This document shows positions 1-64,000 of a stretch of 64,000 nucleotides of DNA, one piece after another. Position numbers and translations under genes: made by a program. Positions within the stretch are counted from its first letter, which is position 1; every line of letters begins with the position of its first letter. The notes under the pieces are model-generated. The model did not search any database. It had not been told where the DNA came from and saw only the letters and a list, made by a program, of their open reading frames with translations. This DNA comes from Myxococcota bacterium (GTDB taxonomy: Bacteria; Myxococcota; UBA727; JAHDBA01), in the NCBI GenBank assembly GCA_020630615.1, contig JAHDBA010000001.1:155881-219880 (forward strand), read 5' to 3'.

Positions 1-1
1 G

Positions 2-2017
2 TCAAGTCTCTGGGCCTTAGCTGGGACGCTGAACGCGCAAGGCGCCTCAGTTGGTAGCAGTGGGGTCAGTGCGCAGACGTTGTCGCCGGTGCCAGTAGAC
101 CCGTGGCTACCCGCGTTGGATGCGTCAGGAATTCTTGACGTTGAAAGTGCAGTGAAGCGCGAACACCTCGATACTCATGTTGCGTTGAGTTATGCGTATG
201 CTGCCGGGCCTTTGGACCCAATCGTCAACTCTCGACAGAGTGCGCGGGTTCGAGCGTCGCTTGCGCTATGGCGCCGCATTCGTCTTGGCTTTGATATTCC
301 TTTTGTCGTTGCACACGATGCGACCCTGGGGGAAGCGCGTGGGCTCGGAGCCATGCGCTTCCAACTTGCGACACAACTCACACGTGCTTCGCTTCACAAC
401 ATCGACTTGCAAATGGGCATGAACCTTTCGCTGCCTGGAGTCGCTCCTGCTGACGATCTTATCGCACCCTCCACTTGGGCGATCGCACCCTATTTTGCGC
501 TCGGGCGGACCTTTGATTCAGGCTTTCGTGCGTACATGAACTTTGGCGGCGTGTTTCGGCCGGCAGAACGGGTCAATTCGCAACTCGAAATTGGTCAAGA
601 GGTGGATGCGCGATTGGGTTTGGCCTATGAAATTGGAGCATCGTCCCAATTCCCAGTTGGACTTCAAACTTCAATATCAACACGCCACCAAGTGTACCCT
701 TCTGCGGCGGTTCGAGGACAACAGGCTTGGTTGCAAAGCTCAGGAGGACTTTATCTTAAGATAATGCGACGTCTCAAGGCTGAGGTTTTTGGTTCGTATT
801 CCATTCTGAGACGCGACGGACTACCGACTTGGCGTGTCGGTGGTGGGCTGGCGTGGGTTCCTTCAGGTGCATTGGATGCAGACGGTGATGGGATCCTGGA
901 TGAGCGTGATCAATGCGACCAAGAATCTGAGGATTTTGATGGTTTTGAAGACAGTGATGGTTGCCCAGATTTTGACAACGACAAAGATGATATTTTTGAC
1001 GAAGAGGATCGGTGCCCAAGTGAGGCCGAAGACCATGACGCATTTCAAGATGACGATGGATGTCCGGATACCGACAACGACGGCGATGGAATTATCGATG
1101 GTAATGATCAATGTCCAAACCATGCTGAAGACTTCGATGGGCTGGATGACGATGACGGTTGTCCCGATGCGGACAATGACGGTGATGGAATCGATGATGG
1201 TCAAGACCAATGTCCAAGCGAAGCCGAAGATCGCGATGGATTTCAAGACGACGACGGATGTCCCGATGAAGACAATGATGGTGACAAGGTCGCTGATCGC
1301 GATGACAAATGTCCTTTTGCAAAAGGTCCCGCACGTTTGCAGGGGTGTCCTGCGATTGACCGCGATGATGATGGGGTCCTTGATGAACTCGATCTATGCC
1401 CGGATGTCGCTGGCCTACAGGAGAACCAAGGTTGCCCTGTAAACGATGCGGATGGTGATGGCTTGCTTGACCACTTGGATACATGCCCCGACGACAAAGG
1501 TGCTCCATATCTTTCCGGTTGTCCCGACCACGATCGTGACGGCATTCACGACCTTGCAGATCAGTGTCCTCAAAGTCCGGAGAACATTAATCTTGTGGAA
1601 GACCAAGACGGCTGCCCGGAGAAATCTCCAAGAGCACTCGTCAAGCGCTACCCGAAATCTTTTTCTTTACGCCAGGCCATTGTCTTTGATCCGAGTATCT
1701 CCGAGATCCGAGAGACCAGTCTTGTCGTAGTTGATCATCTCGCAGCGTATCTCAAAGTTCATCCCGAGGTGGAACTCGTAAAAATTGAATCCCATTCGGA
1801 TGACCGCGGAGGCTCAAAAGCCAATATGCGAAAGACACAAAAGAAAGCAGAGCTGATTCGTGATGCGCTCGTTGACCGTGGGGTGGACGGCTCAAGGATC
1901 AAAGCGGTAGGATTGGGCCAGAGCCTACCGATCGCAGATAACTTCACAGCGGAAGGGCGCCGGCAAAACAATCGGCTTGAGTTTCATATTCTAAAAGATG
2001 TTTCCCGAAGAAGGTAG
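2..2017 (+). CDS. OmpA-family outer-membrane protein with thrombospondin type-3-like Ca-binding repeats; 5' end cut by window edge
   Basis: Reading frame is open to position 1 (no upstream stop). Central region has ~16 tandem DxDxDGxxDxxDxCP units. C-terminus is an OmpA/peptidoglycan-binding domain (…SHSDDRGG…NRLEFHI). Confidence 0.8.
   Translation, partial: SSLWALAGTLNAQGASVGSSGVSAQTLSPVPVDPWLPALDASGILDVESAVKREHLDTHVALSYAYAAGPLDPIVNSRQSARVRASLALWRRIRLGFDIPFVVAHDATLGEARGLGAMRFQLATQLTRASLHNIDLQMGMNLSLPGVAPADDLIAPSTWAIAPYFALGRTFDSGFRAYMNFGGVFRPAERVNSQLEIGQEVDARLGLAYEIGASSQFPVGLQTSISTRHQVYPSAAVRGQQAWLQSSGGLYLKIMRRLKAEVFGSYSILRRDGLPTWRVGGGLAWVPSGALDADGDGILDERDQCDQESEDFDGFEDSDGCPDFDNDKDDIFDEEDRCPSEAEDHDAFQDDDGCPDTDNDGDGIIDGNDQCPNHAEDFDGLDDDDGCPDADNDGDGIDDGQDQCPSEAEDRDGFQDDDGCPDEDNDGDKVADRDDKCPFAKGPARLQGCPAIDRDDDGVLDELDLCPDVAGLQENQGCPVNDADGDGLLDHLDTCPDDKGAPYLSGCPDHDRDGIHDLADQCPQSPENINLVEDQDGCPEKSPRALVKRYPKSFSLRQAIVFDPSISEIRETSLVVVDHLAAYLKVHPEVELVKIESHSDDRGGSKANMRKTQKKAELIRDALVDRGVDGSRIKAVGLGQSLPIADNFTAEGRRQNNRLEFHILKDVSRRR
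890..1620 (+). repeat. Coding tandem repeat array (GAT/GAC-rich, ~105-120-bp periodic units) encoding TSP3-like repeats
   Basis: Near-identical nucleotide blocks recur, e.g. gatgacgatggttgtcccgatgcggacaatgacggtgatgg; the many antisense ORFs here are artefacts of the repeat. Confidence 0.6.
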
Positions 2018-2023
2018 AGTCTC

Positions 2024-2905
2024 ATGTTAACGCTACGTTCCATACCCATATGGACAGACAACTACATTCATATGCTGGACAACGGTCGGCATGCTATTGT
2101 GATCGACCCAGGTCTTTCGGAAGCAGTGCGTGAAGTGCTCGATGAAAATGAACTTCTTTTGAGTGCGATTCTAAATACCCACCACCACCCCGATCACGTT
2201 GGTGGCAATGTCGCGTTGCAAAAGCGGTACAATGTGCCCATTTATGCATCAACGTATGATGTTGAGGCAAAACGTATTCCCGGTAAAGTGACGCCCTTAG
2301 GTTGGGGCGATGAACTCAACATCATGGATTTTAACTTTCAGGTTCTGGATGCCGCTGCCCATACCATGGGGCATATTGCCTATCGATTTTCGAAGGGTGT
2401 TGAAAGAGCGTTGCGTGGCACGCACGAAACCCCAATGCCGAAAAGCGCAACCAATACACATGAGCGATACGCCTTTAAACTCGCGCCCGACTTGGCGCAT
2501 CGGCCAATTCTTTTTGTGGGGGACTCACTGTTCTTAGGAGGTTGTGGTCGACTTTTCGAGGGAAAGGCAGAAGATCTTTTAGGTGTGCTGCAGACCTTTG
2601 CTGCGGAGTCACCTGAGTCTGTCATTGCATGTGCGCACGAATACACACGAAAGAATTATGCCTTCGGTGTGAGTGTCTTGCCCGATTATGACCTTTTGCA
2701 GGGGATGCTCGATCGATTGATGTCATCACCAACACAACCAACCGTGCCAGGCCTCTTGAGTACAGAGCTTGCCTACAATCCTTTTCTTTTGGCATTAACG
2801 CCAGGTGCAAGCACTTTGGAGTGGGCGCCCGATGTTGATGCGGAGGCTCCACTCGAGCGAATCCGGAGACTCCGCGCTGCGCGAGACGTATTCGAACAAA
2901 GGTAA
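2024..2905 (+). CDS. gloB: Hydroxyacylglutathione hydrolase (glyoxalase II), metallo-beta-lactamase fold
   Basis: THHHPDHVGGN metal-binding motif and overall GloB-like sequence; ATG at 2024 directly after the upstream stop. Confidence 0.8.
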   Translation: MLTLRSIPIWTDNYIHMLDNGRHAIVIDPGLSEAVREVLDENELLLSAILNTHHHPDHVGGNVALQKRYNVPIYASTYDVEAKRIPGKVTPLGWGDELNIMDFNFQVLDAAAHTMGHIAYRFSKGVERALRGTHETPMPKSATNTHERYAFKLAPDLAHRPILFVGDSLFLGGCGRLFEGKAEDLLGVLQTFAAESPESVIACAHEYTRKNYAFGVSVLPDYDLLQGMLDRLMSSPTQPTVPGLLSTELAYNPFLLALTPGASTLEWAPDVDAEAPLERIRRLRAARDVFEQR

Positions 2906-3003
2906 CGTTTGAGAGGCTTTTGACTTTCATCTTTGCTTGGTGTGTTGCATGTTAAGTTCAGAACATTATGGTGCGATGTTTTCGTAATGCAGGAGCTTTA
3001 TTG

Positions 3004-3387
3004 ATGTCACGTATTCAAAATTACACGGAGTTCTTCCCTTATTATCTCAAGGAACATAGCAATCTCAAGTGTCGTGCATTGCACTTTGTGGGAACGAGCA
3101 TCGGCTTCATGTGTTTTCTACGTCTACTCACAACTGGAAATCTCAGGTGGGTTCTTTTGGGCCTTTTCTCAGGTTATCTCTTTGCTTGGATCGGGCACTT
3201 TATTTTTGAGAAAAATCGACCCGCAACCTTTAAGTACCCATGGTGGTCCTTCATTAGTGACTGGCGGATGTGGGGACTCATGTTGGTTGGAAAACTCTGG
3301 GAAAACAAAGACGTCTTGGTTCAAGCAGGGTATTCCTCTTCTGTCGAGAAAGTTCCTGTACCCGATGCGACGGGAGCCGCATCATGA
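3004..3387 (+). CDS. DUF962 (Mpo1-like) small membrane protein
   Basis: WIGHFIFEKNRPATFKYPWWSF motif typical of DUF962; AGGAG 8 nt upstream of ATG 3004; the ORF-track start at 2968 is probably too early. Confidence 0.55.
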   Translation: MSRIQNYTEFFPYYLKEHSNLKCRALHFVGTSIGFMCFLRLLTTGNLRWVLLGLFSGYLFAWIGHFIFEKNRPATFKYPWWSFISDWRMWGLMLVGKLWENKDVLVQAGYSSSVEKVPVPDATGAAS

Positions 3388-3872
3388 ACTCAAGAACAAA
3401 AGTGTTTGACTGCATTGAATCGGAGACACTGGATCACGTGGCTTCGACGCACGCCGCCAATGCCTTAGAAAGGGTACCAGACTACCGAAAGTTTTCGCGG
3501 TTTTGGGTCATGATTTCCGTCCTTATCTTTGTAGCCCTTGAGGCTCTGCTCAGTATGGGCGTGCAGCATTTCCTCGGTCCCTCACGCATGTCGGCAATGT
3601 TCACATTTCGCCTTGATATGCTAATGCATCTGGCGGCATATTTTAGTGGGGCATTCATTATTGGCTTTGTGTCTCCGGGTATCCGGATTGACGAGCCGTG
3701 CATTGGGGCACTTATCTCTGCGCTCTTAACATTGGCATACGGAATGTTCATGCCCAACCACTTCTGGGGAGTCACACCGGGTAAAGCACTCTTCGTCACT
3801 CTTTTTGTTGTGGGTGTTGCGTATGCCGGTTCACGCTTTGGGGAAAAGTCGAGCGGAGAACTCGTTGAGTAG
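3384..3872 (+). CDS. Hypothetical integral membrane protein
   Basis: ATG 3384 overlaps the upstream stop (ATGA); hydrophobic segments in the C-terminal two-thirds. Confidence 0.45.
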   Translation: MNSRTKVFDCIESETLDHVASTHAANALERVPDYRKFSRFWVMISVLIFVALEALLSMGVQHFLGPSRMSAMFTFRLDMLMHLAAYFSGAFIIGFVSPGIRIDEPCIGALISALLTLAYGMFMPNHFWGVTPGKALFVTLFVVGVAYAGSRFGEKSSGELVE

Positions 3873-4748
3873 GGTGTGTGCTTCAGGGCTCTTCCTATTT
3901 TTGGAATGGCCGTGACTTAAGGTTGTATACAAGGTCAGAAAGTCGCACTTCAGGTTGCTGCGATGAGCGAGTAATAGGGATAACTCCCCGAGAGTGGAAC
4001 CCGTTGTGATGACGTCATCAACAAGAATGAGACGCACTGATTTTTGCGCGAGTCTTTTCGAGAGGCGTTTTGATAGTTTTTTGAGTCGAAAGCGCGGGCC
4101 GTTGGTGTTGCGGGCTTGACGTGTTTGACTTCGTGTTGTTTGGTGAAGGCGCTTGCCACGCCAGCGCTCGAACGCTTCATCGAAATGCAGCCCTTTGTAC
4201 GTACGCACGACATCAAAAAGGGGGGCGGTGTCGAGCTCAAAGCATCTCGCAACTTCTTTCGCGATGATGTGTGCAAGATTGAACCCACGGCTCACAGCTT
4301 GCCTTCGACTCGTAGGTACCCAAGTGACTAAAACTTCATCATGAATATCGAGTATTGTAGCAATCTCTTGTTTGGAATGTTCAAGACATCGACGGGTTAA
4401 ACGACCCACACCACGTGCGTGTACTGGACACTCTCGTGCTTTTGCTTGGGTGAGTGGGAATTTAAAAGGCGCAAGAAAAGGCAGCAACGAGAGAGCTGTA
4501 GTGTGATCATCAAGGGTTTTGACTGCATTTTGTTTTCGCATTGCTCGAGAGCGGTACTCGTGGTGAGATTGGGAGGCGTCTTCGAAGTTTGGGTTCGTAG
4601 AGTCTCGCGAAGCTGCAACGCGGGGAACTAAATGTTTGATTTGCTCCAAGCACGTTTCAGACATCACGAGCTCGGCCCTCAAGCACGATGTGCAAATGGG
4701 TTTCAAATCAAGATGTTGCTTCGAGCAATAAAGACATGAAATTTCCAT
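3831..4748 (-). CDS. comF: ComF/GntX-family phosphoribosyltransferase (competence protein F-like)
   Basis: N-terminal double CxxC zinc-finger (CLYCSKQ…CTSC) and C-terminal PRTase motif LILVDDVITTGSTL; start taken at MEISCLYC. Confidence 0.6.
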   Translation of the reverse strand: MEISCLYCSKQHLDLKPICTSCLRAELVMSETCLEQIKHLVPRVAASRDSTNPNFEDASQSHHEYRSRAMRKQNAVKTLDDHTTALSLLPFLAPFKFPLTQAKARECPVHARGVGRLTRRCLEHSKQEIATILDIHDEVLVTWVPTSRRQAVSRGFNLAHIIAKEVARCFELDTAPLFDVVRTYKGLHFDEAFERWRGKRLHQTTRSQTRQARNTNGPRFRLKKLSKRLSKRLAQKSVRLILVDDVITTGSTLGELSLLLAHRSNLKCDFLTLYTTLSHGHSKNRKSPEAHTLLNEFSARLFPKA

Positions 4749-4883
4749 ACTAACCTTTGGCGTGCTCCCACTATTCTTGCGATCTTCAAGCAAAAAAAAT
4801 GCACAATGAATTGCGCATGAAAGTCGCGTGTCACGACATTCAGGTCGTTGACACCACTAAGCTGACTTGGTCTACTACGCGCA

Positions 4884-5909
4884 ATGGATCACCAAGGGGG
4901 CTCCTTGAAGCATGTTAAACGCCGAAGCTTGAAGTCCTATACCCAGAAGGGGGCAACCTTTTTCGTGTTGCTGACAGTAGTGCTGACCGTGTTGCTAATG
5001 TCAATGTCCCTGCAAGCTGAGACTCAAACCAAAGTGTTTTTGAATGGGGAGCCAGCACCTGTATTCTTCAATGATGGTGATAGTTTCCGAGTTTTAGGCG
5101 GTCGTTTCGCGGGATCGAAAGCCCGTCTCGCGGGTTTTAATACGCTCGAATCTCATGGCCCTGTGCACAGTTGGGGAACATGGACGACCAAAGAAATGTA
5201 CAACTTCGCAAAGATTGCGACGTGGCATGCACAAAAAGGCATTTGGCATTGCGAATCTGAAGACCTGTCGACCGATACCTATGGGCGGATTCTCTGGTAC
5301 TGCAAAGATCTTGCAATCGACCAGGTTCGACGTGGCTACGCACACGCAATGGTGATCGGCGACCTCCCATTTGAAAAAGAGATTCTCGAGGCCCAACATG
5401 ACGCCATCGATAATCGACGAGGAATCTGGGCACGCGGTGTACCGAATGTCATACTGACCTCGACCCATTCCACGTCAGAAGGTGGCGGCAAGGACGGCAA
5501 AACCTACAATCGTTTGGTATCGAGCAGAACTGCTCGGTCTTACAAATGGCAACACAATGATCGATACGGGGAATGCCAGAATGTGTGCGCGCAATATTAC
5601 GAAACCACGGACTCCGTTTTAGAAAAGGTTGCAACACAACTCAAAGCTGTGCCTGAACTCAAAAGTATTGTTTCAGGTGTTGAAGACCTAGAGCTGATTC
5701 AAAACATGGTTTCGCATGTCATGTACGATTCAATGACGATTTCGAAAGACAAAGATGAAAATGCAATGGTTGCGACGGTGCTTGACTCATTGCTCACACC
5801 TGATGTCATGAAGCATATTCGCCCAATTGCGGGCAAGAGTGAGAGTTGCATGGTTTACGTCGACTTCCAGAGACGATATGGGCCCGACAAAGCAAAGTGT
5901 TTAAGGTGA
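4884..5909 (+). CDS. Secreted SNase-like (thermonuclease/micrococcal-nuclease family) protein
   Basis: Signal-peptide-like N-terminus; NDGDSFRV…ARLAGFNTLE and GIWA motifs resemble the staphylococcal nuclease fold; an alternative TTG start at 4905 has a better RBS. Confidence 0.55.
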   Translation: MDHQGGSLKHVKRRSLKSYTQKGATFFVLLTVVLTVLLMSMSLQAETQTKVFLNGEPAPVFFNDGDSFRVLGGRFAGSKARLAGFNTLESHGPVHSWGTWTTKEMYNFAKIATWHAQKGIWHCESEDLSTDTYGRILWYCKDLAIDQVRRGYAHAMVIGDLPFEKEILEAQHDAIDNRRGIWARGVPNVILTSTHSTSEGGGKDGKTYNRLVSSRTARSYKWQHNDRYGECQNVCAQYYETTDSVLEKVATQLKAVPELKSIVSGVEDLELIQNMVSHVMYDSMTISKDKDENAMVATVLDSLLTPDVMKHIRPIAGKSESCMVYVDFQRRYGPDKAKCLR

Positions 5910-6027
5910 AGTGTCGAAGATGAAGGATCGAAATTTTAAATCACGCTAAAGTTGGCATTTGTTTGGCATTCAAAAGAGGTCCGTGCCGAGATTGAGACCG
6001 AATACAATTTTTGAGAGGTTAACGCGA

Positions 6028-7203
6028 ATGAGAGTTCAAAACACAGGTTCATACAAGCAGAGTTCAAAACTTTCGCGGGTGACTTTCTTTAAACTTTTGA
6101 CCTTTCTTTTATGCGTTACACCACTGCTCGCAGGAGGGATCTGTGCCTATGAACTGCCATCGCAAGCCGTGCTTGGTTATGAAAACAATGAAGACGCATG
6201 CCGCGATGGTGAAGACAATGACGGTGATCGACGTATCGATTGTGAAGATCCGGACTGTATGCTTGCTGACGCAACCTGTGGTGGTATCGAGCCTTTGATA
6301 CCCTTTTATGAAGAAGAGTCGAATTACTTAACTTGCACCGACGGAATCGATAACGATAATGATGGTACTTGGGACTGTGGTGAACGAACCTGCCAAGCCA
6401 TCTTGGAGCTGTGTTGCATCGGTGAGTTCACCAACAAAGACTGTTCGGATGGAATTGATAACGACGGAAACAACTTTACGGACTGCGAAGATTTTGGATG
6501 CTCAGGTCTTTTTACGACAGTTTGTGATGATGTCGTGACTTTATCCGCTAGTGAAACAGGTCAAGACTGTTACGATGGCATCGATAATGACGGAAACGGA
6601 TTCGGCGATTGTCGTGATTTTAGCTGTGCGGATGAATGTATTGGTGTTCCTTCGGAAAACTCAGAGGATGCCTGCAGCAATGGTGTAGACGACGATCGCA
6701 ACACCTATGTGGATTGCGATGATCGAAACTGTGAAAACACCGATTATTGTCGGGCGCGAAGCGAAACAACCTTAGAAAAATGTTCGGATGGGGTTGATAA
6801 CGATGAGAACGGCTACACAGATTGTGGCGATTTTTCCTGTTCTCGTTCTTTAGAACCAGAAATTATTCAACATTGTGCGGCGACCAATGAGGGCAATACT
6901 CTTGAGAGCTGTACCGATGGAATCGACAACGATGGCAATGGCTATGTCGACTGTGCAGACAACAGTTGTGCGATTTCTGCTCGTGACATCGAAGGGCGTA
7001 GTTGGTCTGCTGGCAAGCTCGCGTGTTCAGAGCTCGCACACGGTCAAGGCTATCGTGAAGCATGCTCAGATGGAATCGATAATGACGGCAATGGCTTCAC
7101 CGATTGTGAGGATGCGCATTGTATCTTTGCACCGGTTGATACGGGTTGTGCGCTTACAGATGGGGTCTGTGGTGCAACGCGCAATGATACGTTCACATAC
7201 TAA
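6028..7203 (+). CDS. Secreted protein made of 8 tandem Cys-rich CxDGxDNDGNGxxDCxDxxC repeats
   Basis: GAGAGG RBS before ATG 6028; hydrophobic signal sequence; eight ~22-aa repeats, each with 3 Cys and a DNDGNG acidic loop. Confidence 0.6.
   Translation: MRVQNTGSYKQSSKLSRVTFFKLLTFLLCVTPLLAGGICAYELPSQAVLGYENNEDACRDGEDNDGDRRIDCEDPDCMLADATCGGIEPLIPFYEEESNYLTCTDGIDNDNDGTWDCGERTCQAILELCCIGEFTNKDCSDGIDNDGNNFTDCEDFGCSGLFTTVCDDVVTLSASETGQDCYDGIDNDGNGFGDCRDFSCADECIGVPSENSEDACSNGVDDDRNTYVDCDDRNCENTDYCRARSETTLEKCSDGVDNDENGYTDCGDFSCSRSLEPEIIQHCAATNEGNTLESCTDGIDNDGNGYVDCADNSCAISARDIEGRSWSAGKLACSELAHGQGYREACSDGIDNDGNGFTDCEDAHCIFAPVDTGCALTDGVCGATRNDTFTY
6199..7113 (+). repeat. Coding array of 8 Cys-rich Asp/Asn/Gly repeats
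   Basis: Repeats CRDGEDNDGDRRIDCEDPDC … CSDGIDNDGNGFTDCEDAHC read directly from the translation. Confidence 0.7.
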
Positions 7204-7253
7204 TATTCCCATATTCGAGACTTCTTCAACGCTGAAAAAATCGAGGCAAAGTG

Positions 7254-9020
7254 ATGGTTAACAAAACAAAAACTCATGGACTAATCTTTCTGAGTGGTTT
7301 GATCGTATTCGGGTCAACCTTTCTACATGCTGCCGATAGCGTTGAGAGTGACGTCGTCAGTAACGACAGCGCTGCGGGTGGAACTTTAGAAGAAGTTGCA
7401 CCTCGTTTTGAAGAAGTCGCAAGTGAACTGGAAGAAGCTGGTAGCGCGAGCTCCGCGACCGATGAACCCGCATACCCTGTCGAGCAAAACTGTGGTGACA
7501 AAATTGATAACGACAACGACGCACTGATTGATTGTGCTGATGCAGATTGTTATTCGAGCCCAGAATGCAAAAGCAGTGGTGGTGCCGAAGCGACTGACGC
7601 ACTTTGTAGTGATTTTATTGATAACGATAACGATGGGTATAAAGACTGCGATGACAAAGACTGCCAAGTCTCGACTGTAAGCGTATGTCGTGGCTCGTGG
7701 GATCGTCAAGCCGCGTCGCGCAGTTCGTCACGCTCATCGACAATCCCTTTGGTGCCTGCACGCGGCGATACATCATCAGCTTTGAAGCCAGGTATGGACG
7801 TAGAAGAGCTCATCGGCACCAACGGGGATGCTGACGGTGAGCGCAACAATATCATGTGTGCTGATGGTATCGATAACGACGGTGACGGCATGACAGATTG
7901 TGATGATGTGGGTTGTCGCTTTGACCCGATGGTGACTGTGTGCCGCGGCGTACCCGGGTTACGCTTCTCGCTTGTTTCGCATGTGAGCGCTGAGTTAAAG
8001 CATCAGAGAGACTATGCCGGTAGTGTGGTGCCTGCTCCTTCAAACTATTTGGGGACACCGGCTGATTTCTTCAGTGATGGTAGTGCGGATGTGCGTTTTA
8101 GTGCGCTTCAGCTTCGTGTGTTTGGGCCGATGCCTGGTATTCAAGATTCTTTCTTCTTCATCTCAACCCGAATGGAGAAAACACCACGTCTAACTTTCGC
8201 AATGGCGCAGTTTCCGATTAAGAATGGCCACTTTTTTGGTGTGAACAGTGGTGGCGGGGGTCTATCAAACGCGCTGATTCGTTCTGTCGCAAAACGAGCG
8301 TTAATAGACCCGCCCTTTTATCTTTACTCTGCCTTTGAGCAAGGCAATGGTGCAGCGATCGAGTTCAATGGCCCCATCATCCCAGGGACAATGGATTACC
8401 GCCTGTTTTTAGCGGGTGGTGCTGGTGTATTCAACGGTAATGTTGGTGGGCGATTCTTTAGCTTTGATAACAACAACTTTACCTACAGTGCAGGCGGTCA
8501 ACTGACGTTAAGCCCAATCGGTTACTACAACCGTTGGGACACCGAGTATCTTTATGTACCGGTACCCACGACATTGGGTATCAATATTGGTGCGCGTTGG
8601 GATCAACGTTCACAAGAGCGCTTTCCTGCTGTGAATATCTCATCCGTACTTCGTGCAGGTCGCTTTATCGGTGCTTTAGAAGGTTATGGGAAACGCGAGC
8701 TGAACTTTGATTCGTGGCAAGGTGCTTACAACGTAATGGTTGGCGGTTTGTTGATACCCAAGTATTTGTTCGTGGCTGCCGATGTGGGTCAGTTCATTTC
8801 AACCGATATGAAAAACCCACCAGCGGTGTTTCAGACAGACCTGCGTCGCCAGCGTGATACCTTTCAATACCGGCTCGGTCTGCACGTCTATGTTTGGAAG
8901 AACCTTGGTGTTCTGTCAGCAATCTTCACAGATAACTTCGAGGGGCCAGGTCCAAACAACGATGGTGACCCGAACACCAATGAACGTTCAGTCAAGTTGG
9001 TTGGCCAGTTTCGATTTTAG
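7254..9020 (+). CDS. Outer-membrane beta-barrel protein with N-terminal signal peptide and 3 Cys-rich DNDxDG repeats
   Basis: GAGG RBS 7 nt before ATG 7254; repeats CGDKIDNDNDALIDCADADC, CSDFIDNDNDGYKDCDDKDC, CADGIDNDGDGMTDCDDVGC; C-terminal ~400 aa has alternating beta-strand character and ends in …VGQFRF (terminal Phe typical of OMPs). Confidence 0.6.
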   Translation: MVNKTKTHGLIFLSGLIVFGSTFLHAADSVESDVVSNDSAAGGTLEEVAPRFEEVASELEEAGSASSATDEPAYPVEQNCGDKIDNDNDALIDCADADCYSSPECKSSGGAEATDALCSDFIDNDNDGYKDCDDKDCQVSTVSVCRGSWDRQAASRSSSRSSTIPLVPARGDTSSALKPGMDVEELIGTNGDADGERNNIMCADGIDNDGDGMTDCDDVGCRFDPMVTVCRGVPGLRFSLVSHVSAELKHQRDYAGSVVPAPSNYLGTPADFFSDGSADVRFSALQLRVFGPMPGIQDSFFFISTRMEKTPRLTFAMAQFPIKNGHFFGVNSGGGGLSNALIRSVAKRALIDPPFYLYSAFEQGNGAAIEFNGPIIPGTMDYRLFLAGGAGVFNGNVGGRFFSFDNNNFTYSAGGQLTLSPIGYYNRWDTEYLYVPVPTTLGINIGARWDQRSQERFPAVNISSVLRAGRFIGALEGYGKRELNFDSWQGAYNVMVGGLLIPKYLFVAADVGQFISTDMKNPPAVFQTDLRRQRDTFQYRLGLHVYVWKNLGVLSAIFTDNFEGPGPNNDGDPNTNERSVKLVGQFRF

Positions 9021-9040
9021 GTTTTTGACTTTCTCGATTG

Positions 9041-9066
9041 AAGCGCGGTTTTCCGCGCTTTTTTCT
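9041..9066 (+). terminator. Rho-independent terminator
   Basis: aagcgcgg-tttt-ccgcgctt hairpin followed by TTTTT, 20 nt after the stop at 9020. Confidence 0.65.
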
Positions 9067-9082
9067 TGGGGTATTGTGAACT

Positions 9083-9442
9083 TTGAATCTGAGTTTAAAT
9101 GGGTTAAGCATCGTTATGCGGAAAAGTCGTTACACTTTAAAATCGGGTTTTGCACTTTCTTTAATATCTTTCAGCATTTTGGTTATCTTTTCGTATCGTC
9201 TTTTAGCACAAGTTGATCCAAATCAAGGCACAGCGGTCTCGACGCGTGGTGCTGCAATGCGAATCTTGGAGCCCACCCTTTATGACGCGGTGTTCCCTGT
9301 GATCGCTTTTATGCTGGTCATCGTTGTGCCAACCTTTGTTGCCCTGATGGTTATTGTTCGTATCGTTATGCAGACTCGACACGACCGGAAAGCCCTAATT
9401 GCATATTTGAATCGTGATTCGAATAACGGCGCCAAAGGTTAA
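9083..9442 (+). CDS. Small hypothetical membrane protein
   Basis: Two hydrophobic helices; weak RBS; start uncertain (9083 or 9116). Confidence 0.35.
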   Translation: MNLSLNGLSIVMRKSRYTLKSGFALSLISFSILVIFSYRLLAQVDPNQGTAVSTRGAAMRILEPTLYDAVFPVIAFMLVIVVPTFVALMVIVRIVMQTRHDRKALIAYLNRDSNNGAKG

Positions 9443-9478
9443 TTGACGTTCTCGAAATGCCAGAAGCGGGTGGTGGTT

Positions 9479-10543
9479 ATGTTTGATCGTTTAGAAGATG
9501 TCGTTTTTCGCTTTCAGGACTTAACAGATCGGCTCTCTGCACCAGACCTGAACCCGAATGATATCTACAAGCTGAACAAAGAACGTTCCGATCTCGAACC
9601 GATCGTTGAAGCCTACCAGAGCTACAGAGCAAAAGTTCAAGAGCTTGCGGACAACAAAGAACTTCTTTCTGAAGACGATGTTGAACTCAAAGCAATGGCC
9701 AAAGAAGAAATCTCACGGCTTGAACCCGAGATCGACCAACTTGAACATGACCTCAAAATCATGATGCTTCCCAAAGACCCGAACGATGAAAAGAATATTA
9801 TGCTCGAGGTGCGAGCGGGCACGGGCGGTGATGAGGCATCACTTTTTGCCGGTGAGCTCTTCAAGATGTACAACCATTACGCTCAAAGCAAAGGTTGGAA
9901 GGTCTCATTGATATCATCCTCCTCAGGAACAATGGGGGGCTTCAAAGAAGTGATCGCCCAGATTTCTGGGCCAAGGGTTTTTTCGCACCTAAAGTACGAA
10001 GCGGGGACACACCGGGTTCAACGCGTTCCCCAAACAGAAAGTCAGGGGCGTGTCCATACTTCTGCATGTACTGTTGCAATCCTTCCAGAGGTTGATGAAG
10101 TCGATATCAAGATTGATAAAAAAGACCTTCGTATCGACACGATGCGTGCCGGTGGTGCCGGTGGCCAGCACGTCAACAAAACCGAATCTGCGGTCCGTAT
10201 TACCCATCTACCGACGGGTATTATGGTGCGTTGCGAAGAGGAGAAGAGTCAGCAGATGAACCGCGAGAAAGCGATGACCCTTCTACGTTCCCGCGTGTAC
10301 GATAAGAAGCTTGCTGAACAACAATCCGAACTGGCTGCAGAACGAAAAAACATGGTTGGCTCAGGTGACCGTTCAGAGAAAATTCGTACGTACAACTTCC
10401 CACAAGACCGGTGCACCGACCATCGTGCGGGTGTGTCAATTCATGGTTTGCCGAAGCTTTTTTCAGGGAACCTGGACGATATCCTTGACCCCGTTCGAGC
10501 AAAACTACAAGCGGAAGCTCTCAAAGCTCAAGAAGCAATTTAG
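9479..10543 (+). CDS. prfA: Peptide chain release factor 1
   Basis: RVPQTESQGRVHTSACTVAILPE (PxT-type codon-recognition region), GGQ motif (RAGGAGGQHVNKTESAVRITHLPTG) and class-I release-factor C-terminus; start taken at MFDRLEDV rather than the TTG at 9443. Confidence 0.9.
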   Translation: MFDRLEDVVFRFQDLTDRLSAPDLNPNDIYKLNKERSDLEPIVEAYQSYRAKVQELADNKELLSEDDVELKAMAKEEISRLEPEIDQLEHDLKIMMLPKDPNDEKNIMLEVRAGTGGDEASLFAGELFKMYNHYAQSKGWKVSLISSSSGTMGGFKEVIAQISGPRVFSHLKYEAGTHRVQRVPQTESQGRVHTSACTVAILPEVDEVDIKIDKKDLRIDTMRAGGAGGQHVNKTESAVRITHLPTGIMVRCEEEKSQQMNREKAMTLLRSRVYDKKLAEQQSELAAERKNMVGSGDRSEKIRTYNFPQDRCTDHRAGVSIHGLPKLFSGNLDDILDPVRAKLQAEALKAQEAI

Positions 10544-10583
10544 CGTGCGAGCTTCCATGTGAAGAGAAGCTGCGAAGTACAAC

Positions 10584-11582
10584 TTAGTGTTGATTTGAGA
10601 GGGCCATAAAGGAGGGGCCTTCATCGCTATAGCGTGTGGTGAGACCATAGTTCCTCGGATCGTTAACAATTATGATGGAGTTTTTCTCTCCCTTGCTTTC
10701 AATTTTAAACTTCGCCTTCGCCTTTTGCTTGCGATCTAAAAATTTAAACACGAACTCTTCGCTCCCATCCCTTTTGGTGTGGGTTGTGTATTCAAAGGTT
10801 TCAGTGGTCCAGTCGCTGAAGTCGCCTTCATGGTACCATCCTCGGTTGACGTCGCTCGGGTTGTTTCTTGCAAACTGATACATTCGAAAGCGCTGTCGAT
10901 TCTTGTCTTGAAAATCAAACCATACACGAGCGAGCTTCGAGCTGCTCTGTAGCATCGGATGGGCCTCAAGCATGCTTTCACGGAAAGGAATATTTCGAGC
11001 TAGATCCAAAGTACGAACAACGTCGTTCAAATCATTGGATGCTTCCATAGGCCGAAGCTTGAAGGTTGACTTCTCACCAAGATTGAAAGGGTCGTTTTGG
11101 AGCACAAACTTCGCATGACGTATTCGACCGCTCTTGGTAACCTTCACTTCACTTCTATACTTATGCTTTGTATTGTTCATCACGAACTTCACTTCGTTGT
11201 TCTTGAGACTCCATGTGAAAGATCGAGTGGCATTCAAGGTCTTTGTCCCATATCGATAAAGGCCAATGTATTGACCTTTGGAATTGGGCTCGGGATGAAA
11301 GTAGTAGTATCGCTCTGATTTCGAGCTTGGTTTCTCGGAACGCGAGAGGTCCCAAAGACCAAAGAGTTGTCCCTCTTTCGCGTTGGGTACCATATCTGCA
11401 GATACAAAAGCATCGCCTCGAGCGATGTTTGAGCTTCGGGGATCCAATCCATCCTGCATACTCGAGCCGTCTTGAGCTTCATCACACGTTTTCGATGATG
11501 GCGAAGCCCAGTAGTAGCTCCCGGCAAATGCAAAAAGAATAATCGAGTTCGCGAAGGGTAGAAGTAAAGTTTTGAGCTGCAT
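10584..11582 (-). CDS. Hypothetical secreted protein
   Basis: GAGGA RBS before ATG at 11582; signal-peptide-like MQLKTLLLPFANSIILFAFAG; no recognisable domain. Confidence 0.5.
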   Translation of the reverse strand: MQLKTLLLPFANSIILFAFAGSYYWASPSSKTCDEAQDGSSMQDGLDPRSSNIARGDAFVSADMVPNAKEGQLFGLWDLSRSEKPSSKSERYYYFHPEPNSKGQYIGLYRYGTKTLNATRSFTWSLKNNEVKFVMNNTKHKYRSEVKVTKSGRIRHAKFVLQNDPFNLGEKSTFKLRPMEASNDLNDVVRTLDLARNIPFRESMLEAHPMLQSSSKLARVWFDFQDKNRQRFRMYQFARNNPSDVNRGWYHEGDFSDWTTETFEYTTHTKRDGSEEFVFKFLDRKQKAKAKFKIESKGEKNSIIIVNDPRNYGLTTRYSDEGPSFMALSNQH

Positions 11583-11806
11583 GATCGTCCTCGGAATATC
11601 CCCTAAATTCCGATCTTTCAGCCATTCTGTCAATTTTGTCGTTGGTTTAGAGCGTGAACACTTTTCAGGATTAGAAGATCGCTCTTTATCGCTTTTCATG
11701 AACGAAAATGGGACAGCGTCTCCCAAAAGAAAATTATTAGTAACACTCTTCACCACACCCTCGTTGTCTCTGTATCCACATCAAACGTGAACTAAGGAGT
11801 CCAACG

Positions 11807-12115
11807 ATGTTGAAAGAAAACAAGAAAGAAAGCCCAATCTCAAGAACAGGAATAATGACTTTTGGCGCAGTCGCCGCACTGATGATTTCAGCATGTGGCA
11901 GCGATTCCAACGCTGATGTCGATGCCAATGAAAGCGGAAACACAGAGTCGGAGCTTGTGCACTGCTACGGCATTAATGAATGTGCCGGTACAGCCGAATG
12001 CGCCGGTGCAAACAACGATTGTCAAGGCTTGAACGAGTGCGCAGGCCAAGGATTTATCTCCGTCACCCAAGCAGAATGTGATGAAGAAGGCGGCTCAACA
12101 GAAGCACCCGCATAG
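11807..12115 (+). CDS. Bufferin-like RiPP precursor (DUF2282 / multi-Cys bufferin-type) with lipoprotein-type signal peptide
   Basis: AAGGAG RBS 7 nt before the ATG; lipobox-like …LMISAC; core has CYGINECAG, AECAG, NDCQG, NECAGQG, AEC, matching the CYG…NDC…CAGQ pattern remembered for DUF2282/bufferin precursors; sits immediately upstream of a DUF692 gene. Confidence 0.6.
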   Translation: MLKENKKESPISRTGIMTFGAVAALMISACGSDSNADVDANESGNTESELVHCYGINECAGTAECAGANNDCQGLNECAGQGFISVTQAECDEEGGSTEAPA

Positions 12116-12147
12116 TTCTTACCCGCATTGATACGAAAGAGACGACC

Positions 12148-13062
12148 ATGAATTTTGAAATTGGTTTTGGCCTAAGAAGACCGCACTATGCAGAAATACT
12201 ACGAGAAGGCGTACGCGTTCCGGTGGTTGAGTGCATTAGTGAGAACCTTTTTCAGATGCGTGGTCGTCCTTTTCGTGTTGTGGAGAGAGCCCGTCAAAAT
12301 GCAGAACTTTTACTTCATGGGGTTTCGCTTTCGATTGGCGATATGGACGAAATCCCTACAGACACGTTAAAAGAGCTTCGAGAGCTTGATTCGATCCTTG
12401 AGGCAAAAGTGATTAGCGATCACTTGTGTTTTGGCCGCGCGCATGGTCGACGTGGATTTGACCTTTGGCCGCTCCCGATGAACGAAGCGATGATTTCTCA
12501 TTTGGTGGCTCGCATTGGTCGAGTGCAAGATGTCCTCGGTCGTCGCATTGCTCTAGAAAACATTTCTGCATACTGCCGCTTTGAAGCAGATGAAATGTCT
12601 GAAGTTGAATTCATCAATCAGATCTGTCTGCGTGCAGATTGCCTTCTTTTACTCGATCTCAATAATTTGCTCGTGAATGAGCGAAACTTTAACCAACCTG
12701 CAACCGAGTTTTTACAAGAGCTTGACTTAAGTCGCATTGCGCAAGTTCATGTCGGGGGTCATAGTGACCTGGGCACCCATGCATTTGATGATCATGCATC
12801 GCCACCGAGTGATGCGTGTATCCAACTCTTCGTGCACCTCACACAACTTCTGCAAGCCACAGAACTCAATCTCAAAAACACAGATGTATTCACAATCCTA
12901 GAGTGGGACGGAAATATTCCAAAGATTGAACGATTCTATCAAGAGACCCAGCGTCTCAAAAAAAGTATAGCGGGCATGCGTGCTACAAAGAGCATGAACA
13001 CAAAAATCGATGACTCTCTTTTCAATCTTGAGAAAGCCGAGCGAGAGGGTGTTCGCATATGA
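12148..13062 (+). CDS. MNIO enzyme (DUF692/UPF0276, MbnB/BufB-like)
   Basis: N-terminal EIGFGLRRPHY… start characteristic of DUF692; TIM-barrel-like length (~300 aa); 3' end overlaps the next gene (ATGA). Confidence 0.8.
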   Translation: MNFEIGFGLRRPHYAEILREGVRVPVVECISENLFQMRGRPFRVVERARQNAELLLHGVSLSIGDMDEIPTDTLKELRELDSILEAKVISDHLCFGRAHGRRGFDLWPLPMNEAMISHLVARIGRVQDVLGRRIALENISAYCRFEADEMSEVEFINQICLRADCLLLLDLNNLLVNERNFNQPATEFLQELDLSRIAQVHVGGHSDLGTHAFDDHASPPSDACIQLFVHLTQLLQATELNLKNTDVFTILEWDGNIPKIERFYQETQRLKKSIAGMRATKSMNTKIDDSLFNLEKAEREGVRI

Positions 13063-13949
13063 TCAAAAGCTTTGAAAACAAGCGAGCATTCGACAGTTCA
13101 CAATACATACACTCGGAAGTGAATCCGGATGCACTGGCTCACCTTCAGTCTGAGTTGGGTGCCTTTGCAGAATCAGCGCTCGGTATTGGCGTATTGCAAA
13201 CGCGCGGTCTGAGAGCTGCAGGTACATTGAGTGTTCAAGAGGCTGCATCTGTGTATGAAACAAGTTCGCGCCTAATTCGAGACCGTACAATTCAGACACT
13301 TTTTCCCGTGACGATGGCTTATCTTCATGATGTGAATGCCGACCACTCTGGCATCTTGAAAGAATACCGAGAGTGGCAACACGATAGGGGCGGCGCCCTA
13401 GAAACCTATGGTGAGGGTTTTCCTCGAGCATTGCAAACTTACAATGCCATTGCGGCTAAAATAGCGTTCTATGAATGGGAACGCTTTGCATCGCATCGAA
13501 TTGCGATTCCAAGGCCAGAAGGCAATCAAGCACTTGTGCTACCTGTCGAAAGATTCGCAAGCGAGGGTATGAAGCTTGGTTTGGACGCACCGAATGTACG
13601 TGTTTTCGAGACACAAGAAGCGTTAGCAGAAATGATGAAGTCCAGCACTCAAGCTGGGTCTCCTGCGCTTGATGAATCCGAAGAAATCTGCGGCATTTTG
13701 ATGAACCCCAGTGTTGCCGGTGTTCGGGAGCATATCGTATCACGCGTTCTTGTCGCTCTCGTTCGAGAACTGCAACGCTCGCGTGCGAATCATGATGTTA
13801 CGCCAGGAGGCCTTGTCGTAAAACTTCAACGCGATGGCTTTTCAGGTGTAGAAGTTGCCAGTGCACTTCGTGACGCCATTCACCATAAGCTTCTCATCAG
13901 TGAGGGGCGAACGATTGCATTTTCAAACTCAAAGAAAACCAAAGGATGA
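13059..13949 (+). CDS. Putative MNIO partner protein (DUF2063/BufC/MbnC-like)
   Basis: Translationally coupled to the DUF692 gene, as in bufferin/methanobactin operons; size fits; motif assignment (…FENKRAF…NPDA) is weak. Confidence 0.5.
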   Translation: MIKSFENKRAFDSSQYIHSEVNPDALAHLQSELGAFAESALGIGVLQTRGLRAAGTLSVQEAASVYETSSRLIRDRTIQTLFPVTMAYLHDVNADHSGILKEYREWQHDRGGALETYGEGFPRALQTYNAIAAKIAFYEWERFASHRIAIPRPEGNQALVLPVERFASEGMKLGLDAPNVRVFETQEALAEMMKSSTQAGSPALDESEEICGILMNPSVAGVREHIVSRVLVALVRELQRSRANHDVTPGGLVVKLQRDGFSGVEVASALRDAIHHKLLISEGRTIAFSNSKKTKG

Positions 13950-13955
13950 ATCCCG

Positions 13956-14477
13956 ATGATTGTAAATGACCGACAAGCACAGCCCGAAAATTTCAAGTTT
14001 TTAGTATTCTCGCTTCTCCTGCTTGTGAGTACGGGTGTTGCAACGGGCTGTGGTGCGGACTCGAGCGGTGATGATAGCAGCAATACCGAAGAACGTGATG
14101 TGACAATTCCAGGGCCGTTGATGAGGCCTGGGCAAAACTGTTTAGCATGTCATGCGGAAGGGTTTGGGGAAGATGCTCCACCTTTTTCTTTTGCCGGTAC
14201 GATCTTTCCCACAGGGGATTCCGGTCCACTTGAAGGCGTGGAAGGTGTCTTGATTCATGTCAAAGACTCGATGGGGGTTGAGGTTGACCTCACCACGAAT
14301 GAAGCGGGTAACTTCTATACGATGGCCTCGCTGACGCCACCCTTTGTTGACGTGACCATCACCTACAATGAAGAGTCAATTTCGATGCCGATTGAAGCGC
14401 CTGCAGGCTCTTGCAACGCGTGTCACAATGCGTCGAATCCAGTTGGAAACGCGGCCGGGGCAATTCGGCTGCCCTAA
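13956..14477 (+). CDS. Lipoprotein with two CxxCH haem-c binding motifs (putative dihaem cytochrome c)
   Basis: Signal peptide + lipobox VATGC; CLACH and CNACH motifs; 7 nt after the preceding gene (operon-like). Confidence 0.55.
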   Translation: MIVNDRQAQPENFKFLVFSLLLLVSTGVATGCGADSSGDDSSNTEERDVTIPGPLMRPGQNCLACHAEGFGEDAPPFSFAGTIFPTGDSGPLEGVEGVLIHVKDSMGVEVDLTTNEAGNFYTMASLTPPFVDVTITYNEESISMPIEAPAGSCNACHNASNPVGNAAGAIRLP

Positions 14478-14548
14478 TTCAAACAAAAAAAAAGCTTGGC
14501 AGGGGCCATTTCTCCTTCCAAGCTTCGATAATCTCGCAAGCTGATTTG

Positions 14549-14923
14549 CTACTCTTCCGTCGTATAGAAGAACTCTTCTTTCGTAATTTGATTGTTTTCA
14601 ACGGTGTAAAGGCCGACCTCTGAGAATGCTTGTTTCTCCAGAGTTTCTCTGTTGGTCGTTTCAAAGTCGTAATAGACTGCAAACTGGTTTCCGTTTGGGA
14701 AAGGGCCGCGGGCTTCAGCCTTATTTACCTCAAAGGTTTTGTACCACCATTCTGATTTCCCTCTGACTTGGGCCTTTCCTTGAATCGTTCTTGGCATTTC
14801 AGGGGTATCGGCTCTTGCTTCCGTGCTCGTGATGTTTTCCGCATAGAGTTTATCGATTGCTTCAAGATTTTGACCTTTCTGCACATACTCCACGAGTTCT
14901 TTACCTATTTTCCACGCTGTCAT
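14549..14923 (-). CDS. NTF2-like/SnoaL-like domain protein
   Basis: ~124-aa alpha+beta protein with an NTF2-like pattern; convergent with the cytochrome gene; weak 8-bp-stem hairpin (aagcttgg…ccaagctt) in the 71-bp gap. Confidence 0.45.
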   Translation of the reverse strand: MTAWKIGKELVEYVQKGQNLEAIDKLYAENITSTEARADTPEMPRTIQGKAQVRGKSEWWYKTFEVNKAEARGPFPNGNQFAVYYDFETTNRETLEKQAFSEVGLYTVENNQITKEEFFYTTEE

Positions 14924-15099
14924 GTTGACCTCCGATGCTCAACATAGAGAATTCTTGGATAAAACTACAACTCGAATAATGCTATAAAATATGGACTCAC
15001 AACCATTTGTTTGGGGAACACCATAAATATTTAGAAAACATGGACCATCCTGCTTGGCGAGTCTTTGAAGATCGGCTATATCAAGGTCTGGAGCGACTC

Positions 15100-15603
15100 A
15101 TGTTAACTGCTGTAATCATATTTCATGTTATTGTTTGCGTCTTTTTGGCCTTGGTTGTGCTCTTACAGCCGGGTGCGAAAGGTGGCCTTGGGGGCGCTTT
15201 TGGTGGAGCTGGCGGAGCAACATTTTTTGGCGGCCGTGGAGCAAATGACTTCCTTTCAAAACTCACAGCGGGCGCGGCACTTTGCTTTATGTTGACGAGT
15301 ACGACATTGGTCTATTTTTCGACGCAACGTGATTCCGTTTTTGATCAAGACCCGAGCGCTTTGGTTTCTGATGAGGGTACTGACAAAAGTGATGGTACAG
15401 ACGAGAATGACAGTGCTGCAAGCGAAGATGGAGAAAAGGTTGATTCTCTTCCGGCTACAGAAGTTGATACGGCAGAGACCGATGATAAAGTTGGCGAAAA
15501 CGAGCCTGTTAAAGTTGATAATGTTGCAGCAAAAGATGCAGCCGCGATGGTAGAAAAGATAGAGGATAGTGCAAAAAATGTTGTAGAGAAGGTGAATGAA
15601 TAG
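15100..15603 (+). CDS. secG: Preprotein translocase subunit SecG with long acidic C-terminal extension
   Basis: LLQPGAKGGLGGAFGGAGGATFFGGRGANDFLSKLT SecG signature; GGAG RBS 6 nt before ATG 15100. Confidence 0.8.
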   Translation: MLTAVIIFHVIVCVFLALVVLLQPGAKGGLGGAFGGAGGATFFGGRGANDFLSKLTAGAALCFMLTSTTLVYFSTQRDSVFDQDPSALVSDEGTDKSDGTDENDSAASEDGEKVDSLPATEVDTAETDDKVGENEPVKVDNVAAKDAAAMVEKIEDSAKNVVEKVNE

Positions 15604-15611
15604 TTGATTCC

Positions 15612-15696
15612 GCGGTGGTGGTGGAATTGGTAGACACGCTGTCTTGAGGGGGCAGTGGCGAAAGCCGTGGGGGTTCGAGTCCCCCCCACCGCACCA
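15612..15696 (+). tRNA. tRNA-Leu (anticodon GAG), class II with long variable arm, CCA encoded
   Basis: Acceptor GCGGTGG/CCACCGC, D-arm GGAATTGGTAGAC, anticodon stem CTGTC/GGCAG with loop TTGAGGG, T-arm GGGGGTTCGAGTCCCCC; conserved secG-tRNA-Leu arrangement. Confidence 0.9.
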
Positions 15697-15756
15697 ACTA
15701 TTCATGCTTCGGTTACGAATCAAAGATATGTAAGTTTGACTTGTGATTGAAGTTGG

Positions 15757-15778
15757 GGTTCCGTTGGGAACCTTTTTT
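15757..15778 (+). terminator. Rho-independent terminator after secG-tRNA-Leu
   Basis: GGTTCC-GTTG-GGAACC hairpin followed by TTTTTT. Confidence 0.75.
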
Positions 15779-15892
15779 ATTTCTATCGATCAAATTGTTG
15801 TATCGCGGATAGAGTCAAGAATAAGAGTGAGGTTTGATATTCAAGAACGACGCCGACGAATTGCGCAAGCCTTCCTAGAGATTGCGCAATCC

Positions 15893-17248
15893 ATGGAAAT
15901 CACGGATTGGGCAAGACAGGCAATTGTGCCAGTCGTTAGTTGTATGTGTGCTCAAGATTTTTCCTACTCTCGGCGTTTGCAGATTTTTAGAGATCGCTTC
16001 CGAGTGCCCATTGTGTCGCAATCGGGCTCTCTCGGGTCCTCCTTTGTTGGTATTGCAAGATCGCAAAACGACTTAAAAGCGTTCGAACGTATCAAAAAGG
16101 CCTGTCCAAGTGCTAATGCATCATGGGCCACATTCGAAGTCAAAAGTGCACCATCCTTTTTTACAAAAATACGCTCCGCAATTGAATCTGAAGTAGGATA
16201 TCGCTTATCTTCTGAAACGGATTCTAAGACAAGGCAAATTCGTTCTTTCACACATGAGTTGGCTCGCCACGCTATTTGGCTCTCGGGCTCGGAACAAATC
16301 AAAACGCAAAGGCTGGTTTGTCGGATCATGCGATCGACTTTGAGGCGCGGTGAAATACTCAGCCAAGCTTTGGCAAAGTTGAGTGCGCCTAAAGTTGTAT
16401 TCATTCGTAATCCAGTTGAACCCTATGGTTTTGCTAGTGCGCAATGGGCAGGAGCTAATGGTGTTAAATGTATTTGGTTGCAGCATGGTCTTTTGTACGA
16501 GAAGGATGCCTTATGGCCACTTATGGAGGCCGACGAATACTGGGTTTGGGGCAATCATTGGAAAAACGTAGTGGAAGCGTGGGGGAAAGCATCAGCTCGA
16601 GTCTTCGTAACAGGGGCGCTTTATGGTGATAGTATTGGGGGTACAAAGAATACGCACATCAATGGCAATCTCGAGAACGAAGGGCATGATTTGCTTGTCG
16701 CTCTCTCTGGGCCAGGGCATTCGATTTCCCAAAAAACGTACATTGCAATCTTAACGTTTCTAAAGCGAGCCTTTGAGAGGAATCCATCGAGAAAATTTAG
16801 AGTCCGACTGCACCCCAAAGAGCTTGCCTCGAGTTACTCTGAATTTCTATCGCTTCCCAACGTATCGATTGACTTTAGTGGGAAGCGTACTCTTGAGCAG
16901 GACATTGATGCGTCCAAAGCTGTTTTGATTGTGAGTTCCACCCTTGGTCTGGAAGCTTTGAGTCGTCTAAAGCCCCTCATACGTATCGATATTCCAGAGG
17001 CGCGGGGGTTCTTCCCCCTGGAAAACTCGTCCGAAGAATGGATCCAGCATATCACGATGAATGCAACTGAGTTTGACCACGCTTTAACGCATATGAGTAC
17101 GCTCAATCTTGATGTTTCGACGATGCGAGAGTCGATTGAAAGAGCACTTTGTGATTTAAGGGGTATTCCTCAAGCTGAAGTCATTCGAGAGCGCCTGCAA
17201 TCTCCAAATTGCATGAAGACTACTGACATTGCCTACAAAGGGGCTTAA
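15893..17248 (+). CDS. Hypothetical protein, possibly TagB/TagF-like glycerophosphotransferase or capsule biosynthesis protein
   Basis: The ORF-track start (15743) lies upstream of the terminator, so the start was moved to ATG 15893 (GTG 15827 also possible); C-terminal half has a …RVRLHPKE… HP motif reminiscent of CDP-glycerol glycerophosphotransferases; first gene of a glycan cluster. Confidence 0.4.
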   Translation: MEITDWARQAIVPVVSCMCAQDFSYSRRLQIFRDRFRVPIVSQSGSLGSSFVGIARSQNDLKAFERIKKACPSANASWATFEVKSAPSFFTKIRSAIESEVGYRLSSETDSKTRQIRSFTHELARHAIWLSGSEQIKTQRLVCRIMRSTLRRGEILSQALAKLSAPKVVFIRNPVEPYGFASAQWAGANGVKCIWLQHGLLYEKDALWPLMEADEYWVWGNHWKNVVEAWGKASARVFVTGALYGDSIGGTKNTHINGNLENEGHDLLVALSGPGHSISQKTYIAILTFLKRAFERNPSRKFRVRLHPKELASSYSEFLSLPNVSIDFSGKRTLEQDIDASKAVLIVSSTLGLEALSRLKPLIRIDIPEARGFFPLENSSEEWIQHITMNATEFDHALTHMSTLNLDVSTMRESIERALCDLRGIPQAEVIRERLQSPNCMKTTDIAYKGA

Positions 17249-17283
17249 GCTCTCTTTGCGAGATGTGAGAGCGAGGGGATACG

Positions 17284-18285
17284 ATGCCACAAATTAGTTC
17301 AAAGATTGGTACCTGGAATTTTGAGCATGCACATCGATGGCAAGACCGTGGTAAGGAAGTTGAATTCGTAGCGCAAGATCTTGTGCGCCCAGACACAAAA
17401 ATAGCCACAATAGGTTCATGTTTTGCCGAAGAGCTCGCGCAAGGGCTCAGTCGTTTTGGTCTGTCAGGTGGAATGCACCCAGCAGGTCTCTTCTACAATA
17501 CGAGTACGATGCGTCAGGAGATTGAGCGTATTTTTGGTGGTTGGTCGCAACGCGAGGTTGAAGACAATTGGAAGATTAAGGAGGGTTGGATTAGCCCCTT
17601 CAAAAATCTAAAACAAAGTTTTAAGAGCGAAGCTGAGTTGAATGCTTGGGTACAAGAAACCGATCAAAAAGCAGATCAACTCTTCCACGAAGCGGATGTG
17701 ATTGTGATGACAGTCGGGATCACCGAGGTCTGGCAAAATACTCGGACCCACAATATCTTTCGACAGCTACCTCATCCTGACATTTTCGAATCGATTCCCG
17801 CCGCCATGACTCGACTTACGGTCTCTCAGATGTTGGAGGACTTAAATCGTATTCGGGAACTCTTTGTCGCCAATGGCAACCCACAAATTGTCATTACAGT
17901 GTCACCCGTCGCAATGCATTTTACAGTAACCGAGGAGCACATCCAAGTGGCAAACTGTGACGCGAAGTCGCGGATTCGTGCTGCGGTCTCAGAGTTTGTC
18001 GAGTCGAATAGCGATGTGATTTATTTCCCTTCCTATGAGATGGTCACAACGGCAGAACGTTCCTCTGACTTTATGAAATCCGACGGGCGGCACGTTCATC
18101 GTCATGCGGTTGACTATATTATTCATCGCTTCTTGTCCGCATTTGCGCCTCAACTTGATCTCCAAGCAATCGACAAAAGTTGGATTTCGCAACCGGAGAA
18201 AACAGCTGCTCGCCCGGGTGAAGAGGTGATTGGGATCAAGGAAGCCTTAAAGCGACTGGGGCGAGAAATACGGCGCCGTTTTTAG
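17284..18285 (+). CDS. GSCFA-family protein
   Basis: KIATIGSCFAEELAQ motif defining the GSCFA domain. Confidence 0.7.
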   Translation: MPQISSKIGTWNFEHAHRWQDRGKEVEFVAQDLVRPDTKIATIGSCFAEELAQGLSRFGLSGGMHPAGLFYNTSTMRQEIERIFGGWSQREVEDNWKIKEGWISPFKNLKQSFKSEAELNAWVQETDQKADQLFHEADVIVMTVGITEVWQNTRTHNIFRQLPHPDIFESIPAAMTRLTVSQMLEDLNRIRELFVANGNPQIVITVSPVAMHFTVTEEHIQVANCDAKSRIRAAVSEFVESNSDVIYFPSYEMVTTAERSSDFMKSDGRHVHRHAVDYIIHRFLSAFAPQLDLQAIDKSWISQPEKTAARPGEEVIGIKEALKRLGREIRRRF

Positions 18286-18341
18286 ATGAAGGCGTAAAAC
18301 AAATTCGTATCGTACAATCTCAAAGATAGGCTGGAAGAATT

Positions 18342-19829
18342 ATGGAGAGTACAGAGACTGCCCAGCAAGGGGGCCTCACGCGAAGGATTATGTCCTCCGC
18401 ACTCTTTTATGGTGCTGGGCGTTTTATTCCCAAGCTTGTAAGTCTCGTGATGCTTCCAATTTATACGCGTTATTTAACAACGCATGACTATGGTATTTTA
18501 CATCTTGCAATACTAACCCATACAACTTTAAATGCGCTTTCACGTTTTGGTTTACCTGGCGCAATTGGTCGCTTTGCCTTTGACTTCCAAGATCGAAAAG
18601 AGCGTTATACATTAATCTCAAGTGTATTGTGGTTTTTACTCATTACGAGTGGTGCAATATTCACAATCGGAGTTCTGTGTTTAGAGCCTCTATCGAAGAT
18701 GATATTTGGCGACCAATCTCAAGGAACAAGTCTTCTCTTTCTTGTGCTAATCGCATCCTTTTGGATTGGTCCTCAGGAATGCCAGCGACGATGGATCCAA
18801 GTTGAGGAAAAAGCCTGGGTGGCTACACTTTTGAGTTTGGTGAGTTCGACATTGCATGTGGGTCTCGCTCTTTATTGTCTTGTTTGGCAAAATGAGGGGC
18901 TTCGGTCGATGTTGATCGCACTTGCGTTCACTCAGTGCGTGATTGGCGTACAAGCGCTGGTCTATTTGCGTTACGCTCTGGGGACACGTCCCGATGCAAC
19001 GCTATTTCGTCAATGTGCGCGATACGCATCTGGTGTCTATCCCAGTCATTTGGCAGCAACAGCTGGCGATTTTCTAACCCCCTGGATATTGTCTTGGATC
19101 GCAGGCTACGGGGCAACCGGCGTTTTATCGATCGCCATGAAGCTCAGCTCACCCCTGCTGCTGGTTATCGCCGCATTTGGGTCGGCCTTCGCACCCGTAT
19201 ACTTTGATGAACGGATCCGCGATGAGGGAGGCTCTTCTGTAAAGCGCCTGCACGAGGCAACACAAAATATTTTTGGCTATGCGCTTATTGCCTATGTGGG
19301 GATCGCGCTTGGGGCGCCCTTAATTCTTAAAATCGCTGCCACCGAAGAATACTTTGCAGCATGGAAGCTGACAGGGACCTTAGGGCTCATCTCACTCTTA
19401 CGCCTTCTGAATGTTTTGTTTTCGGCCGAACTCTATTTTCACAAGAAAACTCGGGGCGTTGGTTTAGCCTCTGTGCTTGGTATTGTTGTGCAGCTTTGCA
19501 TTCTCTGGCCCTTGGCCAACTTTCTGGGTGAATTGGGCGCAGCGATTGCGATGGTTTTGGGTGCAGCGATTTATGTTGGCGGTTGTGCTTGGCTTACCCG
19601 ACAAGAACATCCGGAGTCCGACATGACCTTAACGTATATTCGGCCGCTTCTTTTGACCGTCGTTTATGTGCTTTTCGCTTCGCTTGTGATGGGGTTTCAG
19701 GGGAGCCCGCAAGCCGTGATGGGGTGTGGCATCTGTTTCGGTCTTCTCTGGCTTTTTGTCTTTGTACGCACCCGTCCAGAAATACTGCAAAGGCTAATCC
19801 GGCCCCTAAAAAACCTAAGGAAGTCCTAA
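18342..19829 (+). CDS. Oligosaccharide flippase-like (Wzx/polysaccharide biosynthesis, MOP superfamily) membrane protein
   Basis: ~12-14 predicted TM segments, N-terminal region typical of Wzx-type polysaccharide biosynthesis proteins. Confidence 0.6.
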   Translation: MESTETAQQGGLTRRIMSSALFYGAGRFIPKLVSLVMLPIYTRYLTTHDYGILHLAILTHTTLNALSRFGLPGAIGRFAFDFQDRKERYTLISSVLWFLLITSGAIFTIGVLCLEPLSKMIFGDQSQGTSLLFLVLIASFWIGPQECQRRWIQVEEKAWVATLLSLVSSTLHVGLALYCLVWQNEGLRSMLIALAFTQCVIGVQALVYLRYALGTRPDATLFRQCARYASGVYPSHLAATAGDFLTPWILSWIAGYGATGVLSIAMKLSSPLLLVIAAFGSAFAPVYFDERIRDEGGSSVKRLHEATQNIFGYALIAYVGIALGAPLILKIAATEEYFAAWKLTGTLGLISLLRLLNVLFSAELYFHKKTRGVGLASVLGIVVQLCILWPLANFLGELGAAIAMVLGAAIYVGGCAWLTRQEHPESDMTLTYIRPLLLTVVYVLFASLVMGFQGSPQAVMGCGICFGLLWLFVFVRTRPEILQRLIRPLKNLRKS

Positions 19830-19959
19830 GCGATATATGAATGGTCAAATGACTGTAGGCATTTGGTGCATCAGCACTTGTAGTCGGAGTGATATTCGAT
19901 GCCACCCTTGCAAATGGCGATAGAAGAGGCAACTTGAGCTTGATACGCGTTGAAATCCA

Positions 19960-20964
19960 GTGCCCGTATCAAGGAGCTTGGAAACCATGTCCGCTACGAT
20001 CAAAACAGCGCTAATTATTCCATGTTACAACGAAGCGGAGCGTCTTCCGACTACGATCTTTTCAGACTTTATTGAGGCAAACCCGACGGTTTTTGTTCTT
20101 TTTGTGAACGACGGCAGCAAGGACAACACAATCGAAGTCCTGGATGCGTTGGTTGAATCGCATCACAATGCACGTTCACTCGATTTATCAAAGAACGGAG
20201 GGAAGTCAGAAGCTGTTCGTCAAGGTGTGCTTTGGATTCAAAGGAACTTAAAGCCCGATTATTTTGCATATTGGGATGCAGATCTTGCAACACCTTTGGA
20301 TGATGTATTGGCTTTTACAGAGTCGATGCAAGAGCGTCCCACTTTAGATGTCGCCATCGGAGCACGCCTTCAACTTTTAGGCCGTCATATTTCACGGAAA
20401 TTGTACAGGCATATTTATGGTCGTATTTTCGCTACGGCAACCTATTTGGTGACACACATTCCTGTTTATGACACCCAGTGCGGTGCAAAAATGTTTCGTG
20501 CGAATTCAAGAAATTATAAAGCATTCGCAAATCCTTTTGTGAGTCGTTGGATCTTTGACGTAGAAATCCTTGTAATTCTGCGAAAGCTTTACGCGGCCGA
20601 TGGACTTCGTTTCAAGGACCACGTTTACGAGTTCCCTTTACACCGTTGGAAGGATGTCGCCGGATCAAAAGTTGGTGTTTCGGATGCGATACGAGCATTC
20701 TTTCAACTTCTGCAAATCTTTTGGCGTTATGAGCGTCATGGTGACTCGACTCTTCTCGCAGATGTCACAACTTGGAAAAAACGCCTACAACAAGGCATTC
20801 AAGTCGAAGGTACAACAAGAACGTCAAGAGATAGCTCTGAAGCGTCTGCACATTCTTCAGAAGGATCAAATGTTGATGCGGATGGTGCTGCTGTTGGTGC
20901 TGCAGACAAACAAGGCATGAGCGTACCCCAATCCAATACTTCGGTGAGTCACCATGAACTATAA
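19960..20964 (+). CDS. Family-2 glycosyltransferase (dolichyl-phosphate sugar transferase-like)
   Basis: ALIIPCYNEAERLP and FVNDGSKDNT motifs, DAD-type motif (WDADLATP). Confidence 0.75.
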   Translation: MPVSRSLETMSATIKTALIIPCYNEAERLPTTIFSDFIEANPTVFVLFVNDGSKDNTIEVLDALVESHHNARSLDLSKNGGKSEAVRQGVLWIQRNLKPDYFAYWDADLATPLDDVLAFTESMQERPTLDVAIGARLQLLGRHISRKLYRHIYGRIFATATYLVTHIPVYDTQCGAKMFRANSRNYKAFANPFVSRWIFDVEILVILRKLYAADGLRFKDHVYEFPLHRWKDVAGSKVGVSDAIRAFFQLLQIFWRYERHGDSTLLADVTTWKKRLQQGIQVEGTTRTSRDSSEASAHSSEGSNVDADGAAVGAADKQGMSVPQSNTSVSHHEL

Positions 20965-21805
20965 GCAAATTTTACCCACGTATCGAAGACGCTTACGTTT
21001 CGTTGGAGAAGAGCTCGATCGTTTTTATGCGCGTCGAGGCAAGGTGCGCTCTACGCTTCATTTGGGGTGCGGCGAAGCAGAGTTTGATTACTTGTTGTCG
21101 CAATATACAGAAACGATGACTTCTGTTGATATTAACCCTGGCGATATTGGTTTTGCCAAAAAGCTGAACTCGGATTTGGAGAATGTTGAGTACCGAATTG
21201 GTGACGCATGTGCCTTGGATTTCGAAGACGCCACCTTCGACCGCATCATTTCGCTCGAAACAATTGAACATGTGCCCAATTATGAGCGCTTCATTCAGGA
21301 GTGTGCACGAGTGCTTGAACCGGGTGGTCATTTTGTTTTGAGTTTCCCAAGTATTGACTACCCGCTCACCTACGACCCTATCAATAAATTATTGGGTGGT
21401 GGTCGAAAACTTATTTCAGCAGGGGCCTATGGTTTTGGCCACGATTGGTTGCCGGAGAAAAGGGATATTCGTGAGAAAGTAGAGTCTGTAGGTTTGCGTT
21501 GCGTTCGTGAAGAAATGCTTTCTGGGCCCTTGGTCGGACTTTTGGAATGCTATCTACCTGGTATGCTGCAAAGCTTGCTCAAGTCCAATTCTGCAAATAT
21601 TGATGAGGACAGGTTTGGAGAAGTTCAAGCGAATGTCCATTCGAAAGCAGGGGCGATGCAAAGCGAAGATGACGTTAAAGGCATACGACCCAATCGAGGG
21701 GTGCCTAAACTTGTGTGGATGGTGGATCTTCTCAACGCGATTGATCAAAGAGTGAGCTTGGGTTCCTCTGTTGGCGTTGGGCAAGTGTATCGGAAAGAAG
21801 AGTAG
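20954..21805 (+). CDS. Class I SAM-dependent methyltransferase
   Basis: LHLGCGEAEF (motif I) and ISLETIEHVPNYERFIQECARVLEPGGHFVLS (Methyltransf_11-like); overlaps the upstream GT2 gene by 11 nt. Confidence 0.7.
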   Translation: MNYKQILPTYRRRLRFVGEELDRFYARRGKVRSTLHLGCGEAEFDYLLSQYTETMTSVDINPGDIGFAKKLNSDLENVEYRIGDACALDFEDATFDRIISLETIEHVPNYERFIQECARVLEPGGHFVLSFPSIDYPLTYDPINKLLGGGRKLISAGAYGFGHDWLPEKRDIREKVESVGLRCVREEMLSGPLVGLLECYLPGMLQSLLKSNSANIDEDRFGEVQANVHSKAGAMQSEDDVKGIRPNRGVPKLVWMVDLLNAIDQRVSLGSSVGVGQVYRKEE

Positions 21806-21898
21806 GTCTTTTGAATCAAAAGAGTTTGAGGGTGCGTTTGAATGCGTCTCACAAACCTGAGCGCTTCGTAAATTCGAGAGACAAGGATATGTGGTTTG

Positions 21899-23581
21899 AT
21901 GCCTTTGTGTGAAAGTTCAGCTGAGAATACGATCTCTCAACAGCCACTCCGAAATTTGTTTTCAGTACCCAAAGCGCTTCTCTTGCTTATGGTGGTGTTA
22001 CTCGTTTTGATCACACTGGGGCAAATCGGTGCGTTCCCGAACTATGACGACTCACTCATCGCATTGGCTTCTCGTGAGGCAGGCTCGAGAGCGCTTTTTG
22101 ATATGCACTTCGATCAGCCGGTCAACGGTTGGCTTTGGTGGAAGTTGGATGCACTTGGAGTGCTTTGGTCTTTTGGAGTAGGCTCCAATATCATCTGGTG
22201 GGCATTGATGGCGCTTCTTGCACGTGCTTTCGTATTGATTGCAAGTCAAGGTGCCGACACATCGTTTTGGCGAGACGTTGGATATAGTGCCCCACTGGTG
22301 GTGTTAACGCCGATATTCTTAGAAACAAACTCTGTGATTATAACCACAGGCTTTCCCATTATCGGTGTTTCGACTCTGATTCTCAGCACCCTCTTAATCT
22401 TTGAACTCACTCACTCACAATCCACTGCACGCTATGTGCTCGCACTAATTCTATGTGCAGCAATGGTTTTTGGTCTGCAATTGTTCTATTTTTATGGTGT
22501 GCCTTCTGGGGCGGTTGTTTGCGCCTGGGTTCTCGGTCGGACGCTCTTGGCTCATTTCTCGTCAAAGCGCCGGAAACTTTCAATAGGACGTTCTTTTGCG
22601 TTCATCCTGACCATACTCGTGGCAACGGGGGCGGGGTATGCCTGCTTTAAGTTGCTGGGTGACTTTTCTTGGCGAGCGTCGGTATCGGCAGATTCTGTCG
22701 GCGCAAGCCTTTTTGGGCGTCTTGTTCGTTTACCACTACAGGCTCTTAGTGTTTTGCTCTCGGTTGGTATTGGTGCTTTTGCTGAAGAGCTTGGCGCGAT
22801 TTCCGTGCGTACCAAGCTCGATCTTATCGCAACCGTGCTTGGTGCCTTGAGTGGGTTCTATCTTTGGCGTTGTTTCCAAATGCGCGGTGTCGCTGCGCCA
22901 AGAGAATCTGGCGCCGAAAGCAATGGACCTCGATCACAGAATGTATTGAATGTTTTCATATTGCTTGCTTTCTGTATTTTCGCGGTATTTGTTCCTGTTC
23001 GAATGATGGGGCGACCTTTTGTTTATGAGGGGTTCATGTCACGTATGGTGGCGCCAGCGCTTCCCTTCATGGCGATTTTCTTGAGCATATCATTGCGTTT
23101 GATCTTGTGTGGCTTGAACTCAACGCGCTTTCTGGCGATCGTGGGTGGGCTCTTGATCAGCATTTGTGCGCGAGATGTTCTTCAAGACCGGCATGTGCGT
23201 GACGTCCACCGTCGCTGGGGAAATGAACTTCAAAGGCTTATGGAGTCTCACGATGATCAAGTCGTTGCTCTCTTTCCGAAAAGTTCGCAGATTCGACGAA
23301 CACAGTTTGGCGATGACCTTTTGACTGCACGATTAACAATGGACTGGCCGCCAGCGCTTCGAAAGCGTTTTTGGGCAAGTGTCAGTCCTGGTGAAATGGG
23401 GCCGAACGGAACTTCGCAAATACGGATACAGGACTTCCCAAGCATGCAGCGTAGGCAACCCGATACGATCTGGATCGTCCATCTCAATAAAGAAGTTTTA
23501 CACGTTAGCGAGACCCATCAACTTGAGAGCTTGAGCAAGATTGAATCCAGCCAGTTTGATGTTCGTGCTCGAAGCCACTAG
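21899..23581 (+). CDS. Large polytopic membrane protein, possible GT-C-type glycosyltransferase/polymerase
   Basis: ~11 TM N-terminal domain plus ~150-aa soluble C-terminus, located in the glycan cluster; no specific motif recognised. Confidence 0.4.
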   Translation: MPLCESSAENTISQQPLRNLFSVPKALLLLMVVLLVLITLGQIGAFPNYDDSLIALASREAGSRALFDMHFDQPVNGWLWWKLDALGVLWSFGVGSNIIWWALMALLARAFVLIASQGADTSFWRDVGYSAPLVVLTPIFLETNSVIITTGFPIIGVSTLILSTLLIFELTHSQSTARYVLALILCAAMVFGLQLFYFYGVPSGAVVCAWVLGRTLLAHFSSKRRKLSIGRSFAFILTILVATGAGYACFKLLGDFSWRASVSADSVGASLFGRLVRLPLQALSVLLSVGIGAFAEELGAISVRTKLDLIATVLGALSGFYLWRCFQMRGVAAPRESGAESNGPRSQNVLNVFILLAFCIFAVFVPVRMMGRPFVYEGFMSRMVAPALPFMAIFLSISLRLILCGLNSTRFLAIVGGLLISICARDVLQDRHVRDVHRRWGNELQRLMESHDDQVVALFPKSSQIRRTQFGDDLLTARLTMDWPPALRKRFWASVSPGEMGPNGTSQIRIQDFPSMQRRQPDTIWIVHLNKEVLHVSETHQLESLSKIESSQFDVRARSH

Positions 23582-23654
23582 TTTCGATTGGCGGGGGCGA
23601 GGTCCCATCAATTGGGATGGGTAAGTTTCTTTGGCGGATGACGAGGAGCGGAGT

Positions 23655-24500
23655 ATGTCTCAGAATTTGTACGCGATAATACCTGCAGCAGGAATGGGAA
23701 CGCGACTACGACCCGCGACATTGGCCACACCCAAGGAACTCTTACCAATTTTTGATCGTCCATCCATTGATTTGGTCCTGGAAGAAATATTCTTGTCCGG
23801 AATCAATCATGTGGTCATTGTGACATCCAAACGCAAGCCTATGATTCGCGAATACTTGGAAGGACGTGTGGACGAGAGTTTTGAAAATTGGATGCCGAAA
23901 GTCGTTCAAACGAGAGGCGGGAAGCTTGTGCCAAAGATTGAATTTGTGTACCAAGAGGAAGCCTTAGGCTTGGGGCATGCAGTCTATTGCGCAAGTCAAC
24001 ATCGTCCGCAATCCGACTTCGCCGTTGTACTGCCCGACGACTTATATTTTAGTGACCCTGAGACACCTGCACTTGGGCAACTGGTTTCAAGTTATCGAGA
24101 TTCGGGTCAGTCGCAGCTCGGACTCATGCCTGTCTCAGCGGAGGAGCTTGAGCTTTACGGTGCAGCATGTTTGGAAACTCCGGAGATTGACTCCAATCGT
24201 TCTGCGATAAGCGCATTGGTTGAAAAGCCGAAACGCGGCACGAGTGACGCGCGCCATGCTGTCGTCGGTCGCTATGTTTTTTCACACCCAATTAATTCTC
24301 ATTTGCGTGAAGGTGAAAAAGGACTGGGTGGTGAAATCCAACTTACGGATGCCATAGCAAAAATGCTTGCCAGTTCAGGGGGCCACGGTGTGATTGGAGT
24401 CACCTTACAAGGGGAACGAATTGATGCAGGAACCAAAGTCGGATTGCTGCGTGCAAGCATCCGGGAAGCAAGGGCCCGAGGAATCCCTATTGCGCTCTAA
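23655..24500 (+). CDS. galU: UTP--glucose-1-phosphate uridylyltransferase
   Basis: AIIPAAGMGTRLRPATLATPKELLPI and overall GalU similarity; GAGGAG RBS 6 nt before ATG 23655. Confidence 0.85.
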   Translation: MSQNLYAIIPAAGMGTRLRPATLATPKELLPIFDRPSIDLVLEEIFLSGINHVVIVTSKRKPMIREYLEGRVDESFENWMPKVVQTRGGKLVPKIEFVYQEEALGLGHAVYCASQHRPQSDFAVVLPDDLYFSDPETPALGQLVSSYRDSGQSQLGLMPVSAEELELYGAACLETPEIDSNRSAISALVEKPKRGTSDARHAVVGRYVFSHPINSHLREGEKGLGGEIQLTDAIAKMLASSGGHGVIGVTLQGERIDAGTKVGLLRASIREARARGIPIAL

Positions 24501-24517
24501 ATGAGTGCCGCGAGACC

Positions 24518-24541
24518 TAAAAAAGCTCGCCGGAGCGAGCT
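24518..24541 (-). terminator. Rho-independent terminator (T-tract on minus strand)
   Basis: agctcgc-cgga-gcgagct hairpin; AAAAAA on the plus side gives a U-tract for minus-strand transcripts, 30 nt downstream of the small minus-strand ORF. Confidence 0.6.
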
Positions 24542-24570
24542 ATTCTTAAAAAATAATACGCATAAGCCAG

Positions 24571-24735
24571 TTACGAAAGTTTAAACCATTCTTCGTGACG
24601 GAGCGCACGAGGATCTTGCTTTGCGTTAAATTTTTTAACGGTATTCTTCCAGATCGTATTTTGCGCGCTTTCAACTTTGGGGCTTGCTTCGCGTTTCAAC
24701 CCTTTCAAGAGCGACTTCTTTTCATCGTATACCAT
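24571..24735 (-). CDS. Candidate small protein (54 aa), not in ORF track
   Basis: MVYDEKKSLLKGLKREASPKVESAQNTIWKNTVKKFNAKQDPRALRHEEWFKLS; AAGGAG 9 nt upstream of the ATG; followed by the hairpin terminator at 24518-24541. Confidence 0.4.
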   Translation of the reverse strand: MVYDEKKSLLKGLKREASPKVESAQNTIWKNTVKKFNAKQDPRALRHEEWFKLS

Positions 24736-24813
24736 TATTTGCATCTCCTTTTATCATTTGGATACTACTTCCCGATTCCCAAGTGGAGCACGAGCTGCTC
24801 TTGCACCGTGAGT

Positions 24814-25227
24814 CTAATCGATAAAATTCTTTACTTCAGGAACCGCGTCCAACAAAGAAGCAAATATTCCGTCGCCAGCTTTATCTTTGATGAAGTTGGT
24901 TACAATGCCAACGAATGAGCCCATTTGGTCTCCTTCGAGACCTGTGTTGGTCAGCGCGCCAACCAGTCCGGCCGCTCCTCCAAGTTTATCACCAAGCATT
25001 GAGGAGGCAGCTCCCATAAGGCCGCCCATGAGTCCGCCTGAGCTTTCGCCTTCACCCGTGTTTGATGCAAGATCCGATACCCCAGGGATTGCGCCTTCAA
25101 GTTTTGAAAAGACTTCATCACCGGCTTGATCTTTAACAAAGCCCATAAGACTTCCCACAGCATTTTGCGCGCCACCCTCATCCATTCCGAGTTGGCTTGT
25201 GACTTGACCAATGAGTTCTTGAATCAT
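24814..25227 (-). CDS. DUF2780-family protein
   Basis: MIQELIGQVTSQLGMDEGGAQNAVGSLMGFVKDQAGDEVFSKLEGAIPGVSDL matches the DUF2780 pattern; Gly-rich repeats. Confidence 0.6.
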   Translation of the reverse strand: MIQELIGQVTSQLGMDEGGAQNAVGSLMGFVKDQAGDEVFSKLEGAIPGVSDLASNTGEGESSGGLMGGLMGAASSMLGDKLGGAAGLVGALTNTGLEGDQMGSFVGIVTNFIKDKAGDGIFASLLDAVPEVKNFID

Positions 25228-25451
25228 ATTCGTTCCTTTGGCTAAAACCTTCTCTAGGGTACACAATTCACACTCAAACTTAAAGTCTTGAAGGGAGAAA
25301 GCTGTAGGACTGGATCCTCGATAAATTAGTACTTTAGATGTGTAAGCGTTGGTCGAGCCAACAAAAAGGTCCTCGCACCTTCAGGCTGATGTGTTGGGAT
25401 GCAGTGCGGCAACATCGGTAGTTCAAAAAGCGCTATGAAAGGAAGGCAAAG

Positions 25452-27089
25452 ATGGCTAACCTTTCAGCAACTTTTGGGGGCGATCTTATGGTGGTACGAA
25501 GCGAAGAAACACTCAATCTCAGCAAGCATGGTCTCAGTACTCAACGGCTTGTACGACGTAACTGGTCAACCGAGGCATTGTATGAAGAAGCCATATCCAA
25601 GGGTGCAAAGCTAGCACAGGGCGGAGCCTTAACCGTAGTGACGGGCAAACATACAGGGCGTGCTGCAAAAGATAAAAAGATCGTTCGCGATGCAACAACC
25701 GAAGAATCAATTGATTGGGGCGATGTGAATGTTCCAATGGAACCCAAATATTACGATGCACTGAATGCGCACATTCTTAACCATCTTGAAGACAAAACCC
25801 TCTACGTCATGGATGTCTATGCTGGCTCCGATGAACGCTATCGTTTGCCAGTTCGGGTGATTACAGAAAGTGCACATCATGCCCATTTTGTTCGAACGAT
25901 GTTTATTGATTCAACCCCAGAACAACGCGAAGGTTTTGAGCCGGAGTTCACAGTTTTACATGCACCCAGTTGTCTTGCAGACCCGCAAAAGCATGGTACG
26001 CGCTCGGAGACCTTCATTGCTGTGAACTTTGCGGCCAAACATGTTCTTATCGGTGGGACAGTGTACGCCGGAGAGATTAAGAAGTCTGTTTTTGGAGCAA
26101 TGAACTACTATCTTCCACCACAAGGTGTTCTTTCGATGCACGCGTCTGCCAATGTGGGCATCACGGGGCAGAGCGCTGGAAAGAGCGCAATCTTCTTTGG
26201 ATTGTCAGGCACGGGTAAAACAACACTCTCCGCAGACGCGAGTCGACAGCTCATTGGTGACGATGAACACGCTTGGACGAACGACGGGGTCTTCAATATT
26301 GAAGGGGGTTGTTATGCAAAAGTAATTCGCCTTGATCCTGAAGCGGAGCCTGAAATTTATGCAACGACTTCACGTTATGGAACGCTGCTCGAAAATGTAG
26401 TCATGCACGAAGATCGTAGCCTTGACCTGGACGATAACAAATACACTGAAAATACACGTGCGGCATATCCGATCGAGTTTATTCCAAACCACAAAGAAGA
26501 CGGTATGGGTCCGCAACCTTCAGACATCATCATGCTCACAGCAGACGCTTTCGGCGTGTTGCCTCCGATTGCTCGACTTAGCACCGAGCAAGCAATGTAC
26601 TGGTTTATGTTGGGCTACACGGCAAAAGTTGCCGGGACGGAGATGGGCGTAACAGAGCCGCAGGCGACCTTTAGTGCATGTTTCGGAGCGCCTTTCATGC
26701 CGCGACATCCTTCCGCCTATGCAAAGCTCTTGGGGGAAAAAATTGAGAAGCACGGCGTGCGTGTTTGGCTTCTCAATACAGGGTGGACAGGTGGCCCCTA
26801 CGGGCAAGGCGAGCGGATGAAAATCAAGTACACTCGCGCAATGCTAAATGCTGCACTGGATGGAAAACTCGACAGCGTCACAATGACGAAAGATCCAATC
26901 TTTGGTCTCGAGGTTCCCAGTGTGTGCCCAGGTGTACCTGACAACGTTCTCAATCCAAAAACAACCTGGAGTGATGGGGCGGCTTACGATGCGAAGGCCA
27001 AAGAGCTTGCGGGTGCATTCGTCGAGAATTTTAAAGTGTATGCATCCCATGTGACACCAGAAGTATTGGCCGTAAATCCAAACGCGTGA
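25452..27089 (+). CDS. pckA: Phosphoenolpyruvate carboxykinase (ATP)
   Basis: FFGLSGTGKTTLSAD kinase-1a motif and full-length PckA similarity; AAAGGAAGG RBS. Confidence 0.9.
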   Translation: MANLSATFGGDLMVVRSEETLNLSKHGLSTQRLVRRNWSTEALYEEAISKGAKLAQGGALTVVTGKHTGRAAKDKKIVRDATTEESIDWGDVNVPMEPKYYDALNAHILNHLEDKTLYVMDVYAGSDERYRLPVRVITESAHHAHFVRTMFIDSTPEQREGFEPEFTVLHAPSCLADPQKHGTRSETFIAVNFAAKHVLIGGTVYAGEIKKSVFGAMNYYLPPQGVLSMHASANVGITGQSAGKSAIFFGLSGTGKTTLSADASRQLIGDDEHAWTNDGVFNIEGGCYAKVIRLDPEAEPEIYATTSRYGTLLENVVMHEDRSLDLDDNKYTENTRAAYPIEFIPNHKEDGMGPQPSDIIMLTADAFGVLPPIARLSTEQAMYWFMLGYTAKVAGTEMGVTEPQATFSACFGAPFMPRHPSAYAKLLGEKIEKHGVRVWLLNTGWTGGPYGQGERMKIKYTRAMLNAALDGKLDSVTMTKDPIFGLEVPSVCPGVPDNVLNPKTTWSDGAAYDAKAKELAGAFVENFKVYASHVTPEVLAVNPNA

Positions 27090-27119
27090 GTGGGATAGTC
27101 CTGAGGTGATGATTCAAAG

Positions 27120-27458
27120 ATGAGAGTTGAGCAGCTTAAGGGGCCACAGAATAACGAGTCGAGGCTTGCATGGTATGAAGGAGAGGTTCTTCGGTGCGAA
27201 AACCGCGTCAAGCAGGCCCAGAAGGAATTGGCGTGGGCGAAACGTATTCCGATCGTAATTTTGCCACTTGCTTTGCTTTGTTTTTTTGTGTCGTTTAACG
27301 CGGGATGCCTTGCATTGTGCAGTGCATTGGTCTTTGTTTGGCTCGGCTTTTATTTAAACTTCTTTCAACGCCGAGAGTCTTTATCATGTTTGGAAAGTGC
27401 AAAGGCTGAGCTTGAACGCTACGATGATCTTCGTCGAAGCAGTTCTTCAAAAGTTTGA
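27120..27458 (+). CDS. Hypothetical small membrane protein
   Basis: Two hydrophobic segments; overlaps the probable start region of the LRR gene, so boundaries are uncertain. Confidence 0.3.
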   Translation: MRVEQLKGPQNNESRLAWYEGEVLRCENRVKQAQKELAWAKRIPIVILPLALLCFFVSFNAGCLALCSALVFVWLGFYLNFFQRRESLSCLESAKAELERYDDLRRSSSSKV

Positions 27459-27477
27459 AGATGCACAAAGGGTAAGT

Positions 27478-28224
27478 ATGAGTTTGCTTGATGCACATGT
27501 CCCCAAAGCGCGAAAAGCTCTGGGCGGCGTTTTTGAAGATGCAAACCTCGCTCGAGTTGTTCGAGAAAGTGCTCGCTTGGAGCTTCAATATGTACAACGC
27601 CTCGATGCCTACGACCGAAACATCATGGCTTTGGGAGGGCTTGAAGCATGCATTAACCTGCGCTATGTCGATTTACATAAGAACCAAATTATCGATCCAT
27701 CACCTTTGGCCTCGCTTTCGAATTTGACGGAGCTTCATCTCGGAATGAACCGAGTCTCGAATCTCGATTTTATGCAAAGCTTGGAGCACGTCCATACCTT
27801 GGAGATTTTTGACAATGCGATTGAAGAGCTCGAAGCGTTAACCAATTCTGTGAACCTCGAGGTTCTGCATTTGCGGATGAATACCATCGAGGAACTCAGT
27901 TCGTTGTCGACCCTTGTCAATATTGAGGAGTTGTCATTGGCTTCGAACCAAATCGCTGACATTGGTGCTCTCTCGAATATGCATAAGCTCCGGCAACTGA
28001 ACCTCTACAACAATTCGATTGAAGATTTGTCACCTTTGGCCGGGCTCGACTCGCTACAAGAAGTTTATATTGGTGCAAATCCAATTGCTTCAATTGAGGC
28101 GTTGCTCAGCTGTGATAATTTGAAAGAAGTGTTTTATCCCGATCTTGAACTTGACCGAGCGGAGGAAGAGGTCTTAAGAAAGCACCTCGCGAAGAACAGA
28201 GCATCCTCAGCCGAAGTCGAATGA
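27478..28224 (+). CDS. Leucine-rich repeat (internalin-like 22-aa LRR) protein
   Basis: ~9 consecutive LxxLxLxxNxIxDIxxLxxLxN units (e.g. LTELHLGMNRVSNLDFMQSLEHVHTLEI…). Confidence 0.65.
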   Translation: MSLLDAHVPKARKALGGVFEDANLARVVRESARLELQYVQRLDAYDRNIMALGGLEACINLRYVDLHKNQIIDPSPLASLSNLTELHLGMNRVSNLDFMQSLEHVHTLEIFDNAIEELEALTNSVNLEVLHLRMNTIEELSSLSTLVNIEELSLASNQIADIGALSNMHKLRQLNLYNNSIEDLSPLAGLDSLQEVYIGANPIASIEALLSCDNLKEVFYPDLELDRAEEEVLRKHLAKNRASSAEVE

Positions 28225-28386
28225 TTGTATCAGGCACTTAACAACGGGTTGCGTCCCCACAAAAGCGTACCCAGCGCACAACCCATCGGTATTTGTGCGG
28301 CGGAAGAGTCTCGAATTGGTGCGATCCACCATGCATCAACACAATGATTTGGTTTCAACATGGACCTCACGTTAAACTGAATTATC

Positions 28387-30987
28387 ATGAGTACAGAGAA
28401 AGAGCGTGAACTAAATGGACAACTTTTTGCGACGTTGAAAAAGTACTCGACACTCACGCCTGGGCTCTTAGAAGAAAGCTTTAAAAGATACCTCACAAAT
28501 CCAAAGTTAACTCTTGAATCGATTCTGCTGAACTCCGGTGAAGACAAAGAAAGACTGCGTGCTGTATTGCAAGCAGTTTGGCGTTTTGAACCTTTAGGCT
28601 CGTATGCACCCAAATCGATGGAGATTCAGAAGTCAAAAGACTATGCACACGGAACACTTCTGTTGAATACGGGCGGTACTTTTACTGCATTGATTTGCGA
28701 TCTACGTTTTAAAGTTCAACTTGAGCAAGCAAATATTCGTGTTTCGAAATACATTTTTGTCTTTCATGACGAGCTGCAGAGCTTGCGTCAAACGATCGGT
28801 GTTGCTTTGGGCCAGAAAAGTGTTGCGAGCTCTCCGATTGTAAAGCAAGACGACAAAGAGGCACCCTCGTTACCGACCCCAACGCTACACCTTGGTGATG
28901 AGCTTGCACTCACACAAGGTATTCAAGAGAGTAATTTAGGTAAAGGAATCGACTTCACATCAGGGTCGATTCAACGATCACAGAGCGCGAATACGCCGAC
29001 CTTGAATGGTGAAGACGCTCTAATCGGTCGTTCTTTTGGTCCCTATAAGGTTCTTGGAGAGCTTGGCCGAGGAGGCATGGCCATCGTCTATAAGGCGCAA
29101 GACCAAAACTCTGGGCAGGAGGTCGCATTAAAGCTTATGAATCGTGAAGCATGCGAAAACGCAGATTTTCGTAATCGCTTTGAACGTGAAGTGAAAGCAT
29201 CGATGTCCTTACAGCATCCAAATATTGTCGCAGTGTTGGGCTCGGGTGAGGCGCACAATCAGCTTTATATGGCTACCGAATTTGTTCCGCGTGGCGATGT
29301 GCAACAGCTCTTTCGCAAAACGGGGCCGATGCCATCCGCGCTTGTTGCGAAGATTATATCCGAACTCCTTTCAGCACTTGCGTACAGTCATCGACACGGT
29401 CTTGTCCATCGGGATATTAAACCGGCGAATATCCTAATCGGTGGGCTTGGTACCCTTAAACTCGCTGATTTTGGAATCGCAAAGCCGAGTTCGGAAAGCA
29501 ACATGACGCAAGCGGGTGCTCTAATCGGTACCCCAGCTTACATGAGTCCGGAACAGGCTCGCGGCGAGAGTCTCGATGGACGGAGTGATCTTTTTAGTGT
29601 CGGTCTGATGGCTTACGAACTGCTTTCCGGTATCAACCCAATTTTAGATGAGAATCCGTCGACGACGATATTGAATGTTGCACAGGGCAGAATCCCGAGG
29701 TTGGAGCGTGCAGCCCCGTGGGCGGCCGGGCCATTGATTCAAACAATCAATCGATTGATGTCAAACGACCGTGATCTTCGCTATGTTGAAGCGGACGACG
29801 CGTTACGCGAATTGCATCCGATGTTAAAATGGATCGACGGACATTATCCACGCATGGTCTCCACTGTTCTTCATAGCCCAATGGAAAAATCACGACAGAT
29901 GCGCCATGAAGAAGCAAAACTAAGCTTTGACATGGGGCGTCAGATCCTTGAAACACCGTCCTCTCATGATGAAAGTGCCTTTTGGTGGTTAAAGCGTGCG
30001 GCAATGCTAGCCCATGATGAAAAGAGAATTACCTCGTTTACCCAAGATATCGGTCACCAAAATGACTTCGGATGGGATGTCATTGACGATAACAACTATC
30101 TCGAGCTCTTAGAGTCAATTGAAGAAGATGATGATCGAGAGCTTGATCATGCAACCTTATGGTTACGGGCCTCAGATATTGCAGGATCCCTTCGCGCAGT
30201 ACACGCACGCTTTTGCGCTCTCGTGGCGCACGTCGTCGAAAAACCCAACGACGCAATGGGCCGCCACAAGTTGAGTCTCTGGCTCAATGAAAATGAAGGG
30301 GAGAGTGAGGCAAGTGCTCGCCATATTCTCTTGCCCACTTTAGAGCAGCTTGTCGAAGGACAGGTCACCTGGATGACCTCTTTACATTCTAAGGTTCCGA
30401 GCCACGGTCAGGGGGCAACAGGGATCGCAAGTCCGACGCAGCTCGCGCATACAATGCTAAAGACGCGTATGGCGATGAATGCCCCGAACGCGGCACAGCG
30501 ACCCATGAATACCGTTGAGGTTCGCGCAACTCGAAAACGATCGGCCCAAGAAATATGGTACGGGCGTTTAAAAGTTGTTGCGATAGTACTGCTCATTGTG
30601 GGGTTGGGTGGTTTTGCTTTGAGTACTATTGCGGCCTTTTCACGTTCAGCCAAAGAATTTAAAAAGGAAGATGTGAGCAGTGTCGAAGTTCGACTCGAAG
30701 ATAAAAAAATACGCCTTTCAAACCGCAGGCAAAAACGCGAGCTCGCGACGGCAAAAAAACGATTAAAGGCAGATCCTCGTGGTGCTCTGGGTGCGCTGGA
30801 TATGGTGATTCGACTTGACCGTGAATCTTCAGAACACTTTGAAGCGCGTTTGCTCCGTGCAAAGACTCGTGCGCTCTTAGGGCAAAAGAAGAAAGCAAAA
30901 CAAGATTTAGACTATATTATCGAGCACATGGACGATGATGCAGAGTTTGTCTCTCAGGCAAAGGAGCTCCTTGAGACTTTAAAGTAA
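28387..30987 (+). CDS. Hanks-type serine/threonine protein kinase with N-terminal unknown domain, one TM helix and C-terminal extracytoplasmic region
   Basis: GELGRGGMAIVYKAQD (P-loop), VALK, HRDIKPANILI, DFGIAK, GTPAYMSPEQ; TM LKVVAIVLLIVGLGGFALSTIAAF. Confidence 0.85.
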   Translation: MSTEKERELNGQLFATLKKYSTLTPGLLEESFKRYLTNPKLTLESILLNSGEDKERLRAVLQAVWRFEPLGSYAPKSMEIQKSKDYAHGTLLLNTGGTFTALICDLRFKVQLEQANIRVSKYIFVFHDELQSLRQTIGVALGQKSVASSPIVKQDDKEAPSLPTPTLHLGDELALTQGIQESNLGKGIDFTSGSIQRSQSANTPTLNGEDALIGRSFGPYKVLGELGRGGMAIVYKAQDQNSGQEVALKLMNREACENADFRNRFEREVKASMSLQHPNIVAVLGSGEAHNQLYMATEFVPRGDVQQLFRKTGPMPSALVAKIISELLSALAYSHRHGLVHRDIKPANILIGGLGTLKLADFGIAKPSSESNMTQAGALIGTPAYMSPEQARGESLDGRSDLFSVGLMAYELLSGINPILDENPSTTILNVAQGRIPRLERAAPWAAGPLIQTINRLMSNDRDLRYVEADDALRELHPMLKWIDGHYPRMVSTVLHSPMEKSRQMRHEEAKLSFDMGRQILETPSSHDESAFWWLKRAAMLAHDEKRITSFTQDIGHQNDFGWDVIDDNNYLELLESIEEDDDRELDHATLWLRASDIAGSLRAVHARFCALVAHVVEKPNDAMGRHKLSLWLNENEGESEASARHILLPTLEQLVEGQVTWMTSLHSKVPSHGQGATGIASPTQLAHTMLKTRMAMNAPNAAQRPMNTVEVRATRKRSAQEIWYGRLKVVAIVLLIVGLGGFALSTIAAFSRSAKEFKKEDVSSVEVRLEDKKIRLSNRRQKRELATAKKRLKADPRGALGALDMVIRLDRESSEHFEARLLRAKTRALLGQKKKAKQDLDYIIEHMDDDAEFVSQAKELLETLK

Positions 30988-31390
30988 AGCTACGTGTCAA
31001 AATAGGATTCAATAATTAAAGGAGCTTCAGTGACCATAGATGAACCAAAAGATTCAAGAATTGAATATAGGACAGGCGAATCCTTGTTCGTGTCTCAAGT
31101 ATCATAAACAGAAAGAGCCAATATATTGATTCACCCACTTAAGTTCAATTGGGTGTGAGTAGTACTTTTTGGAAGCCTCATGGTGATCGCTCTTCTGCAT
31201 TCAAAGGTGCTGAGTGAAGAGTACGTTTCCTTCCAGCAATGAAAATCTGCTGAAGAAAAATTTATAAAGAATGTATCCTACTGATTTTAATAGGTTAAAA
31301 TCGGTCGAACGACGAGTCTCTGAAGCCTTGTTGCCATAAGCCCATTTTGGAATAAGAGTCGGTCAAATCACCGATAGGAAGGTATGAAGG

Positions 31391-33010
31391 TTGGGTCATA
31401 GTATTCATATGTCACACACAAGAACACCTCCAAGCACTTTGCCACCTCTTGTCGCCTTTGTGGGCGCTCTGCTCACTATGAGTGTGAATGTTTTCGCTAT
31501 GAACACCAGTGATGTGAACGAGCGTGTTGGGGTTGAAATCAATCCAAATGATAGCGTTGAACCTTTGGAGAGTATTGAAGATGTTGCAGCTCGAGAGCTT
31601 TTAATCGAGAAGCCCAACCACGTAGCTCTTCAAGAGTTCACCAATACATTAATTCGAAACGCCCCGGAGTGCATGAGTCATATTGAGAAGACTACATCAG
31701 CAGGACTCGGCTGGTTTACCTATACTTTTTCTTCTTCGGACTGCGTTGAAACATTGATTGAAAGTGCAAGCGCTTCAAAGCTTGAGGTTGAAGGTAAAGC
31801 TCTTCGCATTGCGCGCCAAGGTGTGGTGACAGTCGCACAGATGACGAAAGACGCAATGAGTGCTCAATCTTGGCATCACGAGAGCATGGTTTCAAACGCA
31901 ATATGGTCAGAGCTTCAAGGTCATCCCGGTCAACGTATGGGTGTTGTTGACACCGGCTTGATTCGTGGACACGAAGATCTCGATTCGAAAGATTTTGCGG
32001 GTTATGACTTCATCCATGACGCATCGGTAGCAGCCGACCATGATGGGCGAGATGCTGACTATCAAGACCTGGGTGATGGCGGCGTCTGCAATGGGCAAGA
32101 AGTGAGTGATACGTGGCACGGAACCCATGTGAGTGGGTTAATGGTTGCAGAACCGAACAACGATCGCGGTGTTGCTGGAGTCAACTGGAATGCGGGTCTC
32201 GTTACCGTTCGTGCGGTGGGACGATGTGGCGGCTTTGATAGCGATGTTTATAGCGGCGCATTATGGATGGCAGGAGAACACATCGATGGAGTTCCTGACA
32301 TTGCAGCCGAAGATCGGGTTTCTGTGATTAACCTTTCGTTAAGCTCTCAAGAAGAGTGTAATCCCTACGTACAAACCGTTATGGATCGCCTGGCTGAACT
32401 TGGCGTTATCGTTGTTGTCGCTTCCGGTAACCAGGGAAAAGCAAGTATTGGTGCGCCTGGTTCATGTGATGGCGTGATCACAGTAGGTGCGCACGACCGT
32501 GATGGTGTGATGACAGAGTATACAAACCATGATGCGTCTCTTGATATTTTAGCGCCTGGCGGTGTTCCGGGTGATGGAATGGTGTCGACTTTAGGCCCAG
32601 CAAAAGACGCATACGGATATCGTGTGGGAACATCGATGGCAGCTCCTCTTGTCGCTGGCTCAATTTCCTTGCTTCAAAGCGTATACCCGGAACTAAGCGC
32701 TTCGATGGTGAAGTCGATCTTCCAGAAACTCCCCCGATGTACAGACTGCTCAGACAATACACCAAAGCTTGAGCTTGACGCGCTCATCTCCATCGCGTCA
32801 GAGGTTGTTCCAGGTTTTGAAGAAGAACAATCACGATTGGTCGATGAAGGTTTTCTAGAGTACTATACCGGTGGTGTTGATGGCACGCAGGAGCTTGCAA
32901 GCGGTTGTGCCCAAGCCAGTTCGAACCAACACGGATTCTTCCTTGCCTTTATGGTCGTTCTTTCAGCACTTGCCCGCGCACGCCAAGGTGATGCAGTCAT
33001 CAAGGTGTAA
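31391..33010 (+). CDS. Subtilisin-like S8 serine protease, secreted, with MYXO-CTERM-like C-terminal tail
   Basis: Catalytic-triad motifs VVDTGL (Asp), HGTHVSG (His), GTSMAAPLVAG (Ser); TTG start with GGAAGG RBS; C-terminus …SGCAQASS…FFLAFMVVLSALARARQ (Cys tripeptide + hydrophobic + Arg). Confidence 0.85.
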   Translation: MGHSIHMSHTRTPPSTLPPLVAFVGALLTMSVNVFAMNTSDVNERVGVEINPNDSVEPLESIEDVAARELLIEKPNHVALQEFTNTLIRNAPECMSHIEKTTSAGLGWFTYTFSSSDCVETLIESASASKLEVEGKALRIARQGVVTVAQMTKDAMSAQSWHHESMVSNAIWSELQGHPGQRMGVVDTGLIRGHEDLDSKDFAGYDFIHDASVAADHDGRDADYQDLGDGGVCNGQEVSDTWHGTHVSGLMVAEPNNDRGVAGVNWNAGLVTVRAVGRCGGFDSDVYSGALWMAGEHIDGVPDIAAEDRVSVINLSLSSQEECNPYVQTVMDRLAELGVIVVVASGNQGKASIGAPGSCDGVITVGAHDRDGVMTEYTNHDASLDILAPGGVPGDGMVSTLGPAKDAYGYRVGTSMAAPLVAGSISLLQSVYPELSASMVKSIFQKLPRCTDCSDNTPKLELDALISIASEVVPGFEEEQSRLVDEGFLEYYTGGVDGTQELASGCAQASSNQHGFFLAFMVVLSALARARQGDAVIKV

Positions 33011-33042
33011 ATTCTAAGGTGGAGCAATTCTCCTTCAAATGC

Positions 33043-33324
33043 TCAATCCTTCGCTGCCTTTGAGTCTGCTTTTTTCGATGAACCCTCACTCTTTGTTTTC
33101 TTCGATTTGCTCTCACCTTTTTTAGAATCCTTTTTGGGAGTAGAGCTGTACAAATCTTTGTACCAGCCCCCACCTTTAAGGTGAAACGCACTCGCGGAAA
33201 CCTCTTTCATCAATACATTTTTCGCACCGCACTCCTCACAAATTTTTGGGGCCTTCTCGCCGTGCTTTTGTAAAACTTCAATAAGAGCACCGCAGTTGCG
33301 GCATCGATATTCATATAAAGGCAT
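33043..33324 (-). CDS. FmdB-family zinc-ribbon protein with Lys/Ser-rich tail
   Basis: MPLYEYRCRNCG…CEECG zinc ribbon; GAGAGAGGA RBS. Confidence 0.7.
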   Translation of the reverse strand: MPLYEYRCRNCGALIEVLQKHGEKAPKICEECGAKNVLMKEVSASAFHLKGGGWYKDLYSSTPKKDSKKGESKSKKTKSEGSSKKADSKAAKD

Positions 33325-33493
33325 AAAAATCCTCTCTCTGTGCAAAATAACCAACCCACGCAAAGCGTCAAGCCGAAACACTTTGCAAATAATATTTAGA
33401 AGCTCTGAAACCATGTTTGCAATTCATCATCGATAATCTATGCTCGTATTTACCGAAATAGACCTTGAGGTCCGCACGCGGGAAGGAATACCG

Positions 33494-34147
33494 ATGGCGC
33501 TTATTACTGAAGAATCTGCAAATCACAAAACCATTGTCACTATTGATGGTCCGGCTCCTGGCATTACGCGTTACAGTGAAACCATTCTCCCAACAGAGTT
33601 TGGTGATTTTCAGTGTATCATTTACCGGCGTGAAAACGGAGACGAAGAAGTTGCCATGGTCGTGGGTGACGTTTCTGGAAAGAGCGATGTATTTTGCCGT
33701 ATCCACTCGTCTTGCTTAACCTCAGAAGTCCTCAATTCAATTAAATGTGATTGTAAGAAGCAGCTCGACGCAGCTTTGCAAAAAATCCAAAGTTTGGGTT
33801 GTGGTATTGTTGTCTATTTGCACCAGGAAGGACGCGGAATCGGTCTCGGTGATAAAATTAGAGCGTATGCGGAGCAGGCCAAAGGACGTGACACCGTAGA
33901 TGCAAATCGTGTCCTTGGGCTTCCGGATGACGCTAGAACTTATGCAGGCGCAGCATATATTTTGAAAGATATAGGAGTGACATCCGTCTCACTTTTAACA
34001 AACAATCCTCTTAAAATTAAGGGTTTAGAAAAGAATGGAGTGGTTGTGTCTCGGCGTATTCCACACCTTTTAGAGGCCGGTGAGATCGCGAATAATTACG
34101 TTCGTGTCAAGCAAGATCGTATGGGTCATTTGGGTAGCAAGATCTAG
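33494..34147 (+). CDS. ribA: GTP cyclohydrolase II
   Basis: RIHSSCLTSEVLNSIKCDCKKQL zinc motif, QEGRGIGL, TNNPLKIKGL; start may be 33440. Confidence 0.8.
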   Translation: MALITEESANHKTIVTIDGPAPGITRYSETILPTEFGDFQCIIYRRENGDEEVAMVVGDVSGKSDVFCRIHSSCLTSEVLNSIKCDCKKQLDAALQKIQSLGCGIVVYLHQEGRGIGLGDKIRAYAEQAKGRDTVDANRVLGLPDDARTYAGAAYILKDIGVTSVSLLTNNPLKIKGLEKNGVVVSRRIPHLLEAGEIANNYVRVKQDRMGHLGSKI

Positions 34148-34227
34148 CGAAAGCCCTGTTTTATCGCTCCTCTTGAATATTTCACACATCTCTAACGTCT
34201 CAATGGTAGAGTAAAGAGAGAAGAGAG

Positions 34228-35553
34228 GTGTATGTGAAATTCTTCAGCAGGCAGAAATGGAGCACATTTGAGTTGTCATCACGAGCATTAATGGTCGCTT
34301 CAATGACATCGCTTTACGCCTTGTCTGGGGCATGTATCACCAGGACGATCGTAGTTCGTGAACCAGTTGCACAAAACTTGAATAGAGCCGATCTTCCACC
34401 GGAAGGTGTGGTTGACCAAATGGGGCCGACCAATGCCCTTGATGGGAAAAACCTTGATGATGTCGATTATTTTGTTGAGCGAATGTCACCCTATGGAACT
34501 TGGGTCGTCCACAGTGAACTCGGTCGAGTATTTGTGCCTAACAATCGCTATCGGGGGTCAAGTTGGAGACCCTTCTCAAACGGTTATTGGGCCAACTCTG
34601 CTTTTGGCTTAAGTTGGTATTCGAATCTTCCTTTTGGTTATTACACGAGTCATTATGGGCGCTGGGCATATGACATTGCATATGGTGGGTGGTTCTGGTG
34701 TCCGGGTACCGTTTGGAGTAGCGCATGGGTTTCCTGGCAAATGGGACAGAGCTATTTAGGGTGGGCAGCACTGAGTCCAGCAGGGTTTGGAGTCTACATG
34801 CCGAACCGGTGGGTTTTTTCACAGCGCCAAGCACTAAGGCGTGGTGTTCGACGATACACAACCAGCGGTCGACAATATGACCGCTGGGCTCGTATTTCTG
34901 AAGAGCGAGCTCGGCGAAGAGGGAGAATCGCACAGGGAAGACGAACACGTAGCATTCAGTCTTCAAGGTTTCGCTCTGCGAATCGCCTTGGAAATGTCGA
35001 TCGTCTTGAACATGCGCGAAGACCCGCACATTTGAATCGACTTCGTAACTCAAATTTGGGTATGCGAATGCACCTACGACAGCCGGCGGTGAGTAGGATT
35101 GACAGTCGCGCTGGACGGAGACATGGTAGTGATGAAGTTAATCGGGCCCATAGCAGTCGCTTCAATACATCAAACTTGAGCCCCTCATCTCGAGTACGCC
35201 ATCAGACGCGTCGCAATACCTTCGAGAATAACTTAAGGCGGCGTCCGATCAGCCCTTTGAAGCCAACTCAGCTTCGAAGCCCGAGCAATCGACGTATTCA
35301 GATCCCTTCGGTGCGTTCGTCAGTGCGTCTATCGGTTCCACAGAAGCTTCGTGCACCACGTCAATTGTCGTCGCGAGATCGAGCACGTGCTCGAGCACGG
35401 ATCAAAACGCCTTCGTCAAAACGTATTCGAAGTTCACAAACGAAGTTTCGAACTCGTCAAGGCACATCGTTTCGTTCTCGAAGTCGGTCGAAAATGCGAA
35501 GTCGTTCCTATGGTCGCTCCCGGAGTTCTTTTTCAAGACGTTCACGACGATGA
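34228..35553 (+). CDS. Hypothetical protein with Trp/Tyr/Gly-rich central region and ~150-aa Arg/Ser-rich basic C-terminal tail
   Basis: …GYWANSAFGLSWYSNLPFGYYTSHYGRWAYDIAYGGWFWCPGTVWSSAWVSWQMGQSYLGW… then …RSRSRSKMRSRSYGRSRSSFSRRSRR. Confidence 0.5.
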   Translation: MYVKFFSRQKWSTFELSSRALMVASMTSLYALSGACITRTIVVREPVAQNLNRADLPPEGVVDQMGPTNALDGKNLDDVDYFVERMSPYGTWVVHSELGRVFVPNNRYRGSSWRPFSNGYWANSAFGLSWYSNLPFGYYTSHYGRWAYDIAYGGWFWCPGTVWSSAWVSWQMGQSYLGWAALSPAGFGVYMPNRWVFSQRQALRRGVRRYTTSGRQYDRWARISEERARRRGRIAQGRRTRSIQSSRFRSANRLGNVDRLEHARRPAHLNRLRNSNLGMRMHLRQPAVSRIDSRAGRRHGSDEVNRAHSSRFNTSNLSPSSRVRHQTRRNTFENNLRRRPISPLKPTQLRSPSNRRIQIPSVRSSVRLSVPQKLRAPRQLSSRDRARARARIKTPSSKRIRSSQTKFRTRQGTSFRSRSRSKMRSRSYGRSRSSFSRRSRR

Positions 35554-36233
35554 TCGAGTATTGGAGTGACGGGAAATAGTTTTGAATGCTTCATTGGGCG
35601 CGTCTTTAAGACTCGCCTTTGTATTTTTAACTCAAGTATCGAGTTTGGTTCAACCCGAGTTAATAGCTCCAATTTGAGATAGGCCATTTTGCTACGCGTT
35701 TCATGACATAGTTCTCTTAATGCATACGACGCTTTCTTTGTTTCAATGGATTCATGTAGCAAATACAGGTTGCATTCTTTGCACTCCTTAAAAATTCCTA
35801 AAACCTTCTCCCAGGAGGCGTTCCAAATTGCTGGAGGATCGTTTTTGGTCTTTGAGCGACGCGTTCTATCGGCGAGCAAGATTTCGCAATAGATTGGAAC
35901 AACGCTTGAGAGTGGAAGCGAGAGGTCAAAAGGCTTCGTGTGACCACGTTGCGTAAAGTACTCAAACTCGAAGAGTTTAATCAAGCCCTTAAGTTGTGAC
36001 TCACATTTCTTCAACTTACCTCGGAGGTCATGAAGACCAATAATCTTCTGAATAAGATTGTTTTTGGATTGAGTAATATGAACCTGTTCTTCTCGGATAT
36101 CTTTGAGCTCCTCTTTGGTTAATAAGGTCGTGCAAGCGGAATCAAAGAAGTCCAAATGGTTTAGTACAGATTCAGCGTTATCGATTGTACGTTCATATCT
36201 TTTCATGCCTATAAAAAGCATGATACGTGCCAA
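35508..36233 (-). CDS. Hypothetical protein (no recognised domain) in an AT-richer stretch
   Basis: 241-aa ORF, convergent with and overlapping the 3' end of the previous gene by 46 nt. Confidence 0.4.
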   Translation of the reverse strand: MARIMLFIGMKRYERTIDNAESVLNHLDFFDSACTTLLTKEELKDIREEQVHITQSKNNLIQKIIGLHDLRGKLKKCESQLKGLIKLFEFEYFTQRGHTKPFDLSLPLSSVVPIYCEILLADRTRRSKTKNDPPAIWNASWEKVLGIFKECKECNLYLLHESIETKKASYALRELCHETRSKMAYLKLELLTRVEPNSILELKIQRRVLKTRPMKHSKLFPVTPILDHRRERLEKELRERP

Positions 36234-36369
36234 TCTTAGCCCGAAGCCCTTCTGTTTGATTCCAATGAGTTGTCAGTGCTTGAGAATATTTTCAAACTCA
36301 TCGGTTTCACTATGGTGATTGGGTCTCCCCAGCGTTTCTGGGTGGAACAAAACCTGAGTGCTCTAAACT

Positions 36370-36963
36370 TTAGCCATTAACGGTTTGCAGACCTTCTGAA
36401 ATGAAGATCTCGCTTTTAAAGTATCGCTCTCGGTAAAACTTCAGCTCATGAATCGAGTGCCGAATATCCTCAAGCGCAGTGTGCGCACTTTGCTGGCGAG
36501 GCAAGTGATCTTTTTCCTTAAACCAAGCATGTGAAAGGGTTTTGATCGCAGAAACATCAATCATGCGATAGTGAAGATAATTTTCAAGATTTGGCATGTA
36601 GCGCAAGAGGAAACGCCGGTCTTGCCAAATGCTATTTCCAGCAAGGATACCTTTCTTATGGGGGACATGGTCTGAGATCATTTGTAATGTCTTGCGCTCA
36701 GCATCTTCAAGTGCATGCGGAGAGCTGCGCACTTGGTTCAAAAGTCCATTGTCGGTATGCATCTGACGAACAAAAGGGGACATTCGGCTTAGTGTTTCCT
36801 CAGGGTGCCAGATTTTCATATCCAGACAGTCAATCTCATTAAATTTCTCATCTGTGATGATGGTCGCAATCTGTAAGATTGTGCATGTCTTATCATTCAA
36901 ACCTGTCATCTCGAGGTCCATCCAAACCCAAAAGTGTTTTTGATGTGAAAAAGTGCCCTGCAT
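36370..36963 (-). CDS. orn: Oligoribonuclease
   Basis: WMDLEMTGL (DEDD exo I), GNSIWQDRRFLLRYMP, HTALEDIRHSIHELKFYRE. Confidence 0.85.
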   Translation of the reverse strand: MQGTFSHQKHFWVWMDLEMTGLNDKTCTILQIATIITDEKFNEIDCLDMKIWHPEETLSRMSPFVRQMHTDNGLLNQVRSSPHALEDAERKTLQMISDHVPHKKGILAGNSIWQDRRFLLRYMPNLENYLHYRMIDVSAIKTLSHAWFKEKDHLPRQQSAHTALEDIRHSIHELKFYRERYFKSEIFISEGLQTVNG

Positions 36964-37053
36964 TCAAACCTCACCGTATTGGCTTCATCTGTCTCACATC
37001 ATAGGAGGGAAAACAAGAACGATTCCGGAATATTGCGTCGTTCGGAGTTGAAC

Positions 37054-37908
37054 TTAATCTTCGTACTCGCCTTCATAGGAGATTCGAACTGCTTCATTGT
37101 TCTCTTCATCACCAAGCCAGATGCGCCCTCGCGCATCGTATCCAATACCCTCGAGATCCACATCATCAAAAGCTTTCAATGAGATTCGCCCCCGAACTCT
37201 TGCTGCAAGAGGACCGCTCCAAGAACGCGCAATCTCAACCTCTACAATCTCGCGAGGTTTTTTGATTAAGAGCATGATGTTCCCTGAGAAAGGGTCGTAA
37301 GTCACTTCTTGGAACTTAACATTTTCGTCATCCGAAAGTCCTGGCACTAAGAGTGGCTCGGAGACTTCTCCGGTACGTGGGTCGAATACGATAAGCGCTG
37401 GCGGATTGCTTTTATTGCAAAGCACCAAGCGCGTGTCATCTTCATCTGCGAGATTCATCATCGCAACACCGGTAAGCTGAGGTTCATCGATCCCTGGGAT
37501 ACCCGGCAGTTTGTAGACTCGTGCATCTTCAGTGTCAGCAGAACGCCGTTTCCCAGGATCTTGAAGGTGGGTTAGAGTAGGGCCTTCCCCTTCTGTTGTT
37601 TCATCGAGCACCCACAACGATTTATTGCGCGGATCATAAGCGAGGCCTTCAAGGTCATCAAAACTTTTATTGAGGTCCGGCGTCGCCTTAAAGCTCGTTT
37701 TCCTAAAAAGGCGCGAATGTTTGAGGAGACCTATTTGGTCGTCCGCAACGTACATTTTTCCACCGCGGAACTCAATGTCTGAAGGGGAAGCTTCAAGCTT
37801 GACTCGCTTTTCGATTGTCGCTTTTTTCGGTTTAAAGCTCTCGAACGACTGCATCCAGTCGCTACTAAGATTTCGATTAATACTTCGCGTCATCATCAAA
37901 ACGTTCAC
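37054..37908 (-). CDS. SdiA-regulated/phytase-like beta-propeller family protein (tentative)
   Basis: Repeated DLEG(L/I)(A/G)YD…(L/I)W(V/L) motifs. Confidence 0.4.
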   Translation of the reverse strand: MNVLMMTRSINRNLSSDWMQSFESFKPKKATIEKRVKLEASPSDIEFRGGKMYVADDQIGLLKHSRLFRKTSFKATPDLNKSFDDLEGLAYDPRNKSLWVLDETTEGEGPTLTHLQDPGKRRSADTEDARVYKLPGIPGIDEPQLTGVAMMNLADEDDTRLVLCNKSNPPALIVFDPRTGEVSEPLLVPGLSDDENVKFQEVTYDPFSGNIMLLIKKPREIVEVEIARSWSGPLAARVRGRISLKAFDDVDLEGIGYDARGRIWLGDEENNEAVRISYEGEYED

Positions 37909-37926
37909 ACAAATGAAAGTTAGGAA

Positions 37927-38409
37927 TCAACCTTTAGACTTAAGAGTAGCTTTTTGATACACCTCAAGTGCCTCTCGAGCAGGCCACATGACGAAATGAC
38001 GTTCATGTGCTCTTGGGTGTGGGATTGTCAGCCTTGAGAGTGAAATGTTTTGTGTGGAGTCAATCATGTCGATATCCAGTGTTCTGTGACCATTGCGAAG
38101 CACACGCCGCCTACCACACAAACCTTCGATCGCTTGAAGCGCATAAAAAAGTTGTAAGGTTGAAAGTTGAGTTGAGATTAGAATCGCGGCATTGGTGAAA
38201 CATCGAAAGACTTCTCCACCAAAAGGTGCCGAAGGATAGCTAGCGCTTTGACTCAAAAGCATGATCTGTGGATGTTCCGATATGAGCTCGGTACCACGCT
38301 CAATCCATTTCGAACCATTCGGCTGTGAACTTCCAAGTGCCACCACATGCAGGTTATGGCCCAAATCACGTTTATAGGAATCCAGTTTAAAAAGTGCCAC
38401 CGACTTCAA
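37927..38409 (-). CDS. folK: 2-amino-4-hydroxy-6-hydroxymethyldihydropteridine pyrophosphokinase (HPPK)
   Basis: GHRTLDIDMI…LTIPHPRAHERHFVMWP signature. Confidence 0.8.
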   Translation of the reverse strand: MKSVALFKLDSYKRDLGHNLHVVALGSSQPNGSKWIERGTELISEHPQIMLLSQSASYPSAPFGGEVFRCFTNAAILISTQLSTLQLFYALQAIEGLCGRRRVLRNGHRTLDIDMIDSTQNISLSRLTIPHPRAHERHFVMWPAREALEVYQKATLKSKG

Positions 38410-38411
38410 CC

Positions 38412-38858
38412 CTAGGAGGAACTTTGTGATATGGCCGCGTCCCGTGCGAGTGTATCCACGTGCTCATTCCATGTATTACCCGCGTGTGCCTTAACCCATG
38501 TCCATTGGACATGCCTTTCACAATTGAGCGCATGAAGTTCTTCCCAGAGGTCTCGGTTTTCAACGGGTTTCTTACTCGCATTCTTCCAGCCACGTTTGAG
38601 CCATCCATGGATCCATTCGGTGATGCCTTTAATCACGTAGTTGCTATCACTAACAATCTCAAAAGATGCACCGAGAGGTTGGGCTTTGAGACCCTCGATC
38701 GCTGCTTGAAGTTCCATACGATTATTGGTTGTGTCTGCTGACGACCCATAGCCACTGGAGACGTCTTTCCCCCCCGAGACAACACAAAAGGCCCACCCGC
38801 CAGGCCCAGGGTTATTGAGACAAGAACCATCGGTGTAGATTTGAAGTGTATCACTCAT
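38412..38858 (-). CDS. rnhA: Ribonuclease HI
   Basis: IYTDGSCLNNPGPGGWA…TNNRMELQAAIEGL…HAGNTWNEHVDTLAR. Confidence 0.9.
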   Translation of the reverse strand: MSDTLQIYTDGSCLNNPGPGGWAFCVVSGGKDVSSGYGSSADTTNNRMELQAAIEGLKAQPLGASFEIVSDSNYVIKGITEWIHGWLKRGWKNASKKPVENRDLWEELHALNCERHVQWTWVKAHAGNTWNEHVDTLARDAAISQSSS

Positions 38859-38867
38859 ATCAAGTGC

Positions 38868-40229
38868 TTATGTGAGCCAATCTAAAAAGAGAAGCGCTGT
38901 ACTCATATAAACAAAGATTCCGATAAGATCGTTTGTGGTCGTCACAAAAGGGCCCGCTGCAATCGCAGGATCAATCTCAAATCGCTTTAATAAAAAGGGG
39001 GCTGCTGAGCCCACAACAGCAGCCGCACTCATGGCAGTAATCATGGATAAAGCAACCACCACACCTAAGACCCAAAGACCTTTCGAGAAGAGTGTCGCAA
39101 AGCAACCGACCACTAGACCACAGACGGATCCCATTAAGAGTCCCACCCGCAACTCGCGAAAGCTCGACTCGACAAGATCTTCGAGTTTCAATCGACCCGT
39201 CGCGAGCGCTCTTATCGCAATCGTTGCGGACTGTGTCCCAACGTTACCTCCCATGGCGGTGATCACAGGAATAAAGGCAGCGATCACAATGGCTTCAAGC
39301 AAAACTGAATTGAATGCAAAAAGAAGGCTGGCAGAAAGAAGAGACCCGATCAGATTGACTAGAAGCCAAGGTAGACGAATCCGTGCAATTTGACTGGCAT
39401 CGTCATGAAAAAGCAGTTCTTCTTTGTTGGTCCCGCCCATGAGCAGAACATCTTCTTCAGCCTCTTCGTCAACCACATCGACGATATCATCGACAATCAC
39501 ACGTCCGAGAAGGCGACCGTCATCGTCCAATACCGGTAGCGCAACAATATCGTACTTACGAAAGAGCTCTGCGACTTCTTCTTGATCGGTATCGGGTGGG
39601 CAGAATGCGACCACTGGCTTCATAATCTCGCCAGCACTTTTCGAATCCGCATGCAACAAGAGACGGACAAGATCGATCCCGCCGAGAAGGCGTTGATGCG
39701 TATCAACAACATAGATCTGGTGGATTCTCAAGCTATCATTCACCCAATCATGAACGCGCGATCGAATCTGAGCAATGGTTTGACTTCGACTCACCACCGC
39801 CATTTCAAGCTGCATCAAACCACCAGCGCAGTCTTCATCATAGTCGAGGAGGCGTTTAAAAGCCTCCCGGTCTGCATGAGAAAGTGCTGCAAGAGCCTCA
39901 ACCTGCTCGGCTGGGTCGAGCTCCCCGAGGACATCGACAGCGTCATCCGAAACCATTTCTTGCACAAGTTGTGCGATCGCCCCGGGTTCAAGATTTTCAA
40001 AAACGCGTTCGCGTTCGCCTTCAGAAAAAAGCGTTACAAGTTGTGCCCGCATGTCTTCATCTTCGATGTAGGTGAGAAGCTTTGACCAGTGTTCGACCTC
40101 AACTTGCAGAAACACATCATAGAGATCTGCGGGGTGAGGAACACGTTTTAAAAAGTCCCGCGCACCCTGAGCATCGCCGAGTAAGACTTCACTGTAATCT
40201 TGTAAAGGTGTTCCTACTGTCGATAGCAT
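38868..40229 (-). CDS. mgtE: Magnesium transporter MgtE
   Basis: MgtE N-domain, tandem CBS domains, 5-TM C-terminal domain. Confidence 0.9.
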   Translation of the reverse strand: MLSTVGTPLQDYSEVLLGDAQGARDFLKRVPHPADLYDVFLQVEVEHWSKLLTYIEDEDMRAQLVTLFSEGERERVFENLEPGAIAQLVQEMVSDDAVDVLGELDPAEQVEALAALSHADREAFKRLLDYDEDCAGGLMQLEMAVVSRSQTIAQIRSRVHDWVNDSLRIHQIYVVDTHQRLLGGIDLVRLLLHADSKSAGEIMKPVVAFCPPDTDQEEVAELFRKYDIVALPVLDDDGRLLGRVIVDDIVDVVDEEAEEDVLLMGGTNKEELLFHDDASQIARIRLPWLLVNLIGSLLSASLLFAFNSVLLEAIVIAAFIPVITAMGGNVGTQSATIAIRALATGRLKLEDLVESSFRELRVGLLMGSVCGLVVGCFATLFSKGLWVLGVVVALSMITAMSAAAVVGSAAPFLLKRFEIDPAIAAGPFVTTTNDLIGIFVYMSTALLFLDWLT

Positions 40230-40307
40230 GAGCCGAGATTAACACATATCGCGAGTGAAACTCGACTTTCAATTCGGCATTTTTGAGTTCGATGACAGTC
40301 AAACCGA

Positions 40308-40979
40308 TTACAGGTTCTTTTCTTTGCTCAACTCTATTACACCATAAATAGAGCGCGTTTTGAGTGGCCAGCCACCAACAAAGATAGAAGGTGTACCGCG
40401 CACTTTGGCTTTGGTTTGACCAAGCTTCATGTCAGCTGTGATTTGCTCTTCGTACTTCTTATCGTTATTTTTACAGTTGGCCTCAAACTTGGCTACATTA
40501 AGACCAATCTCGCCGGCCCATTTTTTGAAATTTTCTGCTTTAAGCGCTTTTTGGTTTTCATAAAGTTTTTCAGACATCTTCCAGAAAAACTCATAGCCTT
40601 GCTCACGAGCTGCCTTCACGGCCTTCGCTGCTGGTTTTGCATCTTTGTGGAATGAAAGTGGGAAGTCCTTGAAGACGAAATTAACTTTGTCTTTAAGCTC
40701 AGGGTCTTTAACGATGTCGTGAAGCATCGGGTCAACACGCGAGCAGAAAGGACATTGGTAATCGGTGACGATTGTGCCGTTAACTTTTGCATCTTTCTTA
40801 CCCATAACCGGGCTCGTACCTACAGGGATATCATATGCAGCCTTTTGCTCTGGTGGAGCCATTTTACCGCCGCGAAGCAATACGCGTTTCTCGCGCGCAC
40901 TAACTTTCTTTTCACGAGCTTTAACCTCTTCTTTCTCCGCTTTTGTATGTGCAAAGAAAGTAGGAGAGATGCTCATCAC
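40308..40979 (-). CDS. DsbA-family thiol:disulfide oxidoreductase, truncated paralog without signal peptide
   Basis: CPFC active site; body ~85% identical in nucleotide sequence to the upstream paralog, but the first ~45 codons (lipoprotein signal peptide) are missing. Confidence 0.6.
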   Translation of the reverse strand: MMSISPTFFAHTKAEKEEVKAREKKVSAREKRVLLRGGKMAPPEQKAAYDIPVGTSPVMGKKDAKVNGTIVTDYQCPFCSRVDPMLHDIVKDPELKDKVNFVFKDFPLSFHKDAKPAAKAVKAAREQGYEFFWKMSEKLYENQKALKAENFKKWAGEIGLNVAKFEANCKNNDKKYEEQITADMKLGQTKAKVRGTPSIFVGGWPLKTRSIYGVIELSKEKNL

Positions 40980-41640
40980 AACGATTTAAGTACATACTAA
41001 AGTTCAAGGATACGATTTGGACATAAGGACATCTCGCTGTTGTAGGTATTGAGCGCAAGATGTTTTCTATTCTATCACGAAAAAAGCCCGCATAAGCGGG
41101 CTTAAAACGTTGTGTGACTAATAAGTTTAGCTTGCAAGCTTTTTGTCTTTAATCATTTGTTTCACGCCATCAACAGAGCGTTGTTTGAGTTGCCACCCAC
41201 CAACGAAGATAGAAGGTGTGCCACGAACTTTAGCTTTGGTTTGCCCAAGCTTCATGTCTGCAGCAATTTGCTCTTCATATTTCTTGTCATTGTTTTTAAG
41301 ATCAGCTTCAAACTTGGCTACGTTAAGCCCAATCTCGCCAGCCCATTTTTTGAAGTTTTCTGCTTTAAGCGCTTTTTGGTTTGCATAAAGTTTTTCAGAC
41401 ATTTTCCAGAAGAACTCGTCACCTTGCTCTTTTGCAGCAAGCGCTGCTTTTGACGCTGGTTTTGCATCTTTGTGGAATGAAAGTGGGAAGTGTTTGAAGA
41501 CAACATTAACTTTGTCCTTAAGCTCTGGGTCTTTCACGATGTCGTGAAGCATCGGGTCAACACGTGAACAGAAAGGACATTGGTAATCGGTGAAGATTGT
41601 CACGTTAACTTTTGCATCTTTCTTACCCATAACTGGGCTC
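40330..41640. repeat. Tandem direct duplication (~650-bp units) covering the two DsbA-like genes
   Basis: Long nearly identical nucleotide blocks (e.g. ccaccaacaaagatagaaggtgt…aagcttcatgtc… in both copies). Confidence 0.6.
41079..41103 (-). terminator. Rho-independent terminator for the upstream DsbA gene
   Basis: aagcccgc-ataa-gcgggctt hairpin with AAAAAA on the plus side (U-tract on minus). Confidence 0.7.
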
Positions 41641-41846
41641 GCACCCACTGGGATTTCATATGCAGTCTTTTGCTCAGGTTGAGGTGGACGCGCTGCTTTA
41701 CCCGCAGGGCGTTTCTCAAGTGCAGTCACCTTCTTCTCAAGAGCTGCAATTTTGTCTTCAAGTGCTTTGGTATCAGCCGCAGGTGCAGGAGGCTGACATG
41801 CTGCTGTAATCATCGCGACGACAGTCAATACTACTAATTTTTTCAT
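41127..41846 (-). CDS. DsbA-family thiol:disulfide oxidoreductase lipoprotein
   Basis: AGGAGA RBS, signal MKKLVVLTVVAMITAAC, coiled-coil linker, CPFC thioredoxin active site. Confidence 0.7.
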   Translation of the reverse strand: MKKLVVLTVVAMITAACQPPAPAADTKALEDKIAALEKKVTALEKRPAGKAARPPQPEQKTAYEIPVGASPVMGKKDAKVNVTIFTDYQCPFCSRVDPMLHDIVKDPELKDKVNVVFKHFPLSFHKDAKPASKAALAAKEQGDEFFWKMSEKLYANQKALKAENFKKWAGEIGLNVAKFEADLKNNDKKYEEQIAADMKLGQTKAKVRGTPSIFVGGWQLKQRSVDGVKQMIKDKKLAS

Positions 41847-42081
41847 GGTTGTTCTCCTATCGCATGAGGAAATGCCTACGGCGTCCACGCGTTGCCTTGT
41901 TCTGCCAAAATGCGCAATAAAAGCAACCGGCATCTCGCTCGATACGCTAAAAAACACAAATCGCATCGGAAAATGCCACAGCAATGTAGGCGAAGCCTGG
42001 GTCTGGGTACCCGATTGGTTATTATTCCTCCTGAAGTTGTCATTCGTGTTGAGAGGTTGTTAGGCTCAAGTAGAAGGTAAT

Positions 42082-42498
42082 ATGACTGTTTCAAGTGAAG
42101 AAATCGTTGAATATTTTGGGCGTTATGGTTGGAAATACGAGGCCCGACGCCCGGATTTGCTACGTACCGGTTTTGTCGGTGATAGTGGCACCTTTGAAGT
42201 CTGGGTTCGGCTCACAGAGCACTGGGTGTTTTTTATTGTTAATCCCTATGTTCTTCGTACGGATAAAAGCCCGAACAAAGACCTTTTAAGGATGATCCTA
42301 GAAGTAAACCAAAAGATTAATCTCGCGAAGTTTGGCATGGACGATGAGGGAGATGTTGTTTTAAGCGTTGATATGCCCCAAACAGCATTTTCTTATGAGA
42401 GGTTTGAGGACGCAATGACCGCACTTTCCCATTATGCTGACCTTTATAAAGGTTCTTTTGAAAATGTGTGTGTGGAATCAATGGCGGCAGGCTCATGA
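42082..42498 (+). CDS. YbjN-domain protein (putative sensory transduction regulator/T3SS-chaperone-like fold)
   Basis: YbjN-like pattern (…FEVWVRLTEHWVFFIVNPYV…GDVVLSVDMP…). Confidence 0.55.
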   Translation: MTVSSEEIVEYFGRYGWKYEARRPDLLRTGFVGDSGTFEVWVRLTEHWVFFIVNPYVLRTDKSPNKDLLRMILEVNQKINLAKFGMDDEGDVVLSVDMPQTAFSYERFEDAMTALSHYADLYKGSFENVCVESMAAGS

Positions 42499-42935
42499 GT
42501 GCAATACAGCAAAATGAGGGATTGGCTCGTGAGATTCCAAGTTATTTTGAGCGTATGGGTTGGAGCTTCGAGGAGCTCGCTTCGGATATGTTTCGAACGC
42601 GGGTTCAAGGGAAGACTGCTACCTTTACACTTCTCGTGAAAGTAACGGAACATTGGATCGTGTTTTCATGCAACCCATTTATCGCGAAACCCCATAACGG
42701 TTGGGGGCCGACAGCGATGCGCTTTATGGCCACCTCAAATCATGGGATCAACCTCTTCAAATTAGGGATCGATCGCGACGAAGACTTATTTCTTGTCGCA
42801 GAGCTCCCTGCGCGTGGCTTTATCTTTCGTCAATTTGAAGAATGTGTTTCAGCGTTGGCTCATTACTGCAACGAGCTTTATGTTCCGATCATGCAGGCAA
42901 TTCAAGTGGATCGACTGAATGGTCATGCAACCTAG
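42495..42935 (+). CDS. YbjN-domain protein, paralog of the previous gene
   Basis: ATGA overlap with the upstream stop; same architecture (…FTLLVKVTEHWIVFSCNPFI…LFLVAELPARGF…). Confidence 0.55.
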   Translation: MSAIQQNEGLAREIPSYFERMGWSFEELASDMFRTRVQGKTATFTLLVKVTEHWIVFSCNPFIAKPHNGWGPTAMRFMATSNHGINLFKLGIDRDEDLFLVAELPARGFIFRQFEECVSALAHYCNELYVPIMQAIQVDRLNGHAT

Positions 42936-42976
42936 TAACGAGTATTGATTCTTAAAGTTCATGTTTAAGGAGCCTT

Positions 42977-43732
42977 ATGCAGGTTTCAACCGCGTTTATT
43001 CTTGCTGCTGGCTTTGGCTCACGACTACGCCCGCTTACAGACACTGTACCCAAACCTATGATTGAGGTGGGTGGTCGTCCTTTGATCCATTATGCTTTTG
43101 ATATCGCGCTGAACGCGGGCGCAACTCGTCTTGTCGTGAATACACATCACCTTGTTGAAAAGATTGAGTCGGGACTCGGCGCATCGTACGAGAATGCACA
43201 AATCGTATACTCGCGCGAAAAGGAAATATTGGGTTCAGCCGGTGGTATCGGTCAGATGCTTGGAGTCTTGGGCGAGGTACCTGAGCGTGTGCTCGTACTG
43301 AATTCTGACACTCTAATGGATCTTGATATTGCATCAATGTTGAGTACTCATAAAAACTCAAAAGCAGATGCGACTCTCTTGCTCCGACAATCAAAAGACC
43401 AAGAACGCTATGGTTTATTAGGCTTTGATTCGAGCTATCGTATCCATTCCATATTGGAGCGAGGTCGCACACATTCCGCTATTTCTGATTTTGGAATGTT
43501 TTGTGGTTTGCAAATACTTGAAGCGTCGATATTGAAGCGAATGCCAGTTGGAAGATTCGCATCTACGACACAAGAAATATTTCCAAGCGCCATTGAAGCT
43601 GACCTTCACTTTCAAGCACATCTACATTTAGGGTACTTTAATGATGTTGGCACACATGAGCGACTTAATATCGCGCGAGAGGATGCGTCTCTGTTAAAGG
43701 CATTGAACCTGCGTGAAACAGCGTTAGAATAG
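42977..43732 (+). CDS. Sugar-1-phosphate nucleotidyltransferase family protein (MurU/mannose-1-P guanylyltransferase-like)
   Basis: FILAAGFGSRLRPLTDTVPKPMIEVGGRPLI NTP-transferase signature. Confidence 0.65.
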   Translation: MQVSTAFILAAGFGSRLRPLTDTVPKPMIEVGGRPLIHYAFDIALNAGATRLVVNTHHLVEKIESGLGASYENAQIVYSREKEILGSAGGIGQMLGVLGEVPERVLVLNSDTLMDLDIASMLSTHKNSKADATLLLRQSKDQERYGLLGFDSSYRIHSILERGRTHSAISDFGMFCGLQILEASILKRMPVGRFASTTQEIFPSAIEADLHFQAHLHLGYFNDVGTHERLNIAREDASLLKALNLRETALE

Positions 43733-43831
43733 ATTTTACGTCAGCGTATATTTTTAAACATATCTGGCGAAAAAAATAGGGGCAAAGAAAAAAGGCCTCA
43801 ACGGCCCTTTGGTTCAATTCGTCAGGTTGGC

Positions 43832-44050
43832 TTAGACGCCTCTATCAAGTTCATCTTGCCATTTTTCAAGCTCTTCCCACTTTCCTTCAGCAGCCATCTC
43901 CGCTTGTTTTGGCCATGTTTTAACACCGTTCTTGTTTAAGATTTTTTCAATCTTCGGGCCAATTCCTTCAACTTTTTTGAGATCGTCGGGTGTGGCCGGC
44001 TCTGCGCTTGCGTTAGAAAATATTTGTAAAATATTTGTAAAATATTTACC
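43832..44050 (-). pseudogene. Start-less remnant encoding a C-terminal helix-hairpin-helix domain
   Basis: Open frame …EPATPDDLKKVEGIGPKIEKILNKNGVKTWPKQAEMAAEGKWEELEKWQDELDRGV* with no ATG/GTG/TTG; its 5' part runs into an 11-mer tandem repeat. Confidence 0.35.
44017..44047. repeat. Tandem 11-mer (aaaatatttgt) x ~2.8 in the dodecin upstream region
   Basis: aaaatatttgt aaaatatttgt aaaatattta, read directly. Confidence 0.6.
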
Positions 44051-44196
44051 TCAACTCAAGTTTTCCCTATTCGTTCACCCTTTTTTTTATGAAAACCCAA
44101 ACATTCGAGCACACGGCTCGATTCATAATATCCCGTTCTCGATTTTGTTTCACGAACCAGTCTGATCGATACTTGAAGCGAACAAAGGAGATCAAA

Positions 44197-44400
44197 ATGT
44201 CATTTGCTAAAGTTGTTGAAGTTACGTCGATGTCACCAAAGAGTTTTGAAGACGCTGCCCAAGCAGGTGTTGAACGTGTGTGTAAAACTGTAAAGAACGT
44301 GAAAAGTGCATGGGTGAAAGACCAAGAAGTCGTTGTAGAAGGTGGTAAGGTCACGGGTTACCGCGTGAGTCTTAAAGTTACTTTCGTGGTTGAAGACTAA
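44197..44400 (+). CDS. Dodecin-family flavin-binding protein (68 aa)
   Basis: MSFAKVVEVTSMSPKSFEDAAQAGVERVCKTVKNVKSAWVKDQEVVVEGGKVTGYRVSLKVTFVVED matches the dodecin fold pattern; AAGGAG RBS; the ORF-track start at 44089 is too long. Confidence 0.75.
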   Translation: MSFAKVVEVTSMSPKSFEDAAQAGVERVCKTVKNVKSAWVKDQEVVVEGGKVTGYRVSLKVTFVVED

Positions 44401-44425
44401 CCCTAAGACCTTCAACTCAAGCGTT

Positions 44426-44462
44426 TTGGGCAACGCTTGCAGTGTTTGCCCAATTTTTTTTT
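44426..44462 (+). terminator. Rho-independent terminator after dodecin gene
   Basis: ttgggcaa…ttgcccaa stem followed by nine T. Confidence 0.75.
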
Positions 44463-44754
44463 GCCCGATTTAGACTTGCTCTTCTTTTTATACTTCTTGC
44501 AGCACTTGGACTTTGGTTGCTTCTCTGTCTTTGTCTTGATTTGCGAATGTTCTTGCAGCGCGTGTCGTAGCGCATCGTTGAAAACAACAAGCGACTTTCT
44601 GTTTTCACTTGACAAGTGGAAGAGCATGATAACCGTTATCATTATCCCTTCGGAGGCGCAAGCCGATATTTCTTCAGTGCCTTTATCGCCTCAAGTGATT
44701 TATAGACTATTCTAAACCGTGGATGTCAGGTTTTACGAATAACGATGTTGTATT

Positions 44755-46350
44755 TTAAGTGAGCGGACCCCCGATACCACCCTCATCCCATCCGATTGCC
44801 AGGGTTGCAGGTACATTCTCACTTTCATCGTTCCCTTGTGTTAACGCTTGTTTGAGGACTCCGGTACCCTTACGTTTGAGCATCGCATCCCATTCGATGA
44901 ATGCTTGGCCACCACGCTTTTCATATTCGCTTTGCCATAGCTCAAAGGCCTCTGCGCAAGCATGATCGATGAAGGTTAGGTTACCGATATGGAGATGCAC
45001 TTCGTGCTTTTTCGGTAGCGCTTTCAGTCGTTCTTGCAGCTTCGGTAGACATAGAAAGGTTGCTGCACCCGCAAGGTCGACATCGATCCGCCCATCCTCT
45101 CTCGATTGCTCGTTGATTTCAATATGCGAAAAGATCCAAACCAATCGAAAGACACTTAAAATTAATCCAATGAAAAGACCCTCAAGAAGCTCAGTGTTAA
45201 CGATGGCAACGATCGTCAGAAGATAAATAGTAAATTCCGCTTTGGAGCTTTTGTAGAGCTCTATCACGTCACCAATATGTAAGAGCTTTATCCCTGCAGC
45301 AATAAGAATGGCCGCGAGCGCAGCAACCGGAATAATTGCGAGCAGCCAACCGAATGCAAAGACTGCCACGGTTAAGAAGAGTCCATGAAAAATAGCCGCG
45401 AGTCGTGTTTGCCCACCCATTTCAATGCTTGTCTTTGTACGAACAACAACACCTGTCAGCGGGAGGCCACCGAGAAGTGCGCAGGCTATGTTGCCAATAC
45501 CGTGTGCAAAGATCTCTCGGTTGAGATTTGATTGGTGGCCTTCTTTTAAACGGTCTGTCGCGTTTGCAGAAAGCAATCCCTCCAAACTCGCAATCGCAAA
45601 GAGCGCAACGAGATAGGTCAAAAACTTTGTATTGAATACATCAACGCTTGCAAAAGACTCGTGATACAGTTTGGGGCTAAAGTTTGCCCATACATCCCCA
45701 ACGTGTGGAAGCCTCTCTTCAATCATAAATGAGACGAGTGTACCCGAAACGATCGCAACGACAGAGGATGGCACCATCTTAAATTTGCCGCGAGCAAGGT
45801 GGTACCAGGCAAAGTAAACCCCAAGACTGATCATAATAACGACCAGGCCTTCATATAAAATCACTTTGGGTTCTAGTGCGAAAAGTGAGCGCACAGCGAG
45901 TGAAACATCTTGTATCGGTTCACCATGGCTCTCGAGTCCTAAGCCCACGCTAAGTTGTGACGTGATAATGAGTATACCGATTCCCGATAGAAGACTAAAT
46001 GTGAGCGATGGTGGGACGGCTTGAAACCAAACTGCTTGACGAGTCAAACCCATCAATACTTGTGCGACCCCGCAAATCAGGGTGGCCAAGGCAAGACCTT
46101 CAAGACCAAACTCATGTACGAGGTGCGCCGACACAACAATAAGACCCGCGGCAGGGCCACTAACTTGCAGCGGCGAACCGGAAAGGGCACCTACCAAGAC
46201 GCCACCAATCACCGCGGAGATGATTCCATACATCGGTGGAACATCACATGATACAGCAACACCAATTGCAAGTGGAATCGCGACAAACATAACCGCCAAG
46301 CCTGCCCGCAAGTCCAGGGCAAGTGTTTGTTTAAGCTTTCCAGCACTCAT
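44755..46350 (-). CDS. sulP: SulP-family anion transporter with C-terminal STAS domain
   Basis: SulP TM core and STAS-like C-terminus; GAGGGG RBS before ATG 46350. Confidence 0.85.
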   Translation of the reverse strand: MSAGKLKQTLALDLRAGLAVMFVAIPLAIGVAVSCDVPPMYGIISAVIGGVLVGALSGSPLQVSGPAAGLIVVSAHLVHEFGLEGLALATLICGVAQVLMGLTRQAVWFQAVPPSLTFSLLSGIGILIITSQLSVGLGLESHGEPIQDVSLAVRSLFALEPKVILYEGLVVIMISLGVYFAWYHLARGKFKMVPSSVVAIVSGTLVSFMIEERLPHVGDVWANFSPKLYHESFASVDVFNTKFLTYLVALFAIASLEGLLSANATDRLKEGHQSNLNREIFAHGIGNIACALLGGLPLTGVVVRTKTSIEMGGQTRLAAIFHGLFLTVAVFAFGWLLAIIPVAALAAILIAAGIKLLHIGDVIELYKSSKAEFTIYLLTIVAIVNTELLEGLFIGLILSVFRLVWIFSHIEINEQSREDGRIDVDLAGAATFLCLPKLQERLKALPKKHEVHLHIGNLTFIDHACAEAFELWQSEYEKRGGQAFIEWDAMLKRKGTGVLKQALTQGNDESENVPATLAIGWDEGGIGGPLT

Positions 46351-46606
46351 GTTCAGCCCCTCTGTTTCCATGTGGCTCATGTTCTGAAAGGAAAATCAAA
46401 AGCTCCGCAAGAGTCTTTTCCTTTGATAGCCAGGTTTGTGCACAACGATCTTTATCAACTCTGTACCGATTTCGTCGCCCGTGTCGAGTCACTTGAACCA
46501 TTCCGCTTTCTTTAAGTTCGTGGATGATTTTCGATGCCGTCCGATCTGTAACGTTAAGCGCGATGGCCAAGTCCCGGATTTTGATCGTCGGGCAACGTTG
46601 AATCAT
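46331..46606 (-). CDS. Small winged-helix (HTH_24/DeoR-like) transcriptional regulator
   Basis: IRDLAIALNVTDRTASKIIHELKESGMVQVTRHG HTH; overlaps sulP start by 20 nt (operon). Confidence 0.55.
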   Translation of the reverse strand: MIQRCPTIKIRDLAIALNVTDRTASKIIHELKESGMVQVTRHGRRNRYRVDKDRCAQTWLSKEKTLAELLIFLSEHEPHGNRGAEHECWKA

Positions 46607-46679
46607 AAGTAAGGCTTTGAGCCAGTGCGAAAAGACATCTTCCATCCTTTAAAGCTTAGGTAATTCGGAAAAACAAATC

Positions 46680-46703
46680 AAGATACTTGTTTCATGTATC
46701 TTT
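46680..46703. promoter_or_regulatory. Perfect 7-bp inverted repeat aagatac-N10-gtatctt (candidate operator) in divergent intergenic region
   Basis: Read directly; lies between the HTH regulator start and the ABC promoter. Confidence 0.35.
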
Positions 46704-46718
46704 AAGCATGTTTCAATA

Positions 46719-46744
46719 TTGACGAATAAAAATTCATGTATAAT
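46719..46744 (+). promoter_or_regulatory. Putative sigma-70 promoter with extended -10 (ttgacg … tgtataat)
   Basis: TGnTATAAT ends 8 nt before ATG 46753, implying a leaderless or near-leaderless transcript; -35/-10 spacing is short (14 nt). Confidence 0.4.
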
Positions 46745-46752
46745 AGTACAGC

Positions 46753-48378
46753 ATGGACGAAATACGCAGTGCACCTCGGTCATTACTCGACTTCTTTCAA
46801 CCCGACCGCAGGATTTTCTTTGCGATAGCGACTTATGGGGCTTTTGTGAGTGTGTTGTCGCTCGCAATCCCCATTTCAATCCAGTCAATTGTAAATACCG
46901 TTGCCTTCGGTCGATTCGTTGAGTCGTTGTTTACGCTGACCGTGATACTGGCACTTGCTTTGATCGTATCACAAATCCTGCGAGCATTTCAAACGTGGCT
47001 CATCGAGGTCTTGCAGCGTAGGCTTTTGATTCGGGTCGCTGCGCATATTACCAATCACCCTTTTAACCGCCCGGATGCTCATGAAAATCAGCGTGCTCGA
47101 GAAGAGATCGCAAATCAGTTTATGGAGATTTTTTCAATCAAAAAGTCGCTGACCTCGGCTCTGGTTACCCTTCTCGACTCCCTCTTACTTGCGCTGAGCG
47201 GATGCATTCTACTGGCTTTTTATCACCCGTGGCTTTTTGCGCTTGATATCGTCTTCATATGCGTTTGTTTCTTGGTTCTGATTCCTCTCGGGAGACATGG
47301 AGTGTCGTCGGCAGCCGCTGAAAGTAAAAGCAAATACAAGCTTCAGGCCTGGGTTGAGCGCTTGGCGAAAGTCCAACATCATGATCTTCTGCACGGTGCT
47401 CACGACGCCATTAAGATTATTGGTAATGAAAAGATCCATAGCTATATCAAGAACCGTCAGTCACACTTTCGAGTTGTTTTTCGTCAGATTAAGTGGACGC
47501 TTTTTGGGTCCGTTTTGATGAATCTTTCGATTCTTACGGTAGGGGGAACCCTTGTCATCAACAATCAGTTGTCACTTGGACAGTTGGTGGCAGCTGAAGT
47601 CATCGTAAACATGATGGCTGTTGCACTGGTCAAGATTGGCTCGAAGCTTGAGACGTTTTTTGATGCACTGATCAGTGTTCAAAAGTTGGAAGAGTGTTTG
47701 TTCCACATGAGTGACGAGGAGTCTTTCTCGAAGGGGTACACTCAGGTTACGAATATTGAGAGCGTCAACTTCTTTACAAATGGAACGACGCTCCTCGAGT
47801 TGAGGGAAAAAGAGGTTTGTATTGCCGACGGATTATTACCACACCAAGAGCAAGAGCTGACACGGGCTTTTCACGGTTTTCATTTACGACGTAATCGGAT
47901 TCACTTAAATCGTAGCGACCTCTTGGACCTTTCGCCGGTCGATTTGAGTATGAGGATTTGTATTTTAGAACAACCCTTTGTTTGGACCGGAACGATTATG
48001 GCGGCTTTCGAAACGATCAAACCCGATATTGAAGAGAATCTCATTTGGACTCTTCTAAAAAGTGTCGAACTCGATGATGCGGTACGCAAGTTTGAGAAGG
48101 GTTTGCGAACATCTCTTTATGCAAGTCAACAGCGATTAACGGTCTCACAACGTTGCCAGTTGTCCTTGGCCCTTGCATTGGCCCGAGAGCCTTGTGTGCT
48201 CGTATCAAATCGTTTCTTCGAGCAGATCCCATTTCCGCTTCGGGAACGGATTTTACCCCGACTTCTTGAGTCTCCAACACATATCTGGCTCATTATTACG
48301 GACGAGCCTGATATCGTAAGGCATGGTTCCTTGGTAGGGCCTCACTTGCAAACTTGGTGTCAAGGGGATGCATCATGA
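46753..48378 (+). CDS. ABC exporter-like protein (T1SS-type) with intact 6-TM domain but degenerate nucleotide-binding domain
   Basis: TMD typical of ABC exporters; C-terminal domain keeps Q-loop-like ILEQPFVWTGTI and signature-like LTVSQRCQLSLALALAREP, but there is no GxxGxGK[ST] Walker A, no Walker B acidic pair (VLVSNRFF), and no H-loop. Confidence 0.7.
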   Translation: MDEIRSAPRSLLDFFQPDRRIFFAIATYGAFVSVLSLAIPISIQSIVNTVAFGRFVESLFTLTVILALALIVSQILRAFQTWLIEVLQRRLLIRVAAHITNHPFNRPDAHENQRAREEIANQFMEIFSIKKSLTSALVTLLDSLLLALSGCILLAFYHPWLFALDIVFICVCFLVLIPLGRHGVSSAAAESKSKYKLQAWVERLAKVQHHDLLHGAHDAIKIIGNEKIHSYIKNRQSHFRVVFRQIKWTLFGSVLMNLSILTVGGTLVINNQLSLGQLVAAEVIVNMMAVALVKIGSKLETFFDALISVQKLEECLFHMSDEESFSKGYTQVTNIESVNFFTNGTTLLELREKEVCIADGLLPHQEQELTRAFHGFHLRRNRIHLNRSDLLDLSPVDLSMRICILEQPFVWTGTIMAAFETIKPDIEENLIWTLLKSVELDDAVRKFEKGLRTSLYASQQRLTVSQRCQLSLALALAREPCVLVSNRFFEQIPFPLRERILPRLLESPTHIWLIITDEPDIVRHGSLVGPHLQTWCQGDAS

Positions 48379-49694
48379 AGGTAAGACTTGAAGTGGCCCC
48401 ACAAGAAACGTTGTGGGTACCTTTTAATCAAAAACTACTGAACGCAGCGAAATTTTTGTCGGTATTGACGATCGTGATTGGTGGTCTTGTGCTTGTTTTG
48501 CCATGGCGACAGAACATTTCTGTTACGGGGCAGGTCACTGCGCTAGACCCTAATATGCGGCCACAGGATATCGAAGCGCCGCTTAAAGGTGTCATTAAAA
48601 CCTGGCACGTTCGGGAAGGTGATTATGTTGAAAAGGGTGCATTGCTCGTGACTCTGGTCGACAACGATCCCTTGTACCAAGATCGTATCCAACAGCAGTT
48701 GAATGCCTCAGCGCAAAAACTAAAGCTCTACGAAGAGAAAGAAAATCAGGAGGGTGAGCGCCTCAACGCACTTATCGCGGAGAAAGGGGCAATCTTGGAT
48801 TCCCTGATTCATGAAGTCGAGATGATTCGGGAACAGGTGAGTAAGTCTGAGGCTGAACTCATGGGTGTTCGTTCAAAAGCGAAAACCGCAGAGTTAAATT
48901 ACAAGCGAACTCAAGAGTTATTTCAGAAAGGGCTTCGTTCGCAACGCGATCAAGAACTTGCACAAATGAAAGCAGAAACGACGAGCGCTGCACTTCAGCA
49001 ATATCAAGCGGGGTTGTCAGAGAAACGGTCGAAGTTGAAGTCGACGCAGGCTAAGGTTCAAGAAAAACGGGCTGCCTTGAAAGCCGCACAAGCAAAGCTT
49101 AATGTCGCGATTACAGATATCAAGACTTCTCAACAAGATGCACAGAAAGAAGTTCAAGAAAAAGAGGTGGTGTTTGCTCGACAAAAAAACCAGGAAATTC
49201 GTGCCGCACGCTCGGGTATGGTGACGCAAATTTATAAGGCTGGAGCAAACGTTCAAGTCAAGCAGGGCGATTCACTACTCACAATGGTTCCCCAAAGTCA
49301 GGACCGCATTGTTGAACTCTTTGTTACGGGTAGAGATATTGTTCTGGTTCGACTGGGAACACACGTCCGACTCCAATTTGAAGGATGGCCTGCGATCCAG
49401 TTTGCGGGTTGGCCGTCAATCGCCATTGGCTCTTTCGGGGGTAAAGTTGTTTCAATACAAGCTCAGCATCTGAGCTCAAAACAAGGATATCGAGTTCTTG
49501 TCGAACCGGATGGCGATGTTGAGTGGCCGGATTCAAGATTTCTTTATCAGGGGCTTAAAGCGAAGGGGTGGCTCATTCTTAATCGAGTGAGTCTCGGCTT
49601 TGAAATATGGCGACAGTTGAATGGTTTCCCGCCTACCGGTCAACTTTTTGATAAGCCCGAAAAGGCGCCAAAGTTTAAAGGTAAAAAGTTATGA
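48375..49694 (+). CDS. HlyD-family membrane-fusion (periplasmic adaptor) protein
   Basis: N-terminal TM, long coiled-coil, C-terminal beta domain; ATGA overlap with the upstream gene. Confidence 0.8.
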   Translation: MKVRLEVAPQETLWVPFNQKLLNAAKFLSVLTIVIGGLVLVLPWRQNISVTGQVTALDPNMRPQDIEAPLKGVIKTWHVREGDYVEKGALLVTLVDNDPLYQDRIQQQLNASAQKLKLYEEKENQEGERLNALIAEKGAILDSLIHEVEMIREQVSKSEAELMGVRSKAKTAELNYKRTQELFQKGLRSQRDQELAQMKAETTSAALQQYQAGLSEKRSKLKSTQAKVQEKRAALKAAQAKLNVAITDIKTSQQDAQKEVQEKEVVFARQKNQEIRAARSGMVTQIYKAGANVQVKQGDSLLTMVPQSQDRIVELFVTGRDIVLVRLGTHVRLQFEGWPAIQFAGWPSIAIGSFGGKVVSIQAQHLSSKQGYRVLVEPDGDVEWPDSRFLYQGLKAKGWLILNRVSLGFEIWRQLNGFPPTGQLFDKPEKAPKFKGKKL

Positions 49695-51167
49695 TGCCTC
49701 GAAACATTCAAAAAATGCTGTCACTTCAGCGAACTTACGTCTTGGTTGGCCTTGTCTTGTGTCGATTCGGGCACGCAGCTGAAGTTGAGAATGTCATTTC
49801 CAATGTTTCGGGTGAAAAAGAGTTGTTACAAGATTTTTTGAGCAATGTGCGCGTACAGCATGAGCAGTTTCGCGTTTTTGAGCAGCGTGTGCGTGCCGCC
49901 GAAGCAAATCTGCAAGGGAAGCTCGGCGTGTTTGATCCAAAAATTTACGGCGGTATTCGAGGGCGCACGGGCAAGAACGAGTGGTTGCAGGGGGAAGTAG
50001 GAGTCAAAACTTTACTCCCTTGGTACGGGGTGGAGGCAAGCGTTGGTTATGAAAATTCTGACGGCATCTTCGAGGATTACGAAGGGGCGTACCGGACAAC
50101 CGTTGGTGGAGACTGGGTCGCAAAGCTTCGAGTCCCGGTGTTGAGGGGAGGTTGGTATGACGAAGCGCGCTGGGATCGTGACGAAAGTGTTCTTAAGCTT
50201 GAACTTGTCAATCAAGAGGTGCGAGGACTGGAGCTGGAGTTTCAGTATGAAGCTCTTGAGGCTTTGTGGCGCGCACGAATTGCCGAACGTAAACGTCGTC
50301 TTTACGAAGAAATGGTGACACGAGCTCGAGAAAGAGTTTCGATGATCACGAGTGAAGTCAATGCGGGGAATCGCGCGGAAATAGACCTTGTTGAGGCGCA
50401 CTCGATGCTTGACGACCGAAATGCGCATTTGAAGCGTGCAGAGGCGAAGCTTTCATCTGAAGAAGAGAAATTGTCATTTTTTGCAATGTTTCCGAAGGAA
50501 GGTTCGAACGCACTGGTTGAACAGCATTCAGAGACTCTCGAAGAACATTCCGAACGCTCCCAATGAAATGTGCGAAGACTCCAAATGGATCGAGCGTCAT
50601 CCCAAAATTCTCATGTTGGATGTCAAACTTGAATTGAATGAGCTTCTGAATCGAATGGCAACCAATGAACTTATGCCGAGACTTGACCTCAATGCAAAGT
50701 TGGAGCTTGACACCTTGTCTTTGAATGAAGGGAGTTCGAATAATTATTTCATCGGATTGGATGGTGAATCGTCAATTTTATTGAGGAAGGGACGGGGTAT
50801 ATCAAATATGGCCAAAGCAAATCAAAGGGCGTTGCAAGCTAAACGTGGGGTTCAGGGGCGTGAGTTGCGACAGAAGTGTCGAGCGGCATATCAAGTTCTC
50901 TCTGGCTATGAAGATGCAACCGGCTTTTTAAGTTCGCGAGTGAGTGCGATGACACGGCTGACGGAAGCAGCGCAAAGTGAATTTGCCGTCGGAGCAGGCG
51001 ATCTTATCGACGTCAACGTTCGAGAGTCAAAAGAGATCAAGGCACGAATCGAGTATATTGAAAATCTGGGAGCCGCTCATATCAATGCGGTTCGTTTATT
51101 TGCGATGATGCGTTTGGCTCCCAAGAGTTATCTTGATGCACTCTTTGCTAGCGAATTATCAAACTGA
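49691..51167 (+). pseudogene. TolC-like outer-membrane factor split across two reading frames (apparent frameshift near 50436-50566)
   Basis: First OEP repeat is in frame 2 (49691-50566), second OEP repeat in frame 3 (50436-51167); combined length ~490 aa equals a normal TolC. Confidence 0.55.
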
Positions 51168-51361
51168 ACAACGACATCGACGACGCGACGAATAGAGTTA
51201 ACAGACGTTAAATTCATGAGAATGGCAAACAAAGCTAGGTTGTCGGGAGGGGTTGTTTCTTCAACAGGGACAGAGGACGGTAGCGCAAAAATACAATACA
51301 CCCACAACCCCATTGACCCATATAGCTCTAATGGTTCGAGCGACTGAATCCAATCTCTGGG

Positions 51362-52723
51362 CTACATTGCTACTGTTTCTGTTTCAGGGCTCGCAAGTTC
51401 TTCTGAAGAAGGTTTGAGTAGAGCAAGGGCGAAAGAGAGTACACCTAGCCGCCCCATAAACATTAGAACTGATATCATGAGCAGTCCAAAATCGTCTAAG
51501 GTTGAAGTTGCACCTAATGAAAGCCCAACGGTGCTTAGCGCGGATACGGCTTCAAACAAAATAGAGAATCCAGAGAGCTTCACATCTTGTGATACGAATA
51601 GACAGAAAATGGCGCCTAAAAGAATTGCTCCATACGAAATGAACGATGATAACGCTAAAAATTGGTTCTTTTTGGGTATACGTACACTTAGAAATGTGAC
51701 GTGTGAGCGACTTTTAGTTACCGATTGGAGGATGGCCCACAACGCAGTGACTGATGTCGTCTTAATACCACCGCCCGTCCCAGCAGGGGACGCACCGATT
51801 GCCATCACGACAAGGATGATAAGGAGGGAGGCGCGTGACATTGTATTGAGGTCAATCGAGTTAAGGCCGACTGTCGTATGTGCAGAAAGAATTTGGAAGA
51901 ATGCGTCGAGTGTGCCGGTACCACGGGGATGCAACCAGCTCCAGTCCGCAAAGAAAGATAAAAGGGTCGCTCCCAGGCAAATCAGAGACGATGTACACAC
52001 AATTATCTAGGAGGTTTGTGTCATACGTGGTTGATGACGAATTAATCGGAGCCAACCGTCGAGAAGAACAATGAAACCGAGTGAGCCTAGAAGGGAAATA
52101 ATTGCGCTCGTATATAGAATGAGTGGAGATGAAGAAAAGTCGCCTAGTGAGTTTTCGAAGAGACTAAAACCAGCCGTGCAAAAAGTAGAGATGCTATGAA
52201 AGAGCGCCATCCAAAGAGGATCCTCTACACCGGCGTTCTGAAAACCCAGATAGAGTATCAAGGCACCACAAGCCTCAATAAGGAGTGTGAAAATGACAAC
52301 GCTGTAAATAAAAGTAAAAGTGGGATATTCATCTGGAAGGTTAAAGTCGAGCTTTAATAACCTGAGCGATAACGTGTCCATTCGACGGCGACAACTGAGG
52401 ATGATGAAGCCACTGATTGCCATATATCCGATGCCACCAATCTGAATAAAGAAGAGTGAAAAAAAGTGTCCCAAAGTGGTGAAATCTTCTGCAAAGTTGG
52501 TTGGGGCAAGTCCGGTGGTACTGACGATAGAAATTGCGTAAAATAGTATTTGAATCGAAGTGAGTTCTTCGTAGCGACTAAAGGGTAGGTAGAGAAGTAC
52601 AAAACATATGAAGCAGAGCAGCAAATATCCGATAATCAGCAAACGGATCGCAGTGCGAGCCGCATTACCTTTAATCGTGAGACGATTTAGAATGAGAGAC
52701 CACAACTCTTTCAGGGAAATCAC
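51362..52723 (-). pseudogene. ktrB: TrkH/KtrB-family K+ transporter membrane subunit interrupted by an in-frame TAG
   Basis: N-terminal half (52007-52723) and C-terminal half (51362-52000, GTG-initiated in the ORF track) share one frame, separated by TAG at 52007-52009; GGGIKT, CTAGF, LSTVGLS selectivity-filter-like motifs are spread over both halves. Confidence 0.55.
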
Positions 52724-52988
52724 ATTGACCTTCCTATCTTCTGTGCCAACGACAACACTTACGTAAGGTTTTTGAGATACTATTGCCCTCAGTTTTTACC
52801 GTTGCGTCTAACAGAAATTAAACGTGTTGAGGGTACCTTACCCCTGTATCTGAGAGCCGGGTATGATCGTAAGTGTATTCATCTCCCCATCACTATAAAC
52901 CAGTCTTTGGTAGGGGAAATGCCCGCAAAGAGCGGGCGTAGGCAAATCGTTATTCAAGAATCTACCCTACGTCAAATATATTCTCATT

Positions 52989-53393
52989 TCAGATGCTGCT
53001 TTCAATGCACATCATATCGACAACGAGCTGAGGAAAAATTTCTTGGACAGATTCGATTGCAGCATCTTTAGCGCGCTTACTCTGAACATCGCCGCTGAGT
53101 GCGATGATACGTTCATTGGCATGAACAATCACATTATCTGCCAACACGAGTGGACTATCGTAAATTTCTTTATGGACCTTTCTCTCTAAGTTGCGATTAC
53201 GTTGAACGACCGCTAAAAGCGGGTTCGGAGTTTCACTTTGAGCGCACCAGTCAACTCGAAGAGGTTCGTCGCTATCGGGTCTTGGATGAGTATCTAATGC
53301 CGAGGCAGCGGTTGTAAAACTTAGCGAGAAAAAAGCGCAAGCTAAAATGCGCGTAATTATTGGGGACGTTGTTTTGTTGTGGTTCATCTTCAT
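52989..53393 (-). CDS. Secreted BON-domain (OsmY-like) protein
   Basis: Signal peptide; VIVHANERIIALSGDVQSKRAKDAAIESV BON pattern. Confidence 0.55.
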   Translation of the reverse strand: MKMNHNKTTSPIITRILACAFFSLSFTTAASALDTHPRPDSDEPLRVDWCAQSETPNPLLAVVQRNRNLERKVHKEIYDSPLVLADNVIVHANERIIALSGDVQSKRAKDAAIESVQEIFPQLVVDMMCIESSI

Positions 53394-53448
53394 ATTACTC
53401 TCGTTGTTTAGGTACTATTATCGTGCAAAAATTCTTACGCTCACGTGC

Positions 53449-53977
53449 TTAGGATGTCGAGAGCGCCTGGACATGTGTGGTTGAGTTTTCAGCATATCCA
53501 AGTGGTGGGTGGACGTGCTGAACGTGTTCTCGAGCATGATCCATGTCTTCAATATGGGGGACCAGCATTACGGGACGCTTCGATGTGCGTGCGATTTGGC
53601 CAGGCGTTTCAACCAAAAAGATACGGTCAAGCAATGACTTTTTGCGCGCCGAAATAAAAAGCAAAGGCTCTTCTAGAGCTTCGATAACACTCATAAGAGT
53701 GCCGCTAACAAAACTTCCCACTGAGGGTAACGTGACCTGAACATCGCAAACCATGCCAAACTCAGTTTTTATCCATTCAGTATATACATGTCGAAGTCCA
53801 ATCCCGTTGTGCACGTGTTGATCTCCGGATATCGAACTTGGCAGATACTCAAAGCCGTCCACGATAACATTAAAGGGCAGACTGAACTTGTCTGCAAAAT
53901 GGAGTCCGCTCTCGATTACTGTTTTCGCTTCATCATCTTGTTTGTGGATCATGGGTGTAATAGTTTTAAAGTTCATT
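53449..53977 (-). CDS. Universal-stress-protein-like (tentative)
   Basis: N-terminal …TITPMIHKQDDEAKTVIESGLHFA… and C-terminal …RTSKRPVMLVP resemble the UspA fold pattern; weak. Confidence 0.35.
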
Positions 53978-54484
53978 GCTTCTCCTTTCCTGGTATTTTG
54001 CAAACCTCGTGCCAATGTCTAATATCGCCGCTTGGTTTATTTCTTTGGGCCCAAAAAATAGCTAGTCGTACTATTCTCACCAATATTGATGTGGCTAAAT
54101 TCAGCAATGCTCTAAATAGCAACATAAATAACTGTGTGTTTTTTGCTGCTTTTTCTAGTGCACTGACGACTTCATGAGAAATATTAATAGGTGAACTCAT
54201 TACCATTGCGAACTGATGCTGGACGTAGTTTCGAAGTATATCGATTTGGGAGCGTATGATAACGACTTCACCTTTATCGAAAACCCACTGCAAGTGCATA
54301 TTTAGGGCATGGGGGTGTAATAGTGGTCTGGCCCTTTTATATCAACCGCAGTCTTTAGCGCTTGTTCGACTTAGTACATTAGTTGATATGAAGGGTGTCA
54401 ACACTTACACTAACGACGAGTTGGATGTACTTGTTGTTGCTAAATACAACATTGTAGTAGATGGTAGGAGCCAGGGGTGTTTTC

Positions 54485-55876
54485 ATGGCAGAGCCCGGTT
54501 CCTTTCATTTTCTCTTAGGCAGTGACAACCAAAGTGATATCGAGACTTTCCGGCTCGTTGTCAATACTATTGATCTTCCTGCTTTGGTCTCAACATCAGT
54601 TTTAAGCTTTGAGCGTGCTCTTAGTGAGCACCAACCGATGGTCATCTTGATTGATGAGAATTTTGGTCGAGGTTGCGGCGTCGACATTTGTGCATCGTTA
54701 TGCGACCAAGCCCCTGATCTCTACACGATTGTCCTTTCTGAATCCGAAGACTTTGCGCACGCTATTGAGGTTATCCGTTCGGGTGCATCCGACTATTTGG
54801 TTAAACCACTGACTGAATCGTCGCTAAAACATCGGCTCAAAATTGCGGAACGGGCGATGCGGCCTCACCAGAAGATACGCGAGCTTGAGTCAATAGTAGA
54901 GGCTCAACATGCGAGTGAAGATGATGTCATCGGTCAGTCTGCGTCTTTCCAGCGTGTACAGGAGAGAATCTTACGATATGCGCCGATTGATGCACCCGTA
55001 TTAATGACCGGACCCTCAGGCACAGGTAAGTCGATGAGCGCAAAACTCATTCATGATGCCAGTGTACGCGCGCATAAGCCTTTTCTCGAGGTCAACTGTG
55101 CGACGCTTAATGAGCAACTCATCGACTCAGAGCTTTTCGGCCATGTAAAGGGTGCGTTTACCGGTGCGGAGCGGTCAAAACGCGGTATTTTTGAGGCTGC
55201 ACATGAAGGCACTGTGTTTTTAGATGAAATCGCAGAACTACCCATCGGCCTGCAACCCAAGCTTTTATCTGTTCTCCAGGACGGTCGAGTACGTCGTGTC
55301 GGGGCGACTGAATCCACGCTCGTCGATGTTCGTGTGATTGCTGCTACGAACCGAAATCTTGTTAGTGCGGTCGAGGATGGAAGCTTTCGATCGGACCTAT
55401 ATTTTCGGTTGAACGTTTTGTCGTTGGAGCTACCTGCACTCAAAGATCGCAAAAGCGACATCGCATTACTCGCGCAAAGTATTCTCACATCCAAGTGCGA
55501 AGAGTTTGATTTGAAAAATAAACATCTCAATGCAAGCGCAGTTGAAATGCTGAAGCGCCACACCTGGCCGGGAAATATTCGTGAACTTGAGAATATTTTA
55601 ATTCAGGCAATCGCGATGACTGATGGTGATACAATTCATGTCCAGAACTTACCGAAGAGTGTATTTGATATTGAGCTGACAATCCCTGACTCAGCCCCTT
55701 CAGATACATCATCCTTTCAACATCAGGGTGGTGTGACTCTCGCTGATATTGAAGCTGCCTACATCGATTTTGTACTTCAACAAACAGGGCAGAACAAAAG
55801 CAAAGCAGCAGATATGCTCGGTATCGATCGTGGAACCTTATACAGAAAGCTAAAGCAGAGACGTGACCAAAGCTGA
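54485..55876 (+). CDS. Sigma-54-dependent transcriptional activator (NtrC/Fis family) with atypical N-terminal receiver-like domain
   Basis: AAA+ sigma-54 interaction domain (GPSGTGKSMSAKLIH, ESELFGHVKGAFTGA, GAF/arginine-finger region), C-terminal Fis-type HTH (KAADMLGIDRGTLYRKLK); receiver region lacks the usual acidic pocket. Confidence 0.85.
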   Translation: MAEPGSFHFLLGSDNQSDIETFRLVVNTIDLPALVSTSVLSFERALSEHQPMVILIDENFGRGCGVDICASLCDQAPDLYTIVLSESEDFAHAIEVIRSGASDYLVKPLTESSLKHRLKIAERAMRPHQKIRELESIVEAQHASEDDVIGQSASFQRVQERILRYAPIDAPVLMTGPSGTGKSMSAKLIHDASVRAHKPFLEVNCATLNEQLIDSELFGHVKGAFTGAERSKRGIFEAAHEGTVFLDEIAELPIGLQPKLLSVLQDGRVRRVGATESTLVDVRVIAATNRNLVSAVEDGSFRSDLYFRLNVLSLELPALKDRKSDIALLAQSILTSKCEEFDLKNKHLNASAVEMLKRHTWPGNIRELENILIQAIAMTDGDTIHVQNLPKSVFDIELTIPDSAPSDTSSFQHQGGVTLADIEAAYIDFVLQQTGQNKSKAADMLGIDRGTLYRKLKQRRDQS

Positions 55877-55899
55877 TTCTGACTGGGGACAACGACACT

Positions 55900-55915
55900 T
55901 GGCACGTTGATTGCA
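55900..55915 (+). promoter_or_regulatory. Sigma-54 (-24/-12) promoter TGGCACG-N4-TTGCA
   Basis: ttGGcacgttgatTGCa with exact consensus spacing, 24 nt after the activator stop and ~28 nt before the mscS start. Confidence 0.6.
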
Positions 55916-55942
55916 AAACCTTGGGTAAAGGAGATGCACTCT

Positions 55943-56929
55943 ATGCTTGAAGATTTAACGACACACGACTTATCACTAACTGACATCGACAAGATCTTAT
56001 CAACCAACCTTTTTACGATTGGAGATGAGACATTTACTATCGGGACGCTCATTGTTTTGAGTGCTCTAATGTTAATAGGGCATTTCGTGAGTATTTTTGT
56101 AGCCCGGGGTACGAAGAAACTGCTTGAACAGACGGCTTTTCCTCGAGCAAAATGTATTGTTGTATCCAAGGTGGTTCATTTTACCACTTGGTTTTTTGCT
56201 TTGACGGTATCGTTGAGTGTTGTTGGTGTAGAAATTTCCGCGCTCTTTGCGGCCGGCGCAGCATTTGCTGTAGTGCTTGGTTTCGCGTTGCAACATTTAG
56301 CCCAAAATTTTGTGAGTGGCGTTATCTTATTATTGGAGGGCCGAATCCGGCGAGGTGATATTATCGAATACGATTCGCGCATTGTACAGGTGCAGACCAT
56401 CGGACTTCGGTCCACACTTGCGCGTACCTTTGACGAAGATGAGCTTATCATCCCGAACAAAGAGTTGGCCGACAAAGCCGTTCACAACAGGTCGCTATCA
56501 GATACTTTGGTTCGAGTACAGACCCAGGTGAGTGTGGCTTATGGCGTCGATCCAGATAACGTTTCTAGTGTACTAAAGAGCGCAGTTGAAAAACATGAGT
56601 TTAGTTTGAAGTCTCGCGACCCTCTCGTGAATTTAATCGAGTTTGCAGACTCCGGACTACTCTATGAGGTGTCGATGTGGACGAAGCGTCCTTCGAAACG
56701 CTATCGGGACCGAGGTTTGCTAAATACACTGATTTATAAAGCGTTACGGGATGCTCAGATTGAGATCCCCTATCCACACCTTCAGCTTAATATCGCCAAC
56801 GTAGATAGGCTTGAGAAAAATGCGTTAAATCCAAGTGAAAATCAACATTCAAAGGGCATTTCACAACGAGATTATGACAGTCCCTGTTCGTCGCCCTTTT
56901 CAGTGAACAGGACTGAGGCGTCCGCATAG
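55943..56929 (+). CDS. mscS: Small-conductance mechanosensitive channel (MscS family)
   Basis: MscS TM3/beta-domain signature …FAVVLGFALQHLAQNFVSGVILLLEGRIRRGDIIEYD…; AGGAG RBS 9 nt before ATG 55943. Confidence 0.75.
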   Translation: MLEDLTTHDLSLTDIDKILSTNLFTIGDETFTIGTLIVLSALMLIGHFVSIFVARGTKKLLEQTAFPRAKCIVVSKVVHFTTWFFALTVSLSVVGVEISALFAAGAAFAVVLGFALQHLAQNFVSGVILLLEGRIRRGDIIEYDSRIVQVQTIGLRSTLARTFDEDELIIPNKELADKAVHNRSLSDTLVRVQTQVSVAYGVDPDNVSSVLKSAVEKHEFSLKSRDPLVNLIEFADSGLLYEVSMWTKRPSKRYRDRGLLNTLIYKALRDAQIEIPYPHLQLNIANVDRLEKNALNPSENQHSKGISQRDYDSPCSSPFSVNRTEASA

Positions 56930-56979
56930 GTGGAGGTCGTCAACCCTCTAGAATTTCTCACATTAACAAAGGAAACCCA

Positions 56980-57327
56980 ATGAACATCACGGATTATACA
57001 GATAATCAAACACGCATAAAAAGATTTAATAAGTTAGACAAGCACTGCCGTGCCAAAAGGAAAGATATCCATAAGGCTAAGATACGCTCTTCAGAAGCAA
57101 GTTGGGCCAAAGTCATGACACTATCACTCGTCTTGCCTGTTTTTATCGTATCAACGATGGCAATTACTCTAGAAAATATTGTGTTGGGTGCGTGTGCAGT
57201 CATCCTTTTTCTCTGCATGATTCTCTTTATGTATCGAGCTTTTGTTCAAACCATTGGGAACGGATCAAGTCTGGAACAAAACCGAAGAGACTTACACAGA
57301 ATTCAAAGGATTCAGCAAAACTATTGA
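56980..57327 (+). CDS. Small hypothetical membrane protein
   Basis: Basic N-terminus then two hydrophobic helices. Confidence 0.3.
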   Translation: MNITDYTDNQTRIKRFNKLDKHCRAKRKDIHKAKIRSSEASWAKVMTLSLVLPVFIVSTMAITLENIVLGACAVILFLCMILFMYRAFVQTIGNGSSLEQNRRDLHRIQRIQQNY

Positions 57328-57635
57328 TTGAAACCCTAAGAAAGTCGCAATTCGCTAAGTGAGGTAAACTTTGGCGTGGAGAGATTAGGAGTGTAACAAA
57401 GCCTGGTGATATCCAACATGAAAAGCCCGCGTGTAGCGAGCTTCACACCCTCACGGGGTACCAACCAAATGTGAGTTACCTTGAGAGGCCCTCCTCCTCA
57501 ACAAAGATAGACACAGAATAGGCCATCAATGCGCTTCGTCTATCGGTAGAGTGGGGGATGGCATTTGGCTTAAAGCCCCAGTTCAAGTGAAGACTGGCCG
57601 AAGGCGGAAGATTTCGCTATACTGACAAGACGCAT

Positions 57636-58006
57636 GGGGGCGATTTTGGATTCGACGGGGGTAGGAAGAGATAAGTTGCATGTCCCGCCTGAATGGCGAG
57701 CGGGTTAATAAATGCCTTTCAACGTAATAACTGCAAACGATAATGTAGAACTTGCAATGGCTGCCTAAACCGTAGTTGCATTGCCGTCGCTCCGAGGTTG
57801 TCTGTGCTGAGGAACTAGCGGCGCCAACCCAGCAGGCTGGATGATGTGTTGGTTCTCTTTGGCCCATCATTGAGATTAAGGAGAGAGCCTCTAGATGAAA
57901 GCCTGTTTGTGGGCGCGCATTTAGAAAATTAAATCACAAAATAAACATGTAGATGCTTATGTTGGACGACTTTCGGACGCGGGTTCGACTCCCGCCGCCT
58001 CCACCA
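57636..58006 (+). ncRNA. ssrA: tmRNA (transfer-messenger RNA, SsrA), one-piece, CCA encoded
   Basis: 5' GGGGGCGATTTTGGATTCGACGGGG…; 3' …GGACGCGGGTTCGACTCCCGCCGCCTCCACCA; acceptor stem has G3-U pair; internal tag ORF gca aac gat aat gta gaa ctt gca atg gct gcc taa (ANDNVELAMAA). Confidence 0.9.
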
Positions 58007-58174
58007 CCTACTGCACTGAGGCTAAAATCTGCTTGGTTATCTTTTTCACCTCAGACTAGCGGCATTGTAAAAGTAAATTTTAAGTTTGGTGAGGGTTGGT
58101 GTGTCACCAATCAACCAATCGCCGTCTAGTGGCGGTATTGGTTGTACGACATTCGTCGGCGCCAAATTTCAGAC

Positions 58175-60946
58175 ATGGCTGATATCACGAATATGAACAA
58201 ACTCAACATATCCCGTGGCTTCGAGTTCTATCCATCCAAGTTGGAATGGGACGGTAATGGGCCTCGTCAGACCGATGCCTGGCTCGAAGCGGCTGCGCGC
58301 ACTTGCGAAGCCAATGGAATTAAGATCACGCTTGGACAAGGTCTCGACAGTTTAGTTTTGACACCAGATCGGATTCGATTCGATCTCGCGACCTATGATC
58401 CAAACACAAACAGTCAAAACGAATTGCACAAAATTTTGAGGAATGTCGGCGGAGATTCTTTTGATGGTTTATTCCAGATTCTTGATGACATTTTGAAAGA
58501 TGCAGGTCACCACAACGGGAAGCATTTTGACCTGCGCTATGATATGCCTCTGGCGAAGCTTTTGAGACTTGGTGATGGAAATATTGATACTTACGGACCC
58601 AGCACGACAGCGACTACAAATCAATTGGTCGAATACGGTATCGTACAGGGCTTGAATGTTGACTCTCGGAGAAGAAGGGCGAACGGCGGAAGGGTACCAC
58701 GGAACTTTTCCGAGAGTGAGGCGGTATCACATATTGGTGGTTTAAACTCACGCCAGCGCGCGTCTCTTATGAATTTAGAAAGAGGCGGCAGGCGGGTTGT
58801 CGACAGAATGCGTAATATCACTGAATATGGATTTTTCCATCTCGACCATACGAATCCTGAAGAGATAGATTGGTCTCGTCGCGCCCATGAGACGAGAATG
58901 CAATCTCCTTATTACACACTCGCAGTTGAAGCGGGCCGCGTCGAAATTGACGAGAATGATGGACGTTGGGAGCCTGATTATGGAACAGATCTTAACGAAG
59001 ACGTTTATTACCGTGCCTTTCTACAAGGCCAGCCCAATGTTGATCTGCTAAAGAAGAATAATATTAGTTTTAGACATCGAATACGAAGAGACAATGCAGA
59101 CCAAATACGACGCGTGATGTTTCAGATGAAGCATCAACAAGGTGTCACGAAAGATGGTGACAAACTCGCGCAAAAAATAGATCAGCGAATCGACGGTTGG
59201 AGTGTTGAAAGTGGAGATGAGGAGGGAATTTTTGGTGACCGTGCTCATCATCAACTACAACGTATGGTTCAATCCGGTGAGCTTGCCAATGGTGACATGA
59301 TGGTTACGACCGAGAGTCTGCTGAATACACTCGTTACATCGGGTGCACTTGATATCAGCTCTACTGATGTTTCGATGTTAGAAATGGAGCCTGCCGCACT
59401 CGTTCAATCCAAACGAAGTCGTTTTCATCAACGAGAGCTTAACCTTAATCACACCACTGCGTTACGTGACTATGCGACGAAACGACTTTCAAGTTTTATT
59501 GAGCGACTTGGCAATGATTCTACAATACCAACCGATATTGCTGACAAACTTATTCTAAGCTGTGAATCAGCGTTAGATCTAAGCCATTTGGCAAAGGAAT
59601 TTCTATCAACACTCGACAACCAGCATGAATATGAGGAAGCAAAGCGACTGGGGCAGAAACTTTTTGTGTATGAGGAAGATCCTACGCCGGCGCCTGACTT
59701 ATCACAGAGCCCGCTCGTAGAACAACAGGATCGTTCAACAGCACGTCTTAAGTTAAAGGCAGCCGACTTCTACGCCATGGAAATGAGTGTATTACACGAC
59801 AACATACGTTCGCTTCGCGATGAGTTGAGCGGTGCAAATGAGCATGACCAATACCTTGGTGATGCATATATTGATTACTGTCGAGAAGGTATTGCATCCA
59901 CGAAAAACGCGTTGGCCATACTTGAGAAGCTTGAGTCGACCGGCGATCCCAATGCAAGAGTAGATGCAATCACTTCGATGTTAGAGGATTTTGCACTTTA
60001 TCTCGAGGCTGAAGAGAGCGATGCGAGCCTTGTTGGGCTGAGTAGAGATCGTCTGCTGAGAAGTTTCCAGGCAATTCGACGGGGGGTCCAGCACGCCGAT
60101 CTAGCCACATTGGCGCGACAAGTTGAGACCAGTGGAATGATGATACAAAGTCAAGCATTTGAGTGCCTTCGGGCGAGTTACGGTATTCCAAAAATCCCTC
60201 GACCCTCTTTTGGTGCGACGGCGGGGGATGCCAATATTATAACATTTGACCAAGTGCGCTATTTTGAACCTGAACAATGGGCAGCTATGAGCGAAAGCGA
60301 ACGTTCTTGGGAAGAGGGTGTTTTCTCCGTCGAGCCTTATCACGCAGACGTTGTTATTGAATGTCAGGTTGAATGGGATGTCATCCAAAGTTATCGTAGG
60401 GAAGAGCACCACCAAGATCTTCTTTTCGCATGCTTATATCAGGCTGCTGCTAAAGTTTTGTCTGAGCAGCACGAGAAAGGTTTGCCGTTGAACATTTCAT
60501 CTTCAGCACTAAGTACTTTAATGGAACATAATGTAGATTCACTTCATCATAAACTGAAAAACCAGTGGAATCCCGAGAGTGCAAGTACATGGGATGATGA
60601 GAATGAAAAGGCTCTACAGATCCTTGGAAATCCAGAAATCAAAGAAACCTTTGATCAATGGCTCATTGAAAATCTACCGCATCGTGTCACAGATCTAGAA
60701 AGCACTTCTATCGACCCAAAGATTGCCAACTTTCGTTCAGAGCATGCCAGGAACTTAGAGGCATTTGTAGCCGACGATAAGATGGTAGACTTTATGCTGA
60801 AGGAAGTCATAGAATCGACACGGTTGATGACACGCATGGCAGAGCGAAAGATTGAACGTGAACTTGAGCGTGCTGGTTTCGACCAAGCTGAGTGGTCACC
60901 TAGTGTTTCGAGTAAAGGTGAGACCGCAATCAATGAGCTTGAATAA
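58175..60946 (+). CDS. Large (~920 aa) acidic hypothetical protein, no signal peptide/TM, no recognised domain
   Basis: Long ORF immediately downstream of ssrA and inside the region bounded by the tmRNA 3' duplicate. Confidence 0.6.
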   Translation: MADITNMNKLNISRGFEFYPSKLEWDGNGPRQTDAWLEAAARTCEANGIKITLGQGLDSLVLTPDRIRFDLATYDPNTNSQNELHKILRNVGGDSFDGLFQILDDILKDAGHHNGKHFDLRYDMPLAKLLRLGDGNIDTYGPSTTATTNQLVEYGIVQGLNVDSRRRRANGGRVPRNFSESEAVSHIGGLNSRQRASLMNLERGGRRVVDRMRNITEYGFFHLDHTNPEEIDWSRRAHETRMQSPYYTLAVEAGRVEIDENDGRWEPDYGTDLNEDVYYRAFLQGQPNVDLLKKNNISFRHRIRRDNADQIRRVMFQMKHQQGVTKDGDKLAQKIDQRIDGWSVESGDEEGIFGDRAHHQLQRMVQSGELANGDMMVTTESLLNTLVTSGALDISSTDVSMLEMEPAALVQSKRSRFHQRELNLNHTTALRDYATKRLSSFIERLGNDSTIPTDIADKLILSCESALDLSHLAKEFLSTLDNQHEYEEAKRLGQKLFVYEEDPTPAPDLSQSPLVEQQDRSTARLKLKAADFYAMEMSVLHDNIRSLRDELSGANEHDQYLGDAYIDYCREGIASTKNALAILEKLESTGDPNARVDAITSMLEDFALYLEAEESDASLVGLSRDRLLRSFQAIRRGVQHADLATLARQVETSGMMIQSQAFECLRASYGIPKIPRPSFGATAGDANIITFDQVRYFEPEQWAAMSESERSWEEGVFSVEPYHADVVIECQVEWDVIQSYRREEHHQDLLFACLYQAAAKVLSEQHEKGLPLNISSSALSTLMEHNVDSLHHKLKNQWNPESASTWDDENEKALQILGNPEIKETFDQWLIENLPHRVTDLESTSIDPKIANFRSEHARNLEAFVADDKMVDFMLKEVIESTRLMTRMAERKIERELERAGFDQAEWSPSVSSKGETAINELE

Positions 60947-61433
60947 ACTATCAAGTCTACAAACGAAATGGCTTGGTGGAGTTGAGACAACGCTCACAGA
61001 TTTGACGCGCATCATAACAAATATTTGATGAAACTATTTTTCACGAGAAACCATATGCGGACACTTCGCTTTTAGAGCATCGGTCGCAGTCAAAATATGT
61101 TTTTCGTCGTAAACATAGATTCTATGCCTCGCCTAGGCCTTTGAACTGATGAAGCAGTTTACAGTTGTATAGTCGGTCAATTATTTTTGGTGGCTTATTG
61201 AGCCGACGAAGATACCAAGCGACTGAAAGGCAAGCTGTTTGGCTAATGCACTGTCATCAACCTCAAATAAGATATGCAGAAAAAACTTTTGCTACGGATA
61301 TTCGTATAATGGTCGCATCTGGCCCAGATGTGTTTTTCCATGCTGCTTTTGCTGTCGCCAAGTGAGCAAACACCCCTTTAAAGTGAATGTCTCGAGTATC
61401 GATAGTCTGCATGTTGGCAGGTTCTAAAAAATA

Positions 61434-61697
61434 TCATTGGGGAAGGTGGTATTGCGCTAAAAGGCTTTTAATATCTTCTTGCAGATGCAAGAGATCTGCC
61501 TTCTTGAGACCGTTGTAAATACCGCGAATATGGCCTGCCGGATCAATAAGTACGAAATTTTCGGTGTGGAGAAAATCGTTTGGGTCTTTCTTAAGACCGA
61601 GGTCTTCCTCGATAAAGTATGACTGGCGCCCGAGGGCGTAAATATCTTCACCTGGTCCCCTCTTACGTGTGTTTAAACTATTATATCGGTGCGTTTC
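61434..61697 (-). pseudogene. SCO1/SenC-family (thioredoxin-like copper chaperone) C-terminal remnant without start codon
   Basis: Open frame …EDLGLKKDPNDFLHTENFVLIDPAGHIRGIYNGLKKADLLHLQEDIKSLLAQYHLPQ* matches the conserved SCO1 C-terminus; no ATG/GTG/TTG; the N-terminal part is absent. Confidence 0.5.
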
Positions 61698-61778
61698 TTA
61701 ATGACGATTTCTCAGAGGAAGGTAGAGTCCAAGTAGAAAGTGTGGGGTAGTTCACCCCAAATCAAGCAGGACGTGTTC

Positions 61779-62612
61779 ATGAATGAAATTGTTAACAAAG
61801 CACTTTTTACTATTTCCGGGACTGCCGTTACGATCTCCACAGTGATTGCGGTATTCTGTATCATAATGACGACTCTGCTGGTGCGTCATATCGTTTCAAG
61901 AGCGATAGAGAGAACTTTTAGCCACATTGGCACGATGCGAGATGGTGCATTGCGATCTGTGCAAAAACTGATCGGCTATGGGATTTTTCTGCTTGGTCTA
62001 TTGGTAGCCCTTAGTACACTAGGTGTTGATATAAGTGCTCTTTTTGCAGCCGGTGCATTTTTTGCGGTGGCGATCGGTTTTGCGATGCAAAATATCACGC
62101 AGAATTTTGTGAGTGGAGTTATTCTTTTAGTTGAGCGAGCGATTACACCTGGAGATGTCATCGAGTTGGATGGTCAGGTGTTGAGGGTTCAATCCATGGG
62201 GATTCGCTCGACGATTGCTAGAACATTTGATGAAGATGAAGTCATTATCCCCAACTCAAACATTGTTCAGGTTGCGGTTAAGAATCGAACACTCTCAGAT
62301 ACTATTGCACGGGTGAAAACATCGGTAAGTGTCGGATATGATTCCGATTTAAACCATGTTCGTGACACCTTGATGACATGTGCAAAGAGCTTCCCTTTTC
62401 GACGCCAGGACCGTGACCCGGTGATTGTATTGAATGAGTTAGGAGATAGCGCACTAGTATTCGATATCGCGATATGGACCTCGATGCCCGGTGAACGCTA
62501 CATCCACCGTGGTGAACTCAATGTGCAAATCATCGACTCTCTTCGCTCCGCCGGGATCGAAATACCGTTCCCGCAAAGAGTTATTCACAATGTGAACACG
62601 ATGTCCGAGTAA
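61779..62612 (+). CDS. MscS-family mechanosensitive channel, diverged paralog of 55943-56929
   Basis: …FAVAIGFAMQNITQNFVSGVILLVERAITPGDVIELDG…; roughly half the residues identical to the first MscS. Confidence 0.7.
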   Translation: MNEIVNKALFTISGTAVTISTVIAVFCIIMTTLLVRHIVSRAIERTFSHIGTMRDGALRSVQKLIGYGIFLLGLLVALSTLGVDISALFAAGAFFAVAIGFAMQNITQNFVSGVILLVERAITPGDVIELDGQVLRVQSMGIRSTIARTFDEDEVIIPNSNIVQVAVKNRTLSDTIARVKTSVSVGYDSDLNHVRDTLMTCAKSFPFRRQDRDPVIVLNELGDSALVFDIAIWTSMPGERYIHRGELNVQIIDSLRSAGIEIPFPQRVIHNVNTMSE

Positions 62613-62858
62613 TATGCTCCATCACCCGCTGCTAGGTTGGCTACAGCTACATTTTTGTTGAAGCCGAGTGATGTTTAATTTGGGAGATGTTACGAACGTC
62701 CAATCTTTGAGAAGCAAACCAGATCGAAGGCCGTGTAGAATCGATTGAAGACGTTGGTGCTGATACATAAGTGGTCTGAAGCTCTTTTCACATGTGAGGC
62801 CGTCTCTGAAAGGGTATCGTCAGAAACATAGTGCTCACCAGTAGAATGTTCATCCTCA

Positions 62859-63042
62859 TCCAACGTGAAAAGCCCGCGTGTAGCGAGCTTCACACCCTCA
62901 CGGGGTACCAACCAAATGTGAGTCATCTTAAGAGGCCCCTGTTTGTGGGCGCGCATTTAGAAAATTAAATCACAAAATAAACATGTAGATGCTTATGTTG
63001 GACGACTTTCGGACGCGGGTTCGACTCCCGCCGCCTCCACCA
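62859..63042 (+). repeat. Direct repeat: ~80-bp copy of the segment found 150 bp upstream of ssrA, fused to a copy of the last ~105 nt of tmRNA (ends …CCACCA)
   Basis: 62859-62937 matches 57412-57490; 62938-63042 matches 57902-58006 almost base for base; the tmRNA 5' two-thirds (tag ORF, PK1-3) is absent. Confidence 0.85.
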
Positions 63043-63199
63043 TTTCGCGCAGCGGCGCTGATGTATCAAGTTCACCTGCACCAAGACATCACAATCTAAT
63101 TTCGCTGCCAAAAAAAGTTGGAAAAGGCGCATCGAAAACCTGAACACGACAACCGCTATTCTTATAGTCATCAACGTAAACAAGAGTTGTTACGATAAG

Positions 63200-64000
63200 T
63201 TAAACCAGCCGGCCAATATGGGCAACGCGTGCACCGGCATAACCGACCGGGTTCACAGACTTCCCGATAACAATACCATCTTCAGGTGCCTGGATACGCT
63301 GAACAACATCACCAAAAATATTTCGTACGATGCCGATTTCATCACCTTGTTGGACGATTTCACGAAGCTTCGGAATAACGCTTAATATCCCGCCATGGTT
63401 TGTGAAGACCCAAAATGAGCTTCCGCATACATTTGGCTTCTTCTTTTCTTCAAAAGGGCGACCTTTGATCATCTTCATCTCATACATCACCGCTTTGATC
63501 CCTTGCACAGACTTCTTAATGAACTCCGGCTGAAAAAGCTGCGGATCGCCAATTTCTAAAGTCACTGATGGAATTCCTATGTTTGCGGCTTCGCCACGCA
63601 GTGAACCATCACGTGCTTCTTTGTGAACGATGATTTGAGGTCGAAGTCGTCGAGCCATCATTGCACTGCGACATTCCTCCATATCCGCACGAGCATAGAG
63701 TGAATTGATTCTACCTCGACTTGCAGTGTGTAGATCGATAAGCGCATCAAACTTTGCAAGAAGACGATCGTGTATTCGTGCGGCATAGGTTTGCGACACA
63801 TTTCCATACTCATCGCCTGGCATGATGGTATTAAGATCTGTGCTGTCCGGAAAGCGTCTTTTTTGTAGAATGAAGCCAGGCACATTCGTCACAAGTGCAG
63901 CAATAATGGTCCCGCTTAAACGAGTAGGTTCAAGATCTGAGGATAGGCGATGAATCACAGGAATGCCATTGATCTCATTGCCATGTAAAGCTGCTGTGAT
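63200..64000 (-). CDS. Succinylglutamate desuccinylase/aspartoacylase (AstE/AspA) family protein; 5' end beyond window
   Basis: Frame stays open to the window end (…ITAALHGNEINGIPV…); family-typical zinc-ligand region. Confidence 0.65.
   Translation of the reverse strand: MTAALHGNEINGIPVIHRLSSDLEPTRLSGTIIAALVTNVPGFILQKRRFPDSTDLNTIMPGDEYGNVSQTYAARIHDRLLAKFDALIDLHTASRGRINSLYARADMEECRSAMMARRLRPQIIVHKEARDGSLRGEAANIGIPSVTLEIGDPQLFQPEFIKKSVQGIKAVMYEMKMIKGRPFEEKKKPNVCGSSFWVFTNHGGILSVIPKLREIVQQGDEIGIVRNIFGDVVQRIQAPEDGIVIGKSVNPVGYAGARVAHIGRLV

Follow-up and report, generated by a model that had tools for sequence, protein, structure and literature searches.

A displaced tmRNA 3′ fragment fused to upstream ssrA DNA marks a possible integrase-less islet at the ssrA locus of a Myxococcota bacterium

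The window analysed here is a stretch of 64,000 nucleotides from a Myxococcota genome (contig JAHDBA010000001.1, positions 155,881 to 219,880 of the forward strand), and all coordinates refer to it. It contains a single intact tmRNA gene (ssrA) at 57636-58006 on the plus strand, which was found by ARAGORN and is matched over its full length by the Rfam model RF00023 (178 bits). The tag encoded by the gene is ANDNVELAMAA. The locus is composed of the following features:

55907-56929, plus strand: MscS1, gene for an MscS-family channel in the left flank (Pfam MS_channel domains)
57411-57491, plus strand: 81-bp segment, copy 1 (repeat search, BLAST)
57492-57901, plus strand: stretch of 410 bp that copy 1 has and copy 2 lacks between its blocks, consisting of the presumed ssrA promoter/leader (57492-57635) and tmRNA nucleotides 1-266
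57636-58006, plus strand: intact ssrA, tag ANDNVELAMAA (ARAGORN, Rfam RF00023)
57902-58006, plus strand: 105-nt identity block, copy 1, equivalent to attL (repeat search, Rfam alignment)
58007-62857, no strand: bracketed segment of 4,851 bp (the islet) between the CCA end of copy 1 and the 81-bp segment of copy 2
58175-60946, plus strand: gene for a protein of 923 aa (ATG start), with a predicted triphosphate-tunnel (CYTH/TTM) fold that is split and carries long helical insertions
61437-61697, minus strand: open stretch of 87 codons without a start codon (six-frame translation)
61779-62612, plus strand: MscS2, gene for an MscS-family channel, 277 aa from ATG or 290 aa from GTG at 61740 (Pfam)
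62858-62938, plus strand: 81-bp segment, copy 2 (repeat search, BLAST)
62938-63042, plus strand: tmRNA 3′ fragment of 105 nt, copy 2, equivalent to attR (repeat search, Rfam)
63200-63958, minus strand: gene of the succinylglutamate desuccinylase/aspartoacylase family (DoeB-like) in the right flank, convergent with ssrA (Pfam AstE_AspA_cat; NCBIfam TIGR02994)

The initial annotation of this DNA had reported that the last ~105 nt of the tmRNA gene recur downstream, and this is borne out: 57902-58006 and 62938-63042 are identical at 105 of 105 positions (repeat search; BLAST E 7.5e-51). It had also described an upstream flank of ~80 bp fused to the displaced copy. The fusion is real; the block itself extends one base further on both sides than originally given, which makes it an 81-bp segment (57411-57491 versus 62858-62938) with 77 of 81 positions identical (95%; repeat search, BLAST E 2e-32). 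Copy 1 of this segment ends 144 bp 5′ of ssrA, not 150 bp as first estimated. In copy 2 the 81-bp and 105-nt blocks abut with an overlap of one nucleotide (the C at 62938), and in copy 1 a stretch of 410 bp (57492-57901) lies between them. Copy 2 is therefore the ssrA cassette (position −225 to the CCA end) without its central 410 bp. The four mismatches in copy 2 are located at positions 8, 67, 69 and 73 of the 81-bp segment, which shows that copy 2 is physically distinct and not brand-new.

The similarity between the copies breaks off abruptly at all four outer edges, and in the 60 bp outside each edge they resemble each other no more than shuffled sequence does. The right-hand limit coincides in both copies exactly with the CCA end of the tmRNA, which would be expected if a process or selection recognises the 3′ end of the gene. 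This coincidence, which the initial annotation does not mention, is the most informative detail of the locus. On its left side the 105-nt block begins in the last small hairpin of the Rfam alignment (GCC-UGUUUGUG-GGC), a short inverted repeat with an 8-nt loop. The location of this hairpin in the last pseudoknot region is suggestive, but it is not a canonical crossover sublocation; the crossover point itself is hidden by the complete identity of the repeats. Stem-loop crossover sites in tRNA and tmRNA genes were reportedly described by Williams in 2002 and 2003, and the left edge of the block resembles such sites. A third copy of the 81-bp or 105-nt repeat was not found by BLAST in the 64-kb window, and the non-coding stretches of the window align to the cassette no better than shuffles do, so that further degenerate remnants of a tandem array were not seen either. 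Two possible roles of the 81-bp segment were rejected. As a structured RNA it has no Rfam match and a folding z-score of −1.1 to −1.8 against shuffles, and for pairing with the 3′ strand of the tmRNA it offers a 10-bp complementarity that is not significant, 77% of shuffles being equal or better.

The tmRNA fragment of copy 2 contains neither the 5′ acceptor strand nor the tag region. It cannot form the acceptor stem and is thus non-functional. Rfam nevertheless calls a second tmRNA at 62756-63042 with 51 bits, just over the gathering score of 47 bits, in a forced end-to-end alignment whose high-posterior part is the 105-nt block. In an annotation this call should be treated as a fragment and not as a gene.

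The bracketed segment is native-like in its composition. Its tetranucleotide distance ranks 11th among 60 segments of the window, its codon usage is typical, and no GC shift was seen across 58007-62857. No recombinase domain was found in its ORFs or its non-coding frames, nor were transfer domains, an integrase or an excisionase. The absence of an integrase noted in the initial annotation extends to the whole window, in which no ORF of at least 150 aa carries a recombinase or transposase domain. Together with the four mismatches and the native-like composition, the missing integrase fits the earlier view that this is not a fresh insertion. The start-less stretch at 61437-61697, which had been taken for an SCO1/SenC remnant, is not confirmed as such; it has no sequence match in Pfam, NCBIfam or the PDB even at lax thresholds.

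The largest gene of the segment had been described as coding for an orphan protein of 934 aa. That length was counted from a TTG; from the ATG at 58175 the protein has 923 aa and is identical to a database protein, and with 65 matching cluster representatives it is no orphan. Its structural model contains the eight-stranded antiparallel beta-tunnel that defines the CYTH/TTM superfamily, which makes it a predicted member of an uncharacterised CYTH/TTM-fold family. In the family alignment E180 and E182 are nearly invariant, and R300, R302, R304, K330, K334, D336, R338, R414, R416 and H418 are invariant; the lysine of the ExExK motif is not conserved. No Pfam model, including the CYTH model PF01928, matches the 923-aa protein above its gathering score, and one homologue has a sub-threshold CYTH match (16.9 versus 23.2 bits). 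Searches with the protein gave no match in phage and plasmid collections (tblastn) or in viral contigs. With an MscS paralogue from the subfamily of the neighbouring gene and a TTM protein restricted to its lineage, the cargo has the look of chromosomal rather than mobile DNA. These large proteins (~600-950 aa) with their split CYTH/TTM fold may merit a separate study.

MscS2 had been thought to mirror the MscS gene upstream of ssrA. MscS1, which is 100% identical to a database protein (P0003; start at 55943, 328 aa), shares only 43% identity with MscS2, compared with 95-100% for the repeats, and the pair therefore did not arise in the event that formed the repeats. Outgroup homologues are 41-48% identical to MscS2 and 36-41% to MscS1. 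The two proteins are thus about as distant from each other as from the outgroups, which makes the apparent mirror uninformative about a recent event. From these identities they can be regarded as old paralogues of the same subfamily, far older than the repeats. A neighbourhood of mscS and ssrA as the ancestral arrangement was considered and rejected, as the loci of distant MscS homologues have no tmRNA gene. In the right flank, the TIGR02994 match of the DoeB-like gene covers profile positions 68-322 only. Several genes nearby are split, and the neighbouring TrkH lacks ~70 profile positions internally, which indicates decay by internal deletion; a loss of 410 bp is in keeping with such a region.

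Islands that integrate specifically into ssrA include CP4-57 of E. coli and VPI of Vibrio cholerae, and they are said to be reviewed by Williams in "Traffic at the tmRNA gene" (2003). As in these islands, one boundary of the segment described here is formed by the intact target gene (ssrA, 57636-58006) and the opposite one by a direct repeat that runs up to the 3′ end of that gene, and the DNA between the two lies downstream of the gene. It differs from them in several respects: ssrA islands have an integrase module next to attL and show compositional or synteny breaks, whereas the islet has no integrase and is native in composition, and no upstream ssrA DNA is joined to their attR fragment, as it is in copy 2. 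As a scar the locus would be of a known, ordinary kind, the odd detail being the upstream ssrA DNA fused to the displaced 3′ fragment. In the ssrA islands of Dehalococcoides (ssrA-GIs; McMurdie et al., 2011) the repeat has 20 bp, compared with 105 nt here (PMC3146451). Derivatives that have no integrase but retain attL and attR are known as CIMEs (PMC3146451; PMC6323972). Like these, the islet is a segment without integration and transfer genes between two att-like direct repeats, here the perfect 105-nt copies, at a tRNA-type gene; CIME status in addition needs att sites on which a related element, resident in the same cell or a donor cell, can act with its integrase, and no such element was found in viral, plasmid and phage collections. 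Fragments of tmRNA genes left by island integration are routine (PMC4131195), and as with known fragments, the 3′ piece in copy 2 is called a second tmRNA by search programs (51 bits in Rfam). Copy 2 mixes both categories of such fragments, since its 3′ fragment sits at a boundary resembling that of an island and is joined to DNA from the upstream flank of the gene itself. The locus does not qualify as a two-piece (permuted) tmRNA, as the model RF04321 stays below its gathering score.

We favour, at about even odds, the explanation that 58007-63042 goes back to a Campbell-type insertion at the 3′ end of ssrA by an element with captured ssrA-locus DNA, and that 410 bp were subsequently lost from the redundant copy. 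The inserted stretch would comprise 5,036 bp (58007-63042), located exactly at the 3′ end of the intact ssrA, and its right end would be a decayed second cassette. Before the insertion, ssrA would have been followed directly by TTTCGCGCAGCGG... and then by the DoeB-like gene. In a closely related donor, an element would have integrated site-specifically at the ssrA 3′ end, which would have produced the junction CCA|58007. An aberrant excision would then have taken the host ssrA cassette back to 57411, while the right end of the element was lost, possibly together with the integrase. The specialised transducing derivatives lambda dgal and lambda bio are made by aberrant excision, and they illustrate the proposed route: host DNA is picked up on one side, the element's own DNA is lost on the other, and re-entry by homologous recombination duplicates the host segment. 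The likeness is an analogy only, as the islet contains nothing phage-like and an extra deletion of 410 bp is needed. One Campbell-type crossover in the homologous DNA of the ssrA locus may have brought the defective circle into the present lineage, which would have duplicated the cassette so that the copies flank the cargo and left the native downstream DNA (63043 onward) joined to the CCA end of the second copy. Finally, a deletion of 410 bp would have removed the redundant promoter and the 5′ part of the second ssrA.

The outcome of the proposed insertion would be an immobile, integrase-less islet that holds the gene for the CYTH/TTM-fold protein, an MscS gene and non-coding debris. If capture by aberrant excision is correct, the locus records an island that gained extended host homology and then persisted without an integrase of its own. 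Several points speak against the proposed insertion. It requires four steps, none of which is observed directly, the islet cannot be distinguished from the host in composition and codon usage, it lacks integrase, excisionase and transfer genes, its cargo is of chromosomal type, the 105-nt identity block exceeds the length needed for restoration of the gene, and the searches described below gave neither an empty site nor a donor element. Recombination between the perfect 105-nt repeats could loop out the islet in a RecA-dependent manner and leave ssrA intact, and the 5-kb segment is worth flagging in annotations as a possible integrase-less islet that is removable in this way. For tmRNA and genomic islands in general, neither the scar at the tmRNA locus nor the cargo family alters current views.

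As the main alternative, held tentatively, the cassette may have been duplicated and partly deleted within the locus, without any foreign DNA. Here the 4.85 kb would be native, a copy of the 596-bp cassette (57411-58006) would have been placed ~5 kb away, with the original at either position, and the redundant copy would have become a tmRNA pseudogene by losing 410 bp. The upstream 81-bp piece is then explained directly as part of one duplicated unit, and the native-like composition and codon usage, the missing recombinase, the chromosomal-type cargo with MscS genes of the same subfamily and the deletional decay nearby (TrkH) all agree with it; tmRNA pseudogenes without one gene end are known (PMC4131195). 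However, the end of the unit exactly at the mature CCA would be chance, there is no known bacterial mechanism for a non-tandem direct copy of 596 bp 5 kb off, and if the copy arose through a tandem duplication, two more deletions are needed, one of which would once more have to begin precisely at the CCA. An old, degraded islet and a duplication-deletion event had both been proposed in the initial annotation, and they are the two leading explanations here as well, but three of the details that were to support them (the orphan protein, SCO1 and the MscS mirror) have failed. Repeat geometry resembling attL and attR, with a repeat that stops at the gene 3′ end, would also be left by an ssrA island of the ordinary, integrase-mediated type. 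The 81 bp would then be element DNA such as an attP arm or a regulatory segment, the integrase would since have been deleted or act in trans, and the islet would be a CIME. Such a category exists (PMC6323972), and integrase-less ssrA islands have been discussed for Dehalococcoides (PMC3146451). We consider this unlikely, since it needs an independent and unexplained 81-bp copy 144 bp upstream of the same gene, from an earlier visit of an element or a small repeat element. Only two 81-bp copies are present in the 64 kb, hence it is no dispersed repeat within the window, and its 27-nt and 23-nt cores have no exact match in viral and metagenome collections.

An assembly artefact, in which a chimeric or mis-joined repeat created the second copy, is very unlikely. 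Short-read assemblers are easily misled by repeats of this length (81 and 105 nt), and the split genes nearby might reflect sequence errors, but both copies have unique flanks and the defect in TrkH is a missing internal segment rather than a simple indel. The collapsed repeat named earlier as a way in which the second copy could be spurious cannot create four differences and a unique 81|105 junction. A similarly small probability is assigned to the idea that the 186-bp chimera is an RNA-templated copy of an ssrA transcript, a bacterial tmRNA retro-pseudogene in 4.85 kb of native DNA without any integrative element. The end exactly at the mature CCA, the start in the upstream leader region and the joining of distant transcript parts with a 1-nt overlap, as after a template jump of a reverse transcriptase, would suit it; on the other hand, the CCA is genome-encoded, the window contains no reverse transcriptase, and a transcription start near 57411 has no support. 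Least probable of all is a functional RNA gene, either a small RNA derived from tmRNA or half of a tmRNA made of two pieces. The perfect conservation of 105 nt next to four changes in 81 bp (Fisher p = 0.034) would argue for it, but this asymmetry is not significant (0.14) if only one 105-nt lineage is counted as free to change. Moreover, the 186-nt RNA lacks the 5′ acceptor strand, its folding energy is unremarkable (z −1.6), as is the duplex between the 81- and 105-nt parts (matched or beaten by 77% of shuffles), and no promoter-like site is called upstream of copy 2. The permuted-tmRNA model RF04321 reaches 30.4 and 20.6 bits, below its gathering score of 47, and both matches overlap the normal gene.

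Searches for relatives of the locus and for donor elements covered several collections. Matches of MscS1 in the GTDB species genomes are at most 35% identical, and its best non-self match among 5.8 billion proteins has 41%, so that no close relative was detected there. Exact look-ups of the window's proteins returned no recorded contig apart from a 1.5-kb Logan contig (sigma-54 activator). Metagenome scans with the 81-bp core and a degenerate tag pattern, and a scan of viral contigs with the 81-bp core and the tmRNA 3′ piece, gave no match. Altogether, neither an empty site nor a donor element was found in the viral, plasmid, phage, metagenome and genome collections searched. Phage records commonly contain the conserved 3′ end of tmRNA. 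One IMG/VR contig with the sister tag ANDNVELALAA carries, on the opposite strand, an ORF that matches the central domain of phage integrases and reaches with its far end into the 3′ end of the tmRNA.

The window contains one tmRNA gene, found by ARAGORN at 57636-58006 (+ strand, tag ANDNVELAMAA) and covered over the full model by Rfam (178 bits). The last 105 nt of the gene (57902-58006) recur without mismatch at 62938-63042 (E 7.5e-51), and an 81-bp segment upstream of it (57411-57491) recurs at 62858-62938 with 77/81 identical positions (E 2e-32). Both repeats were found by repeat search and BLAST, and neither block has a third copy elsewhere in the 64-kb window. In copy 2 the blocks adjoin and have one C in common; in copy 1, the intact ssrA locus, 410 bp lie between them. 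Copy 2 therefore corresponds to the cassette 57411-58006, which starts 225 bp ahead of ssrA and runs to its CCA end, minus 57492-57901, and the missing part comprises the presumed promoter and leader as well as tmRNA nt 1-266. This bears out the initial annotation, which had described an intact ssrA and a direct repeat of its 3′ end fused to a segment of the upstream flank.

Rfam makes a second tmRNA call at 62756-63042, which with 51.4 bits lies above the gathering threshold of 47 bits. Only the 105-nt block is aligned with high posterior probability and is thus taken as the source of the score; the call passes the threshold because the alignment, being global, draws in unrelated sequence from further upstream as the 5′ part. 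We rejected it as a second gene, its real content being a 105-nt 3′ fragment, but automated annotation would report one here.

Similarity is lost abruptly at all four outer repeat edges. Compared pairwise, the 60-bp stretches that precede the 81-bp copies align no better than shuffled sequence, and the same is true of the 60 bp that follow each CCA end. The right edge is the telling one: identity stops in both copies exactly at ...CCTCCACCA, the mature tmRNA 3′ end. A random segmental duplication would rarely produce such an edge, which is expected if the process targets or restores the 3′ end of the gene. The 105-nt block has its left edge at a small hairpin, GCC-UGUUUGUG-GGC, which the Rfam alignment assigns to the last pseudoknot region. 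Integrases reportedly use short inverted repeats around a loop in tRNA-type genes, and the resemblance of the hairpin to such sites is suggestive only.

The four mismatches of the 81-bp block are at positions 8, 67, 69 and 73, so copy 2 is a distinct sequence and not brand-new. Comparison of 4/81 with 0/105 changes gives a Fisher p of 0.034. Drift is not open to the functional ssrA copy, however, and with a single lineage of the 105 nt allowed to vary the value becomes 0.14; no weight is placed on this asymmetry. The identical core of the 81-bp repeat contains an 18-codon ORF (MKSPRVASFTPSRGTNQM; 57418-57474 and 62865-62921, + strand), which is probably due to chance. The sole mismatch within it changes ATG to GTG, the other three lie past its stop, and a Shine-Dalgarno-like GGTGA is found upstream in copy 1 only.

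Features of the islet bracketed by the two copies
58007-62857, 4,851 bp: islet between the copies
58175-60946, + strand: gene for a 923-aa protein, ATG at 58175
61437-61697, − strand: 87-codon open stretch, initially taken for a SCO1/SenC remnant
61779-62612, + strand: MscS2, MscS-family gene of the same subfamily as MscS1

By GC content, tetranucleotide usage (rank 11/60) and codon usage, the islet is indistinguishable from the remainder of the window. Domains of integrases, transposases or other recombinases were not detected in it or in any window ORF of at least 150 aa, with 958 bp visible past copy 2; the earlier remark that an integrase is missing holds within these bounds.

Any parsimonious history must account for a CCA end that is bordered by a different sequence in each copy, for ssrA upstream DNA joined to a displaced fragment, and for the absence of an integrase. 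The reading we prefer, at about even chances, starts from a defective ssrA-targeting element, which would have picked up the host ssrA cassette through aberrant excision, by analogy with lambda dgal and its capture of gal. A single crossover within shared ssrA-locus homology would have brought the element into this lineage and left the cassette duplicated, one on either side of the cargo; a later 410-bp deletion would then have inactivated the redundant ssrA copy. The islet fits a known category, the integrase-less island scar, and is CIME-like (an integrase-less cis-mobilizable element with att sites) at best (PMC6323972, PMC3146451, PMC4131195). Repeat scars of the ssrA 3′ end are already known as a kind, and what is unusual here is one structural detail.

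Alternatively, the 596-bp cassette may have been duplicated purely locally and one copy then have undergone the 410-bp deletion. This main rival explains the 81-bp block and the native composition more simply, but the exact CCA boundary would then be a coincidence, and no mechanism is known; we regard it as less likely than the preferred reading. Both options of the initial annotation, a degraded islet or a duplication-deletion event, stand; several details that it cited in support proved incorrect. An ordinary island would need an attP arm that shares 81 bp by chance, which is improbable. Misassembly is very improbable, as four mismatches in 81 bp speak against a simple artefact. Least credible is a functional chimeric RNA from copy 2, for which folding and duplex statistics are unremarkable and the permuted-tmRNA model stays below threshold.

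The islet cargo was also reassessed. MscS1, located upstream of ssrA, and MscS2 are 43% identical, compared with 95-100% in the repeats, and the pair is far older than the repeats and has no bearing on the recent event. Outgroup homologues are somewhat nearer to MscS2 than to MscS1, and the loci of distant MscS homologues have no tmRNA nearby. The supposed SCO1/SenC remnant could not be confirmed: searches of Pfam, NCBIfam and PDB sequences gave no match with lax thresholds. The large protein had been called an orphan, but exhaustive HMMER searching found 65 matching cluster representatives (41 of them <1e-10). Read from the ATG, it is identical to a database protein on a 267-kb NCBI contig; Pfam, NCBIfam, and phage and plasmid collections gave no match. 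The homologue alignment shows invariant, alternating acidic and basic residues (ExE, RxRxR, KxxxKxDxR, RxRxH), and the AlphaFold2 model (pLDDT 78.9, pTM 0.74) has eight long strands interrupted by large helical insertions. The protein is therefore predicted to be a large CYTH/TTM-fold protein, with the tunnel split and long helical insertions present. It defines an unannotated family of about 530-1700 aa, of which one member has a peptidoglycan-binding domain.

Among 5.8 billion proteins the best non-self homologue of MscS1 has 41% identity, and GTDB species genomes gave only matches of ≤35%. Two metagenome scans for relatives of the locus and three viral scans for a donor element returned nothing, and look-up of window proteins in the contig index matched one 1.5-kb Logan contig only. 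For the flanking genes, none of the collections searched yielded a close homologue, many sizeable ORFs are without Pfam match (3831-4793, 4884-5909, 5959-7203, 7251-9020, 10584-11756, 15743-17248, 21896-23581), and the tag resembles ANDNVELALAA, a Myxococcota-type tag. Together, these observations point to a poorly sampled lineage. The IMG/VR contig L011 (3757-5689) carries a minus-strand tmRNA with this sister tag and a 544-aa plus-strand ORF matching the phage-integrase central domain, the far end of which overlaps the tmRNA 3′ end. It weakly suggests that, where a lineage has this type of tag, ssrA can function as an attachment site. The contig is possibly an ssrA-integrated prophage in a GC-richer lineage and is too distant as a comparator locus.

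Decay by deletion is seen near the ssrA locus: about 70 positions from the middle of the profile are missing in a TrkH gene, and a gene resembling TolC is split.

Split or possibly shortened genes near the ssrA locus
49691-51167, + strand: outer-membrane gene of the TolC/OEP family, present as two ORFs that overlap (49691-50566, 50436-51167)
51362-52723, − strand: TrkH-family gene, split into ORFs 52007-52723 and 51362-52000 in different frames
63200-63958, − strand: AstE/AspA-family (DoeB-like) gene in the right flank, profile positions 68-322 of 325 only

The TrkH gene appears to be a genuine pseudogene that has lost an internal segment, because Pfam profile positions about 242-311 are missing between its two ORFs. 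The TolC/OEP split, with a T6 run at about 50477 within the ORF overlap, is due to a frameshift or else to an error in sequencing. The DoeB-like gene may be N-terminally truncated; an in-frame stop lies just upstream and the window ends at 64000. Elsewhere in the window, at 12148-13949 (+ strand), the gene for a RiPP precursor-modifying enzyme of the MbnB/TglH/ChrH type (E 3.7e-75) overlaps the next ORF, which encodes 296 aa and lacks a Pfam match; the two may form a RiPP biosynthesis pair.
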